A DNA stretch of 64,000 bases. It comes from Lepidodermella squamata. Lineage: Eukaryota; Animalia; Gastrotricha. The stretch covers positions 1,178,001 through 1,242,000 of the forward strand of contig JBLDXI010000024.1 in assembly GCA_047495785.1 (NCBI GenBank). Reading direction: 5' to 3'. The notes below the pieces were generated by a model. It saw only the letters and a list, made by a program, of their open reading frames with translations. It did not search any database and had not been told where the DNA came from. The position numbers and the translations under genes are program-made. Below are positions 1 through 64,000 of the stretch, in pieces; position 1 is the first letter of the stretch, and the number at the start of each line of letters is the position of its first letter.

Positions 1-478
1 ATTTCTGGCGGCGATTCTTCGAAAAGCGAAGGCGACTGAATGTCGAAGGCAACGGTGATGCCGGCATTACCAACAGGACGGCGAGCTCGGCTCTTCGATC
101 GGGCAGAACTGGCTGATTTGGGACTGATTTCTTCTGCGTCCATGGCTTGAATAGGTTGAATCCTACAGGAATTACGATTAAAACCGGGATTCACAGATCA
201 AATTGCGGAACTCACGGAGTTTTCGTCGTGCTACGCCTTGGCTTCTTTTGTTTTTCCACCGGCGAGGCCAGTTTGTAGCGTGTTGGCGATTCGTCTTCAC
301 TTTCGAATTGAGATTTCGGCTCGACGCTAACAGTTTTCTTTGCCTTGCTTCGTCCTCGCCGAGCAGCTTTTTCTGGGCTAGCATTATTCCGGCGGATGAA
401 GTCCATTGCCTAAAAACATGGAGAATTTGTTCGTTTTGTTCATGATAAGCCGGGTAGATATACCTCCTCGAGATTCAT
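1..478 (-). CDS. 5' part of an unknown Ser/Pro/Lys/Glu-rich low-complexity protein (runs off the window start)
   Basis: ATG at 478 with GT-AG introns at ~410-463 and ~163-214. The spliced frame MNLEE-AMDFIRRNNASPEK...KTP-IQPIQAMDAEEISPKS...EESPPE is open to position 1. A TTTTCCAG just upstream of the ATG could indicate a further 5' exon. Confidence 0.55.
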
Positions 479-785
479 ACTTGAGACCTGGAAAATTTCT
501 TCGAAAAACTTGCGAATAAAAACTGCGAAATGGCAATTATTCAAAAATAAGGCAAATTTATGCGAAAAATTGAGGTGGATTTTTAATTAATTACTCATTT
601 TTTGTCCAAGGACACGCTCGTTATCTTCTCGGCGGTAATTCCCAGTTTCGAGAACGAAAATTATCATGACGCTTAAAAATAGGTACGAGATAGACGAAAT
701 TGAGATATAAAAACGCCCTCAGACCTTGCTTGGCATAGAGAAATTCTAGAGAACATTTTTCAAGACATTTTTCAAACTAGACAAA

Positions 786-3700
786 ATGGCGGCTGAATCT
801 AGCGAACAAGCGAACGACCTTGATGTTGACTACCAGCCCGTCAAGGTGTTGAAAAGTGGCGATTTCGGCGTCACAAGTTTAGCCAAGTCGACTCGTTTAG
901 TTGTGCTCAAAAAAATTATGGTTGAAAAAGCGGCGTTTTTCGACTCGAGAATCATGGAAATAATTCGGAACGAGGTAAAAAAAATTCATCGCAAAAAATT
1001 ATATTTTATCGCAATTTATTAGGCATACGTCTTGTCGAGGTTCAGCCATCCGAATATCGTGAGAATTTACCACGCCTTCGAGGATGTCAATGACAGTGCC
1101 GTTGTTATGGAGCTTGAATACTGTGGCGGTGGAACTCTGAAACATTTAATCGCTGGCCGTAAAGATAATTACGATTTATTAGACGAAAAACAGGTTAATT
1201 AAATTTACAAAATAATCTTATTTTCATGCTATTTTTTTGCAGATTAAAAATTGGTTTTCACAAATGACCATGGCTGTCTCTTACATTCACGGCCTGCAGC
1301 TCGTACATGGCGATTTGACTTCAAATGTTAGTTCAAAATTAGAAAATTTTCTTGATAATTTTTCGAAAATTTCTCACTAGCATGTTTTTCTAACTTCTGA
1401 TCACGACACCGTGAAAATCGGGGATTTCGGAACGGCCAAGGTCATGGATAAGGCCGGAGCAGCTGTTATTCCAGGTCATACTGACCCTGGCACCCTGGGT
1501 TACATGGCTCCGGAACGTTTTATAGGAGGCCGAAGCCTTGGAAACAACTTCAAACTCGACATTTGGGCAATGGGTGTCATTTTGCATGAAATGGCCACGC
1601 TTCAACTACCCTTCAACATCACAACAAACGACCAAGTTCTAGCTGTCAAAGCTATGATCTCAATTTTCAAAGGAAAAGCGTAAGAACAAACAAAATTCTA
1701 GCTGAAATTTAATTGCGACCAAAAATGTAGGAAAAAGATGTTAAGCTTAGAAGTAAGGATTGCTCCAATGTTATTTTGAGGCACTGCTATTTTGTCGTCA
1801 GAAGTCTCAATTCTTCCTCGCTGAGGTTCCACCTTGGTTTGGTTTAGTTTCGTAACCACCTCCTTAATCCATTTAAGATAGCTATTAACTTTCGCGTAGA
1901 TAGCGGGCCGTGACCCACAAATTGAGTGCCCGAAAGATGTGACACCCTGCAAAAAATACCGATCAGATTTCGCGTCCCGGCACACCAAACCAGCCCCAGA
2001 ATCTCCATTACACGTGTCCGGCTTCTCGCCGCCTCTGCCAGCGCAAATCACCCAATCACCCGCCTTTTTCACTTCAACAGGCATAGGCAAGTCTTCCAAG
2101 CACGCGTTGAAGGGTCGGATCGGTAGAATTGCGGCCATGATTTTGTCGGAATAACCCATGTCTGAGTTGCTAGTCGCGCCCCAAGCTGCGACGTGGCACT
2201 CGTCGTCCATCAATTCCTCATCGCTAACCTCTTTCGAGGGTAAACACGCTGATATCACGCTGTCTTCAATTGTTGTTTCAATATCCTCAGCCCTCAACAA
2301 CGCGATATCGTGAACATCGATATGCAACTTTTGATTTATGACTTTGAAATCAGGATTAATATCAACTGAAGTCACTCGATGAAAGATGCCCGGCAAAGCA
2401 CTCAGCCACACGTATTGCGGCTTTGTTTTGTAGTAGTGACGGTAGACAGTCTTCTCAGTGTTGTTTTTGTTAAGGATTTTGGTAGTCCGCATGTATTTGA
2501 AGCACTCCTTTTTATCGTCTGTTGCCTTCTCAGAATCAGAGTCGAACGCCCATGCAACGCAATGGCCGGCTGTTAGGTAGAAATTATCAGCGATTCGGGT
2601 CGCTGCGCAAGCTGGCAAGGCGCCATCTTCATACAGAGATCCATCGATGCATCTAAATTTTCGCAATTTAAATACGATTTGTTCACCAAAGGGTTGATTA
2701 GTTACCTGAGATAGGCGCGAATGGACCAAGGATGGTCTTGCAATCTGCTTTCTTTTCCGTGAACCACATATCCTGAACCATTTATTGTCCTCCCACATTC
2801 CTTTATTCCCAACAAATTCGAACTAGCCTGCTTTTTCTCGGCAGCAGCGGCCAAGCGTGGGAATATATTAAGAAAAAATATTAATTTTATTAACATAATT
2901 ACCTCCGGGGATAGCTAAAGTATTTTATTGCACTCAAAAAAATTTAGGTGGGTTTTTCAAATTTTCAATTTTTTTTAAATTAAATTTGAAATTTCTTAAA
3001 ATTTCATATTTTTCAATTGTTCACTTTTCCAGAAAAATCCCGGCTTCTATTGATCATCGATATTCGAAAGTTCTCAGTTCATTACTGACCGACAAGCTGC
3101 TGGTTTTGGAACCCGAGTCACGGGCTGATATCGACCAGGTTATGAAGAGCGATTTCATCCGTGACGAAGTCGAGCGACTGCAGTTCAAGCACAATGGCTA
3201 TTATAAAACGCGCCAAGTCGAAAATATGAAAAAAGTTTGCCAATCGAATTTTTCATTTTTTCCCTGATTTTTTGTGTGTTTTCCAGCGGCTGTCAGTCAG
3301 TGATAGTCTTGACGAACCTGCTGCCATTCCGCCGGATGAAGAACGTCGCCGGGAAATAACATCGTTGCTATACGAGTTCGAAAGCGAGCGTGTCCGTCAT
3401 GAACACGAGGTAAAGGCGCTGCGTGAGATAATCAACGAACTGGAACGAGAGCGCCGATTAGCTGCTGATCAGCAGAAATTATGTCAAAAAACGCATGCAA
3501 ACCCTGTTAAAGCTCTGAAGAAAGAACTAACAGTTGAAGTCGACTCGCCTCCACCCTCTTATCGCGAAAGTTCCGATAGTGTAAGTTTGAATTCCGAAAA
3601 CTAATTTTCTCAACTAATTTTTCTACTATAGATTCGCCTCAGCACCAATAGCCGAAAGTCGCAAGATTCGATCCTATCCGTCGAAGAATCGAGTTATTTA

Positions 3701-4537
3701 GGCGGCGAGTTGTTGACGGCTATGGTATTAGGGAAACCAGCCCAAGTCGAGAATTTACTCGACCAAGGTGCCGATGTCAATTTTCGAGATGCCGACAACT
3801 GGACGCCGATCATAGCCGCGTCGCTTCACGGCCATCTCGCCGTAGTTAAAATTCTACTAGACCGCGGCGCTGATGTAAATAGGCGTAATAACGACGGCAG
3901 AAGTGCGATAATGTTCGCAATCGACGGAGGCCATCTCGAGGTCGCTGCCATGCTTCTTGACCACGGTGCTGAGGTCAACGACCGTGACAACGCTGGCTGG
4001 ACGCCGTTGATCTACGCTGCGTTGACTGGGCGAGTCGAAATCGCGCGTTTGCTCATCAATCGCGGCGGCGATGTTAATTTGCGCGAGGCTTGCGGCGCCA
4101 CGCCTTTGATGTTTGCCGCCATTCACGGCAGGTGCGAGCTCGGGAAGCTGTTGATTGAGCATGGCGCGGAAATAAACGCAGCTACCTGGAAAAAACTGAC
4201 GTATTTCAGCTCTGGCCGGGCGAAACTCGTCGACGCCTGCCCGGGTTGGACTGCGTTGATGTTCGGTGTGTATGAGAACCGACTGAAAATCACGCAATTG
4301 TTAGTGCTCGACTTCCATGCTGATGTTGCGATGAAGAATTCCGAGGATCAATGTGCTTGGCACTTGACGAAAAACGACACTCTGAAAAAATTGGTGCAGT
4401 TGCCGGCGAAAACCAGCTCAGATGCTAGTGCTAGCCAACAGCCAGCTAAGCCGAAGAGCCTTCTCTTTGTTCAAGTTCCTCTCAACCTACTACGTCCGAG
4501 ACGCAATACTGACGCTGATGACTTCGTCATCGTTTGA
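786..4537 (+). CDS. NEK-like Ser/Thr kinase domain + coiled coil + C-terminal ankyrin repeats (7 exons)
   Basis: Exons ~786-974, 1023-1193, 1243-1327, 1381-1679, 3033-3234, 3287-3580, 3632-4537, all GT-AG and in frame. Motifs KSGDFG, VVLKK, HPNIV, HGDLTSNH, KIGDFG, GTLGYMAPE, DIWAMGVILHEMATLQLPF (NEK-like), then ~6 ankyrin repeats (WTPIIAASLHGH, TPLIYAALTGR, TPLMFAAIHGR). Confidence 0.85.
1698..2896 (-). CDS. Secreted S1 (trypsin-family) serine protease nested in the kinase intron
   Basis: Signal-peptide-like N-terminus MLIKLIFFLNIFPRLAAA, activation site VVHG and an intron at ~2653-2706. Triad motifs TAGHC, HDIALL and CNGDSGAGL, with Asp at S1 (PDTC). Hydrophobic C-terminal tail. Confidence 0.9.
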
Positions 4538-4681
4538 TTTCTGACGATTTAATCACTAAAATCAAGCGATATTCATTTATAATTGTTTATTCGGTGAAAA
4601 AATGTGAAATAAAAACAGTCCATATCAGGCATAACTCAATTCTCTATGGTTGTAGTCTATTCATATTCAGGATAAGTGATA

Positions 4682-7600
4682 TTATGCCGATGATAGAGAT
4701 TGTGCTGACCACAAACCGTAGTAGATGCCCTTTTGTTCCAACAGCTCGCTATGCTTGCCTAGCTCAGTAACAACGCCATTCTCGATCACAGCGATTACAT
4801 CTGCATTCTCGATTGTTGACAGACGATGAGCGATCACTACGACAGTCCTGCCACTTCTGGCCTTGTCTAACGCGGCCTGAACCACGCGTTCACTTTCTGA
4901 GTCAAGGGCGGATGTTGCCTCGTCGAGGAGAAGCAACTTTGGTTGTCGAATCAGAGCTCGAGCTATGGCAATGCGTTGCTTTTGGCCGCCACTCAACTGA
5001 CCGCCACGCTCGCCAACTTTGGTGTTGTAGCCCTCGGGCAGGTTGCTAACGAAGTCATGAATATTAGCCATTCGAGCTGCGTTTTCAATGTCTTGCTGAG
5101 ACACACTGCTCGTTGGAACCCCGGAAGCGCCATAAGCGATGTTTTCGGCTATGGTTCGGTCGAACAAAATCGGTTCTTGCGAAACCAGGGCCATTTTCGC
5201 TCGAGACCATGACACGTTCAAATCAGCCATCTTGTTGTTGTCCAGTTTAACCATGCCAGCCTCGGGATTGTAGAATCGCTCTAACAACTGGATGACAGTC
5301 GACTTGCCGCAACCACTCGCGCCAACTAACGCTAAAGTCTGGCCAGCATTAATGTCCAGATTCAGACCGCGAAGAATCTTAGCAGTTGGTCGGGTTGGAT
5401 ACCGGAATTCAACGTTCTCAAATGACGCGGAACCATGGAACTCGCTTGGATTGGTCTTGTAATTGGTTTCCCAGTTGACGGCCGGAGTTTCGTCGAGCAT
5501 TTTGAAGATTTCGGCTACGCCATGGCGAGCTTTTGCTTGATCTGGAGCCAATGCATTAGCTGTGCCGATGAAAAACGTACTGAACATGATAGCTATCGTA
5601 GCTGTGAATGTGCCGTTGAAAGTCGATACGCCCCATTCGAAGATGAATACCCGCGCTGCATAAAAGCCAGCAGCGTAGGCGAACAAGTAGCTCGCCTCAA
5701 GGCTGGCGAAGCAGATTCCAGATATCAGCGATTTAACCATCTGTTTCTTGTACCGTTGAACCAAGGGTTCAGTGAATGACGTAAGGAAAGTGTTGTGCAG
5801 ACCGAGAGATGCCACGGTTCTAATATTTGTCGTTGATTGAGCTAACGCCCGCGACGCTTGCTCGATGAACTTGTCCTGGTTGACACTGTCCCCCATCATC
5901 AGCGTTGCAGCTATTGTGCTAATGATTCCGATGGGCGCGAAGCACATCATTATCAAGCTGATTCTCCATTCGTGATACAGGGCGATAACAAGCGCGGCAA
6001 TTATCCCAGATACAATCTGAATCATTTGGGCGATCTGGCCTCCGCTCGCATCTTTCAAAGCCGAGGCTTGAGTTGAGAGGCGAGTAGTAAGAGCTCCGGG
6101 TGAGTTTTCTTCCTTATCGTACCATGTCATGTCTTGCTTCATCATCGCTGTGAACGCCATTTTACGAACCCTTAGCACCACTCGTTCGCCCCCTACAGCA
6201 AACATCCAGCTCATCAACAGAAAACCAATGCAGGCGCCAGCTCCGATTACAAGCATCAACAAGGCGAACATCAAACCTTGATTAAATCGTTCATCTGGGT
6301 CGCAGAGCTCGAAGGCGGTAAGAATTTTCGACAAAACAATGGCATAAGTTGGCCAGACTAATCCGCAGATGATCGCACCAATCGAACCAATGATGTAGAA
6401 AAATGCCTCGCTCGACGCTAGTCTCCAAAGCCGAACCATGGAAAAGTGCTGCTTCACCAGCTTTTGTTCTTCTTTCTTCTTCTCGGATGAGCTTAGCTCG
6501 ATTTTGTGTGTGGTGTCTGTAGATTCGTCAATTGTAAACGAGGCCTTCTCTGTTGCGATCATTGCATTTTTTGCCTTAACAAGGGCAGCCCGGTGATCCC
6601 TCGCCATAGCACATTCATCATTGTTGGGACCGCTACCTTTCTGCGCCTCGACTAGCCTTGCGTAAATGCCTTGTTTAGCAATCAGCTCGCTATGCGTTCC
6701 GACCTCTGCAACCTGTCCAGCATCCATAACGATTATTTTATCCGCGTTCATGATTGTGGAAAGGCGATGGGCGATAGCAATAGTTGTCCTACCCTCGCGA
6801 GCTCTGTCCAACGCATCCTGAACTATTGCCTCGGATTCAGTGTCCAGAGCTGAAGTGGCTTCGTCCAGCAAAAGAACTCGAGGATTTCGAACCAGAGCTC
6901 GAGCAATGGCAATGCGCTGTTTCTGACCGCCACTCATCTGGGCACCCTGCTCGCCAACCTGCGTTTCGTAGCTTTTGGGCAGTTTCGAGATGAAGTCGTG
7001 GGCGTTCGCTAGTTTCGCGGCTCTTTCAACATCAGCTTGAGGGACAGTTTCATCCGACAATCCATACCGGATATTTTCGGCAATTGTCGTGTTGAACAGC
7101 ACAGGCTCTTGGCTGACAATGCCAATGAGGGATCGAAGCGAGGAAATGTTGTATTCTTTGATATTCCTGCCATCGTATTCTACCGAGCCTTCAATAGCAT
7201 CGTAAAGTCGTTGAATCAGTTGAATTATTGTTGATTTTCCGCAACCACTCGATCCGACCAGCGCGACCGTTGTTCCAGGCTCGACTGTCAACGATACGTT
7301 CTTCAGGATAGGAACATCAGCTCGAGCTGGGTAGTGGAATGAAACTTTTTTGAATTCGATCCTTCCTTTGAATGAATTTCTATTGCATTTCGTTCCAGAC
7401 TGAGAATACACATCTACAACTGGCATTTGATCAATAATTCTGAATACTCGAGTAGCCGAAGATCGAGTGGCCCCGAAGGCCTGTACTCCGCCAAGTGAAG
7501 TTCCAAAGGCGAAGGTACCCTCAAGAATTGCGAAAACTACTGTCAGGCAAGTTCCAATAGAGTATCCGGGTTCGCCCTCATTGATCAGATAAACGCCGTA

Positions 7601-8816
7601 GCTGAACCCGAGAGCATACATTCCGATAACGAAGAAATAAGTCGCACCCATTATGACGCCATGGATCAAGCCACTCTTTGAAGCAACATCTTTCACTTCA
7701 CTCAGATGAGACGTGTACCGTTCGATTTCTTCACGCTGCCTCCCAAAAGCTGTAACAGTTCGAATACTTTGAAGAACTTCCTGGGCAATAGCACCGGCTT
7801 TCGCATAGACTGCTGATTCGACGTTGTGGCGGTCGAACGAGACTTTATACGCGAAATAAACGGCAACGATATTAACCGGCAACAGAGTTACGGTGACGAG
7901 GCCTAGCTTCCACCCCATAACTAGGCCGATTGTTACGCAGCCGATCATCGAACCAAGGTTTTGGAGGAACGATGCCAGTTTGTCACTGATACCATTCTGA
8001 ATCTGAGCGACATCTTCCGCGAATTTTGTTGTCAACGATCCGACTTCCTGCCTGTCGTACCAAGCGATGTCTTGACGTAGCAAAGCTCTGAAGTAGAGTT
8101 TTCGAATTCGAAGCATTTGATTTTCGCAGGCTACGCTCCAAAAGTACGATTGGATGAAGGAGACGGTGAACGAGCAGGCTCCGATTACTTTGAACAAAAT
8201 TTCTTTACAAAAGTATGATTTCTAATGAAAATCTTACTTGCAAAATATACAGACAGTTGACTGATAGTGAATTGGTAATTTTGTATTTTGGCAGCTGCTG
8301 CATCATCCATAACGGTTGTAATGTTAGATGGTTCTGTCAGTGTTTGGTTGCAATAATTCTGTGACAATTTTCGCGACTTAGCATTCAGTTTTAAGGTGTT
8401 CTGTTTCAACTCACCGATGGATCTACGAAGTCATTGACGACTAAACCCAAAACCCAAACGAGAAAGGGCATAACACAGCCATGCGCCATTGCTCCCAGTG
8501 TTCCAAGGATGAGTAAAACAATGTCCAAAGCAGACGCAAATCGGAACTAAGAAGATTGAGATGAAAGGCTGCGTAAGGTAATTTGGAAAATTCACTCACG
8601 ACTTTGAAGAATCCAATCGTCGGTTGCTCCTCTTTAACCTGGGAGTCCTTCGCTGCTTTATCGGCATTGGTAGATTTATCCGGGATTTGGATGACGACGC
8701 TGTTTTCGCTAGTCGATTTCCCCTGCGAGTCGAGAGCAGGTTCCAAATTTGAATCTAAATAATGTTTAGTAGAGTAAGTTGGTCGAGGTTTCAAATTAGA
8801 ACTTACTGGCGACCAT
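4682..8816 (-). CDS. ABCB1: ABCB1/P-glycoprotein-like full ABC transporter, copy 1
   Basis: TMD-NBD-TMD-NBD layout with Walker A GSSGCGKST and GASGCGKST, signatures MSGGQ/LSGGQ and LLLDEATSALD. Start MVA at 8816 followed by four short introns, placed by analogy with copy 2, then one ~3.5-kb terminal exon. Confidence 0.93.
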
Positions 8817-9591
8817 GATGATATGAGTTTTGAAAAATATGCATAGGTGAATGAAAATGTCTCCGGGTCGCTCGGCATTTTATACACCATGATTTCGTAT
8901 TTTGTCATCTTGACCCGCCGCCAATTAGTTTCCTTATTTAAGGTTAGCTGAATTGTTATGGTACGATGAATACATTTGTTCATATTACACAGCGTTGGTG
9001 CAATTGAATTGTTGCCTCGTCTGCCTTATAGCCAACACACGTGTTTACGTGCTGAAAAACTTAAAATTCTATTCATAAGCTATACGTTATCTAGAAAGTA
9101 CTATAAGGAGTACGTGTATGGAGGGTCGATTCTTTTTTACGGGGGGTCAATTCTCAGCTCTTGTAGGGTCGTTTTTTTGGTTGGCGAAACGCATCAGAAA
9201 ATCCGTCCATGAGGTCAAAAACTGCTTAATCTTCATTGAAAAGATCATCTTTTTTCATATTCAAGCCAATTTTCTCAGATTAATGGCTGAATAGTTGTTA
9301 GATGGGCAGCTTAATTTCCCATAAATAAAACCAAAGACCACTTACGAATAGGTATCAGCTACATGCCTAGCACATCGAAAACATGTCTTTGCAAGAATTG
9401 TTTGTTTCTCTTGCAGCAGTCATTTGTAAAACTCCCTGACAACATCAGCTTATCTTTTTAAATGATGAAGCGAATTGCACCACGGGTAAGACATGGGAAT
9501 ATGAATTCAATAAACAAATTTATTTGATCTTTCAGAAGCAAAATTTCAAATGTGTCAAGTGGTTATGAAACAGTTTCAAAGTAAAGTGGTT

Positions 9592-12500
9592 TTATGCCGA
9601 TGATAGAGACTGTGCTGACCACAAACCGTAGTAGATGCCTTTTTGTTCCAGCAACTCGCTATGCTTGCCCAGCTCAGTAACGACGCCATTCTCGATCACA
9701 GCGATTACATCTGCATTCTCAATTGTTGACAGACGATGGGCGATCACAACGACAGTTCTGCCACTTCTGGCCTTGTCTAACGCGGCCTGAACCACGCGTT
9801 CACTTTCCGAGTCCAACGCAGATGTTGCCTCGTCTAGCAGCAATAATTTCGGCTGTCGAATCAGAGCTCGAGCTATGGCAATGCGTTGCTTTTGGCCGCC
9901 ACTCAACTGACCGCCACGCTCGCCGACTTTGGTGTTGTAGCCCTCGGGCAGGTTGCTAACGAAGTCATGAATATTAGCCATTCGAGCTGCGTTTTCAATG
10001 TCTTGCTGAGACACACTGCTCGTTGGAACTCCTGATGCGCCATAAGCGATGTTTTCGGCTATGGTTCGGTCGAACAAAATCGGTTCTTGCGAAACCAGAG
10101 CCATCTTCGCTCGAGACCACGACACGTTCAGATCAGCCATCTTGTTGTCGTCCAGCTTAACCATGCCAGCCTCGGGATTGTAGAATCGCTCTAGCAACTG
10201 GATGACAGTGGACTTGCCGCAACCACTCGCGCCAACTAAAGCAAAGGTCTGGCCGGTATTAATGTCCAAATTCAATCCACGTAGAACCTTTGCAGTTGGC
10301 CGGGTTGGATACCGGAATTCAACATTCTCAAATGACGCAGTTCCATTAAAGTTACGAGGATCAATCTTGTCATTGTTTTCCCAATTAATTGCGGGAGTTT
10401 CATCCAGCATCCTGAAGATTTCTGCCACACCGTGGCGAGCTTTTGTCTGGTCTGGGGCCAACGCGTTGGCAGTTCCGATGAAGTAGGAGCTAAACATGAT
10501 GGCGATGGTTGCGGTGAAAGTTCCGTCGAACGATGAAGCGCCCCATTCGAAAATGAAAACCGAAGCTGCGTAGAAACCAGCTGAATAGGCAAATAAGAAA
10601 CTGGCTTCGAGACTTGCGAAACAAATGCCTTGAATCAGAGCTTTCACCAGCTGCTTCTTGTAGCGTATTTGCAACGGCTCGGTAAACAAGGCGATGAAAA
10701 CTTTGTGCAGGCCTAATGAAGCGACTGTTCGAATATTTGTTGTAGACGCAGCCAAAGATTTTGAAGCCTTTTCGATGAACTTGTCTTGATTGACACTGTC
10801 ACCCATCATGACGACGACGGCGATAGAGCTGATGATTCCGATTGGTGCGAAACACAGCATGATCAAACTTATCCGCCATTCGTGGTATAAGGCAATCACC
10901 AAAGCAGCGATGATACCTGACACGATCTGAACTATTTGAGCTGCTTGACCTCCTGTCGCATCTTTCAACGCCGTCGCTTGAGTGGATAGACGTGTTGTCA
11001 AGGCACCGGGCGAGTTCTCTTCTTTGTCATACCAAGCCATGTCTTGCTTCAGCATAGCAGTGAATGCCATTTTACGAACTCGGAGGACTACTCGCTCGCC
11101 ACCGATGGCGAACATCCAAAACATGAGGGTGAAACCGATGAAGGCACCACCGCCGATAACGAGCATGAGTAACGAGAACATCAAACCCTTGTTGTATCGT
11201 TCAACTGGGTCGCAGGCTTCGTAAGCTGTTAGAAGTCTTGAAAGGACAATGGCGTAAGCTGGCCAGACTAATCCGCAGATGATTGCACCAATCGAACCAA
11301 TGATGTAGAAAAAGGTTTCACTTGAAGCCAATCTCCACAGCCGCAGCATTGAAAAGTGCTGTTTGACCAATTTCTCCTCTTCTTTCTTTTTTTCTTCGGA
11401 GCTAAGTTCCATATTAGCGGCGACCACTGCAGATTTTTCCGCGGACTCGGCGGCTAGGCTTTCAAGTTCACGAGCTGAAGCTTTAGCTCTAACGAGGGCG
11501 GCGCGTCGTTCCTGAGCGCTAACTGCGTCTTTATCAGAAAAGCCTTTGCCTTGCTGAGCTTCAACAAGTTTTGCGTAGATGCCTTGTTTCGCGATCAGTT
11601 CGCTATGAGCTCCGACCTCTGCGACCTGCCCAGCGTCCATAACGATTATTTTATCCGCGTTCATGATTGTGGAAAGGCGATGGGCAATCGCAATCGTTGT
11701 CCTACCCTCACGAGCTCTATCCAACGCATCCTGAACAATTGCCTCGGATTCAGTGTCCAGAGCTGAAGTGGCTTCGTCCAGCAAGAGAACTCGAGGATTT
11801 CGAACCAGAGCTCGAGCGATGGCGATGCGCTGTTTTTGACCGCCACTCATCTGGGCACCCTGCTCGCCAACCTGCGTCTCGTAGCCTTTTGGGAGTTTAG
11901 AGATGAAGTCATGAGCGTTCGCCAGTCTCGCTGCTCGTTCTATATCGGCCTGAGGGACAGTTTCATCAGACAACCCGTACCGGATATTTTCGGCGATGGT
12001 CGTGTTGAACAGCACAGGCTCTTGGCTTACGATGCCTATGAGGGATCGAAGCGATGAAATGTTGTATTCCTTGATATTCCTGCCATCGTACTCCACTGAG
12101 CCTTCAATAGCATCGTAAAGTCGTTGAATCAGTTGGATGATTGTAGATTTGCCGCAACCACTTGATCCAACCAGGGCAACGGTTGTTCCTGGTTCAACTG
12201 TCAGCGATACGTTCTTCAGAATGGGAACGTCAGCACGAGCTGGGTAGTGGAAGAACACGTTTCTAAACTCGATTCGTCCTTTGAAAGTGGCCTTGTCGCA
12301 TTTCACTCCACTTTCAGAGTAAACGTCGATATCCGGTTGTTGATCAATGATGCTGAAAATCCGACCTGCCGACGACTTGGTGGCACCGAAGGCCTGAACA
12401 GCGCCAAGAGAAGTGCCGAATGCGTAAGTTCCCTCGAGAACCGCGAAAACAACAGTCAGACAAATGCCGATCGAATAACCAGAATCCGGTTGACTGATCA

Positions 12501-13709
12501 AATAAACGCCGTAGCTGAAGCCGAGCGCGTACATTGCAATCAGGAAGAAGTAAGTCGCGCCCGTTATCAAGCCGGTGAACAGCCCACTTCTCGAAGCTAC
12601 ATCTTTTACTTCACTCAGATGAGACGTATAACGTTCGATTTCTTCGCTCTGTCTCCCGAAAGCTGTTACAGTTCGAATGCTTTGAAGAACTTCCTGAGCG
12701 ACAGACCCAGCTTTCGTATAGGCTGCAGCTTCGGCAGTGTACCGCGAAAAGGCGACTTTGTACATGAGATAAGTTGCGACAACATTGATAGGCAGCAAGG
12801 TTACAGTGACCAGGCAGAGTTTCCAGCCCATCACGAGACCAACTACGATGCAGCCGATCATAGCGCCGAGGTTCTGGATAAAAGATGCCAGCTTATCCCC
12901 GATTCCAGTTTGAATTTGGTTCACATCCTCGGCGAATTTCGTCGTCAGCGATCCTGCCTCTTGTTTATCGTACCACGCAATATCTTGTCGTAGTAGAGCT
13001 CGGAAATAGAGTTTGCGGATACGTAGCATTTGATTTTCCGAGGCGACATTCCAAAAGTAGGACTGAATAAAGGACACCGTGAACGAGCAAGCTCCGATAA
13101 CTGTTCAAGTTGAGATATTATGAATTTAAATTTTATGAATATTTTTCCGACTTACTCGCAAAATAGATTGCCAGCTGGTTGATTGTGTACTGGGCGGTTC
13201 GAATTTTAAGAGCCATTTCATCGCTCATGACTGTAGTTTGATTGGATGGCTCGCTTAGCGTTGAATTGCAGTAGTGCTGTGAAAATTATAATATGATGGT
13301 ACAATCGTTTTGGCAATTTATTGAACTTACTGATGGGTCGACGAAGTCATCGATCACAAGACCTAATACCCAGACGAGAAGTGGCATTACAGAGCCGTGA
13401 GCTATTGCGCCGATCGTTCCGAAAATCAGCAAAACGATATCAAGGGCTGTTGCATATCGGAACTGAAGAAAGAAATGCTCAAGTTAATGAGGAAACCCCA
13501 TTAGGTAACTTACGACTCGGAAGAAGCTGATAGGAGGTGGATCTGGCGAAGGTTCCTCCTTCTCCACAGCAGGTTTAGGTTCATCGGGAATTTTGATGAC
13601 CACGGCGTTCTCATTAACGCCATTCGTCTCTTCGATTGATTTTGCCTCTAAATGTGAAGTTGATTACAAAAAGCTATTGAATTTAGAAAAGATTCTCACC
13701 TGCAACCAT
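9592..13709 (-). CDS. ABCB1: ABCB1/P-glycoprotein-like full ABC transporter, copy 2 (tandem paralogue)
   Basis: Same motifs and same exon layout as copy 1 (ATG GTT GCA G|gtgag at 13709), and an identical C-terminus WSAQSLSSA. Confidence 0.93.
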
Positions 13710-14247
13710 GTGTCGTTATGTTCTGGAAAATAAATATTCGGGAAAACTGAAAAATTGCTTTCGTTTTCGCGGCTTTATAACGGCAACGGTTTGTCATTTT
13801 TCCAGGTATATTTATTATTATTATGAAAGGTGGACGATCGTTCGCGTTTTTGCCGCCTTTCACTACTCGCTTATAATAAATGGCTAGTACGCGGTCCGGT
13901 GAAATTGCACTAATACAAATTTAATACGCAGTCCGTTGAAGAAAGTATATTTCATATATTAGCAGTAAAAATCCAGCGGGAAAACTGCCAAAATCGTGAT
14001 ATTACGTGTTTACAATTTTTACAATCTCTTTCATCAAAAAATTTTGCAGAAAAAAATGTAATTACCTGCGCCACCTTATATGGTTCTAGGGTTATTTCAG
14101 AACAGCCGCAAAACTTGGACACTTGAACCAAAGAAGTTTCCAGTAAAAAGAGTGTAGATTCAGAATACAATTTTATTAAATTACTGATTGTTTGAAAGAA
14201 ACTATTGCAAAGAGAGGTAACATCAGATGTTCCGAGTTTTTCGAGTT

Positions 14248-15081
14248 TCACCTAGCACCGAAATTTCCAGTTGCTGCTCTCTCGACTCTTTTAGCGCCAC
14301 TTGAAGCTGCATGAACTGCCCGTTTCTGTCTCGATTCGGCATTCGACTTTGCGGCCTGAGGTCCAGATGCACCGACAGCGGAAATTTCAGCTTGGATATT
14401 TGCCTTTTCGGCAGCTCGTTCTACGCGTTTTGCGCCACTTGAAGCCGCGTGAACATCGCGCTTCGGCCTCCCATCGGATTTCGAATTTGAGGCCAGGGGT
14501 CCAGATGCGCCGGTCGCGATTTCAGCTTGGTTATTCGCATTGCCAGCAGCTCTTTCGACTCTTTTGGCGCCACTTGATGCTGCATCAACAGCCCGTTTCT
14601 GTCTCGACTCGGCTTTCGACTTTGTGGCCTGGGGCCCGGATGCTCCGGCAGCTGCAACTTCAGCTTGGGCATTTGCCTTTTCTGCAGCTCTTGCTACTCG
14701 TTTCGCGCCACTCGAAGCTGCATCGACGTCGCGTTTCGGTCTAGCATCAGCTTTTGTATTTGAGGCCTGAGGACCAGATACCCCGGTGGCAATCTCGACT
14801 TGGAGATTTGCCTTCTCAGCAGCTCTTTCAACTCGCTTTGCGCCACTGGAAGCCGCATCAACATCGCGCTTTGGTCTCGCATCGGATTTGGAAGCCGAAA
14901 CCTGAAGTCCAGATACACCAGCGGCAATTTCAGCTTGGATGTTCGCCTTATCAGCAGCTCTTTCGACACGTTTGGCGCCACTGGAAGCCGCATCAATTTC
15001 TCGTTTTTGCCTCTCGAGAGGAAGAGCGAACGCAGTGACGAACACGGCAGACAAACAGATTGATACCAGAATGGATTGCAT
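14248..15081 (-). CDS. Secreted multi-copy peptide precursor A (6 x [DH]AASSGAKRV[EA]R in ~44-45 aa repeat units)
   Basis: Signal peptide MQSILVSICLSAVFVTAFA. Each core is preceded by an RQKR or RPKR convertase site. Intronless, with a TATA box at 15168-15175. Confidence 0.85.
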   Translation of the reverse strand: MQSILVSICLSAVFVTAFALPLERQKREIDAASSGAKRVERAADKANIQAEIAAGVSGLQVSASKSDARPKRDVDAASSGAKRVERAAEKANLQVEIATGVSGPQASNTKADARPKRDVDAASSGAKRVARAAEKANAQAEVAAAGASGPQATKSKAESRQKRAVDAASSGAKRVERAAGNANNQAEIATGASGPLASNSKSDGRPKRDVHAASSGAKRVERAAEKANIQAEISAVGASGPQAAKSNAESRQKRAVHAASSGAKRVERAATGNFGAR

Positions 15082-15167
15082 TGTTGAATTCGAATTGTTA
15101 AAGAAAATACTTGCAAATGTCAATTTGTTACGAGAAGGTTGATGCCATTTCGGCTGAAACGGTTCCG

Positions 15168-15450
15168 TATTTATAGGCGTTTACTGGGGTTGTTTACATT
15201 GTTTCTCCATTTTGACAAACCAAAACGCGGGGTTTTATGACGCAGGTAGGTAGACTTCACGTGAATTTCTGGGCTTTCATCAAGTGTTAATGTTGCGGCT
15301 GTTTACAATGTTTTGAATGTTTTGCTCGATTTACCCAGGTCAAAACGGGGGGCTGGTAGTGCTAGATTGTAGAGGTGTTAGTTCTATTGTCTTTGACCTG
15401 CTTAACTTAGACAAGTGGGTAGTTGTTTTTCACGGTCTGATGACGCAGGT
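15168..15450 (-). promoter_or_regulatory. Promoter of precursor A: TATA, forkhead-type TGTTTAC, CRE-like TGACGCA, E-box CACGTG
   Basis: TATAAATA (minus strand) at 15168-15175, TGTTTAC at 15191 and 15300, TGACGCA at 15238, CACGTG at 15258 and TGATGACGCA at ~15438. Most of these recur in the paralogous promoter at 18464-18600. Confidence 0.55.
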
Positions 15451-15644
15451 AAGCGCTTGTCGGAACGTTAACGTGTTTTGACCACCTATCAACACCCTTT
15501 GACAACAGAATTCTACCTCTTATTCCAAAAACTTGAAACGTTTTCTTATCAAAGTTAGGAGTCTTTATAACGAGCAGCCAAAAATTAAAAATTAAAAATG
15601 TGAAAGATGAAAGATGAATTCAAATATTAATGAAAAATCAGTTA

Positions 15645-15911
15645 CTAAGTGTCATGCGTTGTCGAATTTTGTAACCTCGGATAGTTCTCTGAAGCAGTGT
15701 GATCTGGTGTTGAGTTTTCCGCCTGCGATCTTATCAGTAACTGCTGGATTTCCATTTGCCTCGCCCCACTTTGGCCGCTTTGAACAAGCCAATCAAGCCT
15801 TCGATCGGCTGAAAATTCATCTGGCGAAATGTCAGAAACGGTAATAGGCAGTGCAATCGTTAGTCCAACAGTTGCCAAGGTACAGCAATAAACTGAAACT
15901 ACCGCCCTCAT
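15645..15911 (-). CDS. Small secreted peptide precursor C1 (88 aa)
   Basis: Signal peptide, then acidic spacer, RR site and LDWLVQSGQSGARQME. A conserved paralogue lies at 19345-19605, and there is an upstream TATA at ~15997. Confidence 0.75.
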   Translation of the reverse strand: MRAVVSVYCCTLATVGLTIALPITVSDISPDEFSADRRLDWLVQSGQSGARQMEIQQLLIRSQAENSTPDHTASENYPRLQNSTTHDT

Positions 15912-16570
15912 AATACACAGCAGAGTAGTAGTGAAAATGTGTTGAAATTTCGAGAGAAAAATTGCGTTTGAGGTTGTTGCTTGATATAATAGGGGCTTTT
16001 ATAGCATCATATTAGCATGCGTTTACATCATTTTCAGTCAAAACAAGCTTAACGGGCGTTTTTGGCATCGTATTTCAATTTGATGACGTAATCAAATAAG
16101 TTGTTTACCTCCCGTCATCTCATTTTACCAGATTTTTCAACGTTAGGTCACCTTACCTGGAATTTTCGTTTCACTTCTGCCCATTGTGATAAAAAATGGA
16201 GAGGCTACCCTTCAGCATCATGTAACCTAAACATGTCAAGTGTCTAGTGCACATGTTTGTTAATTCACAACTTGTCCTTCGGTCTCATCGCATCGATTAC
16301 GAATCTTTGAAAAATGAGCCCTTCGAATGTGAACTCTGGATTATCTCATTTTCAGCGCGTAAGTTCATCACACAGGCGATACAATATAAAAATTGCCATC
16401 CACAATCTTCTAGCTTCTAGCTAATGTTGTTAACGTATTGTAAATCGCATCCTAATGATACAAGTTAGGCAAAGCACGTCTAATGCTGCATTTTCTTGCC
16501 TGGAATCTGTCTCGGCGAATTATCTCAGAGCTTCGCAACCGAAGATCAACAACTGCAGCAATTGCAAATC

Positions 16571-16753
16571 GTTAGCGACGTTGAATAACTCGGAATTAAG
16601 CTTGTTTACGTCCGTTTCTTGGTGAGAGGTGACAAGTAAAAAGTCTGTTATTTTTGCCTCTTCATTTACGCAAAAATCCGCTTTTTACCTGTCAACCGCG
16701 ACCTTGAAACGGATGTAAACAACCCTAAATCCGAGTTATTCAACGACGCTACC
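16571..16753. mobile_element. MITE-like palindrome (~180 bp)
   Basis: ~48-bp near-perfect terminal inverted repeats (gttagcgacgttgaataactcgga...gtccgtttc and gaaacggatg...tccgagttattcaacgacgctac) with a weaker inner extension. Confidence 0.7.
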
Positions 16754-17246
16754 GAAATGTATTCCATCGGTTTTGGATGCAATAAGTGGATGCTTATCCT
16801 TATCGGATTTCATCGGATAAACCTTTGTCGAAACAACAACGACATGGTTCAAAAATAATCCATGGTTCTCGCTTGCGGCGGATAATATCAGTTATCATAA
16901 GCTCACCCCATGAGGTAGGTTACCTAATAGCCTATGCCAAAAATGCTGATCTTGTGTGTTTCCTCAAAAACCTGCAGAATAAGCAATAACCCGCACGACC
17001 TGGTTTCAGGGCTATTTCTGAACTCTGAACAGCTGAAAATATGTAAATTTAAACCGAAAAAATGCAGAAAAAGAGCGGGAACTGTATATCATTTTACATC
17101 ATTTTATTGTAATCAAATTACAAAAGCTTTTAAAATAACAAATTTTGAAGAAAATCTTATTTTTGAAAGTCAAAGCAGTGTCTTTTAAACCGGGTATCAT
17201 CATCATGAACCAGAACTTCCAGCTGGTCCTGTGTTTTATCCGTTGA

Positions 17247-18380
17247 TCATGCAACTCGTTTCGCTCCGCTGGAAGACGCGTCGACATGTCGTTTCTTTCG
17301 CATCAAATCTTCAGCCTGACTGCTCTCGACCTCGGCAGCTCTGGCTACTCGTTTCGCCCCTGATTCAGCAGCTCTTTCGACTCGCTTGGCTCCGGATTCG
17401 GCGGCTCTGGCTACTCGCTTGGCTCCGGATTCACTTAATTCGGCGGCTCTCTCGACTCGCTTGGCTCCGGATTCGGCAGCTCGGGCTACTCGCTTGGCTC
17501 CGGATTCGGCAGCTCTTTCGACTCGCTTGGCTCCTGATTCACTTAATTCGGCGGCTCTCTCGACTCGCTTGGCTCCGGATTCGGCGGCTCTGGCTACTCG
17601 CTTGGCTCCGGATTCGGCAGCTCTTTCGACTCGCTTGGCTCCTGATTCACTTAATTCGGCGGCTCTTTCGACTCGCTTGGCTCCGGATTCGGCGGCTCTG
17701 GCTACTCGCTTGGCTCCGGATTCGGCAGCTCTTTCGACTCGCTTGGCTCCTGATTCACTTAATTCGGCGGCTCTCTCGACTCGCTTGGCTCCGGATTCGG
17801 CAGCTCTTTCGACTCGCTTGGCTCCGGATTCGGCAGCTCTTTCGACTCGCTTGGCTCCGGATTCACTCAATTCGGCAGCTCTTTCGACTCGCTTGGCTCC
17901 GGATTCGGCAGCTCTGGCAACTCGCTTGGCTCCGGATTCACTTAATTCAGCAGCTCTTTCGACTCGCTTGGCTCCGGATTCGGCAGCTCTTTCGACTCGC
18001 TTGGCTCCGGATTCGGCAGCTCTTTCGACTCGCTTGGCTCCGGATTCACTCAATTCGGCAGCTCTTTCGACTCGCTTGGCTCCGGATTCGGCAGCTCTGG
18101 CAACTCGCTTGGCTCCGGATTCACTTAATTCAGCAGCTCTTTCGACTCGCTTGGCTCCGGATTCGGCAGCTCTGGCTACTCGCTTGGCTCCAGATTCACT
18201 TAATTCGGCGGCTCTTTCGACTCGTTTCGCCCCTGATTCAGCAGCTCTCTCGACTCGCTTGGCTCCGGATTCAGCGGCTCTGGCTACTCGCTTGGCTCCA
18301 GATTCACTTAATTCGGCAGCTCTGGCGAATGCTGTGACTATCACGGCGGACATGCAGATTGATAGCAGGATGATTCTCAT
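17247..18380 (-). CDS. Secreted polyprotein precursor B: 27 tandem AA(ELS)ESGAKRV[EA]R units plus a terminal RKKR-HVDASSSGAKRVA
   Basis: Signal peptide MRIILLSICMSAVIVTAFA is homologous to that of precursor A. It has 17 units of 11 aa (33 bp) and 10 units of 14 aa (42 bp), and a TATA at 18464-18471. Confidence 0.85.
   Translation of the reverse strand: MRIILLSICMSAVIVTAFARAAELSESGAKRVARAAESGAKRVERAAESGAKRVERAAELSESGAKRVARAAESGAKRVERAAELSESGAKRVARAAESGAKRVERAAELSESGAKRVERAAESGAKRVERAAESGAKRVERAAELSESGAKRVARAAESGAKRVERAAELSESGAKRVERAAESGAKRVERAAESGAKRVERAAELSESGAKRVERAAESGAKRVARAAESGAKRVERAAELSESGAKRVERAAESGAKRVARAAESGAKRVERAAELSESGAKRVERAAESGAKRVARAAESGAKRVERAAELSESGAKRVARAAESGAKRVERAAESGAKRVARAAEVESSQAEDLMRKKRHVDASSSGAKRVA
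17340..18320. repeat. Coding tandem array of 33/42-bp units
   Basis: Repeated gactcgcttggctccggattcggcagctctttc, with an optional acttaattc insert. All unit lengths are multiples of 3. Confidence 0.95.
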
Positions 18381-19344
18381 GGCTGGATACGATTTGTAGA
18401 AGAAAATGTGAAATGTTAGTTTGTTTGACGTTGAGTGATGCCTTTTCGACTGAAAATCTTCAGTATTTATAGGCTTCCAATGCGGTTGTTTACATCCATC
18501 GTCTAAATTTGCAGATCAAAAATAGGAGTTCATGACGGCGCCAATTAGCCATCACGTGGTTTTTCGAGCTTTCTTTAGGGGTTTATTGCGCCTGTTTACA
18601 ATATTTTCAGGTGTTTTGCTCGATTTGGCAGAGCTCTAAACGAGGCGTTGTTATAGCCTAGTTACATCGTGTTTGTTTTATTGTCTGTGCCCTGCTTACC
18701 TGGACAACTTCGTAGTTTTTTTCGTGATCTTCTAATGCAGGCAAGCGCGCCGCGTCAGATCTTTCACGTGTTTTTGACAAACACGAACATTTTCCGGAAA
18801 AAATCTACCTCATTAACCAAATGCTTGAAAAATTACTTCTCTAAAGTCTTGATAAACTGCTGACAGCAAATTTACCAAAAATGCAAGAATTCAGTTACTG
18901 AAAGTCATGCGTTGTCGAATTTTGTAAACTCAGATTCGCATTAATTCGCAGTTCAGGCAGCGGATAATTGAAAAATGATGCTCGAAATATTCTAGGTTTG
19001 AAACTGATTAAGGCTCAGAATTCACTTTGTTGGAAAAAATCTTATCCTATTTGCTGTGAAAATTGCTGATTTTATCAATACAGCTGAATATTTCCAACCA
19101 GGTGAAGTAGGAACATTATTCTGTTTCACAAGTGAATAATTATGAGCATAAAATCTTCAGTTATCTGCTCCTGTAACCTAGAGTACGATTACTTAATCAC
19201 AAATGCGTACTTATAGTATACGAATATACCGACCCCTTTTTTATTCATTTAGCAAGTCTGATTCCAACAAGGAAGCTCGAACAAAGGTTAAGCATTTTAA
19301 AATCATGTCCATTCAGAAATTCATAAGTATCTCAGGTTGCATTT

Positions 19345-19605
19345 CTATGTACGGTGGTTACTTTCTCTTAGGAAAAAGTTCTCTAAATCAGTGTTATATG
19401 ACGTAGTACTTTCCGTCTGTGATTTTATTGGTAACTGCTGGATTTCCATCTGTCTCGCTCCGCTGCGTCCGCTTTGTACAATCCACTCCAGTCTTCGATC
19501 AGCTGAAAACTCATCTGGCTGAACATCCGAACCAGGAATAGGTAGTGCAAGTGAAAATCCAACAACTGCCAAGGCACAGCAGCAAGTTAGAACCACCGCC
19601 CTCAT
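19345..19605 (-). CDS. Small secreted peptide precursor C2 (86 aa), paralogue of C1
   Basis: MRAVVLTCCCALAVVGFSLALP...PDEFSADRRLEWIVQSGRSGARQMEIQQL, with an upstream TATA/TGTTTAC block matching that of C1. Confidence 0.75.
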   Translation of the reverse strand: MRAVVLTCCCALAVVGFSLALPIPGSDVQPDEFSADRRLEWIVQSGRSGARQMEIQQLPIKSQTESTTSYNTDLENFFLRESNHRT

Positions 19606-20211
19606 CGCAGATTAGCGAAAATATGTAGAAATTTCGAGAGAAAAACCGCGCGCTTTGGCGGTTGGAAGCGTTAGGAGGCACTTTTATAGCCCGTGGTTGT
19701 TTACATCGTTTTCAGTCAAAAAAAAGCTTAACGGACGTTTTTTTGGCATTAGGTTTTGTTTCTTTCCTTTATTTAAATGACGTAGTCAACTGCCTCAAAA
19801 CTAGGTGTTTGCCTCTTTTCATTTGTTATCAATCTACCGCATTCTTTCAGCGCCGCTAAAAAAGATAATTTAAGGTCTCATCGAACTCTTCCATGATATC
19901 TGTTATCAGCGCAACCTATGCGGTAGGTGACAGCGTGGGGTGTGCGGTTGTAGTAGGTATTGGAGAGTCGCCCTTCTTCCCACTTATCTCTACTACAACC
20001 GCCCCCGGTTGTGATAACACAAAAATTCCCTGCGAGGTAGAAAATCTCAATATAAACTAGGAAGAAGCACCTGCAAGTCACATTAGAGACATTGAGCTAC
20101 ATCTGAGAAAAACATGTTTGACAATACTTTGAAGCCATTCTTGCTTCAAGCTTCAGTTGGAAACGAGCCCCGAAGTCTCCGAAGTCGCCATCGTATGATG
20201 CCGATCAAATT

Positions 20212-21335
20212 ATGCCAATCGATTGGACACATTCCGACTTCGAAAAATTCCGAGTCCATCTACAACGACATTGCAGCCAACGCAAAATCTACCGATCAAC
20301 ACCATCGCTTAACGAGGTTTGTAAATAATTACACCGAAATTATACGAGTCCTTTATATTATCGAATTTTTTCCAGACAATTGAAATCGAGCGTCAGTGCC
20401 ACGCACAAGAGGTGAAAACATTGCGCGCGATCATTCAGACCCTTCAACTCGAATTTCGAAGTATGGAAAATGAACTTTCGAGGTCAAGATCGTCTTCATT
20501 GGAGTCGCAAGGCCCTAAAAGCCCGAATTATCTCGGCAGCCAACTTATGAGTGCTATGGTAGTCGGTAATCAGGAGGAAATTGAAATTCTGGTTGAAAAA
20601 GGTGCTGACGTTAATTTTCGAGACTCGAATAACTGGACCCCGTTAATTGCTGCTTCTCTACACGGCCATTGGAGAGCAGTAGGATACCTCATACTTCGAG
20701 GAGCTAATCTTGAGATAAGAAACGACGAAGGCCATTCATCAGTTTTTCTGGCCGTGCGAGAGGGCCATTTCAGGGTCGTTGAAGCTTTAATTCAGGCTGG
20801 CGCTGATTTGAACGAGCGCGATAAAACTGGTCTAACGCCACTATTTTACGCTGCGATGACTGGCCGGACAGAAATCGGCGAATTACTAATTAAAAACGGC
20901 GCGTTTGATAGGCGAGACGGGTGTGGAGCTACTACTTTGATGTATGCCGCCATATTTGGCCATTGCGAGTTCGGAAAAATGCTGATTGAATACGGCACTG
21001 ACGTCAATGCGGCAACTTGGGCCGATTTGACCTACAAAACCTCGAAAACTGGCGGGGAATTTCGCCGAATTGAAGCAGCATCAACGGCGCTTATGATTGC
21101 GGTTAAAGAAAATCACCCCGATTTCGTGCGGCTATTGGTCAGCAAATTCCAGGCAAATACTGAAATTCGAAATATTGCTGGATTGAGGGCGGTTGATATT
21201 GCGAAAAACGCTAATTTGCGCTCAGCACTTGGCCAGCCTTCTAGAACTGTTTTCGACGTTTTAAAAAAAACATTTTCCAGCCGGCCATTTTCGCGGTCTT
21301 ACCGCTTAAATGGTCTGGCTCATTTCAGTATTTAA
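20212..21335 (+). CDS. Coiled-coil + ankyrin repeat protein; kinase-less paralogue of the 786-4537 gene
   Basis: An intron at ~20317-20375 joins ...TPSLNE to TIEIERQCHAQEVKTLR. YLGSQLMSAMVVG...GADVNFRDSNNWTPLIAASLHGH aligns with YLGGELLTAMVLG...GADVNFRDADNWTPIIAASLHGH. The 5' end is uncertain. Confidence 0.8.
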
Positions 21336-21381
21336 AATTTACTAGCATTAATTTTGTAAAATTAAATAAAAAACGAATCTA

Positions 21382-23305
21382 TCATCTCATAATTATCAGC
21401 AAAAATTTAACAAATTTTGATTTCGGCGGCGATTCTCGGTATCTCTCGGCGATGATTGTTCGAAGAGATAAGAAAGATATCGCCGACGTGACGAGAACGC
21501 AGCCGATAATGCTAAACTGGTTGATAGTGCCGCTGAGGAAAAGCAGTTGCCATACAAAGCCGAAAACAATCTCGAGCGACCGCATAAGTGAAACGATGCT
21601 TGCGGTTACAAACTTGGCCGCTATCGTCATTAGGGCCTGCGCGATAACAGCGCTTAGCGCAATGCCAATTGCCATGGTCCGCTCGATATAACACGGCGGC
21701 ATTTGCACCTTGTCCAAGGCGATAACAATTGCTAGTAAAATCGGCCCACTCGTCAGGCCGTACGTAAAAGACACTGTGGCGTAGTTGCAGTGTTTCAATT
21801 TTCGAAAAGCTATGTACATTCCAGATTGAATTATGGCACCGGCAAATGCTAAAAGAGATCCTATGAAAAATCCGGTTGTATTTTTCAAAATTAAGAGAAT
21901 TTCCGAAAATTACCGATCAATCGGTCAGATGGGTCAATTTCGTCCTTTATGTATGGTGCGATGAATTGGAAAATTATCACCGGGCGGAGAATAAAACCGA
22001 CTCCTGAAATTAAATAAAAGCAATGAAAAAAATGAAATTAAACAATTAACCCTTTTTTCATGGCGGAATTAGTTATCTGTGGGAGTTTTAGAGAGCCCTG
22101 ATCGCGATTTGGAAACCCGTTTACCACTAACTATCACCGTTAAGGCTGTACAAAAACTGGCCGGAATCGTCCTATCCGCCCAGCTAATTTCAGCAGATTT
22201 TTTAAACACCCTAGTTTTCTGTCTTAGATCATTAGATTTTCAGACTCAAAACTGCTCTCGTGGATGTCCTTAACGATTCCCCCTACTGAAATTATCAAAA
22301 GGAACCCGTTAAAACCAGTTTCAAAAATCAGTTTTGAAATCAGTATTCAGCTTTTTCATATTTTTCACGCGCAGCTGTTTTAGAGCACAAAAATCAAGCA
22401 CTCCGCCTGTAGCGGATAGGACGATTTCGGCCGGTTTGATTACATTTCAATAGCGTCGTCATTTTCAATTTCCAACTCGAAATACCTAATCGACACAGAG
22501 GTCAATGAGACTATGGCGGACACCGTGGTATTTTTTGTTCGATCAAAAAATGATCAGAAACCTTTGAAATTGCAAGTTGAAAAAAATCGAAATTTCAATA
22601 TCAGGTTGACTGTTTTCAAATTGCTACCATGTCCCAACCCTGCCAGATACACGTGCCTTCGTTTCATAACCTTGTAGCTAACATCGAAAAGTAATATTCC
22701 TCAAAATATAGGGTGATCAAGAATTCATCAAATTCGAATTTCTGTGAATGTTCAAAGTCGAAATTCCGAAATCGTCCTACCCGCCGTGAAAGTGAAAATT
22801 CCATCTTAATAATTTAAAAAAAAATGTACTCACCTATTAAGGTTATCAGTAGAACCGGTATGTCCGAGTAATGCAATTTTTCTTTCAAAATGATACGGGC
22901 TAGCAAGGTTACAAAAGCCGGTGTTGTTGCGAGAATGACGCCCGCATCAGAAAGCGGAAGGTAGCTGTAGGCGAGGTAGCTGAGGGTGATTGCAATGCCG
23001 CCACAAGCTGATCGGACTAGCAGATAGGGCCAATCCTTTCTCTCTCCAAAATACGGCGATTTGAAATAGGTAACTTGCGGCAGGGCGTAGAGCATGACGC
23101 CGAGTTGTCGGATGGTCGACAGCATGAATGGGTGCATTTTTGATTGAGAATTTAACAGTTTGACCAGCAAACTGCCGAGCGAGAACATGATTGCGCAGCC
23201 TAGTCCAAGAGTTATCCCGATGCCGCGGAAAGACTTTAGTCTATCAACAGTAGTTCGGCGAGCTTTTATTACCCCAGCTCCTGGAACTGCCGATGTATCA
23301 GCCAT
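21382..23305 (-). CDS. SLC35G1: SLC35G/EamA (DMT superfamily) 10-TM transporter
   Basis: Exons ~22834-23305, ~21914-22004 and 21382-21860. EamA-type motifs AYSYLPLSDA...TPAFVTLLARIILKEKL and VSLMRSLEIVFGFVWQLLFL. Confidence 0.8.
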
Positions 23306-26300
23306 TTTGTCGTTTTTTGCAGAAAAAATGCGTGTAGAAATTATCGCAGCATATAATAAGTCGAGTGAACTCTGTAAAATAAACTTTAATAGTAACTACC
23401 GTGCACGACATTATAATTCATGACATTTAAAATAAAAATAGTAAGTTTCAGAAGGTGATTAATAGACCCACATCCCGACGTTTTTTACCGCACCAAGTAT
23501 CTACGTGAAAAAACTGCGGGCATGCAATATAATGCGGTTACCTTTTAAAAGCAAAAAACTTTACTTGGCCCTTCTCACGAATAAATTGCTTTATTTATAT
23601 ATTATGTGCAAACGATTCTTTCTGCAAGTTGGAATAAATTTACGCTAGCCTGGTGAAGTTACTTGTAATTTAAATCTCATCGAAATAGCGAACTTGATGG
23701 GTATAATAAATTTGGAACAATTTAACAACAAGCCGAGCGGTGGATATACGCTAATAATTTGCTATTTTGATAAGGGAGTTGCCTTGTGACCTAAATATCT
23801 AAGCACGACACGTGTATGCATAAGGACAAACTCGCGTTCAAAGTCTAATTTATCGCTTATGACCTACAGAATAGCTTTATTTGAGGTCTAGTATAACGCA
23901 TTGCTAAATGCGCTGGGCGAGGTTTTGCCGAGATGATAAGAGGCACGTGAGGATGAACACATTTGAAATCTAAAATCTGGAAGAAATGAAATAAAAATCG
24001 CCAATACCGCCTTTTGCGACAGAAAAAACTCATTTTTGCGTCGTATTCACTTTTCACGGACTTCATTAATTGATGAAATGACCCTATCGCGGTCATTATT
24101 TATTAGCTATTCATATCTACAGCCCTTTGTGCTTCGAAAATTCATTTCATGATTCATATTAAAAAATGATTCACATTAAAAAAGTTGAATGTCTAAAGGA
24201 TTATTTTATTAATATACTACCTAGTGTCGTGATTCTCAAAAGCCGGTTTCGCGCAAGCTGGTTTTTTTTCACCAGCGAGGGGCTGTCAGAGGCTGTTTAT
24301 ATCTCGGATCTCGGAATGCTCATTCCAGTGCGATTGGCCATACTGCTTATCCGAATGATATAGATCACATTTTCTTGAGGTTTTCTTGCTCCGCTCGCTG
24401 AATTTGTTTTAATATTTCGATTGGTTAAATTACAACCAAAAATGCTGATGTGTACAAACGAATTCAAAGTGAAGACTGATGGGAAACCCATGCTATATTC
24501 AGCTAATATTTGTCGGTCCAGATTCCTGATGAAAGGTTACTTGTTTTTGCAAGAATATTTTGTCAATGACGCGTTCATGTTTTCGACGATCCAAAATTCA
24601 GCCTAGCCACCGATGAAATCGTAACAGCATAGATAAAAAAATACTGAAGATATGACACTCGCGTGTGCTTCCTGTTATGCTTTTTTGCAGTCAAATACAC
24701 AGCTTTGCAATTATTTCAAAAATTAATTAAAAATAAACATCATCATCCAAAAATTCTGATCAATCTTTCGCCGTGGAACTAAGGAAAATGTAGTGCTCTC
24801 TGATTATTTTGTTGCCTCAATTTTTGTCTGACTCGAAGTGAATTCTTGCTATTTATTAGCGTTGTCTTCACTAGCAATAAATATTGCTTAGTCTTCTACT
24901 CTGTGATTGTATCATTTCTGCCCATATTTTTGAAATTAACTGATGCTGTTGTGACTGATGCCGTGAACAAAGAAATATCGGGAGGAGTAATCAAAGAATT
25001 CGTTTCATAAGATTAGCGATTAAATCCATGATATAGCTCAAGCTGGTTTGATGAAATTCAGGAAAATGAGTTGATGGGCTTGAACTTCGGCAAAAAAGAA
25101 ACCAAGACCGGTCCAATGACTTCCGAATTGCCACTGGACAAGCTGAGATTTCCTAAAAAATAATGTTTGCGACCAGCTACTTGAGCAATTGAGCCGAAAT
25201 TATCCCTGCAGAATCAGGCGCCTAAAGATGTGCCATTTTCTTAGCTGCTTATATTTGTATGATATAGTACGAGTATTTTATTTATATATGAGATTCGTAG
25301 CACGAGATGCGGGCATGCAGACGAGGCGGAGCCGAGTCGGCATGACGAAATCGAGTGCGGAGAATCCAGATATGAATGAATTACGAGTGCTATATCGTAA
25401 AATATTGCATGAGCATGGGTACTAACACTATATTTTTTGAGCGAATGCTATATTTTATAACAAGCTTGTTCACGCCAAGTGAAAAATGTGAATAAATATT
25501 TGCGAGATCGCACTACATATTATGCACGTGTCAATGCGAAATCGTGCAAAAAAGCCGTAGTAGCGAGAAAATCGTGAATGAAAAATATCTAAATTCGGTT
25601 TTTCGACGACTAAAAATTCAAATTTCGGAACCGCGCCCTGGAATTTTGGGGTAAAATCATACGAAAAATTACGAATTCTCCATATTTTTTGTACCAAAAA
25701 TCGAGATGGATGTTTTGGAGAAAAAATTTGTCGCGTGATTTTTCTTTTCACATAACAGGGCTAGATCGTGAGTGTCATATCTTCAGTATTTTTTTATCTA
25801 TGCGTAACAGCCTTATTCGTCAACGAAGAAACACTCGAAGAGGAAAATTTCAGGTATTAGAGGCATGCGTTCCAGAATTTAACATTGTATAAGCGGCCGG
25901 TTCAGGAGTCGTCGAAATACGGCAACGCGGCCCAAAAAGCCTCTACCAGGCTGCAATTTTTGACCGGGAGCGAAAGAAGTTTGGGACCATCCATATTATT
26001 AATGAGAGATAAAATTGCGATTATTCCTTCATAGAATACTGAAGATAGCCAAGCGTTCATGGAATCTGATGAAATAGTCTAAATCCAGGCAAGTGCTATT
26101 AGCATCTGTTTTCATAGTCAATCTTTAACGTTACTACTGTTCTGATTCTGAAGCTTGAAAAATCGAGGAATCATGGGTTTGACAAATCACCTGGCCCTTT
26201 TTGCCCTGGGATCTGGGTGAATTTATACTATTTTTCCGTGGCAAGAATAATCATTTGTATGGAAAGTTCAGGAATAGGACCTTTTTTTACTGCAACGCTT

Positions 26301-26908
26301 TAGCCGAGAAAATTATTATTTGCGTAAATTCGAAATTCGCAATAAGACATAACCTTTATTTCAGGAACCCTGAGAAGAGATTAATGGCAAATCTATATGA
26401 TCACACGTAACATCGTCGGATTGATTTGCTATCATTATAACTTTATCAGAAATCGAGAAAGGTATGCTTATTGCTCTGAGAGTTATCTCTTTGTCCAATA
26501 ATTTATATTAACATATGATCATTATTTATTTGCTCCAAGGAGGCTCCCTTAAAGCTATTGCTCATGGAGAAATATCAGTCGACAATTGGAGGAAATTGCC
26601 TTACATATGCGAAACGGCAGATTTATTGTTTCGTTGCCAATTATTTGGCTGAGTGGAAGTTTTTCATCCACACGTTTTTTGAGAAATGACTCAATGGTGA
26701 CTATACTTTACATCAGCTTATCACTTTTATTCCTAATATAAACCCCTTGCACTTAGGCATGAATCATCAACACGAAAAGTAAGAGAAACCAGAAGCGTGC
26801 TTGGAATATAAATCAGCTCCTTAAGTGCTGCGCTTCAAAATAATATTAAAGCTATAAAATAGTGGGTGCCAACCCTTCAGCCATATCCTGGCTCTTTCGT
26901 CGTCAGAA

Positions 26909-29642
26909 ATGAATTTCAAATTTCGATATTTGCTAGTAAACTTAATGGCTGTAGCAGTATGTGAAAGCAAGCAGATTTTACAGGTAGAAAAATGGCCAAA
27001 CTCACAATGTTTTCGTTAGTTCTGAGCAATTTATTACAGTACTCCTCGGGGCAAACCGGAAGCTTCAAAATCGGATTCATGTTACCCGGTCATCGCACCA
27101 AATACTCCGGTTCGCCAACATCATCAAGGTATGTTGTTGCCAGGAAGTCGCATTTCAGATCTTAGCATTGAGCTTTCAGTAGCAGCTCCTGTGGTGAAAT
27201 TTCGCCATCAGAGGCTCTTTTAGTGTCTCATTTCAAGCGCCTGATCCGAGATGTTGAACTGTCGCAGATACTAGGCCCAGGGGTAAAAATTGGTTTGGAG
27301 GTTCTCGACACATGCGGCTCGGAGAGCTTCGCAACTGCCCAGGCTATTCATTGGCTGAAAAAGCGGGTTAAAAGTGACAACGACTCTGCCGAGCCGCCGA
27401 TTGCCTTTGTCGTTGGGACGTCCTACAGCAGGGTGACTCAAACCATCGCCCCGCTGTTGCAACAGTTCGGCATTCCGCTTATCGATCAAGGCGCTACGGC
27501 TGATATTTTGAGTGATCAGAATCGCTTCAGGATGTTCGCTCGAGTGACAGCGTCTGACAAGTACATGGCCCAGGCTATGGTTGAATTCGTGAAAACGAAC
27601 GCATGGAACTGCGTTCATCTACTCCACAGCGTGGGTCCTTATGGCGGAGCTGGCGCTGAACAAGTCGCTCAGCAGCTCTTGAATTCGAACATTTCAATTT
27701 CGAGCGGTGGACCAATCGCGCTGCCTCTCGATCGTTCTTCGAAGGCAGATTTTGACGCGGCAGTTGCAAGAATAGCCGAGTCCGAATCAGTTCGGATCAT
27801 TATTTGCTTCTGCGAGGCGGGCACAACACTAGGGCTTCTACAAGCTATTAAAGACCGACAGGGATTGGGCAAATATTTCATCATTGGCGGGTGAGTTTCA
27901 TTAGAAATTAAAAAGATTTGCATAAGATGCATTTACATGGGCTGTTATATTGCCATGTTTAACCCTGGAAACACCTTCAGACTAGCTCATTTGAGTCTTG
28001 CAAGTATGCACCCTTTGAAATACCGACTGTATCAGTCGGGGCAACGAAAATCTCAACGTCGAAATTCTGAAAAATTCCAAAATTAAGTCGAGCAGGCTGC
28101 TATTCCGACCTTCGGCTGCGTCTCAGGTCTCCATAGCTAGCCTTCAGGCGAATATTTTCCGCTATCCGCTACAAAGCTCCCAGATATTGTATAATAACAG
28201 ATCAAAGTTTTGCAATCTACACAAAAAACTGAGTTTTTTAATTTCCGAATATCTCCTTGTAGAAAGCTGATTTTCGCAGCCCGTTTTTTCCGATTACAGT
28301 TTCTCAAGTGAAGAATCATCTGGTATTCATGTTAATGATAAATTCGGGAGGAATTATGGCTAAATATAATGTTTTTCGTTAAGCTTGAAGAAAACCAATA
28401 TTATTACAATTTCTCCTTAATGAAAAATGCGAACTTACTTTTTGTGGAGAGTTTTCTGCATGAGTTTCCTCTCTGGTTAATCTGATCTCTATGGTTAGCT
28501 GTAATCAAAACTTGTTCTTAATATTTATTTTAGTGACTTTTGGGGCAAGGAGCTGGATTTGCAAAGTCTGGAAATCATTGCCGATCACGCGATTTCGTTC
28601 AGAACAATCACGACTACGCCAAAACCTTTGACAGTTGAAATTGGAAACATCAGCGATATCAACTCATGGATAAGAGAAAGCAAAGACACGGATCCTTGGT
28701 TGAATGGTAAGAAATTTTTAATCATTGAGTACTTGGACTTGGGAGACGAAAGGCTTCGTTGAAGCATAAGGGTATATTTGCCTGTGCGAATTTTCCTTCA
28801 TTCACAGTATTCAATTATTTGAGCTTGGTTTCGAAATTCTTTGAGTTTTAGTTTCTTGTCATGGGAAATGATCTTGTTATGATCGTTGATGCTGACTGAA
28901 CTACGTTCCCTTATTCCTAGAGTGTCTGGAGACCCTGAAAAAGTGCACGTTGGATCCTACTAATACAAATTTCCATAAATGTGGTGAGTTTTGCTTTTGT
29001 TAATTATGACCTGTAAATACAAAAATTTTCTTACTCCAAGAGGAAACTGAGTTCAAAGTCACCGATCTACCCTTATCGGACTGGGTTAATTCAGTCAGCA
29101 GCGCCTTTTACGCCGGTGCTTTTGCTATGAAAGCCCTGTTTGACGAGAAATGCCGCTCAATACCAGGCGCAGACTGCCGAAAGTTCGATTCAGAAAATGA
29201 CGGTGTCAAACTGTTCCAACACATTGGGAACGCCACAATCCCATTGCAAGGTGGTGGGAGATTCAGCTTCTACCTCGGCCGGGAAGGTTTTCCGCATTAT
29301 CGCATAAATCGGTATGCAATCGAACACGGCGAAAGTGGTACCAATTACATCTACCGGCAAATCGGAACTTGGAATGTCACTAACAAGTTCGATTTCAATC
29401 CAACTTTTGACACATCGGAATATCGGGCGCCTAATGATGTCGTCTGCGCCCGGCCTTATCACAACGAATCCTGGATCCGAGCCCCCATTGTACAAGGCGC
29501 ACTTTCACCTACGATTCTGTGCGGCCAAATCCCTACGATTATCGATAAAACGATTATTATTAATAACAACAGTGTGATTCTACCGGTGGTTACCACGATA
29601 CTCTCAGTCGCGATTCTGGCTTTGATGTTTTTAACGCAGTGA
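26909..29642 (+). CDS. Venus-flytrap receptor copy 1, truncated within the TM helix with no kinase (decoy or pseudogene)
   Basis: Signal exon MNFKFRYLLVNLMAVAVCES at 26909 and the same exon series as copies 2 and 3. Homology stops at ...VAILAL (~29626) and the frame ends MFLTQ*. Confidence 0.75.
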
Positions 29643-29665
29643 ACTCTGTAAAAGAAATTATAATA

Positions 29666-30790
29666 CAGTGTGTCCGTCAAATAATATGAGCCTAAATATA
29701 GCATTTTAATTGCGCCTGTTCACGAGTCGTGCACAAGGCAAAAAAAACGCAGCACTGAATGATAGTACAGCTATTGTTGTTCATTGCTGGAATAATATCA
29801 ATTACTGCTCCGCCAACATTTGTATTATTTAATCAAGATAAAGAACGTTCTTCGGAACGAAAGCATTAGCTTCGGGATTTTTACCTGCAAGCTTTGTACA
29901 TTACTAAAGTTTTGGGGACAACGAGTTGCCCTGAATATTCATGCAATAAGATCAAACGCGCAACAATGTCAACCTAATATCTGGAAAAAAACTAACCTTT
30001 TAACTGCGATTTAATAGCAAATTTTCTGATCCAATTCAGTTAAAACTGTTTGTACTAGCCATTGGACGTATTCTTGCGGGTATGTGAAATTCCCGTATAT
30101 AACGGTTAGCCGATAGCGCCCCGGATGCTACACAAATTGGCGAAAGCGACATTACCCTTTTATTTCAAAACGCAGAACTTATTTCAAACAGATTACCAGG
30201 TCGTAATGGAAACTGCTTTAGTTGCTTTCATTGCATTTGTTGCATTTGTTGCATTTTATGCTTCAACGGCAGTTATTAAATTAGACATGCAAGATAACGA
30301 AAGAAAATTTTGAAAATATCCCGCGGCTGTTGAAGACCCAAGTCGATGGGCAAGTCGATGTACGCGAAGAAGGGGAAACCCGATTCCAAAAAAGCGGTTT
30401 GTAAAACTGGCCATGGCCGAATTCAAAATGGCCCTTGCAAAACAAAAAACTGAAACGGCTGAGGGAGAAGATGATGATGACGGAGATGAACCTGATAATT
30501 AAGATAATTTTTTAAAGGCGCGGCTCGTTAAGAGGAAAATATGAGCATTCCTGATGGTCAGAGCATCACCTTCTCTATCACCTGAAAGAATTAAGACGAA
30601 GAAAGTTTAATCATCAACACTAGCTGATGCATACAAATTTTAACTAGCAGTAGTAAATAAAGCTTTAGATTTCATTGACGTATTATTTTTTGCATCTCAT
30701 GAAAAAAATGAGACGCCAGATCTGGCGCGCGCCACGCTTGCTGTTGCTTTTGGACTATAAATAGCCTCATAATATTTGACGGACACACTG
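29666..30790. mobile_element. Non-autonomous Tc1/mariner-type DNA transposon
   Basis: TIRs cagtgtgtccgtcaaata(a)tatgag and ctcataatatttgacggacacactg flanked by TA on both sides. The empty site is visible in the paralogous sequence at ~23390. No transposase ORF. Confidence 0.85.
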
Positions 30791-31400
30791 TAGTAACTAT
30801 CGTGCACGACATTATAATTCATGACATTTAAATTTGAAAGAGTAAGTTTCAGAAGGTGATTAATAGACCCACATCCCGACGTTTTTTACCGCACCAAGTA
30901 TCTACGTAAAAAAACTGGGCATGCAATATGATGCGGTTACCTTTGACAAGCAAAATACTTTACTTTGTCCTTCTCACGAATAAATTGCTTTATTTATTAT
31001 AATGCGGAAATGATTCTCTTTTCTCTTTGCTAGTTGGAATAAATTTACGCTAGCCAGGTGAAGTTACTTGAATCTCATCGAAATGGCGAACTTGATGGGT
31101 GTAATAAATTTGGAACAATTTAACAACAAGCCGAGCGGTGGATATACGCTAATAATTTGTTATTTTGATAAGGGGTGACCTAAATATCTAAGCACGACAC
31201 GTGAATGCATAAGGACAAACTCGCGTTCAAAGTCTAAGTCGCTTATGACCTACAAAAAAGCTGTATTTAGCATTGCTAAATGCGCTGGGCGAGCTTTGGC
31301 CGAGATGATAAGGGGCACGTGAGGATGGACACATGAAATCTGAAATCTTGAAGATACGAGGGAAAAATCGCCAATACTGCCTTTTGCGACTGAAAACCCA
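30791..31400 (+). repeat. Duplicate of the intergenic region ~23390-24030 (start of a segmental duplication unit)
   Basis: tagtaactatcgtgcacgacattataattcatgacatttaaa... aligns colinearly with 23390 onward. The 29636-29665 segment matches 23363-23391. Confidence 0.9.
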
Positions 31401-32638
31401 CCTCAACTCTGCGTCATTGCCTATGCACAGACTTCATCAATTGAAATATCCATTTCGCGCTCAGGTTATATCGTTCTTTATCAGCCATTCATACTTATTT
31501 ATTGAGCCAGTTGGTTTCGAAAAAAGTCTTCATGGAGTCAGGATTCGAGCCGCATAGCACTAAAAACAATAAAAAAGATTATTCAAAAATATAATTTTGA
31601 ATACCGTAAGCTGGTCTTAATTGGAACGGAGTAATTTCGGACACTTTTGACTTTGAAATTAAATCACTCTTCAACCCGGGCGGATTTAGAGTCCGTTAAA
31701 AATGCAGAATATAGTCCTGGGTCTTGTCTTTCAAATGACACATGAAACATGAAAACAGATGTGTATGCGAGGAATGGCCCAACTTCTGTCCCGCGACCCA
31801 AAAATGCTAACTTTTCACCAAGTAGGTATTTTTTGATGGAAAGAAGCGGAAAAGATATAGCGCCATCGATTTAGTAATGCTGTTACGTTCAAACCGTTTT
31901 TAAACGAAAATTTTGATCAGTAAATGCTTGAGAAAACCCATTTTGTCCCGGCTAATTTCGGACAGCTTCAAACTACAAAGAATTAAAAATGATGCCAATG
32001 GACCTTGACAATTTTTTAAATCCCATATCCATAGATAAAGGTTACCTTTTATCTATGTTTGAAACCGTACTATTTATTCCTTCGTCGAAGATGGAAGATG
32101 TTCATGTTTTCCCGGAATCCGATGGAATAGCCCAAACCCAGGCAAGGGCTGTTTGTAGCTGAGTTCCAAGTCAATACAAAACCCTTAACTATTCATCGCT
32201 CTCACAGTGGAAATTAGAATTGAAATGGAACACAGTTAATTTGATTTTTAAATTCCTGAATTTAGTCAATTTAACCACCCTCGACGGATGAGATGGGTCG
32301 GGTAATTTTTTGAAAAGCCTCTCTTTGTTGATGGATATATTGTTTTGTTGCAAATTATTTGGCTCAGTGGAAGTTTTTCATCCACACGTTTTTTTTTTGA
32401 GAAATGACTCACATTAGCTGATGATACATTACATTAGAGTAACACTGTTATTCCTAAAATACACCCCTTGCATGCAGGTGCTTTAACAAAAGCATGAACA
32501 CGAAAAGTATACGAAAACCAGAAGCGTGCATGGATTGTAAACCATCGTCTTAACTGTCGCGCTACAGAAGAATATTGAAGCTATAAACTTGTGGGTGCCA
32601 ACCCTTCTGCTATATCCTGACTAATTTCGTAGTCAGAA

Positions 32639-35600
32639 ATGAATTTCAAATTTCGATATTTGCTAATAAATTTATTGGCTGTAGCAGTATGTGAAAGCAA
32701 GCAGATTTTACAGGTAGAACCATGGCTAAACTCTCAATGTTTTCGTTAGTACTGAGCAATTTAATACAGTACTCCTCAGGGCAAACCGGAAGCTTGAAAA
32801 TCGGATTCATGTTACCTGGTCATCGCACCAAATACTCCGGTTCGCCAACATCAGAAAGGTATGTTGTTGCCAGGAAATCACATTTAAGATCTTAGCATTG
32901 AGCTTTTCAGCAGCTGCTGCTGTGGTGAAATTTCGCCATCAGAGGCTCTTTTAGTGTCTCACTTCAAGCGCCTGATCCGAGATGTTGAATTGTCGCAGAT
33001 ATTAGGCCCAGGGGTTAAAATTGGCTTGGAGGTTCTCGACACATGTGGTGCGGAGAGCTTCGCAACTGCCCAGGCTATTCATTGGCTGAAAAAGCGGGTT
33101 AAAAGTGACAACGACTCTGCCGAGCCGCCAATCGCCTTTGTCGTTGGGACGTCCTACAGCAGGGTGACTCAAACCATCGCCCCGCTGTTGCAACAGTTCG
33201 GCATTCCGCTGATCGATTATGGCGCTACGGCTGACATTCTGAGTGATCAGAATCGCTTCAGGATGTTTACTCGAGTGACAGCGTCTGACAAGTACATGGC
33301 CCAGGCTATGGTTGAATTCGTGAAAACGAACGCATGGAACTGCGTACATCTGCTACACAGCGTGGGTCCTTATGGCGAAGCTGGCGCTGAGCAAGTCGCT
33401 CAGCAGCTTTTGAATTCGAATATTTCAATCTCGAACGATGGACCGATCGCGCTGCCTCTTGATTATTCTTCGAAGTCAGATTTTGACGCGGCAGTTGCTA
33501 GATTAGCCGAGTCTAAATCAGTTAAGATCATTATCTGCTTCTGCGAGGCGACAACAACACGAGGGCTTCTACAAGCTATTAAAGACCGACCGGGATTGAG
33601 CAAATTTGTCGTCATTGGCGGGTGAGTTTCATTTGACATCGATAAAATTAAGATTGGACACTTTGCCGTAGGGCCCCAACACGAATGTTGAGGTTGCAGC
33701 TCTAGATATCGCGAAATAAATCTCCCGAAATATCGATATTGGATTCCGCAGAATCCGACTATTTATTATCATGATTAAGGCGCACCGAAGTCCGTCGCCC
33801 AATTTTGAAACCTGCAGCGCACGCGCGCAGCGCAATTCTTAATCCCGCGCTCAATTTTAAGGTGTGCAGCGCAAATGTTTACTTTGTAACCGTAATCACA
33901 CGCGCGCAGCCGGAAATCAATATTTTGGCAGCCGAAATTTTAAACTTTGCAGCGCAATTATTTATCCACCTTAATATCAATTTTCTCTCCATAAAAGCAT
34001 TTTGAAATGATTTACATGTTTCCCGATAATGGCCCGAGCATATATGGCAGCGCTCGAGGCTGAACGAAGAAAATACCCACCCAAGCATCAAGCATCACCC
34101 AGGTTTCTGTAAATTTCGAATAGGCCGGGTCGGGGACGGAAGAAGAGACATGCGCTGAGCTTCGTGATGAGAAGCTCGTGATGAGACGCGAGACGCGCTT
34201 GCATGAAGAATAGAGGTGTTAGTGTGGTTACTCGTCCGAATCCATGACTGGCTGGGAGCCATTCATGATTAACTTCATAAATTACCGATACAAAAATATT
34301 GCTACGCGAAAATTCGAGGGCGCTGAAAATGAGGTCAATAACACGGTTACTAGTTCAGGCCATGCGGCGCCATTCGAACACCTCACAACGTATCTGCCCT
34401 ATTCGTCTCCCCTTTTATAGCCATCGGTGGCTCACGTGCAACCACTACCTAGAACCGGCCGTTGACCCTGAATCGCCGCCGCCGGTTGAAATTCCAAAAA
34501 TACAATGGAAACATATGTTCCTCCTGGTTCATCGAAAACTGCCCAGCCGCTTGTAATCGCGATAATACTTGTAAAAAGTGACTTCTCAATCGCTTTTTGA
34601 TAAATTCGGGGAATAATTTCACGTCTACACAGATATAACAGATATATCATAAATGTATTGCGCGCTAAGTAAGGTCAGTTGAAGAGCCAATCTTGCCTGT
34701 TGAGCCGATATCGATTCCAAGTATTAATTTTAGAAATCATTGATATTTTCCATATCAGCCAACATTGAGGATGTCTCTATCCGGCTGATGGTAGCAGATA
34801 GCTAAACTAAAAATCGCGGTGCCATGAAGAGCATCGATATCAATGAAAATATGGAATTTTTTTCAAATTGCAAACAATCTGAAAAATTTAATTACAACAC
34901 CCTCTCAACCCTCAAACTTAGTGCTGTATCCTCAATTTCAGTTACGCAAATATATGTTGTACGCCTATAGGGGATTTAAGCCTTTAGAGTATGAGCATTG
35001 TATTTAACCAAAATAATGGCCAAACCGTGAGGGTGACTATCGATCATCATATATCAATCGATTTTATTTAGAAGCTATGACATCCAAGAGAGGGCAGCTT
35101 GACAATGTTTGAAGGAAAAAGCAACAGATAATTTCAGGACAGGTTCAGATTTAGGACAGGAAAAGTGAACACAGTGAGACGAAACAAAGGTTTGGACCAT
35201 TCATCGTTTTAATATGTAGCAGTGATCAGTCAACAATTTGGATCAGTAGTATATAGTGTGTAAAAATAATAAAGATAATATTAAAACAAAATCTCAACAA
35301 CTTCATAAAAGGCAGTAGCAGCTCATAATAGCTTCACAACAGTAAAAAATAGAGTGCAATCAATTTATTGAAGTGCTAAACTAGAGGCATTTTTGTTGTA
35401 GAAAAAAGCGTGAGCAATTGAACGGAATATGTCAGCTGACTCGGCCTGCCGTGCCTCAATAGGCAGTTGATTCCACAGTTCGGGACCTCTGTAACTCAGA
35501 CTAAGCATTTCTCGTTTTGAGTCGCATTTCAGCTTGAACATGGGTTCGGAATTTCGAACCTCGTATCGGGGAGGCGGGTTCAGACAAAAAAGCGCTTGCA

Positions 35601-38600
35601 TTGCAGCCGGTGCTTGCTTGTTAAGGCACTTCCATATGAAGGTGGCCAGGTGGATGGCGTGTTTTTGTTCCACGTCAACCCAGCCAAGGCGATGTCGCAG
35701 TGGTTGAGCATCAGCGAGCGGATGAGCGCCACAAATAACTCGAACTGCTCGGTCTTGCGTCGATTGAAGCCTGGCCAGTGTGGTCGGGGCAGCTTGGCCC
35801 AAGGTCAGGTTACCGTAATTCAAGTGACTAAATATCAAACCATTGGCCATTAAGATAGCAGTCCTACGACTTACGAACTTCGAGGCCAGCTTGAGAACAA
35901 ACAAACCTCTTCTTGCTTTGCTTTTGGCACCATTTATGTGCTTCTTGAAAGATAGTTTATTGTCGATCGTAAAGCCAAGTGTTACCATTGCACTTGACGG
36001 CTTAACAATTGCGTCGCCGATTTTAATACAGAAATCCGGAGCCGTAGGCATCGCGCATTTCAATATCAAAAATTGCGACTTTTTACCGTTAACCTGCAAG
36101 GAGTTGGATTTCAACCAGCAACAAACCCGATTGATTTCCTGTTGAAGAACCGATCTGAGTTCGTTGACGTTCCGACTGGCGAAATAAATTGTTATATCGT
36201 CTGCGTATTGTTTGATTCCGCAGCGCGTAACGACGAGTGATAGTTCATTTACGTACACTGTAAACATAAGTGGCCCTAAAACTGAGCCCTGAGGCACACC
36301 ATGGTGAATTTCTTCAAAGGCAGATAGTGCGCTGTTAATCTTTGTAGCCTGTATTTGATTGCTGTAATTAAGGGCTATCGATTGGTGCCAAATCGAATTG
36401 CGCGCGGAAATTTTGGAAATATGATTTTTGGCCAAAATGTTGCGTTTTTTGGCCAAAACTTGACCTTGAGTGTGCCGCGTGGACTTCGATTTGGCACCAA
36501 TCGATAGCCCTTAATTACAGCAATCGATTGATATGTGATGATCGATTGTCACCCTCACGGTTTGGCCACTATGACAGTTTAAAATATTGCTTAAGCCTAT
36601 ACCGTATAAGCTTAGATCCTCTATAGGCGTACAACATATATGAACCTTCAAAATAATTAAATAATCATTCTTCAAATTAGATGAGCTGAAATAAAAACCT
36701 GTTCTTAACATTCATTTCAGTGACTTTTGGGGCACGGAGTTGGATTTGCGAAATGTGGAAATCGTTGCTGAGCGTGCCATTTCGTTCAGAACAATCACGA
36801 CTACGCCGAAGCCTTTAACAGATGAAATTGGAAATATCAGCGATATAAACTCGTGGATAAGAGAAAGCTCCTATCTCCGCAAAGACACAGATCCTTGGTT
36901 GAATGGTAAGAAGTTTCAAATGACTGAAAAGAGAGAGCCTGAACTAAAAAAGAATATAGGCTCGTTGAAGCATCCGTGTCTCCAGCTTTTTATTCAGTTT
37001 TTTTTATTTTAGTATCCACAGTATTCATTTTTTGAACTTACACAATTTTTATATTATAAGACCTGAAACTTCCTTGGGTTTTGGGTTTATGTATGGTGAA
37101 CATTGAGCTTTTCCTATTCCTAGAGTGCTTGGAGACCTTAAAAGGATGCACGTTGGATCCTACGAATATAAATTTCGATCAATGCAGTAAGTTTTGTTTG
37201 TAAATTATTCTGCGGACATTTAAATATGTATTCTTTTCAAGAGGAAACTGAGTTCAAAGACACCGATCTACCCTTATCGGACTGGGTGAATTCTGTCAGC
37301 AACGCCCTTTACGCCGGTGCTTATGCTATGAAATCCCTTTTCGATGAGAAATGCAGCTTAACACCTGGTGCTGATTGCCGAAAGTTCGATCCAGCAAATG
37401 ACGGTGTCAAACTGTTCCAACACATCAGAAACGCAACAGTCCCATTGCAAGGTGGCGCAAGATTCAGTTTCTACCGCGGCCGAGAAGGTTTCCCGCTTTA
37501 TCGCATCAATCGCTATTCAATCGAACGCGGCGGTGGTAGTACGAATTACATCTACCGCCAAATCGGAACTTGGGATGTCAATAATAAGTTCAAATGGACA
37601 GCCGACACATCGGAATATCGGGCACCTAATGATGTCGTCTGCGCCCGGCCTTACAGCAACGAGACCTGGATCCGAGCCCCCATTGTTCAGGGCGCACTTT
37701 CGCCAACGATTCTGTGCGGTAGTCAAGGCTACGGCACTACGATTATCCATGAACCGCAGATTACTATCAACAACAACAACAACAACAATGTAATCCTACC
37801 GGTGGTTACAACGATACTCTCAGTCGCCATTCTAGCTTTGATCATCGCTGTGGTGATAATTTACCTGAAATTTCAGCGGGAACCTGACCAGAAACTAGAT
37901 GACCAGACAGCCTTGGAAATTTCGCGTTTTACTCAGTATCATTTCGGAAATTGCCCTGGACTGACAATGGACGAAAAAGTAGAATTACGAGACGTTTTGC
38001 AGACCTATTACATTCCAAACGATAGGCTATCAATTTCAACCGAAGCCCTAGGCGAAGGCCATAAAGGTGTCGTCTACAAAGGTAAGATGAATGTCAACGG
38101 GGTGTGGCAAGACGTAGCAGCAAAGCAACTAAAAGGCGGCAGCTCGATGGAAACTGCCAAATTTCTGCGAGAAGGTAGTGTTATGCGCGGCTTCGACCAC
38201 CCTAATGTGCTGAAGCTACTCGGCATCAACATTTTGGCGAACAATGCCGCTCAGATTATAGTGCCGTATATTCCTAATGGAAATTTGCGCGATTTTCTCG
38301 CGACTTACGGTCATTCGTTTATGGAGAGTGAAAAAATCAATCTGTGCCTCCAAATTTGCACGGCGATGGAGTACATTGCGGCGAAACAGTGTGTTCATCG
38401 CGATCTGGCGTGTCGCAATATTCTTGTCGAATCGCGGACCTACATCAATATTGTTTTTCTTGCTGATTTCGGCCTGTCCAAGCAGCTCAATGAAAGTGAT
38501 TACGTGAGGCCAAGCGCGGAAGGAGCTCCTCTGCCGCTCCGCTGGTGCCCACCTGAAGCCTTAATAGGTGGTGCATACGATGAGAAGAGTGACGTATGGA

Positions 38601-39048
38601 GTTTCGGCGTTGTTTGCTGGGAAATTTTTAGCAACGGCGACAAACCGTATCCCGGACTGAGGAATGATGAAGTTTTCAGCCGTGTCATGACACACCCTGG
38701 GGGCTATCCCGATTTGCCGGCAACTTCTCCGCAAGATTTGTAAGTTTAACTGACGCTCAACAGAGTTAGCGCACCTAATTTTTTGCTGTACTATATTTTA
38801 GCTACGATGCAATCATGAAGATATGTTGGTTCAGAGATAAGGCACGAAGGCCAACTTTCAGCGAACTCCGCGAGCGAATACAACAATTTCAGAAGTGTCG
38901 TAATTCTCCAATGAGTTCCGCCTCTTCTGGATTTCCCAGATACTCCCGGCAAGCGAGTCAAAATTCTTCGCATTTAGCCGCCAGCTGCTCTCGGCAAGCG
39001 AGTCTTAATTCGTCGCAATTAGCAGAAGAACACGGTGTGTTGGTGTGA
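32639..39048 (+). CDS. Venus-flytrap (mGluR-type) receptor tyrosine kinase, copy 2 (VKR-like architecture)
   Basis: Signal peptide and class-C-GPCR-type flytrap (LDTC, VVGTSYS, YGAT, LSDQNRFRMF, TASD, GPYGEAG, CFCE). Single TM VILPVVTTILSVAILALIIAVVIIYL, then a tyrosine kinase (GEGHKG, VAAK, HRDLACRN, DFG, LPLRW, SDVWSFGV). Last intron ~38741-38802. Confidence 0.88.
34950..36642. mobile_element. Foldback MITE (~390 bp when reconstructed) split by a LINE insertion
   Basis: 34950-35063 is the reverse complement of 36523-36642, and 36357-36396 is the reverse complement of 36485-36525. Confidence 0.75.
35064..36356 (-). mobile_element. 5'-truncated non-LTR retrotransposon (CR1/L2/Jockey-group RT C-terminal half)
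   Basis: GVPQGSVLGP, YADD, a LGFTIDNKL thumb motif and PELWNQLP. Flanked by a duplicated GATT. Confidence 0.85.
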
Positions 39049-39399
39049 CATTCCTATCATTCTTAATTTTTCCAGCGATTCTCGCTATCCCTTGTTATCT
39101 TTTATTTTATTATTTACTGCATGTATGCTTGAAGGTTTCTTAAATATTATCTGAGTCATCTTGTAATTTCTTGTTTATCAGCTTCACTGAAAATAGCTAG
39201 TAAAAAACGTGTCAGTATTACTTGAAGCTGAGCCCGTGACGTCAATTGAAAATGGTTAACGCCTACCTAACATGAGGAGAATAAGGATGTGGCATAGCCT
39301 CACGCTTCACAGGGAAAAGGTGCAGCGGCCGGTAAATGATAATGCATTTCCGCTGGTAAACACTCAATGAACTTTTATTGTCAGTAAAAAACTAAACAA

Positions 39400-39791
39400 T
39401 TAGCCTTTATTTCGAGCCAGAAGAGAGATAGCAGACGCCGTACCTGAAACTTGGAGGTTAGAAGAAGGCTATACCAGAGAAATTACCAGAACAACCTGAG
39501 CTTGTATCAGATCTCCTTCTCTTGCCGAATTTTTAGTCTCGCCATAACATGTTATCGAGCACATTAAACCGCTGATGACGTCTTCGCTCGGTCTAGGCAG
39601 ACAACCTGAAAAAACGTGATGATTGAAGCGAACGGGGATCGATAGACGCAAAAGTGCAATATCGCTATTGAACTTCCGGTTGAACTTATCTCCGTATTCG
39701 GGGTGAATTGTTATCGATGCGACTTTCAGTGGGCCGACTTCAGTCTCCTCGCATAAAGAACGGCGAGTTTTCCCGAGGTAAATGCTCCAAT
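39400..39791 (-). pseudogene. Duplicated, internally deleted 3' fragment of the 47439-50940 protease gene
   Basis: Matches 47439-47479 joined directly to 47840-48190. The exons carrying GDSGGP are deleted and there is no 5' half. Confidence 0.85.
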
Positions 39792-40879
39792 TTAGAATTC
39801 ACGGAAAGCCCATTTTAATTATAATAAGTTGTGATATCATCGAGGTCACGTTGTAGCGCGAGACAATCATTAAGAGAGTGAATCACCTTGTATAATTTTG
39901 TATCATCGGCAAAATATTTAACTATAGCGCTATAGTAAGGACGTCGTTAGAAAATGCCTTTCGTACCGGGCCGAGATCACCCATGCTCGCCAGGCTGACG
40001 AAGCCGAGGCTCGTACTATCAGCGCGCTCCGCCCGGGTCTGTCACACGCTGCGGCTTCTGCTGCCCTGCCCGCTGCTACGGGGGCCACCCCGCCTCCGCC
40101 CGTCCCGGCTCGTCCGCTCGCTCATGCGCACCCACCTGTTGTCGCTGCTGGTTCCGTTCCGCCCGCTCACGCTGCCCTGGTCGTCCCCGCCGGTCGAGTT
40201 CCGCCGCCGCCGCCGCAGCCCTCGCCGTCCGCCGACCTTCTGCCGCCGACCCGAGCTGCCCGCCATGGAGGCCGCCATGTCTGCCTTGAACCAGTTCTTC
40301 CCCCGTCACAGCTGCCTAGCTGCGGGGGCGCCTAGCGCCCGGTCCTGCGTCCTCACCACGACCCGACGTCTCGGCCTTTCCAGGTAACTGTACCCTGTTC
40401 TCCCCACCCGCTTTTCCTTGTGCTCCCTTTTTGCCACAGGATGTTCCTGGCCCCTGGCGCCCTGCCGTTCTGAGTTCCTATTGGACCACGGGTGGCTGCC
40501 CGTGTGCAGCAGTTCCCGTCTCTCCAGTCCCCAGTATCCTGCGCCGCCTAGCTGATCAACCCGCCGTCGCCGCTAGACTGTAACTTTTGTCTGTGCATCA
40601 CTGTGTCGCTGTGTTCCACTATGACTATCATCTGGCTGTCTTTTTCCCTAATTTTTCTTTTACCATTATATAGATATAACATTGTACGTGTGTGCTGTTA
40701 AATGTTTCACTAGATAACTCACTGTAATGTCCCGCCGGTTTAACCTACGGGTTGCGGCGCTGTGTATTTTTGCTTTTCGATCAATAAATCATTCCAATGA
40801 AGTAAAAATAATAAAATAAAATAAATAAAATAAATAAAAATAAAAATAATAAAAATTCGTGGCTGGAATTTTCAAAATC

Positions 40880-41581
40880 TTATTTATTTATTTATTTATT
40901 TATTTATTGAGCATAATCCCATAGTTGAGAGCTCGACGTGGAAAAGGTGCATTTCTAAAATGTTTCGTGCAGAGAATCGAAGTCAGTTCAGGCCAGGTCA
41001 TCAGTCAAAACAAAATAGGACATTAAATCAACAAATAGACAAAATAATCAACAATTTAAAAGATGTTTATATACAAGTTGTCGGCAGTCGTTGGCGGTTG
41101 AGCAGGCTTTCATGCCGCATTTACAATCAGGCAAAGTGCCGTCGTATTCGAGAATGCCAATAGGTTTGTGCTGTGTGCAGTGAAAGTAGATGGGCAGAGA
41201 GTTGAACAAAGCCGGTCCTCGGTAGCTGAGACGAGCTTTGCCGTAGTCGATTCGAGCTTTAGGAAGCTCGAAGGTGAGGTGAGCGTTGCGCAGTTGTCGA
41301 GCGGGTTGTTTCCTGGTAAACAAGTTGCAGATAGCATCCGGGGCTTCACCTATTATGCTCCTGAACATTAAAGTTGCCAGGTGTACGTCGCGTTTGCCGT
41401 CCAAGTCCAACCATCCGAGCTCTTTGCGTAATGGCGCCACGGGAGCGTCCATGGACGCATTCATGATGATTCTGACAGCTCGGTCTTGTAGCTTCTGCAT
41501 TCGTTCGAGTGAAGTTTTGCAGGCCTCGCCGAGCAATATGTCGCAGTAGTGGAGGTGAGAGAAGACAAGGCCATTAGCCAT
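40880..41581 (-). mobile_element. 3' fragment of a non-LTR retrotransposon with an (AATA)n tail
   Basis: MANGLVFSHLHYC...LQDRAVRII...LGWL...LSYRGPALFNSLP is homologous to the 35365 element. A tattta repeat tail lies at ~40880-40908. Confidence 0.8.
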
Positions 41582-41719
41582 CTTCTATCTTCTGAAAACT
41601 CAAGAAAAAGTGAAAAATTGGCGTTTTCCAGCCTTCAGTCTCCTGCATCTCCGAAAAACCGAGGATGGTAATTGTATTTTTTCATACAATTAAATGAAAT
41701 AGAGGGCTGCTCTAAGGGC

Positions 41720-42400
41720 TGCTCTACACGGCTGGTCGAAAGCGCCGAAAGTCTAACCACGGGAATCGCAAGGGGACGTAAGTCAAATTTCACAAAAAGG
41801 GTCGTAATAAAGCCGTTTTTGGTGAAAACGGGTCAACTTTGGGACCCTACCTCTAGGAATCCCGAGGATGGATTTTTGATTTCTTGATATCGTTAGATAG
41901 CCCAATCTTTGTTCTACTAATCTGGTTGGTGGCACCGTAAGTCTTTCCACGGGATTCGTAAGGAGACGAAAGTCAAATGTTACAAAAAACGTCGTAGAGT
42001 GGCCGTTTTTTTTCGCTGAAATCGGGTCAACTTGGCGACCCTCTCTCTTGAAAACCCGTGGATGGAATTTTGATTTATTGGCATCGTTAGATAGCCTGAT
42101 AGCTACTCTACAAGGTTGGTTGTAAGCGCCGAAAGTCTATCCACGGGAATTGCGAGTGGACAACTTGACGACGTTTCTTCTCCCGTAAACCCGTTGATAA
42201 ATTTTTGATTTCTTGATATCCTTAGATAGCCCAAGATGAGATCCACAAGGCTGGTCCAAAGCGCCGAAATCGTGAAATCGTGTCAACTGTACGAGCCTCT
42301 TTTTTGAAAACGCGTGGATGGAGTTTTTATTGCTTGGCCTCGTTAGATAGGCTAAAAGCCAATCTACTAGTCTTGTTGAAAGTCTATCCGTGGGATTGCT
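41720..42400. repeat. Degenerate tandem repeat, ~4 units of ~140-190 bp
   Basis: Recurring gcgccgaaagtcta.ccacggga...ggatgga...tttgattt...cgttagatagcc blocks. Confidence 0.7.
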
Positions 42401-43217
42401 TTCTTTAGAGTGCTATAGAGTGCTATAGACTTAGATTTTATGAGATCTTCCTCGAACCTTCGCTTCAGTTTAGCGAAAAGATGATCATGAAGACAAGCAG
42501 CGACTTTAAATCTACCATACTCGCTATTTTTGTAACCGGATTTTTTGTAGTTATTGAACTTGCGCTGTTTACGGTTATAGAGCCGTCGTAGCTCCACAGT
42601 TTCCCATGGCACTCTGCGAGGTGATTTGAAAACATTTTCATCGGAATAAAGGATTTAATACCGGAATAAAAAACCGAGATGAGGAAGGAACAACACAGCT
42701 CCACCTTAGGCAAACCTTCAATGAGTGGAGGAGCGAAAATGTCAACTTTCGCTCCTCCACTCATGAGCGCCGCGCGCTGTTGAAAGGCCTCGGAGTGCCT
42801 CATAGAGAGATAAAGGATTAAGTGACAATTTCATTTTAGGTGACAGTTTACAGATTTAAGTGACGCAATTATGACGTGGAAATTATGGCGCCTTATACTA
42901 TATGCGAAACGACAAATTTATTGTTTCGTTGCCAATTATTTGGCTGAGTGGAAATTTTCATCCACACGTTTTTTGAAAAATGACTCACTCATGGTCACTA
43001 TACGCTACATCAGCGTATCACTGTTATTCCTAAAATATACCCCTTGCATGCGGGTGCTTGAACATATGAATCATGAACACGAAAAGTAAGAGCAATCAGA
43101 AGCGTGCTTGGAATGTAAACCAGCTCCTTAACTGCTGGATCCTTCAATTAATATTCAAGCTATAAAATAGTGGGTGCCAACCCTTCTGCCATATCCTGAC
43201 TAATTTCGTAGTCAGAA

Positions 43218-46200
43218 ATGAATTTCAAATTTCGATATTTGCTAATAAATTTATTGGCTGTAGCAGTATGTGAAAGCAAGCAGATTTTACAGGTAGAACC
43301 ATGGCTAAACTCACAATGTTTTCGTTAGTTCTGAGCAATTTATTACAGTACTTCTCAGGGCAAACCGGAAGCTTGAAAATCGGATTTATGTTACCTGGTC
43401 ATCGCACCAAATACTCCGGTTCTCCAACATCATCAAGGTATGTTGTTGCCAGGAAGTCGCATTTCAGATCTTAGCATTGAGCTTTCAGTAGCAGCTCCTG
43501 TGGTGAAATTTCGCCATCAGAGGCTCTTTTAGTGTCTCACTTCAAGCGCCTGATCCGAGATGTTGAATTGTCGCAGATATTAGGCACAGGGGTTAAAATT
43601 GGCTTGGAGGTTCTCGACACATGCGGCTCGGAGAGCTTCGCAACTGCCCAGGCTATTCATTGGCTGAATAAGCGGGTTAAAAATGACAACGACTCTGCCG
43701 AGCCGCCGATTGCCTTTGTCGTTGGGACGTCCTACAGCAGGGTGACTCAAACCATCGCCCCGCTGTTGCAACAGTTCGGCATTCCGCTGATCGATTACGG
43801 CGCTACGGCTGACATTTTGAGTGATCAGAATCGCTTCAGGATGTTTACTCGAGTGACAGCGTCTGACAAGTACATGGCCCAGGCTATGGTTGAATTCGTG
43901 AAAACGAACGCATGGAACTGCGTACATCTGCTACACAGCGTGGGTCCTTATGGCGAAGCTGGCGCTGAACAAGTCGCTCAGCAGCTCTTGAATTCGAACA
44001 TTTCAATTTCGAGCGGTGGACCAATCGCGCTGCCTCTCGATCGTTCTTCGAAGACAGATTTTGACGCGGCAGTTGCAAGAATAGCCGAGTCTGAATCAGT
44101 TCGGATCATTATTTGCTTCTGCGAGGCGGGCACAACACTAGGGCTTCTACAAGCTATTAAAGACAGGCAGGGATTGGGCAAATTTTTCATCATTGGCGGG
44201 TGAGTTTCATTAGAAATTAAAAAGATTTGCAAAATATGCATTTACATGGGCTGTTATATTGCCATGTTTAACCCTGGAAACACCTTCAGACTAGCTCATT
44301 TGAGTCTTGCAAGTATGCACCCTTTGAAATACCGACTGTATCAGTCGGGGCAACGAAAATCTCAACGTCGAAATTCTGAAAAATTTCAAAATTAAGTCGA
44401 GCAGGCTGCTATTCCGACCTTCGGCTGCGTCTCAGGTCTCCATAGCTGGCCTTCAGGCGAATATTTTCCGCTATCCGCTACAAAGCTCCCAGATATTGTA
44501 TAATAACAGATCTTAGTTTTGCACCTACACAAAAAACTTAGTTCTTTTAATTTCCGAATATCTCCTTGTAAGAAGCTGATTTTCGCAGCCCGTTTTTTCC
44601 GAGTACAGTTTCTCAAGCGAAGAATCATCTGGTATTCATGTTAATGATAAATTCGGGAGGGATTATGGCTAAATATAATGTTTTTCGTTAAGCTTGAAGA
44701 AAACCAATATTATTACAATTTCTCCTTAATGAAAAATGCGAACTTACTTTTTGTGGAGAGTTTTCTGCATGAGTTTCCTCTCTGGTTAATCTGATCTCTA
44801 TGGTTAGCTGTAATCAAAACTTGTTCTTAATATTTATTTTAGTGACTTTTGGGGCAAGGAGCTGGATTTGCAAAGTCTGGAAATCATTGCCGATCACGCG
44901 ATTTCGTTCAGAACAATCACGACTACGCCAAAACCTTTGACAGCTGAAATTGGAAACATCAGCGATATCAACTCATGGATAAGAGAAAGCAAAGACACGG
45001 ATCCTTGGTTGAATGGTAAGAAATTTTTAATCATTGAGTACTTGGACTTAGGAGACGAAAGGCTTCGTTGAAGCATAAGGGTATATTTGCCTGTGCGAAT
45101 TTTCCTTCATTCACAGTATTCAATTATTTGAGCTTGGTTTCGAAATTCTTTGAGTTTTAGTTTCTTGTCATGGGAAATGATCTTGTTATGATCGTTGATG
45201 CTGACTGAACTACGTTCCCTTATTCCTAGAGTGTCTGGAGACCCTGAAAAAATGCACGTTGGATCCTACTAATACAAATTTCCATAAATGTGGTGAGTTT
45301 TGCTTTTGTTAATTATGACCTGTAAATACAAAAATTTTCTTACTCCAAGAGGAAACTGAGTTCAAAGTCACCGATCTACCCTTATCGGACTGGGTTAATT
45401 CAGTCAGCAGCGCCTTTTACGCCGGTGCTTTTGCTATGAAATCCCTTTTCGATGAGAAATGCCGCTCAATACCAGGCGCAGACTGCCGAAAGTTCGATTC
45501 AGAAAATGACGGTGTCAAACTGTTCCAACACATTGGGAACGCCACAATCCCATTGCAAGGTGGTGGGAGATTCAGCTTCTACCTCGGCCGGGAAGGTTTT
45601 CCGCATTATCGCATAAATCGGTATGCAATCGAACACGGCGAAAGTGGTACCAATTACATCTACCGGCAAATCGGAACTTGGAATGTCACTAAAAAGTTCG
45701 ATTTCAATCCAACTTTTGACACATCGGAATATCGGGCGCCTAATGATGTTGTCTGCGCCCGGCCTTATCACAACGAATCCTGGATCCGAGCCCCCATTGT
45801 ACAGGGCGCACTTTCATCTACGATTCTAATTCCTACAATTATCGATAAACCGGAGATTATTGTTAACAATAACAACAGCGTGATTCTACCGGTGGTGACC
45901 ACGATACTCTCAGTCGCCATTCTTGCTTTGATCATCGCTGTGGTGATAATTTACCTGAAATTCCAACGGGAACCACCTGACCACAAACAGGACAAGACAG
46001 CCTCGGAGGTTTTGCGTTTTACTGAATATCATTTCGGAAATTGTCCTGGTCTGAAAATGGACGACAAAGCAGAATTACGAGACGTCTTACAGGCCTACTT
46101 CATACCAAACGATCAGCTATCAATTTCAAACGAAATCCTAGGTGAAGGCCATAAAGGTGTGGTCTATAAAGGTCAGATGAATGTCAACGGGGTGTGGCAA

Positions 46201-47094
46201 GACGTAGCCGCAAAGCAACTAAAAGGCGGCAGCTCGATGGAAACTGTCAAATTTCTGCGCGAAGGCAGTGTCATGCGCGGCTTTGACCACCCTAATGTGT
46301 TGAAGCTACTCGGCATTAACATTTTGGCGAACAGTGCCGCTCAGATTATAGTGCCGTATATTCCTAATGGAAATTTGCGCGATTATCTCGCGACTTACGG
46401 TCATTCGTTCGTGGAGAGTGAAAAAATCAATCTATGCCTCCAAATTTGTGCTGCTATGGAATACATTGCGGAGAAACAGTGTGTTCATCGCGATCTGGCG
46501 TGTCGCAATATTCTTGTCGAATCGCGGTACTACATCAATATCGTTTTTCTTGCTGATTTCGGCCTGTCCAAGCAGCTCAATGAAAGTGATTACGTGAGGC
46601 CAAGCGCGGAAAGAGCTCCTCTGCCGATCCGCTGGTGCCCACCTGAAGCCTTAATAGGTGGTGCATACGATGAGAAGAGTGACGTATGGAGTTTCGGCGT
46701 TGTTTGTTGGGAAATTTTCAGCAACGGCAAAAAACCGTATCCAGGACTTAAGAATGATGATGTTTTAAGTCTTGTTATGACACACCCTGGGGGCTATCCT
46801 GATTTGCCGGAAAGTTGTCCTCAAGATTTGTAAGTTTAACTTGACGCTCAACAGAGTTAGCGTACCTAATTTTTTGCTGTACTATATTTTAGCTACGATG
46901 CAATCATGAAGATATGTTGGTTCAGAGATAAGACACGAAGGCCAACTTTTAAGGAACTGCGCGAGCGATTACAACAATTTCAGAAGTGTCGTAATTCTCC
47001 TATGAGTTCCGCCTCTTCTGGATTTCCCAGATACTCCCTGCAAGTGAGTCGAAATTCTTCGCATTTAGCCGAAGAAAACGGTGTGCTGGTGTGA
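43218..47094 (+). CDS. Venus-flytrap (mGluR-type) receptor tyrosine kinase, copy 3
   Basis: Same 7-exon layout and motifs as copy 2, with an intact kinase (HRDLACRN, DFG, LPIRW). Ends in ENGVLV. Confidence 0.88.
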
Positions 47095-47438
47095 CAATCC
47101 TAATTCCTAATTTATGTATCACCTTTATCATGTATTATTTTATTATTTACTGCATGTATCCCCCAAATGTTCTTTATTCTTATTTGAGTCAACTTTGTAT
47201 ATTCGGGTTTATCCTTAATATAACTGCTTCACTGAAAATAGCTAGTAAAAAACGTGTCAAGATTATGATGCATTACTGGAACTCTGACGTCACCTAACGA
47301 TGGTTGACGCCCATGTTACATAAGGATGTAACATAGCGTCACGCTTCACGGGAGAAAGTGCTACGGCCGCTTAATTCATACTGCATTTCCGCTGATAAAT
47401 ACTCAAGAAACTTTTATTTTCAATAAAAAACTAAACAA

Positions 47439-50400
47439 TCAGCCTTTGTTCCGAGACAGAATTGAAATAGCAGACGCCGCTCTCTTGATCCAATCGACAA
47501 AGGCCGAGACTTTGGTGTAAACACCGGGTGCATTCGCTGCTCCGCAATCGAAGCCCCAGCTGAAAATGTTGTCATCAAGTTTTTCTGTTTTTTTGGGACA
47601 TGATTACCTGATCACTCCCTGCAATGTAAAAGCGCTGCCTTGAGGGCATACCAAAGGACCACCGCTGTCTCCTTGACAGGCATCCGTTCCACCCTATCCA
47701 AAACGAATTTTACTAGGAACAAATTGCATAAGAACGTGAATTGAACCTCTTCAAGATAGCCTGCGCAAATCATTCGATCAGTAAGCGCCATTTCCATTTT
47801 GTGACTGGAATTTCTACATCTTTCGTGACCGACTATTGGTACCTGAAACTTGGAGGTTAGAAAAAGGCTATACCAGAGAAATTACCAGAAAAACCTGAGC
47901 TTCTTTCAGATCTCCTTCTCCTGCCGAATTTTTCGTCTCGCCATAACCTGTTATCGAGCACATTGAACCGCTGATGACGTCTTCGCCCGATCTAGGCAGA
48001 CAAACTGGGAAAACGTGGCGATTGAAGCGAACAGGGGTCGATAGACGCAAAAGGGCAATATCATTATTGAACTTTCGGTTGAATTTATCTCCGTATTCGG
48101 GGTGAATTGTTATCGATGCGACTTTCAATGGGCCGACTTCAGTCTCCTCGCCTAAAGAACGGCGAATTTTCGCGAGGTAAATGCTCCAATATTGAGTGTC
48201 ACTTGACCTGGTTTATAAATATAACATGAAGTTTTACCGTAACGTAGTGTAACTGTGAAAAAAAATTATTTCCCAAGGTTATCGGTTCCGTATTGGTTCA
48301 AATAACCCCACTCACTAATAATTTCCCATCCGTGATAGTAGCCCAGGGCCATAGAGCCAAGTCGGTTCAAAATCATGAAATGAGCGATTTTCGAATAAAT
48401 TTACAATTATTTTTTAATTTCGAGTTTGAAACTTTAGTAGCCCGGGCTGCTACGGATACAAATAATATAAATACGGTAAATTTCGGATTTTTGCTTGAAA
48501 ATTCTGAAATTTCAGGCACAGGGGGCCAAGATGATTCCTGGATTTCCTGTAAATTCTGAGAATTATTACATTTTTACCCGATTTTTTGCAATTAAAAAAG
48601 CTGAACATTGAATTGAAAATTTTGCGGTTAAGTAAATATGTGCGCTCAGCGTTGCATAAAAATTCAAGTGCAAAGCCAAGAGAATTCCAAGTTTCTCCAT
48701 GTCCAAATTTATTACGGTAATTAACTAACGTTTCTTTGAAGCAATGAGCAGCGGTGAGGACATAATTAGCGCTGATCAAAGACCCGCCGCAAACATGCAA
48801 GTCGTTGAACCGGAGACTAGCTTGCCAAGGCCATACATCTGCGTTCGTGACTGAAACACCGCCCACTATTCGAGCTTTCTGTTCAGGCGGCGAATCCAAT
48901 GGCACAACTTCGATGCCGAATTCGTCGAATTCAGGTTCAGATGGAGCCAATCGACGCCGCCGAACCAATTGCTGTGCCATGGCGTAGTCGTTAGCCTCTC
49001 CGGCACTGATTCCACCTTTCAAACCGCATTTTCCAGCTGGGGATGTTAAATTGCCAATTAATTCAAAAATAGCGATCAATTTAGAAAAAATTATAATGCA
49101 AAGACTTCGAAAATTGGCACAAAACGCAATCTGAGAGGTTCAAAGGAATCATAGAATATATCCATCCCCAAAATTCTAATAAATTGAAAATTAATAATTA
49201 ATAAAATTGTAATAAAATTTCGCCAATTTATTAACTAGAAAATCCTGTGATAATCCAGCATTCGTTTTTCCCGAATTTAATTAAGTAGTCGAAACATTGA
49301 ACTCACAAGAAGCGTCGTAAAATTCAGGCTCGGGTGCCCTCGTCGTTGTCGCTTTCGGTCTATTGTCAATAATTATTATTCGTGGCTTTTCGGTTCTTGG
49401 CGGCTCAGTAACAGCAACCCTAGGTATTTCGTTATTAACCGGAATATAAATCGGCCGTTCGATTATCTGCGGTTGTTGTGGCACGACGTGATGAATCACC
49501 ACCTCACGAGGCGGCTGAGGGTAAACAGGTGGTGGCATTGTGGCTACAACGGGCGGGGGTGAAGGTAAGGTGAACATTTCAGGAGGCCTCCAGGTGAAAA
49601 TTGGCGGCATATTATTCGCGAAAGGATTGAAAGGTCGCCAAGCATTATCTTTTCCATCCTCGGGAAATATAGGCGGCTTCATGGTGTGATGAAAATTAGG
49701 CTGATGGTAGCCCCCAGGAAAAAACGGGTTATGGAAGTGTTGATGATTCATTCTCCCGTTATTCGGCCGATGGTGAAAACCGGCTGCATTACCCCAAGGA
49801 TTCCAAGGGTTGTTGCTATTGCTGTTATCATCGTCATCGCCATCCTTTGTGTTACCATTATTAGGTAAGCCAGAAGGTTGCCAAGGATTGAAGGCTTGGT
49901 GGTTATAGAAATTCGGGGCGTTAGGACCAAAGCCAGGTATTTGATCGCTATTGAATCCTCCTGATGGCCACGAGTTGTTTCTCGAACCGAAATTTGGGCT
50001 AAATCCGCCAAATTGGTTATTGAACCCTGGGAAATTATTCGGTCCGCCAAATTGCCCGGGATAAACCGGTCTATTGTTTCCACCGCTTTGCCATGGTTGC
50101 AGAGGGTTTCCTCCGAAATTTCCGATGTTGAAAGCATTCAGATTTCCTCCGACCTGGTTTGGTGAATCATCATCGTCATCATCATCATCGCCACCAGGGC
50201 GATGGCCAAATTTAGGGGCAAAAGGTCCGATTCCGAAGTGAGGATTGCCCATTTGACCGAAGCCATCTGGGCGACCGAAATGTTTGTTTTGTTTCGTTGC
50301 CCCGAAAGTTCCGGGGAAGCCGAACCCACCTGTGAGAAAGCTGTTACCAGGTTGCCCAACGCCATCCTGATTACCTCTTCCTTCATTATTTCCATAGCCC

Positions 50401-50940
50401 ATGGGATTTTCAAAACCACCGAAGCCGGCCAAGCCATTGATACCACCAAGAAAGTTACCGTTACCCCCAAAGCTACTTCCCAAGTTATTCTCGAATCCTC
50501 CCGGGGCCCGAGGTCCCATGTTCCCGAAACCCCCAATCCCGCCGTTGGCAAAACCACCCTGCCACATGTGACCTCCGAAGCCTCCGAAACCGCCGCCAGG
50601 ACCAGGACCATTAACATTACCAAAACCGCGGCCGAATCCGCCGTGGTTAGGATGATGATTATGGGAACCATGCCGATAATTCTTCGCTATTTCCTTGAGA
50701 TCGTTGCGAAAATGCTGGCTTCGATCGTTTGAACGTGCCTTCTCACCTGTTGCAGTAAGATATTTCAGCAATAAGGCTCAATTTTCAACTGAATTTTGTC
50801 CTGGAATTTAGCTTTGACTCGAAAAGCCCGAAAAAACTTCGAAAAATTGGTGAAAATTTACCGTGATTGGACGAAGCCTCGCTGAAATCGGCTGATAGAA
50901 TTAACATAGCGACTAGAAAGACCTTAATTTTGGCGGTCAT
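47439..50940 (-). CDS. Secreted S1 serine protease with a long G/F/N/P-rich low-complexity N-terminus
   Basis: Signal exon [22 protein letters not shown], a large low-complexity exon (~49308-50746), GKCG and R-IVGG activation site. Motifs [39 protein letters not shown] and PGVYTKV are spread over ~7 exons. Confidence 0.88.
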
Positions 50941-51292
50941 TTGGAGATTTTCGATACAATAGAATCATTTTATTTATTTTTATTTCAACTGCGGTGGCGA
51001 TTACTCATAACACATGTATTTACTCAACCTGCTCTTTGCCTAGGAAAATTGATAATTTGTTCACCTGCTGGTAGTAGGTGAAATTATTTTATTCTGGTTT
51101 TTAGCTCTAAAAATTTCCGGTGTTTATATTAAATTTCAATAACATTTGTTGACACGTGCGAATTTTTGAAATTTTTAAAAATGATCACGCGAATAAGAAG
51201 AACGCGTGCCGTTTAAATGTTAACGTTGGACAAGTATTAATTTTTTTTCTATTTCGTGGCTCATTCTTTTGTCATTTTCATTCAAATTTTAC

Positions 51293-53960
51293 ATGGCGGG
51301 CAGTGATGAAGTTCTCGCCCTGTTGATCTCGCAGGATCTGGGCCAATTCTTCGAGAAAATTCGCGACGACCTTCTAGTCACCCGTCTCTGCCATTTCGAA
51401 GATGTTAAAGCAAAGGACTTGACTCGAATCGGCATGTCAGACCCGGCGGTTCGCCGGCTGTTAAAAGCCGCGAAACAGCAAAGTGCTACCTCGTCGCCGG
51501 CCTCAGGTAAAGGCAGCCCCATCTCAATTTTCGCGACAATTCGGCAAAAAATTAACAACTCAAAACGGCCGAGTGTTGTGCCGTCGAAAAATTGCGATGA
51601 TTTTACATTAACAAGACCGAGCTCGAAAGCATCGAGCAACGGCCCGACTTCGGCGTGTATCATACCCGCGAATGACCTTGAACTTTACGAGACGATTGGC
51701 ACCGGTAATTTCGGCCTCGTTCGACGTGCTGTGTGGCGCCGGTCTGGCGGCCAAGGTGGCGATCAAATTGTTGCGGTTAAAATTTTGCGCGTCGACATTG
51801 CCGCCGATAAACAGGTCCTGATCGACTTAGTTCGCGAAGTTCAAGTCATGCATAAACTGGACCATCCTAATCTACTGAAGCTACACGGCGTTTGCTTCGA
51901 CTCGCAAAACATGCTCATCACCGAGTTGGCCCCAGTCGGTTGTTTAGTTCAGTACCTTCGCGGTAAAAAAGATGCGATCCTTGTCACGAAAATTTTGTCA
52001 TTCGCGCGGCAACTGGCCAATGCGTTGGATTACCTGGAGACTAGGAAATTTATTCATCGCGACATTGCTTGCCGAAATGTCTTGCTAGCCAATGAAGATA
52101 CTATCAAACTTGGCGATTTCGGACTGGCGAGGATTCTACCTACTGATGATGTACCCGAAAAGCGTGATATTTTTAATCTAAATTGCTAATTTTTTCAAAT
52201 TTTCAAATTTTTAAAATTAATAAAAATTAATAAAAAGGCACTAAAAAATCAGGAACAAATTCTAAAAAATTCTAAAAATGCACATGAGTATCGACAATTA
52301 GCTGTCTAACCTTTGGCTTCAATTTCAGATTTTTATGTCAAAATATTTTTTTAAATTATTTTTTAAAAGCATAAATTATTCTTCAATGCTCCTTGCATTA
52401 TTTTTTCAGTCTAATTTTTTCAACAGATTTTTACTCATTTTTAGGCTCACTACGTTTCGCACTATCAATGCAAAATTCCGTTCGCTTGGTCGGCGCCGGA
52501 AAGCTTGAAATACCGCGAATTCACTCACGCCTCGGACACGTGGATGTACGGTGTTGCAGTTTGGGAAATGTTCACATTTGGCGAGGATCCATGGCGCGGG
52601 CTTAAAGCCACCGAGGTTCTCGAAGAGGTCGAAGCTAGACGGCGGCTTAGCAAGCCAATCCGCTGCCCCATTTCGATCTACCAAATGATGCTTCAATGCT
52701 GGCGGTCTGACCCAGAAAATCGACCTACTTTCGCCGCTATTATTGAATACTTGGCACTGAGAGAATTTATCGAGGTCAAAACAGTTGCGAACTACGTCGA
52801 TACTGGCGATGAGCACAAATTAAAATTCGACAAGGGCGATAAAATTATTGTCATCGATGGGCCAAGTGAAAAAAGGTGCAAAACAAATAATTTGAGGTGG
52901 ATTTTTTTATTTTATTTTTTATTATTTTTTATTTTTAGATGGTGGCTCGGTCAGAATAAGCGAACAATGCAATGTGGTTATTTTCTTCGCGCTTCAATCG
53001 AAGTTCCTCGCGAACTGACGAAGGAAGATATCAGCCGGCCGTTACCCGGCACTTTTGTCCACAACAACCGGACAGATAGCCGAACGCAGCGAGCCGCTTT
53101 AGTCGACATTCCAACGCCAGCGTCAGAACTGAGCGATAATTACACAACGCTGGAAAGCGGCGAGCTGGCGATGGTTATCCATCCGACGTCACTTCGCACC
53201 CGGAAACATGTCTCGAGCCGGTCGAAAGTCAGCGAGAGTTCGGAGGTTTCGATCAGACCTACCGCGCCACCTGTGCCCTCGACGTTTCTCGACGCCCAGC
53301 AATTACCGCTATTTCAGCCACCGGCAGGGCAGGACTACGCTAATTCTACAATGAACCGCGTTAATGGCAACATTTATTTCAACGAGAAGACACAAATTTT
53401 CGGGCCGAATGGGGAACATCGGGATTTATTGGAATTTTCGCGAAATAGCTCACCCTCCTGCAAAAGCTCAGACGATTGGGCGCTGGAGACAACGCAAAGC
53501 AGCGGTAAAGTATCGGCGAAATCAACGCCGAGCAAGTCTTTGACGCGATCTCCGGCTAAATATTTTCGAGATCTCCTGAACAGCGCGTTGGGAAAACGCG
53601 GTTCGGTCAACGCGTCGCCCAAGTCGAAAAATTCACCGTCTCAACCGTCGTCGCGAACTTCGCCTACGCCGAACCCGGCTTCGGAGCCGATTTTTGCGAG
53701 TCAACGGCTTTTTTCTCAGATTGGCGGTTCCAGGTTCAGTTTAGCAACAGAGCCGAATGAAAGCATGCATCCTATCACATCGTCGACCCCAGCCCTGAGA
53801 AAGGTTTCGGTTTTTAGTTATCGCAGTTGATGAAATAAAAACTTGATTATTTCACCAGGTAACGGACAACGTTAGCCCACACCAGAATATGCTGGTTGCC
53901 GAACTCGTTAAAAAAGTCCGAGGCCGTCGAATTTCATCGAGCATCGCTGATCAAGAATGA
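51293..53960 (+). CDS. TNK2: ACK-family non-receptor tyrosine kinase (SAM-kinase-SH3-CRIB-like)
   Basis: SAM-like LLVTRLCHFEDVKAKDLTRIGMSDPAVRRLL, then GTGNFG, HRDIACRN, KIPFAWSAPESLKYREFTHASDTW, SH3 WWLGQNKRT and CRIB-like ISRPLPGTFVH. Three GT-AG introns. Confidence 0.88.
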
Positions 53961-55798
53961 CATTATATTATTGTAAAACGTGTTATTATTTTCTGCTCAC
54001 ATTAATTAGCACTGAATTTTTTTCTCGAAATAAAGTTTTGATTTTTCTAAATAAAAACAGCGATAAGCCCTTTTTGTTTCTTGTTTGAATTAGTTTAAAA
54101 TGACAGCGAGTCCAAGAAACGCAAGCAAAGAAAATATACGGAAAAGGCGGGATCAGAACCCTAAATAGATAGACGAAGTCACATCTCATGGCTAGAAAAT
54201 TTTTTGGAAAAATTCAAAAAATCTCGAGAATAGTAATCAAGTATGCCCATGGTAAGCGGGATAAAAAAAAGTCCGGAGAAATTCGGTCCAGCAGGGTAAA
54301 ATACCGAAAATTTCCGAACCGGTTACCATCGGGGTTTTCCGGGTTTTCTCCGGTAAATTCTGCATTTCTTCGGTTAAACCGCGGATAAAAGATGGAATAT
54401 TCTCTTGGTAGGTTTAATTTAAAAATATGAGTCTAATCTCCTACATATAGAATAGCAAATTACCCTCTAATTGTCCAAAGTCAGCCAAAAACATTTCAAT
54501 TTGCCAAAAATCAGTTAATTATGGAAGAATTCTCAAAATTTGCGGTAAATTCAAGAATCACCCTGCCTTTGGTGTAAATTTCAGAAATTTATGGGCAAAT
54601 TCTGATTTTAATGCTCAGGAAACACCAAAGATACCCCTCGATACGGTATTTTTCCAACTTTGAAAATCGCTCCACTTGGAATTGCCAGTGAGATTTGTCA
54701 CTGTGCCCACAGAAGAAGTAATCGACCACGCTCTTTCAAATGTTGCTATCCGATTCTGCGTAGGATTCGCGGATTTTGCGCTACAGGTAAAAATGGGCAT
54801 AGCACACTGCACTTTTTGCGAAAATAATTGTTTTGCGGGCGGCTCGAGTTCGTTTCTTCGCGGCCACCAAATTTTTAATGCTCTGATTTTCAATTTTTAT
54901 TTTTTATTATTTGATAATATGAGCTAATTGCAAAAAATGGTCGCAAATAATAATTTTTACGATGCATTCATTTTTTGCGTGGACTTGGCTCCATGCTGTG
55001 GACATGCTGTGGACATAGACCGTCGAAAAAATGACCTCGTAAAACGACGAACCCAGTGGCAAGTGGACATAGCTCTGTTGATCTCTGATGAATTCTGAAA
55101 CCGGGTTTTCAAATTATTGAAGAGAGCGATGAGTAGATGATAACGAATCCGTAAAAAAAACCATTTTCGGCCGGGTGTGGACAGCACTTTTTTCCGCGCG
55201 CACGGCGAAATAAAAACGCAAACCTAAATCCTGCAAAGAGTTGCCTATTCAACGATGACGCTGACGACATTATTTTTGATTGAAACAAACCCATAAACGG
55301 TCTTTGTAATTGAAACAACCTTTGAAACGTGGCAGAATATTGCGTTCAAGTCCACCGATCGCTGACTGAATATTTCATATGATCACTGTTTGACTAATGA
55401 CGAATACTTCAAATATAACGACGCATTATACATGTTCAATAATTTCAATTTTTAACGCCTGAATTTATTCACAACACTAAAGGAGTGGGTTAGATCGCAA
55501 CTCAATATATCTTGTAGAATGAAAATGAGTAAAATGGCAATATTTGGTATAGCAAATTTATTATTTTTTATTTAAGGAACCATAACGCCAAGACGAGGAC
55601 AGCTCAAAAATTATTGTGTTTACGTCAAAGCACACGATCTTCGCATCGCGCGCCAGCTATATTTGCGCCGTAAACCATTGTCGCACTTGTAAATGTTACG
55701 TAACACTTGAAAAATGTGGCTACTTAAGCCGACTGAATTTGCTAGCAATTATTATCAGCAATCGAAACCCTGAATCTACGCTTGTCGCTAATATTTTA

Positions 55799-56094
55799 CC
55801 GTAATTTTCAGTATAAAAGCCACGGCGAGTAATTTATCTGTTTTTATTCGAGAAATCGGTATAAAATGCGGCGATTATTTAGGTGCGGCCCTAATTTTTC
55901 CCGAGTTATTTAGTCACCTCCCGACTCACCTATAAGGAATCTATTAGCATATTTGTGAGGGTGTTTTAAGGTGGTTGAGAGCTAGTCGCTTGAGACTTGC
56001 GCTGATTAAACTTTATTAACGCTCAAAGCTAGAAACAAGGGGTGATTTTGCGGCCATTTTTCGGCCAGCGGCCTTCTTATACTGAAAATTACGG
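55799..56094. mobile_element. Tc1/mariner-type MITE (~300 bp)
   Basis: TIRs ccgtaattttcagtataa and ttatactgaaaattacgg flanked by TA on both sides. Confidence 0.75.
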
Positions 56095-56881
56095 TATTAC
56101 TTACTGTTCGACCCGCGCTTCACTTTCTTGCGGCTAAAGAGCGGAAAAATAGCCGGAAGCTTTCGCGCCTAGTTGTCGACATTGCTAGCAGTAATTAACT
56201 TAGCCCTTCGACGGACTTTTTTCATTTTTGCGTGCTCACATAATTGAACACAAAGAAAAAAGTCGATCGATTAATTGAAAAACTATTTTTAATCGGCTCG
56301 TATCGAGAGCCGGGATAAAGCCAGACCCATTAGACATCAACCATTCTCAAAAACAAGGCTTATTTTATTTTGAGTGAGGTGCGGAGCCGAAATAAGCAGC
56401 TAGCCTTTTCGGAAATTCTATTATTAGTGTTTTATCGTAATATATGATAAAAGCGTAAGGAAACGCCCGGCGCACACAACATAGTTCATGCGCGCGCGCT
56501 GGCTAGCATCAATAGAACGTAATATTTCACTATGCGCGCCAACTACCGTATCAACTCGTCTAAATGATAAATACAACACTCTCTAAACAATTAATTTTTT
56601 TCTGTTTTATTCTACCAAAACTACCTTTGTATTAGGATCTTTCGTTTAAATCTTAATCAACATTAAATTCCATAGTTTTAAAGCCGAAAATAGAAAAAAA
56701 TTAATGTAGCTCGAATAAAATCTTTTTCCTTCTCAGAATATTCTAGACTACGTATTGACCGGCTTTTGCACAATCGCGTATAACGTGTGTATACATATAG
56801 GCCTGTTTCGTGAATTGCGTTCAGTGTATAATTTTGCTATTGCATATACGATCATTTTCCGAAGGAAAACCTAAGCTAAAA

Positions 56882-57117
56882 ATGGGTACGTTTCTCCGTT
56901 TTGCACCTATATTTCAATCGGAAATGACTGAAATTTTTTCTTCAATCTAGGCAAGGACAAGGGAAGCAAAGACAAGGGAGCTGCCAAGGGTGCCCCGCCC
57001 AAGGAGGAAGCCCCCAAGAAAGAGGCCGCCAAGAAGGAGACCGGCGGAAAGAGTAAGTTTGACTTTCTGATTTTCATCCTAACAATTCTAATAATTTCAA
57101 TTTTTTTAGAGAAATAA
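56882..57117 (+). CDS. Spliced 37-aa Lys/Ala/Glu-rich microprotein MGKDKGSKDKGAAKGAPPKEEAPKKEAAKKETGGKKK
   Basis: ATGG|gtacg...tctag| 102-nt exon |gtaag...tttag|AGAAATAA. The two canonical introns (56886-56950, 57053-57109) restore the frame, and the codons are G/C-ending in an AT-rich background. Confidence 0.8.
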
Positions 57118-58975
57118 TCGATGGATGAGGCTCTGCGGTGCGAATATTTCGACGCTTGAATATGTTTTCATCATAACAATTCGACCTCACTTTGACCTTC
57201 TCCAGGTATATTTACGTGTGTAATATGCTTGGAGAGGAGATTGTTTTCTTGAATTTTTAGACGTACAACTTAGTGTACTGAATTTTGTATTAATTTTCAC
57301 GCTGTCTTGATGATCGCAGAGCAGTAATTCTTGCATTACTTATCTGTTATTGAGCTCATGAACATCTTTGTCATTTATACATGCGATTATAAAGCTGTAT
57401 TTGCGTCAATCTCTTTAACATGAAAGCTATATTGGACAATAAAATTTACAAAATTTATGTTGCTAGTTACGTTGTTTCTGATGAGTCACTTGGTATCTAT
57501 GCAAATTATCTGTCTAGGTATGCTTTGTTCTCTTGATTAAAGCGGCAATTAGGCGCCGGCGCCGTGAGAGCAATAATTATCTGAATCATTCAGACAGGGT
57601 GCACACGTCAATGATGCTTTCGACCTCACAATGCCCTTGAAAGTCAAAACCAAAAAATGAATAAGATCTTTCTGGAAAATCGGCAGTGATGAAGAGAATA
57701 ATTAGCAAGCAATGGTAGCCCTATAATTCAAAGCATGGGCCCAGATTTCCAGATTCCAGCCTACAAGGAGAAATTACTAGGTTATTTCCTGTTTGATGAT
57801 ATCAGGCATTTTTCGCAGAAAATATCAGCAGGCTTACGAAGACATTTTAACATGAAATTTTATATAATATGAAATCGCTCAATTGAGCGGAAAAAAATTT
57901 GACCGGAAGCGGAACCAGTTTTGAATACGGTAGAAGATGCCATTTCAAAGTCATGGGAATCTCATAATTAATTGAAAATGAAAAATAAATTACCGTAAAA
58001 ATTTGCAAAATTTCCTGTGCAAGATATCATCGTCACTTTGAGATCACTGAGTTATTCTTGATTTTACTCCGAAATTATTCAAGAAAATGTAATTTTTTTA
58101 GTTTGAGTTTGGCTCCATAAGGTTTTCAAATTGGTTCCGCTGCGACATTCTATGGATTTTTTATGCTTTTATTCGTCATGGATTTCAAAGAATGGATTTC
58201 CAGAATTCTTTTAGCAGAACCAACACGTTGCGGAACCTAATTTTAGATAAGCAAAAGGTCCCTTTTCGAATATTTCTACGAAATTAGGGCAATGTATTAA
58301 TTCTATAGTAAAGAATGCGTCTTATACAGAATTTTACGACGAATTTAATGATAATTTATTTTAAATTTCGCTGATCAATCACGACATCATTTAACGTTTC
58401 GAAAAGTCTTTTTAGAAACGAAATTTAAAAATCCAACATTTTTTCCACCTAAAGGCTAGACCCTAAGAACATGCTTAGAATTTCTGAAAAGGGGGTTTCA
58501 GGCCCACAAAATATTCCAAATTTTGATTCCGCTACAGCAAATGTTGGTTCCGCTCACCGTAAATTTGGTTCCGGTAACAGAAGGACCCATTCTTATGACA
58601 TGACCATCGAAATCGAAATACATCAAGTATCAATGCCACCTTACATCAAGAATTTCCTTCGACGACTTGATTAGGAAAATGTTCATGAGCTTTTTAGTCG
58701 AATAATGAGGCTGGTACCTGGATTCATGGCAATTTCCTAACAGAAAATATTTGTAAAAAGGCAGAGAGCGAAATTCAATTGTCAATTATTTTATTTTTTT
58801 GTTCATGATTTTTCGTCTTTTTTCTAAAAAAATTGGACTATGGACAGTTTTTGCATCACGTCGCAGCGGTGATGATATAATGCAATATAACATCATCGAC
58901 AGATTCAATAGAATTGGAATAATCTATATAAGCCGAGCTAGAAATTTCATATCTATAACTGCCATGTCGCATGGA

Positions 58976-59497
58976 TCACTTCCTAGACTTGAACGTGTCG
59001 TTAAGAATGAACGGCCGTTTTGTCACCGGCTTCCTCACGCCACCTTTGCCATTGTTATTATTATTATGAGCCAGTCGCTTCAATAGCGTGCGCTCGAGGC
59101 CTAGCCGGAGAAGAGCGGTGCTGAGAGGGTTTGAACGCGGCTTTTTATGCGCCTTGGGCATAACGACTAGAAAAGCCTGGTCTGATATAGGCACAACCTG
59201 CGTTTCTTCTTCCTGCTCCTGCTCGACTACGTCAAACAACTTCGGCTCGTCTTCAAGTAGTTCTTCATCGGTGTACTCGTCATCAGCGCCATTTAGCTCG
59301 TCGACCAGCTTCAATAAATTCTCAGTCCTATCATCGGTTTCGAGCAATTTCTAAAATAAAAAATTGAATTATTCGTATAATTAAGGCAAATTTTTGATTC
59401 GACTTACGCTTATCGGAGAGGCTTGAGCAGAGTGACTAATGGCCAAACAGATCGCTAGCATAGCGAAGGCCGTAGCGATGGTTGAAAGATTCGTCAT
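58976..59497 (-). CDS. Secreted prohormone/neuropeptide precursor-like protein (154 aa, 2 exons)
   Basis: Signal exon MTNLSTIATAFAMLAICLAISHSAQA (59408-59497) and a phase-0 intron, then an acidic pro-region and basic sites KKPR, KR, GK, RK, KR. TATA at 59587-59594. Confidence 0.8.
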
Positions 59498-60092
59498 TTC
59501 TCACTATATTGTTTGATATGGTGCAATTGTTTTATCTTGTTGTAAGTAAAAGCTATTCGTGTCAAAAATTGCGTCGGTTGGCCGCGTATTTATAGACGCA
59601 AATGATTCACCACGCCGTATTTGGCCTGCAACCGGATCGCTATAACTGCGTGGTCGTATCATTGTGTTGATGACGCAATACTAGGTAGGTTGGCCGACTG
59701 CGAGAGTGTAAGCTGAGCTATTAGTCGCGACGAAAAAAAACGACTTTTTCTGAACGAAATCATACACGCTATTGTTTACTCACCGCACACACCGGGCGTC
59801 CACAAGTCACGTCATTTAGCCCCTGACGGCCCTAATTTTGATAATAAAACGCGATAATCTCAGTTGAGTATTTCACGGAAAAGGTGCGATTTTTTGTACG
59901 AATTTTAGCATATATATCAGCCGACAGAGCACGTCTAGACGCGTCGATTGATATACAGCCCAAAATGATTTTTCAGGCAAGGCTAAACCCCGTTTTTTAC
60001 TTGATAAGCGTTATTTATCTATTTCCTAATCATCTCACCTGTGTTGTGCGTAGTTTTTTCCACGCCACGTCATCGGACGAGAATTTTTTTTA

Positions 60093-60473
60093 TTACAACC
60101 GCTCGGTCATCGGCATTGTAATTGATAGCACGTCGGTACGAAGCTGCTGCTGCTGCTGCTGCTGCAACATAGTGTTGCTCGACAAACTTGGCGACATGCC
60201 AAGGAATCCCAGGTCATTGCTCAGTTTAATCACAGTCGGGTCGGCTAGTTCGTAGTCACTAGTTAACAGGCGTTTACACCGCTTGAAAGGCAGCGCGAAT
60301 ACGAGCAGGATGCCGATTATGTGGCCGACAAATAGCCCAACGACAACCCCGGTCGCCGTGCCGTTGCCAGCGTTTGTGTTGAACGATGGGCCAATTAGCG
60401 CGCCGATTATTGCGAAGACGATCATCGAACCGACGCACAGCCCGATAACGTAATAAATCGACGCGTGATGCAT
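60093..60473 (-). CDS. Small two-TM membrane protein with a polyQ tail, unknown function
   Basis: 126-aa ORF with two clear hydrophobic helices followed by a basic stop-transfer segment (KRCKR) and a (CAG)n run. No family recognised. Confidence 0.5.
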   Translation of the reverse strand: MHHASIYYVIGLCVGSMIVFAIIGALIGPSFNTNAGNGTATGVVVGLFVGHIIGILLVFALPFKRCKRLLTSDYELADPTVIKLSNDLGFLGMSPSLSSNTMLQQQQQQQLRTDVLSITMPMTERL

Positions 60474-62832
60474 TAAGGTGGCTGAACAGGTTATATAGGT
60501 CAGGCCTTATTAAAAAGGCTGTTAGAATTTGAAAAGCCGACGGCTCGCATTGATCAACCCATTTGGCGTTAAATTTTATTTAAATCTAATAATATTGAAA
60601 ATTTTAAGCAAAATTCTTGAGGAGGATTTTTTGCAAATTTAGTCCGTATATAAAAACTTTTGCTGTGAGTTTTTATTTTATACATCAGAGTATTAAAGTT
60701 ACTGAGCGCTATGATCGATGCAGCTAATATCAAAATTCTGATGAGAAAGTGAAAGCCATCAAAAAGCCGTGAAAAAAGTGTCGCCGCGGGAGACACGCAA
60801 ATAAAGCACTGAGCTATTTGCTCGGATAAGAGAGAGACCACTCCATCATAGGGGAGAAAAAACGGACAAAAACTTGTCCGTAGATAGTGATCCGTTGGCT
60901 ACGGACATCTATCGCATCGATTGGGGAAAATTGCTATATTTTTCGAGCTGGCGAAAAATTCTAATTATCATCAAACACGTGAATCCGTTGAGAATTTCGA
61001 ATTTTTATATTTTACAGAGACGATTCAGTAACATATTTAGAGGTTTGATCGAAACTAGGAGATAATAAGGATAAACATTAAAAATATATTTACTGATGGA
61101 GCGGCAAATTGGGCGTAAATAGTGATGATCAAAATCTCGTTTATAAATAGTTTTCGAAAAAAATTGCCGCTCACCGGTAATTTGCGGCAATATTCAGTGA
61201 TAACTGTGCGGCAATTGAAAGAAAAGCTAGGTCGTTTTTCTACGCTTATTTACCTGTGTCTGCGTGTGTTGCTTTTAGCAATAGGTAAAGCGGAACAAGA
61301 AGAGGAGCCAAAATGAATAGCCGTGAAGAGATTATTATCGGCAGTTGCAATCTATAGAATGGTATCTTATTGTATTATTGCGATATCTGTAGAGCGTATC
61401 AAGTTGTGGCATATACGTTGGCCGCTTCTTTCTTTAGGGTAAATATGCGGGTAGGTCTTGATGATATAATAAAAAAACCGGCCACCGGATGTAACGCCAA
61501 AAATCATCGCTCACTCGGTGATTTTGTTAATAGCGAGGGCGGGCTGACGGCTGTAGTAGCGAGCAAATGTTGAGTCTACGCGAATCTACCGGTATAAGCG
61601 CCAGGTTTCCGCGCATCATCATCGCCTCACACTGCAATAAAAGAGGCGTGAGTGGGATAATATCAACAGCCGCGCAGATCACGCGCATTGGAAAAATCAC
61701 GCGCTTCGAATTATTTATGATGCGAGGAAATAACAATTTGTAGCTGCTGAAATAACTTCAGGTATCTATATTCACGCGGTAACTCGGCAAGGAACAACCG
61801 ATGTCTTGGTTTCAAGCTGGATTGATTTTGGAAAAATTAACTGGCTAATCGGCTATGTTGTAGCGATGATCATCTGGACAAATAACACCTGACTACTGGA
61901 TTTCTTTTTTTTTTAATTTCAAAATGAGTGAAAAAGCCAAAAATTGACATGACAAATGCGAATCCAATTAGGAGAGCTTCCGTTTTAATATAAAATGCAG
62001 TTTTTTTTATGAATTACATTTCTTTATTTTTCAGTTCTAAAAGTTACACACGTATGGTCAAAGCAGCTTTCGCGAGAAAAATTTCTGGAAAAATTGAAAA
62101 TTGAAATAATTTCAAATTTGATCCTAGTTGCAATTCGATATTCGATGTTTAAGGCGTTCCGATGTGGTGAACAAAAATGCAGACTATTATTACAATGAAC
62201 GCGTCATGTTATGTAATGAATAATTGTCCGTGAGAGATCATTATAGTCAGAGGTATAGATGTACCGTGAATCACGCAGTTTTCACGTGCTTCAAGCGTGT
62301 GCAGGCACGCGAGCGACCCCCAAATAAAATAGCTAGCGACCGCGTGTTTTTTGCGCGTGCTCTGACTGACTTTCATGACAAATAAAAAAAAGAGAAATCT
62401 GTCACGGTATAGTATACTCTATGTTTGCCGAAATGATTCATCAGTCATAACCTACCATTCACCATTCAATTCTACGTGACTGGCTGCAAATAGGTCTTGG
62501 GCTCGATTCCCAGCCGTATTCACCGACATTCAAGTTACTGTTCATGCCATTTACTTTGAATGTTCTCGAAAGAGAAATTTTACGACCCCAAGCGTAGACA
62601 GCAAGTGGATCATCATGCAGGTCAGAAATATGAGGTAAAATATGGCCCTCAGGGTGCCAAATAAAATCCAAGTATTCAGCAGCAGTTGCAGCTCAGCTTT
62701 TTCACTGCAGATATATATTTGCCGACGGGGACCGAGATGCTGTCAAAATAATAGTGATGATCAAAATATTACGTTATAGATTTAGTTATGCTCCATCTGG
62801 GAAGACTGACGACATTATATTTTCAAAGAAAT

Positions 62833-63598
62833 TAGAGGAGGGAGCCCTAATTTCGGCCACTTCCTAAATTCGGCCGCTGCGTCCTAACTTCGGCCATCGG
62901 CCGAAATTTGGACACGAAGTGCTGTGCAGCAGTTTTATTTTCACGCAATTCAAGAAATTTGCATTTTGTTCAGCCCAGCAGTTTCATGATTTTTCTAGCA
63001 CGTGATCACAAAAAAATGTTCTAAATGCGTGCGAGCGGGCTTATGTCGCTTCTCGAGTGCTCTGTTACCGCTAATTTAATTTACCTGAAACTGGCTCTTT
63101 AAAATGTACTGCTTTCACCTCAATAATTACCAGCTTCAAGGGATTTTTTAGATATTTTTCCAGAATTTTAGAACGTCAACCGCAGTTAGACTATTAGGTA
63201 GAAAACAAGTTATCAAACATGTACCTGTCAAAACAAGTCTGAGTTTCAGGCATCACGTATCACGTCGTCAAGGATAGGCTCACAGGTGAAGCAACAAAGG
63301 CGGTTTTTATAGTCAGCTTTTTGAGACAAATCTAACGATACCAAACTTATGGTATTAGGGTACCTGCATGAGGTGGCCGAAATTAGGGCACCCCGCTTCT
63401 AATTCCGGCCGGGTGTCTGGGTGACAAAAAATCAGCGATAAATCAAGGTAAAATCGTCCGGACTTGCGGAAAGCGGCATTCGATACCCTAAGAACTCCTC
63501 TTTAATTCTGCTTTTGCCGAATATTTTCTAAAAATTTACCTGGCTGGCAAAGTAGGAAAAACCTGAAAAGCGGCCGAAATTAGGGCGGGGTGCTCTAT
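62833..63598. mobile_element. Putative non-autonomous DNA transposon with imperfect TIRs
   Basis: tagag...gccctaatttcggcc at the left end and ggccgaaattagggc...ctcta at the right end, with internal repeats of the same motif. Confidence 0.5.
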
Positions 63599-64000
63599 CG
63601 ATGAATTGTATTGCATATCCCGGCCATTTCATCGTAGAATCCAGAGAAATGCTCAATCCTTATCTATCCTTACTCTCGGTGTTCCAACTGAGGAATGTCG
63701 TAGCAATGGGTGCCACGCTATATAGGAATAACAATTTCTCGGTTTTTTTCATGCGGCAATCCGACTGATTCAATTAGCTAGATGTTGCAAAGTTTTAACA
63801 CTATGAAATTTAAATTGCATTTATCAAATATTTGAAAAGCTAATCGACCGCAATAAACGAATGCTCTTTCGTTGTGAATTTTTCTAAAATATCTTACTTC
63901 AGGTCAAATAATAAGTAGTGAATTTTCTTAACATGCCGCGCCTTTTCTATCCACTTATTTGATCACCTGCTCTTAGCTATGGCTGTGAAAAAGATACAGA

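What the first reader, a model, noticed from the sequence alone, without database searches (positions are those of the whole stretch)
26909..47094. Tandem family of receptor tyrosine kinases with a metabotropic-glutamate-receptor-type Venus flytrap ectodomain
Seen: signal peptide, flytrap, short stalk, one TM and an intact tyrosine kinase. The end of the flytrap, the TM and the kinase share a single exon, so the fusion is not a gene-model artefact. There is no nine-cysteine domain and no 7TM. Established: Venus kinase receptors (flytrap + InR-like kinase) exist in invertebrates. Here the flytrap follows mGluR motifs closely (LDTC, LSDxxRFxxFxR, YGE.G, CFCE), and the activation loop has a single Tyr (ESDYVR) rather than the InR-type YxxxYY. 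Inference: possibly an independent class-C-GPCR/RTK domain fusion that has recently expanded.
Basis: partly seen in the sequence, partly recalled or inferred. Interest (0 to 1): 0.9.

Follow-up and report, generated by a model that had tools for sequence, protein, structure and literature searches.

The report
Flytrap receptor kinases unrelated to VKRs
An unidentified invertebrate carries a transcribed tandem cluster of single-pass receptors that join a glutamate-receptor-type "Venus flytrap" sensor to a tyrosine kinase. Both halves come from different branches than the known Venus kinase receptors, so the same design seems to have arisen twice.

Summary
The window has three tandem + strand copies. 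Copies 2 (955 aa) and 3 (930 aa) are intact: signal peptide, flytrap, short stalk, one TM and a tyrosine kinase, in 7 exons. One exon carries the flytrap end, the TM and most of the kinase. Spliced contigs of a probable RNA run confirm all six introns of copy 3. Copy 1 is cut inside the TM, just before a 1.13-kb inverted-repeat transposon, and has no kinase.

The flytrap scores best against mGluRs (99-117 bits) and groups with this genome's NCD3G-bearing mGluR-type receptors. Canonical VKR flytraps score best against GABA-B (159 bits) and lie across a 100/100 split (AU p = 9e-6). The kinase sits in a lineage-specific clade with AXL. VKR kinases group with ROS-like and MuSK kinases (AU p = 0.0034). 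The genome shows no canonical VKR.

The single activation-loop Tyr is derived: relatives have YY. The residues that bind the alpha-amino-acid backbone are kept; the glutamate-specific ones are not.

The scan noted the same family before on other DNA of this genome (s1-393971, s1-374233, s1-374043, s1-407533).

Verdict: a new variant of a known kind, of moderate interest. Limits: the VKRs sampled are all arthropod, and no biochemistry was done.

The parts
43218..47094 (+). Copy 3 (c3): intact 7-exon gene, 930 aa. Exons: 43218-43292, 43349-43437, 43489-44199, 44843-45015, 45230-45292, 45350-46829, 46893-47094.
   Evidence: Model with GT..AG at all junctions. All six introns are seen as joints in X2 contigs. 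Pfam finds ANF_receptor and PK_Tyr_Ser-Thr.
45350..46829 (+). Fusion exon of c3: last part of the flytrap, a stalk of about 45 aa with one Cys, the TM helix, the juxtamembrane segment and the kinase up to subdomain X.
   Evidence: One open frame of 504 aa. Pfam places the kinase at residues 232-465 of the ORF and finds no NCD3G or 7tm_3.
43489..44199 (+). Main flytrap exon of c3, from CGEI to IIGG. It carries the equivalents of mGluR1 S165, T188, D208, Y236 and E292.
   Evidence: Best PDB hits are mGluR7/8/4/1 at 92-99 bits. Residues mapped.
45230..45292 (+). 63-nt mini-exon of c3 encoding ECLETLKKCTLDPTNTNFHKC, the Cys-bearing loop of lobe 2.
   Evidence: Joints 45014>45229 and 45291>45349 in X2 contig record 12. 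The equivalents at 28921-28983 (c1) and 37124-37186 (c2) have AG/GT borders.
32639..39048 (+). Copy 2 (c2): intact 7-exon gene, 955 aa. Exons: 32639-32713, 32770-32858, 32911-33621, 36721-36905, 37124-37186, 37242-38739, 38802-39048.
   Evidence: 87.8% aa identity to c3; dN/dS 0.29-0.30. Loose ends of X2 contigs carry c2-specific sequence at the exon 6/7 junction.
35365..36456 (-). Reverse-transcriptase ORF of a retroelement (probably non-LTR; no Pfam scan run) inside intron 3 of c2. That intron is 3.1 kb, against 643 nt in c3.
   Evidence: 363-aa ORF whose translation looks like a reverse transcriptase, judged by eye. Gap in the c2/c3 DNA alignment.
26909..29642 (+). Copy 1 (c1): flytrap-only, tail-less copy, 570 aa. 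Exons: 26909-26983, 27040-27128, 27180-27890, 28534-28706, 28921-28983, 29041-29642. It ends ...VAILALMFLTQ* inside the TM.
   Evidence: DNA homology to c3 ends at 29626. Ectodomain dN/dS against c3 is 0.20.
29660..30793 (.). 1.13-kb dispersed element with terminal inverted repeats of about 40 bp (at least 20 copies at 91-98% identity). It lies 34 nt past the point where c1 stops resembling c3. No kinase sequence follows it.
   Evidence: Own-genome DNA search. No c3 match between 29627 and 32334.

Best explanation
The window holds a tandem cluster of a receptor tyrosine kinase family whose outer part is a Venus flytrap of the mGluR/CaSR branch of class C receptors, without the nine-cysteine domain or the 7TM. 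Its inner part is a catalytically complete tyrosine kinase from a lineage-specific clade that lies near AXL/MET-type kinases.

The overall design is that of a Venus kinase receptor. But neither domain descends from the VKR domains, which are a GABA-B-type flytrap and an insulin-receptor/ROS-type kinase. So this is a separate fusion: convergent architecture, not a divergent VKR.

Likely working (inferred, not shown): an L-alpha-amino acid or a close derivative, not glutamate, binds between the two lobes. Closure of the flytrap reorients a receptor dimer, and the kinases phosphorylate each other on the activation-loop tyrosine and then signal.

Copies 2 and 3 are working genes. Copy 1 lost its kinase through a transposon-associated break. 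It would encode a membrane-anchored or secreted flytrap that is either a decaying remnant or a kinase-less partner or decoy.
For: Shown:
- Domains and intact frames.
- Spliced transcripts.
- One exon, and in the relatives one ORF, spans flytrap-TM-kinase.
- Purifying selection, dN/dS 0.20-0.30.
- All catalytic motifs are present: GEGHKGVV, VAAK, HRDLACRN, DFG, PPE.

Flytrap origin:
- Reciprocal PDB scores.
- Tree with PDB-labelled anchors: the own mGluR1/5 orthologue scores 237 bits to mGluR1, and an own GABA-B-like receptor was labelled the same way.
- AU p = 9e-6.
- The VKR motif GY(V/I)WFLPxWL (PMC3703292) is replaced by FIIGGDFWGKEL.

Kinase origin:
- PDB: ROS and MET 159 bits, InsR 145 bits, and Schistosoma VKR2 not among the 60 best. 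A true VKR kinase gives VKR2 270 bits and InsR 258 bits.
- Tree and AU p = 0.0034.
- The same kinase clade also carries CUB ectodomains, which points to domain shuffling.

No canonical VKR flytrap beside a kinase was found in this genome.

Ligand class: the equivalents of mGluR1 S165, T188, D208, Y236, E292 and D318 are kept, while K409 is W and R323 is E.
Against: - The canonical VKRs available were all arthropod. Schistosoma, Nematostella, mollusc, annelid and echinoderm VKRs were not in the trees.
- No named InsR, MET, mGluR or GABA-B sequences could be put in the trees. Anchors were this genome's own genes, labelled by their best PDB hits.
- The kinase tree is a quick search, and deep tyrosine-kinase branches are weak.
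- The window copies have one activation-loop Tyr and Ala at the VA(A)K x position, so their activity is unproven.
- Ligand, dimerisation and autophosphorylation are inferred from VKRs and mGluRs.
- Run X2 is only guessed to be RNA, and near-identical paralogues (c1 and c3 are 96% alike) cannot be told apart in its contigs.
Confidence: 0.75

Rival explanations
1. They are fast-evolving paralogues of canonical VKRs. There was one ancient flytrap-kinase fusion, and this lineage diverged beyond recognition.
For: The overall architecture is identical, including the absence of a Cys-rich domain. The kinase is divergent from every solved kinase (best 159 bits), so long-branch effects are possible. 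Relatives keep the YY loop of VKRs.
Against: The flytrap scores 99-117 bits against mGluRs, but only about 40 bits over 81 residues against a VKR flytrap. Divergence alone would not create specific similarity to another branch. A 100/100 split and AU p = 9e-6 separate the flytraps. AU p = 0.0034 for the kinase. The VKR flytrap motif is absent.
Confidence: 0.07
2. The genes are real, but the kinase is not a signalling enzyme. The receptors would act as pseudokinase scaffolds or ligand sinks, like the kinase-homology domain of flytrap guanylyl cyclases.
For: The window copies have a single activation-loop Tyr and VAAK instead of VAVK. Paralogue A has HCD for HRD. The atlas feature search lists guanylyl-cyclase-like clusters.
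Against: The Gly loop, the Lys, the HRD Asp, the Asn, DFG and PPE are all present in c2 and c3. The intracellular part has dN/dS 0.29. No cyclase domain follows: the stop is at 47094 and the next gene is on the other strand.
Confidence: 0.1
3. A gene-model artefact: a secreted flytrap gene and a separate kinase gene are read as one.
For: This genome has stand-alone flytrap genes (earlier scan notes), and copy 1 is effectively one.
Against: One open exon contains the flytrap end, the TM and the kinase. X2 contig record 12 runs from the main flytrap exon through the two small flytrap exons into the first 185 bases of the fusion exon. P0003 and P0405 are single ORFs of 863 and 890 aa with both domains.
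Confidence: 0.02

Closest known systems
Venus kinase receptors (VKR; SmVKR1/2, AmVKR, AaVKR; PMC2680970, PMC3703292)
   Same: Signal peptide, one Venus flytrap, no Cys-rich domain, one TM and an intracellular tyrosine kinase. The Ser that binds the alpha-carboxylate (mGluR1 S165) is kept. Probably amino-acid gated.
   Different: The VKR flytrap is of GABA-B type (159 bits to GABA-B1) and the VKR kinase is of insulin-receptor type (258 bits to InsR). Here the flytrap is of mGluR type and the kinase lies in a lineage-specific clade near AXL. The motif GY(V/I)WFLPxWL is absent. W stands where VKRs have Tyr at the mGluR1 K409 position. The window copies have a single loop Tyr.
Metabotropic glutamate / CaSR-type class C GPCRs
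   Same: The flytrap belongs to this branch: it is sister, at 97/95 support, to the genome's NCD3G-bearing receptors. It has the CGE, LDTC, LSD..RF, YGE.G, CFCE and GxDxWG motifs and the five backbone-binding residues.
   Different: No NCD3G and no 7TM. K409 and R323, which hold the glutamate side chain, are W and E. Only 99-117 bits to mGluRs, whereas the genome's true mGluR1/5 orthologue gives 237 bits.
AXL/TYRO3/MER and MET/RON receptor kinases
   Same: They are among the best structural and sequence neighbours of the kinase. AXL falls in the same 96% clade.
   Different: No Ig/FN3 or Sema/PSI/TIG ectodomain. Identity is only about 35%. Orthology is not shown, and MET itself was not in the tree.
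Choanoflagellate UTK12 (Monosiga) and RTKS (Salpingoeca)
   Same: PMC3703292 reports that they have a VKR-like flytrap-kinase architecture.
   Different: Not compared here, because no sequences were at hand. The mGluR-type ANF+NCD3G lineage is reported as metazoan-only (PMC12716839), so a shared origin is unlikely but untested.

Membership tests
Venus kinase receptor (VKR) | Architecture: signal peptide, one VFT, one TM and a tyrosine kinase, with no Cys-rich domain and no 7TM | tested here: met
Venus kinase receptor (VKR) | VFT monophyletic with VKR VFTs and close to GABA-B receptors (PMC2680970) | tested here: not met
   PDB reciprocal scores. 100/100 split in the tree. AU p = 9e-6.
Venus kinase receptor (VKR) | VFT motif GY(V/I)WFLPxWL, and Tyr at the mGluR1 K409 position (PMC3703292) | tested here: not met
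   The window has FIIGGDFWGKEL, and W at the K409 column.
Venus kinase receptor (VKR) | Kinase monophyletic with VKR kinases and close to the insulin receptor | tested here: not met
   AU p = 0.0034. The VKR sample was arthropod only.
Venus kinase receptor (VKR) | Two adjacent Tyr (YY) in the activation loop | tested here: not met
   ESDYVR in c2 and c3. The relatives C, P0405, P0002 and P0263 have DYY or EYY.
Venus kinase receptor (VKR) | Kinase activated by L-arginine or other amino acids | not testable with these tools
   Needs a recombinant receptor assay.
mGluR/CaSR/T1R-type class C GPCR | [quoted passage not shown] | tested here: met
mGluR/CaSR/T1R-type class C GPCR | NCD3G nine-cysteine domain and 7tm_3 heptahelical domain | tested here: not met
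   No hit in the fusion exon or anywhere in the window.
Receptor guanylyl cyclase (ANF_receptor + kinase-homology + cyclase) | C-terminal guanylate cyclase domain and a degenerate kinase-homology domain | tested here: not met
   The protein ends about 60 aa after the kinase. The catalytic motifs are intact.
AXL/MET-type RTKs | Orthology of the kinase together with an Ig/FN3 or Sema ectodomain | tested here: inconclusive
   AXL is in the same 96% clade, but MET and RON were not in the tree. The ectodomain is a VFT.

The most novel reading that the evidence does not exclude
Animals invented the amino-acid-gated flytrap receptor tyrosine kinase at least twice, from different class C sensor lineages and different kinase lineages. 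In this lineage the module diversified into a family with kinase-bearing and kinase-less members. The kinase-less members, such as copy 1 and the stand-alone flytraps elsewhere in the genome, may work together as receptor and decoy or partner.
Probability: 0.3. Interest if true: 0.7.

Novelty: new variant of a known kind. Interest (0 to 1): 0.55.

Why it matters
VKRs are treated as a single, monophyletic invention and as the only flytrap receptor kinases of animals. A second, independent fusion would be a clean case of convergent receptor design. It uses an mGluR-type sensor and a kinase from a different branch.

It would also give a natural comparison for how flytrap closure is coupled to a single-pass kinase rather than to a 7TM domain. 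And it would point to an unexplored class of small-molecule-sensing RTKs.

An exhaustive search of 1.84 billion representative proteins found this flytrap-kinase combination in only a handful of metagenomic proteins. The family is therefore essentially undescribed.

Tried and rejected
- The search for homologous proteins with full-length P0003 returned only noise. The word filter was swamped and not even mGluRs appeared, so it says nothing.
- Complex prediction on two copies of the P0405 flytrap gave 'no answer' (score 0.01). This is not evidence either way. The chain also lacks its first 50 or so residues.
Anchors were instead taken from loci delivered by the genome search.
- My first gene model started at ATG 43301 and lacked the mini-exon. 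The X2 joints corrected it.
- The choanoflagellate proteins listed as close relatives of P0003 proved to be cytoplasmic SH2 proteins with two kinase domains. Their scores are sums over both domains, so they are not relatives of special interest.
- The top PDB hit 9p9u ('EGFR', two stretches) is also a two-kinase chain and was ignored.
- The label 'IR-like' that I gave to own-genome kinase C15:1918k was wrong. It is ROS-like (258 bits).
- The organism could not be identified.
Full report
**What is in the sequence.**

A self-comparison shows three + strand repeats:
- 26602-29626 is 95.7% identical to 42896-45932.
- 32335-39360 matches 42916-47399 at 74-92%, with a large gap.
- The third repeat is the reference, 42896-47400.

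Pfam finds ANF_receptor in the 711-nt exon of each copy. It finds PK_Tyr_Ser-Thr in the long exon of copies 2 and 3 only.

**Gene models.**

My first model had five exons and started at ATG 43301. Laying two public runs on 43201-47200 corrected it. Run X2 is probably RNA. Its contigs carry GT..AG joints at 43293-43348, 43438-43488, 44200-44842, 45016-45229, 45293-45349 and 46830-46892. The DNA run X1 shows none of these.

The gene therefore has seven exons. The model includes a 63-nt mini-exon (45230-45292) that encodes a Cys-bearing loop.

Transferring the borders to the other copies gives intact frames with canonical splice sites everywhere: c3 930 aa, c2 955 aa, c1 570 aa.

One exon (45350-46829 in c3) encodes the end of the flytrap, a stalk of about 45 residues with a single Cys, a 26-residue hydrophobic helix and the kinase up to subdomain X. 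That excludes a gene-model artefact. In addition, the relatives P0003 and P0405 carry flytrap, TM and kinase in one uninterrupted ORF on metagenomic contigs.

**Copy 1 is not a kinase.**

Its similarity to c3 ends at 29626, in the middle of the TM, and a stop follows at 29640-29642. From about 29660 runs a 1.13-kb element with terminal inverted repeats of about 40 bp, present in at least 20 copies at 91-98% identity. No kinase sequence lies between it and copy 2.

The c1 ectodomain has dN/dS 0.20 against c3. Divergence between c1 and c3 is patchy: about 10% at the 5' end, about 3% in the main flytrap exon and under 1% over 44200-45700. This suggests gene conversion.

In copy 2, intron 3 is swollen to 3.1 kb and holds a reverse-transcriptase ORF of a retroelement on the minus strand at 35365-36456.

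For c2 against c3, dN/dS is 0.30 in the ectodomain and 0.29 in the TM plus cytoplasmic part, with dS about 0.22. Both halves are under purifying selection.

**Kinase features.**

The catalytic motifs are complete in c2 and c3: GEGHKGVV, VAAK, HRDLACRN, DFG and RWCPPE.

However, it is restricted to the four closest paralogues: c2, c3 and two genes 30-40 kb upstream. The next relatives have DYY or EYY: the minus-strand paralogue at C24:1162k, P0405, P0002 and P0263. The single Tyr is therefore a recent loss, not a family trait.

**Is it a VKR? The published definition.**

VKRs form monophyletic groups for both domains. Their flytrap is close to GABA-B receptors and their kinase is close to insulin receptors (PMC2680970). 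They have a YY loop, a conserved flytrap motif GY(V/I)WFLPxWL and a Tyr at the mGluR1 K409 position (PMC3703292).

I obtained canonical VKRs by searching with P0022, an arthropod flytrap-kinase protein. The hits include the Drosophila willistoni protein and proteins of beetle, termite, sandfly, copepod, barnacle, shrimp, spider and tick.

**Flytrap.**

- The main flytrap exon of c3 scores 92-99 bits against mGluR7/8/4/1, 68 bits against T1R3 and 56 bits against CaSR. No GABA-B chain is among the 60 best.
- The P0003 flytrap gives mGluR4 117 bits and CaSR 60 bits.
- A canonical VKR flytrap (P0138) gives GABA-B1 159 bits, GABA-B2 133 bits and mGluR only about 36 bits.
- Compared directly, the P0003 and P0138 flytraps share one 81-residue alignment of 40 bits.

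For a tree I used this genome's own class C receptors as anchors:
- Only four genes have an NCD3G domain. One of them is a clear mGluR1/5 orthologue, at 237 bits to mGluR1.
- The very many intronless 7tm_3 genes lack NCD3G. One tested example matches GABA-B receptors best.

The careful tree of 37 rows has a 100/100 branch of length 1.63 between two groups:
- nine VKRs plus four GABA-B-like receptors;
- everything else.

On the second side, the window family (100/99) lies in a 100/99 clade with the genome's other flytrap-kinase genes, some flytrap-only genes, P0405 and P0263. That clade is sister (97/95) to the NCD3G receptors.

Holding all kinase-linked flytraps together costs 127 log-likelihood units, AU p = 9e-6.

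**Kinase.**

- The c3 kinase scores ROS and MET about 159 bits, Eph 148 bits and InsR 145 bits. The solved Schistosoma VKR2 kinase (7zvs) is not among the 60 best.
- The P0138 kinase scores VKR2 270 bits and InsR/IGF1R 258 bits.

The quick tree has 92 rows:
- The eleven VKRs form a 100% clade inside a 95% clade. That clade also holds MuSK-type kinases and this genome's ROS-like kinase, labelled by 258 bits to ROS.
- The window kinases lie inside a 100% clade of 23 rows made almost entirely of this genome's own kinases. That clade sits in a 96% clade with AXL.
- The 23-row clade also contains kinases attached to CUB domains (own C15:2500k and P0008). The kinase module has therefore been shuffled onto different sensors.

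Holding the window family and the VKRs together costs 59.9 lnL, AU p = 0.0034.

Rows left out of the kinase tree: proteins longer than 1300 aa or with several kinase domains, and own-genome kinases whose domain is split or broken (C16:53k, C31:955k, C7:736k).

**Absence of a canonical VKR in this genome.**

A search with P0022 finds only kinase matches, of which the best is the ROS-like gene. A search with the VKR flytrap finds at best a GABA-B-like GPCR at 74 bits, and nothing beside a kinase.

**Distribution.**

Within the genome, the closest paralogues are two genes at C24:1136-1147k (83-89% identity) and one on the minus strand at C24:1162-1165k (43-49%). More distant flytrap-kinase genes lie at C16:49-54k, C24:5.17-5.20 Mb and C31:954-957k.

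An exhaustive HMMER pass over 1.84 billion representative proteins returned, among its 150 best, only P0003/P0405, P0002, P0263 and the fragment P0304 with this flytrap or this flytrap-kinase pair. All are from ENA metagenome assemblies. No canonical VKR reached the list.

The best matches of P0405 in this genome are exactly the C24 cluster: 37-39% over the fusion exon and 44-46% over the flytrap exon. A neighbouring peptidase gene on the same contig is at most 53% identical. The family is therefore conserved in a distant relative.

**How it probably works.**

The numbering was anchored through the alignment of the own mGluR1/5 orthologue to chain 1ewk. In that alignment S164/S165, S186, T188, D208, Y236, E292, G293, D318, R323 and K409 all fall on the expected letters.

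All window copies keep S165, T188, D208, Y236, E292 and D318. These are the residues that hold the alpha-carboxylate and alpha-amino groups. K409 is W and R323 is E; in mGluR1 those two residues hold the distal carboxylate of glutamate.

By analogy with mGluRs and VKRs, the ligand is probably an L-amino acid or derivative other than glutamate. Signalling would then run through flytrap closure, dimer rearrangement and trans-autophosphorylation. This step is inference: no ligand, dimer or activity was tested.

**Literature.**

Searches found no description of an mGluR-type flytrap tyrosine kinase. PMC3703292 mentions VKR-like architectures in two choanoflagellates, which I could not compare. PMC12716839 reports the ANF+NCD3G mGluR-type architecture as metazoan-only, which fits a fusion within animals.

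**Earlier notes of this scan.**

The scan described the same kind of gene at other places of this genome. One follow-up reached a similar view: a private MET/AXL-like kinase branch on swapped sensors.

**Verdict.**

The local expansion is recent, but the family is old. It is a new variant of a known kind of receptor.

Noticed in passing
window 29660-30793: A 1.13-kb non-coding element with terminal inverted repeats of about 40 bp. At least 20 copies at 91-98% identity are spread over many contigs, so it looks like a recently active non-autonomous DNA transposon. A second repeat of about 430 bp lies at about 31600-32030.
   Followed up: partly
window 43293-43348 (also 26984-27039 and 32714-32769): Intron 1 contains an in-frame ATG (43301). 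If the intron is retained, this ATG would give a second, different signal peptide (MAKLTMFSLVLSNLLQYFSGQ) on the same mature protein. It is conserved in all three copies.
   Followed up: no
window 42896-45932 against 26602-29626: Divergence between copies 1 and 3 is patchy: about 10% at the 5' flank, about 3% in the main flytrap exon and under 1% over 44200-45700, introns included. This suggests gene conversion between the copies.
   Followed up: partly
window 51269-53830 (+): A cytoplasmic tyrosine kinase gene that looks like ACK/TNK2: a SAM-like N-terminus, a kinase split over two exons and an SH3-like stretch. It is unrelated to the flytrap family.
   Followed up: no
window 47868-49079 (-) and 49281-50771 (-): A trypsin-like serine protease gene (IVGG...LTAAHC), and beside it a 496-aa Gly/Asn/Pro-rich low-complexity ORF.
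   Followed up: no
window 39983-41581: Between copies 2 and 3 lie a Pro/Arg-rich 134-aa ORF (+) and a 177-aa ORF (-) that resembles the C-terminal part of the reverse-transcriptase ORF at 35365-36456. These look like retroelement debris.
   Followed up: no
whole genome G000: At least 139 7tm_3 and 112 ANF_receptor matches, both lower bounds. Most lie in intronless ORFs of about 800 aa without NCD3G. Only four genes have the nine-cysteine domain. This is a very large expansion of GABA-B-like class C receptors in a 121-Mb genome.
   Followed up: partly
L039 (G000:C24:1137765-1139255), paralogue A: The catalytic-loop motif reads HCDLACRN instead of HRDLACRN in an otherwise intact close paralogue.
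   Followed up: no
own-genome kinase loci L003, L006, L008, L009, L011, L026 and others: Many kinases of the lineage-specific clade end their kinase exon at the same point as the window genes, after ...CPQD and before F/YxxxMxxCW. A shared intron position fits a common origin of the kinase module.
   Followed up: no
proteins P0260, P0262, P0264, P0278 and others: Public predicted proteins of 1,800-3,900 aa with 4-12 mGluR-type flytrap repeats and no kinase. They are either fused predictions of tandem flytrap-only genes or true multi-flytrap proteins.
   Followed up: no

Follow-up and report, generated by a model that had tools for sequence, protein, structure and literature searches.

An mGluR-type Venus flytrap joined to a tyrosine kinase in the gastrotrich Lepidodermella squamata, a candidate amino-acid-gated receptor family

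What would a receptor tyrosine kinase bind if its ectodomain were a flytrap of the metabotropic glutamate receptor type in which the residues specific to glutamate are absent? The question is raised by a tandem array in Lepidodermella squamata, whose copies A, B and C lie in a window of 64,000 nucleotides (contig JBLDXI010000024.1, positions 1,178,001 to 1,242,000, forward strand). A preliminary description had proposed that the flytrap keeps the residues holding the alpha-amino-acid moiety and lacks those for glutamate, and that the kinase is gated by a non-glutamate L-amino acid or a peptide terminus, with a nutrient or chemosensory role.

Gene model and domain make-up

Copy C (43301-47094, + strand) is predicted from open reading frames and splice signals to comprise six exons and 922 codons. 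The exons sum to 2769 nucleotides, i.e. 923 codons with the stop, the frame closes, and the introns are of the GT-AG type. The transcript and its splice junctions are predicted from sequence logic and from homologs without those introns; in the homologs L001 and P0271, AGDFWGK is continuous, with no intron at the site where intron 2 of copy C separates GG from DFW. The features are as follows.

26992-29642, + strand: copy A (copy 1 of the preliminary description), a partial duplicate with 96.9% identity to copy C, introns included
32722-39048, + strand: copy B, a complete paralog, 92% identical to copy C in exon 2 and 91% in the kinase
43301-43437, + strand: copy C exon 1, with the start codon, a signal-peptide-like hydrophobic stretch and the first flytrap strand (LKIGFMLPG)
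43489-44202, + strand: copy C exon 2, flytrap lobe 1 and part of lobe 2
44203-44842, + strand: copy C intron 2, 640 bases, GT...AG, interrupting the GGDFW motif
44843-45015, + strand: copy C exon 3, with the D318 equivalent (GAC, 44844-46) and the remainder of lobe 2
45230-45292, + strand: copy C exon 4, 21 codons (ECLETLKKC...HKC), flytrap linker region, based on frame and splice signals
45350-46829, + strand: copy C exon 5, with the flytrap end, linker, membrane helix, juxtamembrane region and most of the tyrosine kinase
46893-47094, + strand: copy C exon 6, with the kinase end (YDAIMKICW...RPTF), a short tail and the stop (47092-94)

Exon 1 is based on an open reading frame with a GT donor; its phase-2 donor matches the acceptor at 43488/43489, and the exon is kept in copies A and B. 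Pfam assigned exon 2 to ANF_receptor (1.3e-31) and exon 5 to PK_Tyr_Ser-Thr (2.8e-65), and a Pfam search of copy C for NCD3G and 7tm_3 gave no match. When NCD3G and 7TM queries were run by tblastn, matches appeared only at a separate locus (C15, L040) and none in the array. Within exon 5, a linker of about 60 residues, lacking a cysteine-rich domain, leads to the predicted membrane helix VILPVVTTILSVAILALIIAVVIIYL. The kinase motifs GEGHKG, VAAK, HRDLACRN, DFG and ESDYVRP, the last with a single activation-loop tyrosine, are read in the exon 5 translation, and the kinase of copy C is, as judged from its motifs, catalytically intact. As read from sequence, copies B and C encode a single-pass receptor tyrosine kinase whose ectodomain is one mGluR-type Venus flytrap.

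The type of the flytrap was evaluated by sequence and by fold, with single, unjoined exons of copy C as the queries in the sequence searches. HMMER matched exon 2 to the flytraps of mGluR7, mGluR8 and mGluR1 with E values of 2e-27 to 4e-25, and in the comparison of the exon 2 sequence with solved structures the best 60 of 99 matches were mGluR, T1R3 and CaSR, with mGluR7 at the top (2e-27). An AF2 model, made of the natural homolog P0271 (one open reading frame that spans the counterparts of exons 2-6 and is about 46% identical to copy C across exon 2) and not of copy C, gave a pLDDT of 81 and a pTM of 0.86 for P0271:1-470. It superposed on the ectodomains of mGluR5, mGluR2, mGluR3 and mGluR1 with TM scores of 0.72-0.77, and the top-50 matches listed were all mGluR or CaSR. 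The assignment to the mGluR type, already made in the preliminary description, is therefore upheld by the profile and structure matches and by the predicted fold of the homolog.

The mGluR flytraps (mGluR1, PDB 1EWK; groups I-III) are thus the closest solved structures to copy C by sequence and fold, and the copy C family has the C67-C109 cysteine pair, CFCE and the six backbone contacts in common with them. Unlike mGluR, however, the family lacks the cysteine-rich and seven-helix domains, R78, K409 and the cysteine of the inter-subunit disulfide loop, and its output is a tyrosine kinase.

Residues of the ligand pocket

Residues were mapped on a 40-sequence alignment, bridged to PDB chain 1ewk (1ewk_A) through P0214, a vertebrate mGluR1 ortholog that matches this chain at E 2e-279. 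The chain index plus 32 gives the residue number, as verified at C67, Y74, R78, S165, T188, D208, Y236, E292, D318, R323 and K409. Exon 2 carries the equivalents of C67, C109, S165, T188, D208, Y236 and E292 together with the R78 position. In copy C the backbone contacts are identical to those of mGluR1 and fall in the same alignment columns as in P0214: S165 is Ser (GTSYS, 43736-38), T188 is Thr (YGAT, 43805-07), D208 is Asp (TASD, 43865-67), Y236 is Tyr (GPYG, 43949-51), E292 is Glu (CFCE, 44123-25), and D318 is the Asp of GGDFW, a motif that spans the GT-AG intron between exons 2 and 3. These six residues, which presumably face the cleft, bear out every motif proposed from the preliminary reading by eye, and GEAG is present as well.

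The pair that holds the distal carboxylate of glutamate is replaced. A Leu (43529-31) stands at the R78 position and a Trp (45391-93, in the conserved SDW motif of exon 5) at that of K409, so that the earlier failure to see equivalents of these two residues reflects a real absence. All window copies have Leu and Trp at these positions, and relatives have Ile together with Trp or Phe; Y74 and R323 are both Glu in copy C. The R78 region is the least secure part of the alignment, with a 2-residue indel nearby and with Lys19 and Arg20 five to six residues downstream.

Two details of the preliminary description need to be adjusted. The span it gave for the flytrap, 43532-44860, contains the motifs, but exon 2 begins at 43489, the 14 exon-2 codons upstream of 43532 contain the C67 equivalent and the R78 position, and the K409 position lies outside the span. 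The changes of YGAT to QGAT (Y to Q, 27487-89) and of GEAG to GGAG (E to G, 27646-48) in its copy 1 are correct, although this copy is the partial, kinase-less duplicate A, and the Y to Q change falls at mGluR1 Y185, which to our knowledge is not among the ligand contacts.

The contacts are highly conserved. The five in exon 2 are unchanged in all genome paralogs checked, down to 27% identity, with the lone exception of a Glu to Asp change at E292 in a class C GPCR locus. The metagenome relatives have the complete set of six; L001 retains the five exon-2 contacts, and P0128 and P0272 retain the motifs. The backbone contacts, being inherited from the ancestor of class C flytraps, may owe part of their persistence to structural constraint.

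Candidate ligand and activation

We consider it probable, though well short of certain, that copy C is an amino-acid-gated receptor tyrosine kinase that works through an mGluR-type flytrap and belongs to a family independent of the published Venus kinase receptors (VKRs). The full set of backbone contacts, the hydrophobic or aromatic residues at R78 and K409, and an intact kinase behind one membrane helix make a free L-amino acid other than glutamate the most economical candidate ligand, so that gating by such an amino acid seems a reasonable proposal. A peptide terminus, the other ligand suggested in the preliminary description, is unlikely, since the amine and carboxylate contacts are both kept; the ligand moiety implied by the pocket would be a free amino acid, at most a gamma-linked one. 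The nutrient or chemosensory role remains a conjecture.

In the proposed mechanism, the Ser, Thr, Asp, Tyr, Glu and Asp of the cleft would hold the alpha-carboxylate and alpha-ammonium groups of the bound amino acid, while Leu and Trp would stand in for the two basic residues that grip the side-chain carboxylate of glutamate. The flytrap would be closed by a free non-glutamate L-amino acid, or by a close derivative in which the amino-acid moiety is free. Closure would re-orient a non-covalent flytrap dimer and bring the two kinase domains close, and the paired kinases would then phosphorylate one another at the activation-loop tyrosine. 

There is precedent for such gating. Amino-acid-gated flytrap receptor tyrosine kinases are already a published class, the VKRs, and the same reasoning has been published for them: L-Arg activates AmVKR and SmVKR1 (PMC2680970, PMC4026697), and the case for gating was built on the same two positions, S165 and K409 (PMC2680970, PMC3703292, PMC4026697). 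The broad-spectrum class C sensors CaSR, GPRC6A, T1R1/T1R3 and fish 5.24, which bind non-glutamate L-amino acids (literature cited in PMC2680970), keep the backbone contacts with a changed distal pocket, as does the copy C family. They are G-protein-coupled receptors, unlike the copy C kinase, and although CaSR and T1R3 are among the structure matches to exon 2, the kinship is only at the level of class C flytraps.

It is possible, but in our view unlikely, that the flytrap is real and its activator is something other than a free amino acid, for instance an ion such as Ca2+, a peptide or protein hormone that docks on the flytrap, or an amino acid bound permanently as a co-factor; the backbone contacts would then have been retained by descent and for the integrity of the cleft. 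VKRs offer a precedent here too, since Ca2+ for SmVKR2 and the 86-residue protein hormone OEH for the Aedes VKR are the reported activators despite conserved motif residues (PMC5601475). CaSR, in which the backbone contacts are also kept, is among the structure matches of copy C, and many secreted peptide precursors are encoded in the window and its surroundings. However, across family members only 25-47% identical the six backbone contacts are constant while cleft positions next to them (the equivalents of Y74, S186 and R323) vary, as they should where the cleft grips an amino-acid backbone and the pocket for the side chain diversifies. Canonical VKRs, the group with reported ligands other than amino acids, keep far fewer of the contact residues (PMC3703292, PMC4026697).

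Retention of glutamate or aspartate as the ligand, with the side chain held by other basic residues such as Lys19 or Arg20 of the first helix or the Lys of DFWGK, appears improbable. Group-I-mGluR features of the flytrap such as CFCE, the basic residues near the R78 and R323 regions in the sequence, and the indel in the R78-region alignment would be compatible with it, but these substitute basic residues are not conserved in the family, where the R323 equivalent is E, S or N. Moreover, R78 is present in most of the aligned mGluR-like GPCRs and K409 in the mGluR-type sequences inspected, whereas every family member has replaced both (Leu or Ile, and Trp or Phe). The same argument has been accepted for VKRs, on which glutamate is inactive (PMC3703292).

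Paralogs, kinship and origin

The Lepidodermella squamata genome contains at least eight flytrap-kinase loci, and the family occurs in this genome and in three metagenome lineages. In the array, copy A has an intact flytrap, but its frame ends inside the membrane helix (ILALMFLTQ followed by a stop) and it has no kinase, and in copy B a reverse-transcriptase element (35365-36456, minus strand) has expanded intron 2. The truncation of the one and the retroelement in the intron of the other might suggest decaying pseudogenes or assembly artefacts without function, a reading that we regard as highly improbable: the exons of B and C are all open, the catalytic and pocket residues are intact, and dN/dS relative to copy C is well below 1 (0.17 for copy A, 0.30 for copy B). 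Of the changes in exons 1-2 that fall on the branch leading to copy A alone, 15 are synonymous and about 5 non-synonymous; copy A is under purifying selection despite its missing kinase.

In layout, copy C matches the VKRs (SmVKR1/2, AmVKR, AaVKR; Ahier 2009, Vanderstraete 2013), with a flytrap, a single membrane helix, an active intracellular tyrosine kinase and no cysteine-rich domain. The Ser equivalent to S165 is also kept in both, as is an aromatic residue at the K409 position, and the signalling logic of the copy C family is presumably the same as that published for VKRs, namely activation by an amino acid (L-Arg) and dimer-dependent signalling. Their flytraps, however, are of different types. 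The flytrap of the canonical VKR P0320 matches GABA-B1 at 2e-54 and mGluR5 at only 8e-13, and VKR flytraps keep only the Ser and an Arg of the 8-residue motif, unlike the copy C family. Canonical VKRs from annelids to insects and hemichordates are 45-67% identical over flytrap and kinase, whereas the copy C family matches them in the kinase only, at about 33-40% identity; exon 2 of copy C shares 26% identity over 80 residues with a canonical VKR flytrap. The proteins also differ in size and arrangement: VKRs have about 1250-1450 residues and are mostly single-copy, and the members of the copy C family have about 920 residues and lie in tandem arrays. Of the VKR signature (S66, E92, R107 and Y406 with the motif GY(V/I)WFLPxWL; PMC3703292), the family shares only the Ser: E92, R107 and Y406 correspond to T, D and W, and the motif is replaced by KFFIIGGDFWGKE, whereas P0320 shows GPGCSE, YGAES, FFRTVP and GGYVWFLPPWF.

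Phylogenetic analysis separates the two groups as well. The flytrap tree, from which two mis-cut VKR rows (Nasonia, Tubulanus) were excluded, splits VKR plus GABA-B-like sequences from class C GPCRs plus the copy C family at 100/100 and places the family sister to the same genome's class C GPCR (92/94). In the kinase tree the family forms its own group (100/99), and VKRs fall with InsR, Ror and MuSK (100/99). AU tests rejected a joint clade of the family and VKRs for the flytrap (p=1e-5) and, moderately strongly, for the kinase (p=0.022). A search of the Lepidodermella squamata genome for a canonical VKR found none. That the family consists of fast-evolving canonical VKR orthologs is thus scarcely credible despite the identical layout, the DYY activation loop of relatives, as in IR-type kinases, and the outcome of the genome search, because the flytrap type, the identities, the signature residues, both trees and both AU tests speak against it. 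We take the fusion of an mGluR-type flytrap with a kinase in the copy C family to be an event separate from the one that produced the published VKRs.

A flytrap profile search of 1.8 billion representatives found a kinase in only one of the 150 closest flytraps (P0128, of the same family), and the ten single-flytrap matches sampled were all class C GPCRs; the top profile matches were rejected as closer relatives, as they are poly-flytrap proteins of 5-10 domains with summed scores. A word search with exon 5 gave one true relative (P0001), the rest being generic kinases, and among the matches listed for full-length P0271 most were Eph receptors, with P0272 and the canonical VKR P0320 also recovered. 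Ectodomains of the periplasmic-binding-protein type and kinase-fold domains have been joined more than once, and choanoflagellates have the flytrap-like kinases UTK12 (Monosiga) and RTKS (Salpingoeca) (PMC3703292). The receptor guanylyl cyclases (ANF receptor plus kinase-homology domain) are another such case; their kinase-homology domain is inactive and is accompanied by a cyclase domain, and copy C has neither.

Amino-acid sensing by Venus flytraps is coupled to G proteins in class C GPCRs, to ion channels and to cyclases, and in VKRs to a tyrosine kinase. The copy C family indicates that the coupling to a kinase arose a second time, from another flytrap lineage and another kinase lineage than in VKRs, which makes it a clean example of convergent domain shuffling. 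With its full mGluR backbone-binding signature, unlike VKRs, the family may serve as a more interpretable model for the switch from flytrap closure to kinase and for the residues of specificity, and natural variants for comparison are available in copy A, which lacks the kinase, and in the other tandem paralogs. The practical weight will be modest until ligand and expression are established. A wider reading, which we offer as a possible but doubtful one, is that in gastrotrich-type animals an mGluR-type sensor gave rise to another kind of Venus-flytrap receptor tyrosine kinase, the second known, which was then expanded in tandem arrays with kinase-less partners such as copy A; the paralogs would jointly make up a set of amino-acid receptors, nutrient or chemosensory, with tyrosine phosphorylation in place of G proteins. 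If so, the backbone-binding core would have been fixed while the side-chain pocket was varied among the paralogs.

Gene model and putative amino-acid pocket of copy C

Copy C is a flytrap receptor tyrosine kinase gene on the + strand; within 43532-44860 lie most of its exon 2, its intron 2 and the very beginning of exon 3. Its introns are all GT-AG, and its six predicted exons total 2769 nt, or 923 codons including the stop.

Exons of copy C (sequence-based model)
43301-43437, +, exon 1
43489-44202, +, exon 2
44843-45015, +, exon 3
45230-45292, +, exon 4
45350-46829, +, exon 5
46893-47094, +, exon 6

Exon 2 is taken to start at 43489 rather than 43532, because this is the sole acceptor in phase with the donor of exon 1. 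The paralogs conserve the 14 codons thus added (SSSCGEISPSEALL), which correspond to the 'CGE' opening of class C flytraps. Searches with copy C were run on single exons. Exon by exon, Pfam assigns exon 2 to ANF_receptor (1.3e-31) and exon 5 to PK_Tyr_Ser-Thr (2.8e-65), and finds neither a cysteine-rich nor a seven-helix domain. A hydrophobic helix (VILPVVTTILSVAILALIIAVVIIYL) lies between the flytrap and kinase halves, and the kinase motifs GEGHKG, VAAK, HRDLACRN and DFG are present.

Exon 2 was aligned by HMMER to the solved flytraps of mGluR7, 8, 1, 4 and 5 (E 2e-27 to 1e-23). To fix the mGluR1 numbering we used an alignment (A2) of the copy C exon pieces, 30 class C flytraps and family relatives, in which one row, the vertebrate mGluR1 ortholog P0214, matches the mGluR1 chain 1ewk_A at 2e-279. 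Residue numbers of 1ewk_A equal index + 32, as checked at C67, Y74, R78, S165, T188, D208, Y236, E292, D318, R323 and K409.

Copy C residues at mGluR1 positions, read from A2 columns (codons on the + strand)
S165: Ser83 of exon 2, 43736-38
T188: Thr106 of exon 2, 43805-07
D208: Asp126 of exon 2, 43865-67
Y236: Tyr154 of exon 2, 43949-51
E292: Glu212 of exon 2, 44123-25
D318: Asp, first full codon of exon 3, 44844-46
R78: Leu, 43529-31
K409: Trp of the SDW motif, 45391-93
Y74: Glu
R323: Glu
S186: Gly

Every motif listed by eye in the preliminary description is found in the sequence, and all six proposed contacts to the amino-acid backbone (S165 to D318) are present by column. It had also reported no obvious equivalent of R78 or K409, the contacts to the glutamate side-chain carboxylate, and Leu and Trp indeed occupy those columns. 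The A2 readings therefore confirm the pocket observation and the absence of both distal contacts. The alignment is least secure around R78, where there is a two-residue indel; in A2 the three positions on either side of the R78 equivalent hold neither Arg nor Lys.

Among the paralogs pulled from the L. squamata genome, whose identity goes as low as 27%, the five exon 2 contacts never vary apart from a single change, Glu to Asp at the E292 equivalent of the class C GPCR locus. The metagenome relative L001 likewise has all five, and the relatives P0128/P0271 and P0272 keep the same pocket motifs. The neighbouring cleft positions equivalent to Y74, S186 and R323 vary among family members. The dN/dS values are 0.30 for copy B versus C and 0.17 for copy A versus C.

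Predicted fold and putative ligand

The fold was modelled with A2 on P0271, a natural relative with a single ORF, whose residues 1-470 stood in for the copy C flytrap (pLDDT 81, pTM 0.86). Every match listed in the Foldseek top 50 is an mGluR or CaSR ectodomain, with TM 0.72-0.77 over ~440 columns, a measure of overall fold.

The cleft of copy C has a conserved core for binding the amino-acid backbone, and hydrophobic or aromatic residues at the site that would take the glutamate carboxylate. Such a design suggests that the putative ligand is a free L-amino acid, though not glutamate. The preliminary description had proposed gating by such an amino acid or by a peptide terminus. The predicted cleft fits the former but makes a peptide N- or C-terminus improbable, as the carboxylate and ammonium contacts are both kept; a gamma-linked amino-acid moiety would fit. 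Amino-acid gating of a flytrap receptor tyrosine kinase is, in principle, already published for Venus kinase receptors (VKRs). The reported activator of the Aedes VKR is OEH and that of SmVKR2 is Ca2+ (PMC5601475), so a conserved motif is not enough to identify the ligand that acts in the animal.

If copy C works as class C receptors and VKRs do, closure of its flytrap would re-orient a putative dimer, and the kinases would then trans-phosphorylate. In contrast to mGluRs, the loop that carries their inter-subunit cysteine has no cysteine in copy C, so any dimer would be non-covalent.

Copies, arrays and neighbouring genes

Three flytrap receptor copies (A, B and C) lie within the 64-kb window, and further loci were found in the 121-Mb genome searched.

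Loci of the family besides copy C
26992-29642, copy A, 2.7-kb partial duplicate of copy C, 96.9% identical including introns
32722-39048, copy B, complete paralog
C24:1136000-1165000, upstream of the window, three complete flytrap-kinase genes (L026, L027, L029)
C24:5172000-5199000, second array, flytrap and kinase pieces (L037-L039)
C16:47000-57000, flytrap and kinase locus (L035)
C103:71000-80000, flytrap and kinase locus (L036)

In exon 2, the two upstream genes on the + strand are 89% and 84% identical and the third, on the minus strand, ~47%. Given these three, the window copies belong to a six-gene array spanning ~95 kb, with five complete flytrap-kinase genes and the truncated copy A. 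In the second array and at L035 and L036 the flytraps are 25-36% identical, and flytrap and kinase pieces alternate on one strand.

The frame of copy A stops within the membrane helix (ILALMFLTQ*), and the kinase is absent. The two changes previously described for this copy are real: Y-to-Q (QGAT) at mGluR1 Y185 and E-to-G (GGAG) at E238. Neither position is among the listed ligand contacts, and with copy B as outgroup both changes fall on the copy A branch. In exons 1-2 this branch carries 15 synonymous versus ~5 non-synonymous changes, a polarisation that B-C gene conversion could distort. Because of this ratio the kinase-less copy A looks constrained; instead of being dead, it may serve as a decoy or as a partner subunit.

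Intron 2 of copy B measures 3.1 kb versus 0.64 kb because it houses a retroelement fragment bearing a reverse transcriptase (35365-36456, -). Another retroelement fragment (41048-41581, -), without a Pfam match, resembles the C-terminal part of that element. Just downstream of copy B, 39930-40440 is GC-rich (~50% versus 42% around), and open frames rich in Arg, Pro and Ser overlap there on both strands. The composition of a 496-residue open frame (49281-50771, -) is strongly biased to Gly, Asn, Phe and Pro; the frame also contains an Asp run, lacks a Pfam match and adjoins trypsin-like protease exons (48450-49079 and 47868-48128, -). The gene at 51269-53830 (+) is a cytoplasmic tyrosine kinase of ACK/TNK type with a SAM_TNK domain, an intron-split kinase and a long Ser/Pro-rich tail.

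Outside the L. squamata genome only three metagenome lineages of the family were found (L001, P0128/P0271 and P0272), the last having a kinase very close to that of the C16 gene. Four or five flytrap-like pieces stand in a row on the minus strand of C2:104000-118000 (L031, L032), perhaps a cluster of multi-flytrap or kinase-less genes; the sequence searched there matched neither a kinase nor a seven-helix domain. The public proteins P0121-P0123 and P0125 (2500-3900 residues, 6-10 tandem ANF_receptor flytraps, scattered NCD3G domains) are either fused tandem gene models or genuine poly-flytrap proteins.

Relationship to Venus kinase receptors

VKRs combine a flytrap, a membrane helix and an insulin-receptor-like kinase, and are activated by L-Arg. 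Their flytraps are closest to GABA-B receptors, mainly keep the S165-equivalent Ser and an Arg of the amino-acid motif, have Tyr at the K409 position and bear a GY(V/I)WFLPxWL motif (PMC2680970, PMC3703292, PMC4026697). P0320, a protein from a word search, carries all these marks. Its relatives, 45-67% identical over flytrap and kinase, range from Capitella, Lottia and Tribolium, which are published VKR species, to hemichordates, and one is named 'NeuroparsinReceptor'.

A reading of copy C as a canonical VKR is rejected by flytrap matches, trees and AU tests. The P0320 flytrap matches GABA-B1 at 2e-54 and mGluR5 only at 8e-13, whereas that of copy C shows the reverse preference; its exon 2 is 26% identical to the P0320 flytrap over 80 residues. 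The flytrap tree separates VKRs and GABA-B-like sequences from class C GPCRs and the family at 100/100, and places the family as sister to L. squamata's own class C GPCR (92/94). Forcing the family and VKRs into one clade lowers the log-likelihood by 49.7 units (AU p=1e-5). In the kinase tree, support is 100/99 both for the 12 rows of the family and for the 8 VKR rows, with VKRs beside InsR, Ror and MuSK and the family apart (joint clade, AU p=0.022). A profile search of 1.8 billion representatives yielded 3446 flytrap relatives; among the best 150, only P0128, of the same family, bears a kinase, and all 10 sampled single-flytrap matches are ANF_receptor + NCD3G + 7tm_3 receptors.

A VKR-flytrap query of the L. 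squamata genome gave only matches of 26-30% identity, GABA-B-like in look. Because none adjoins a kinase, a canonical VKR seems to be absent within the limits of that search. We found no description of a flytrap-kinase family such as that of copy C in the literature. The flytrap matches, trees, AU tests and profile search therefore imply that VKRs and the family share a layout but had different parents. Judged by its sequences, the latter is a distinct, mGluR-derived flytrap-kinase family with a complete amino-acid signature.
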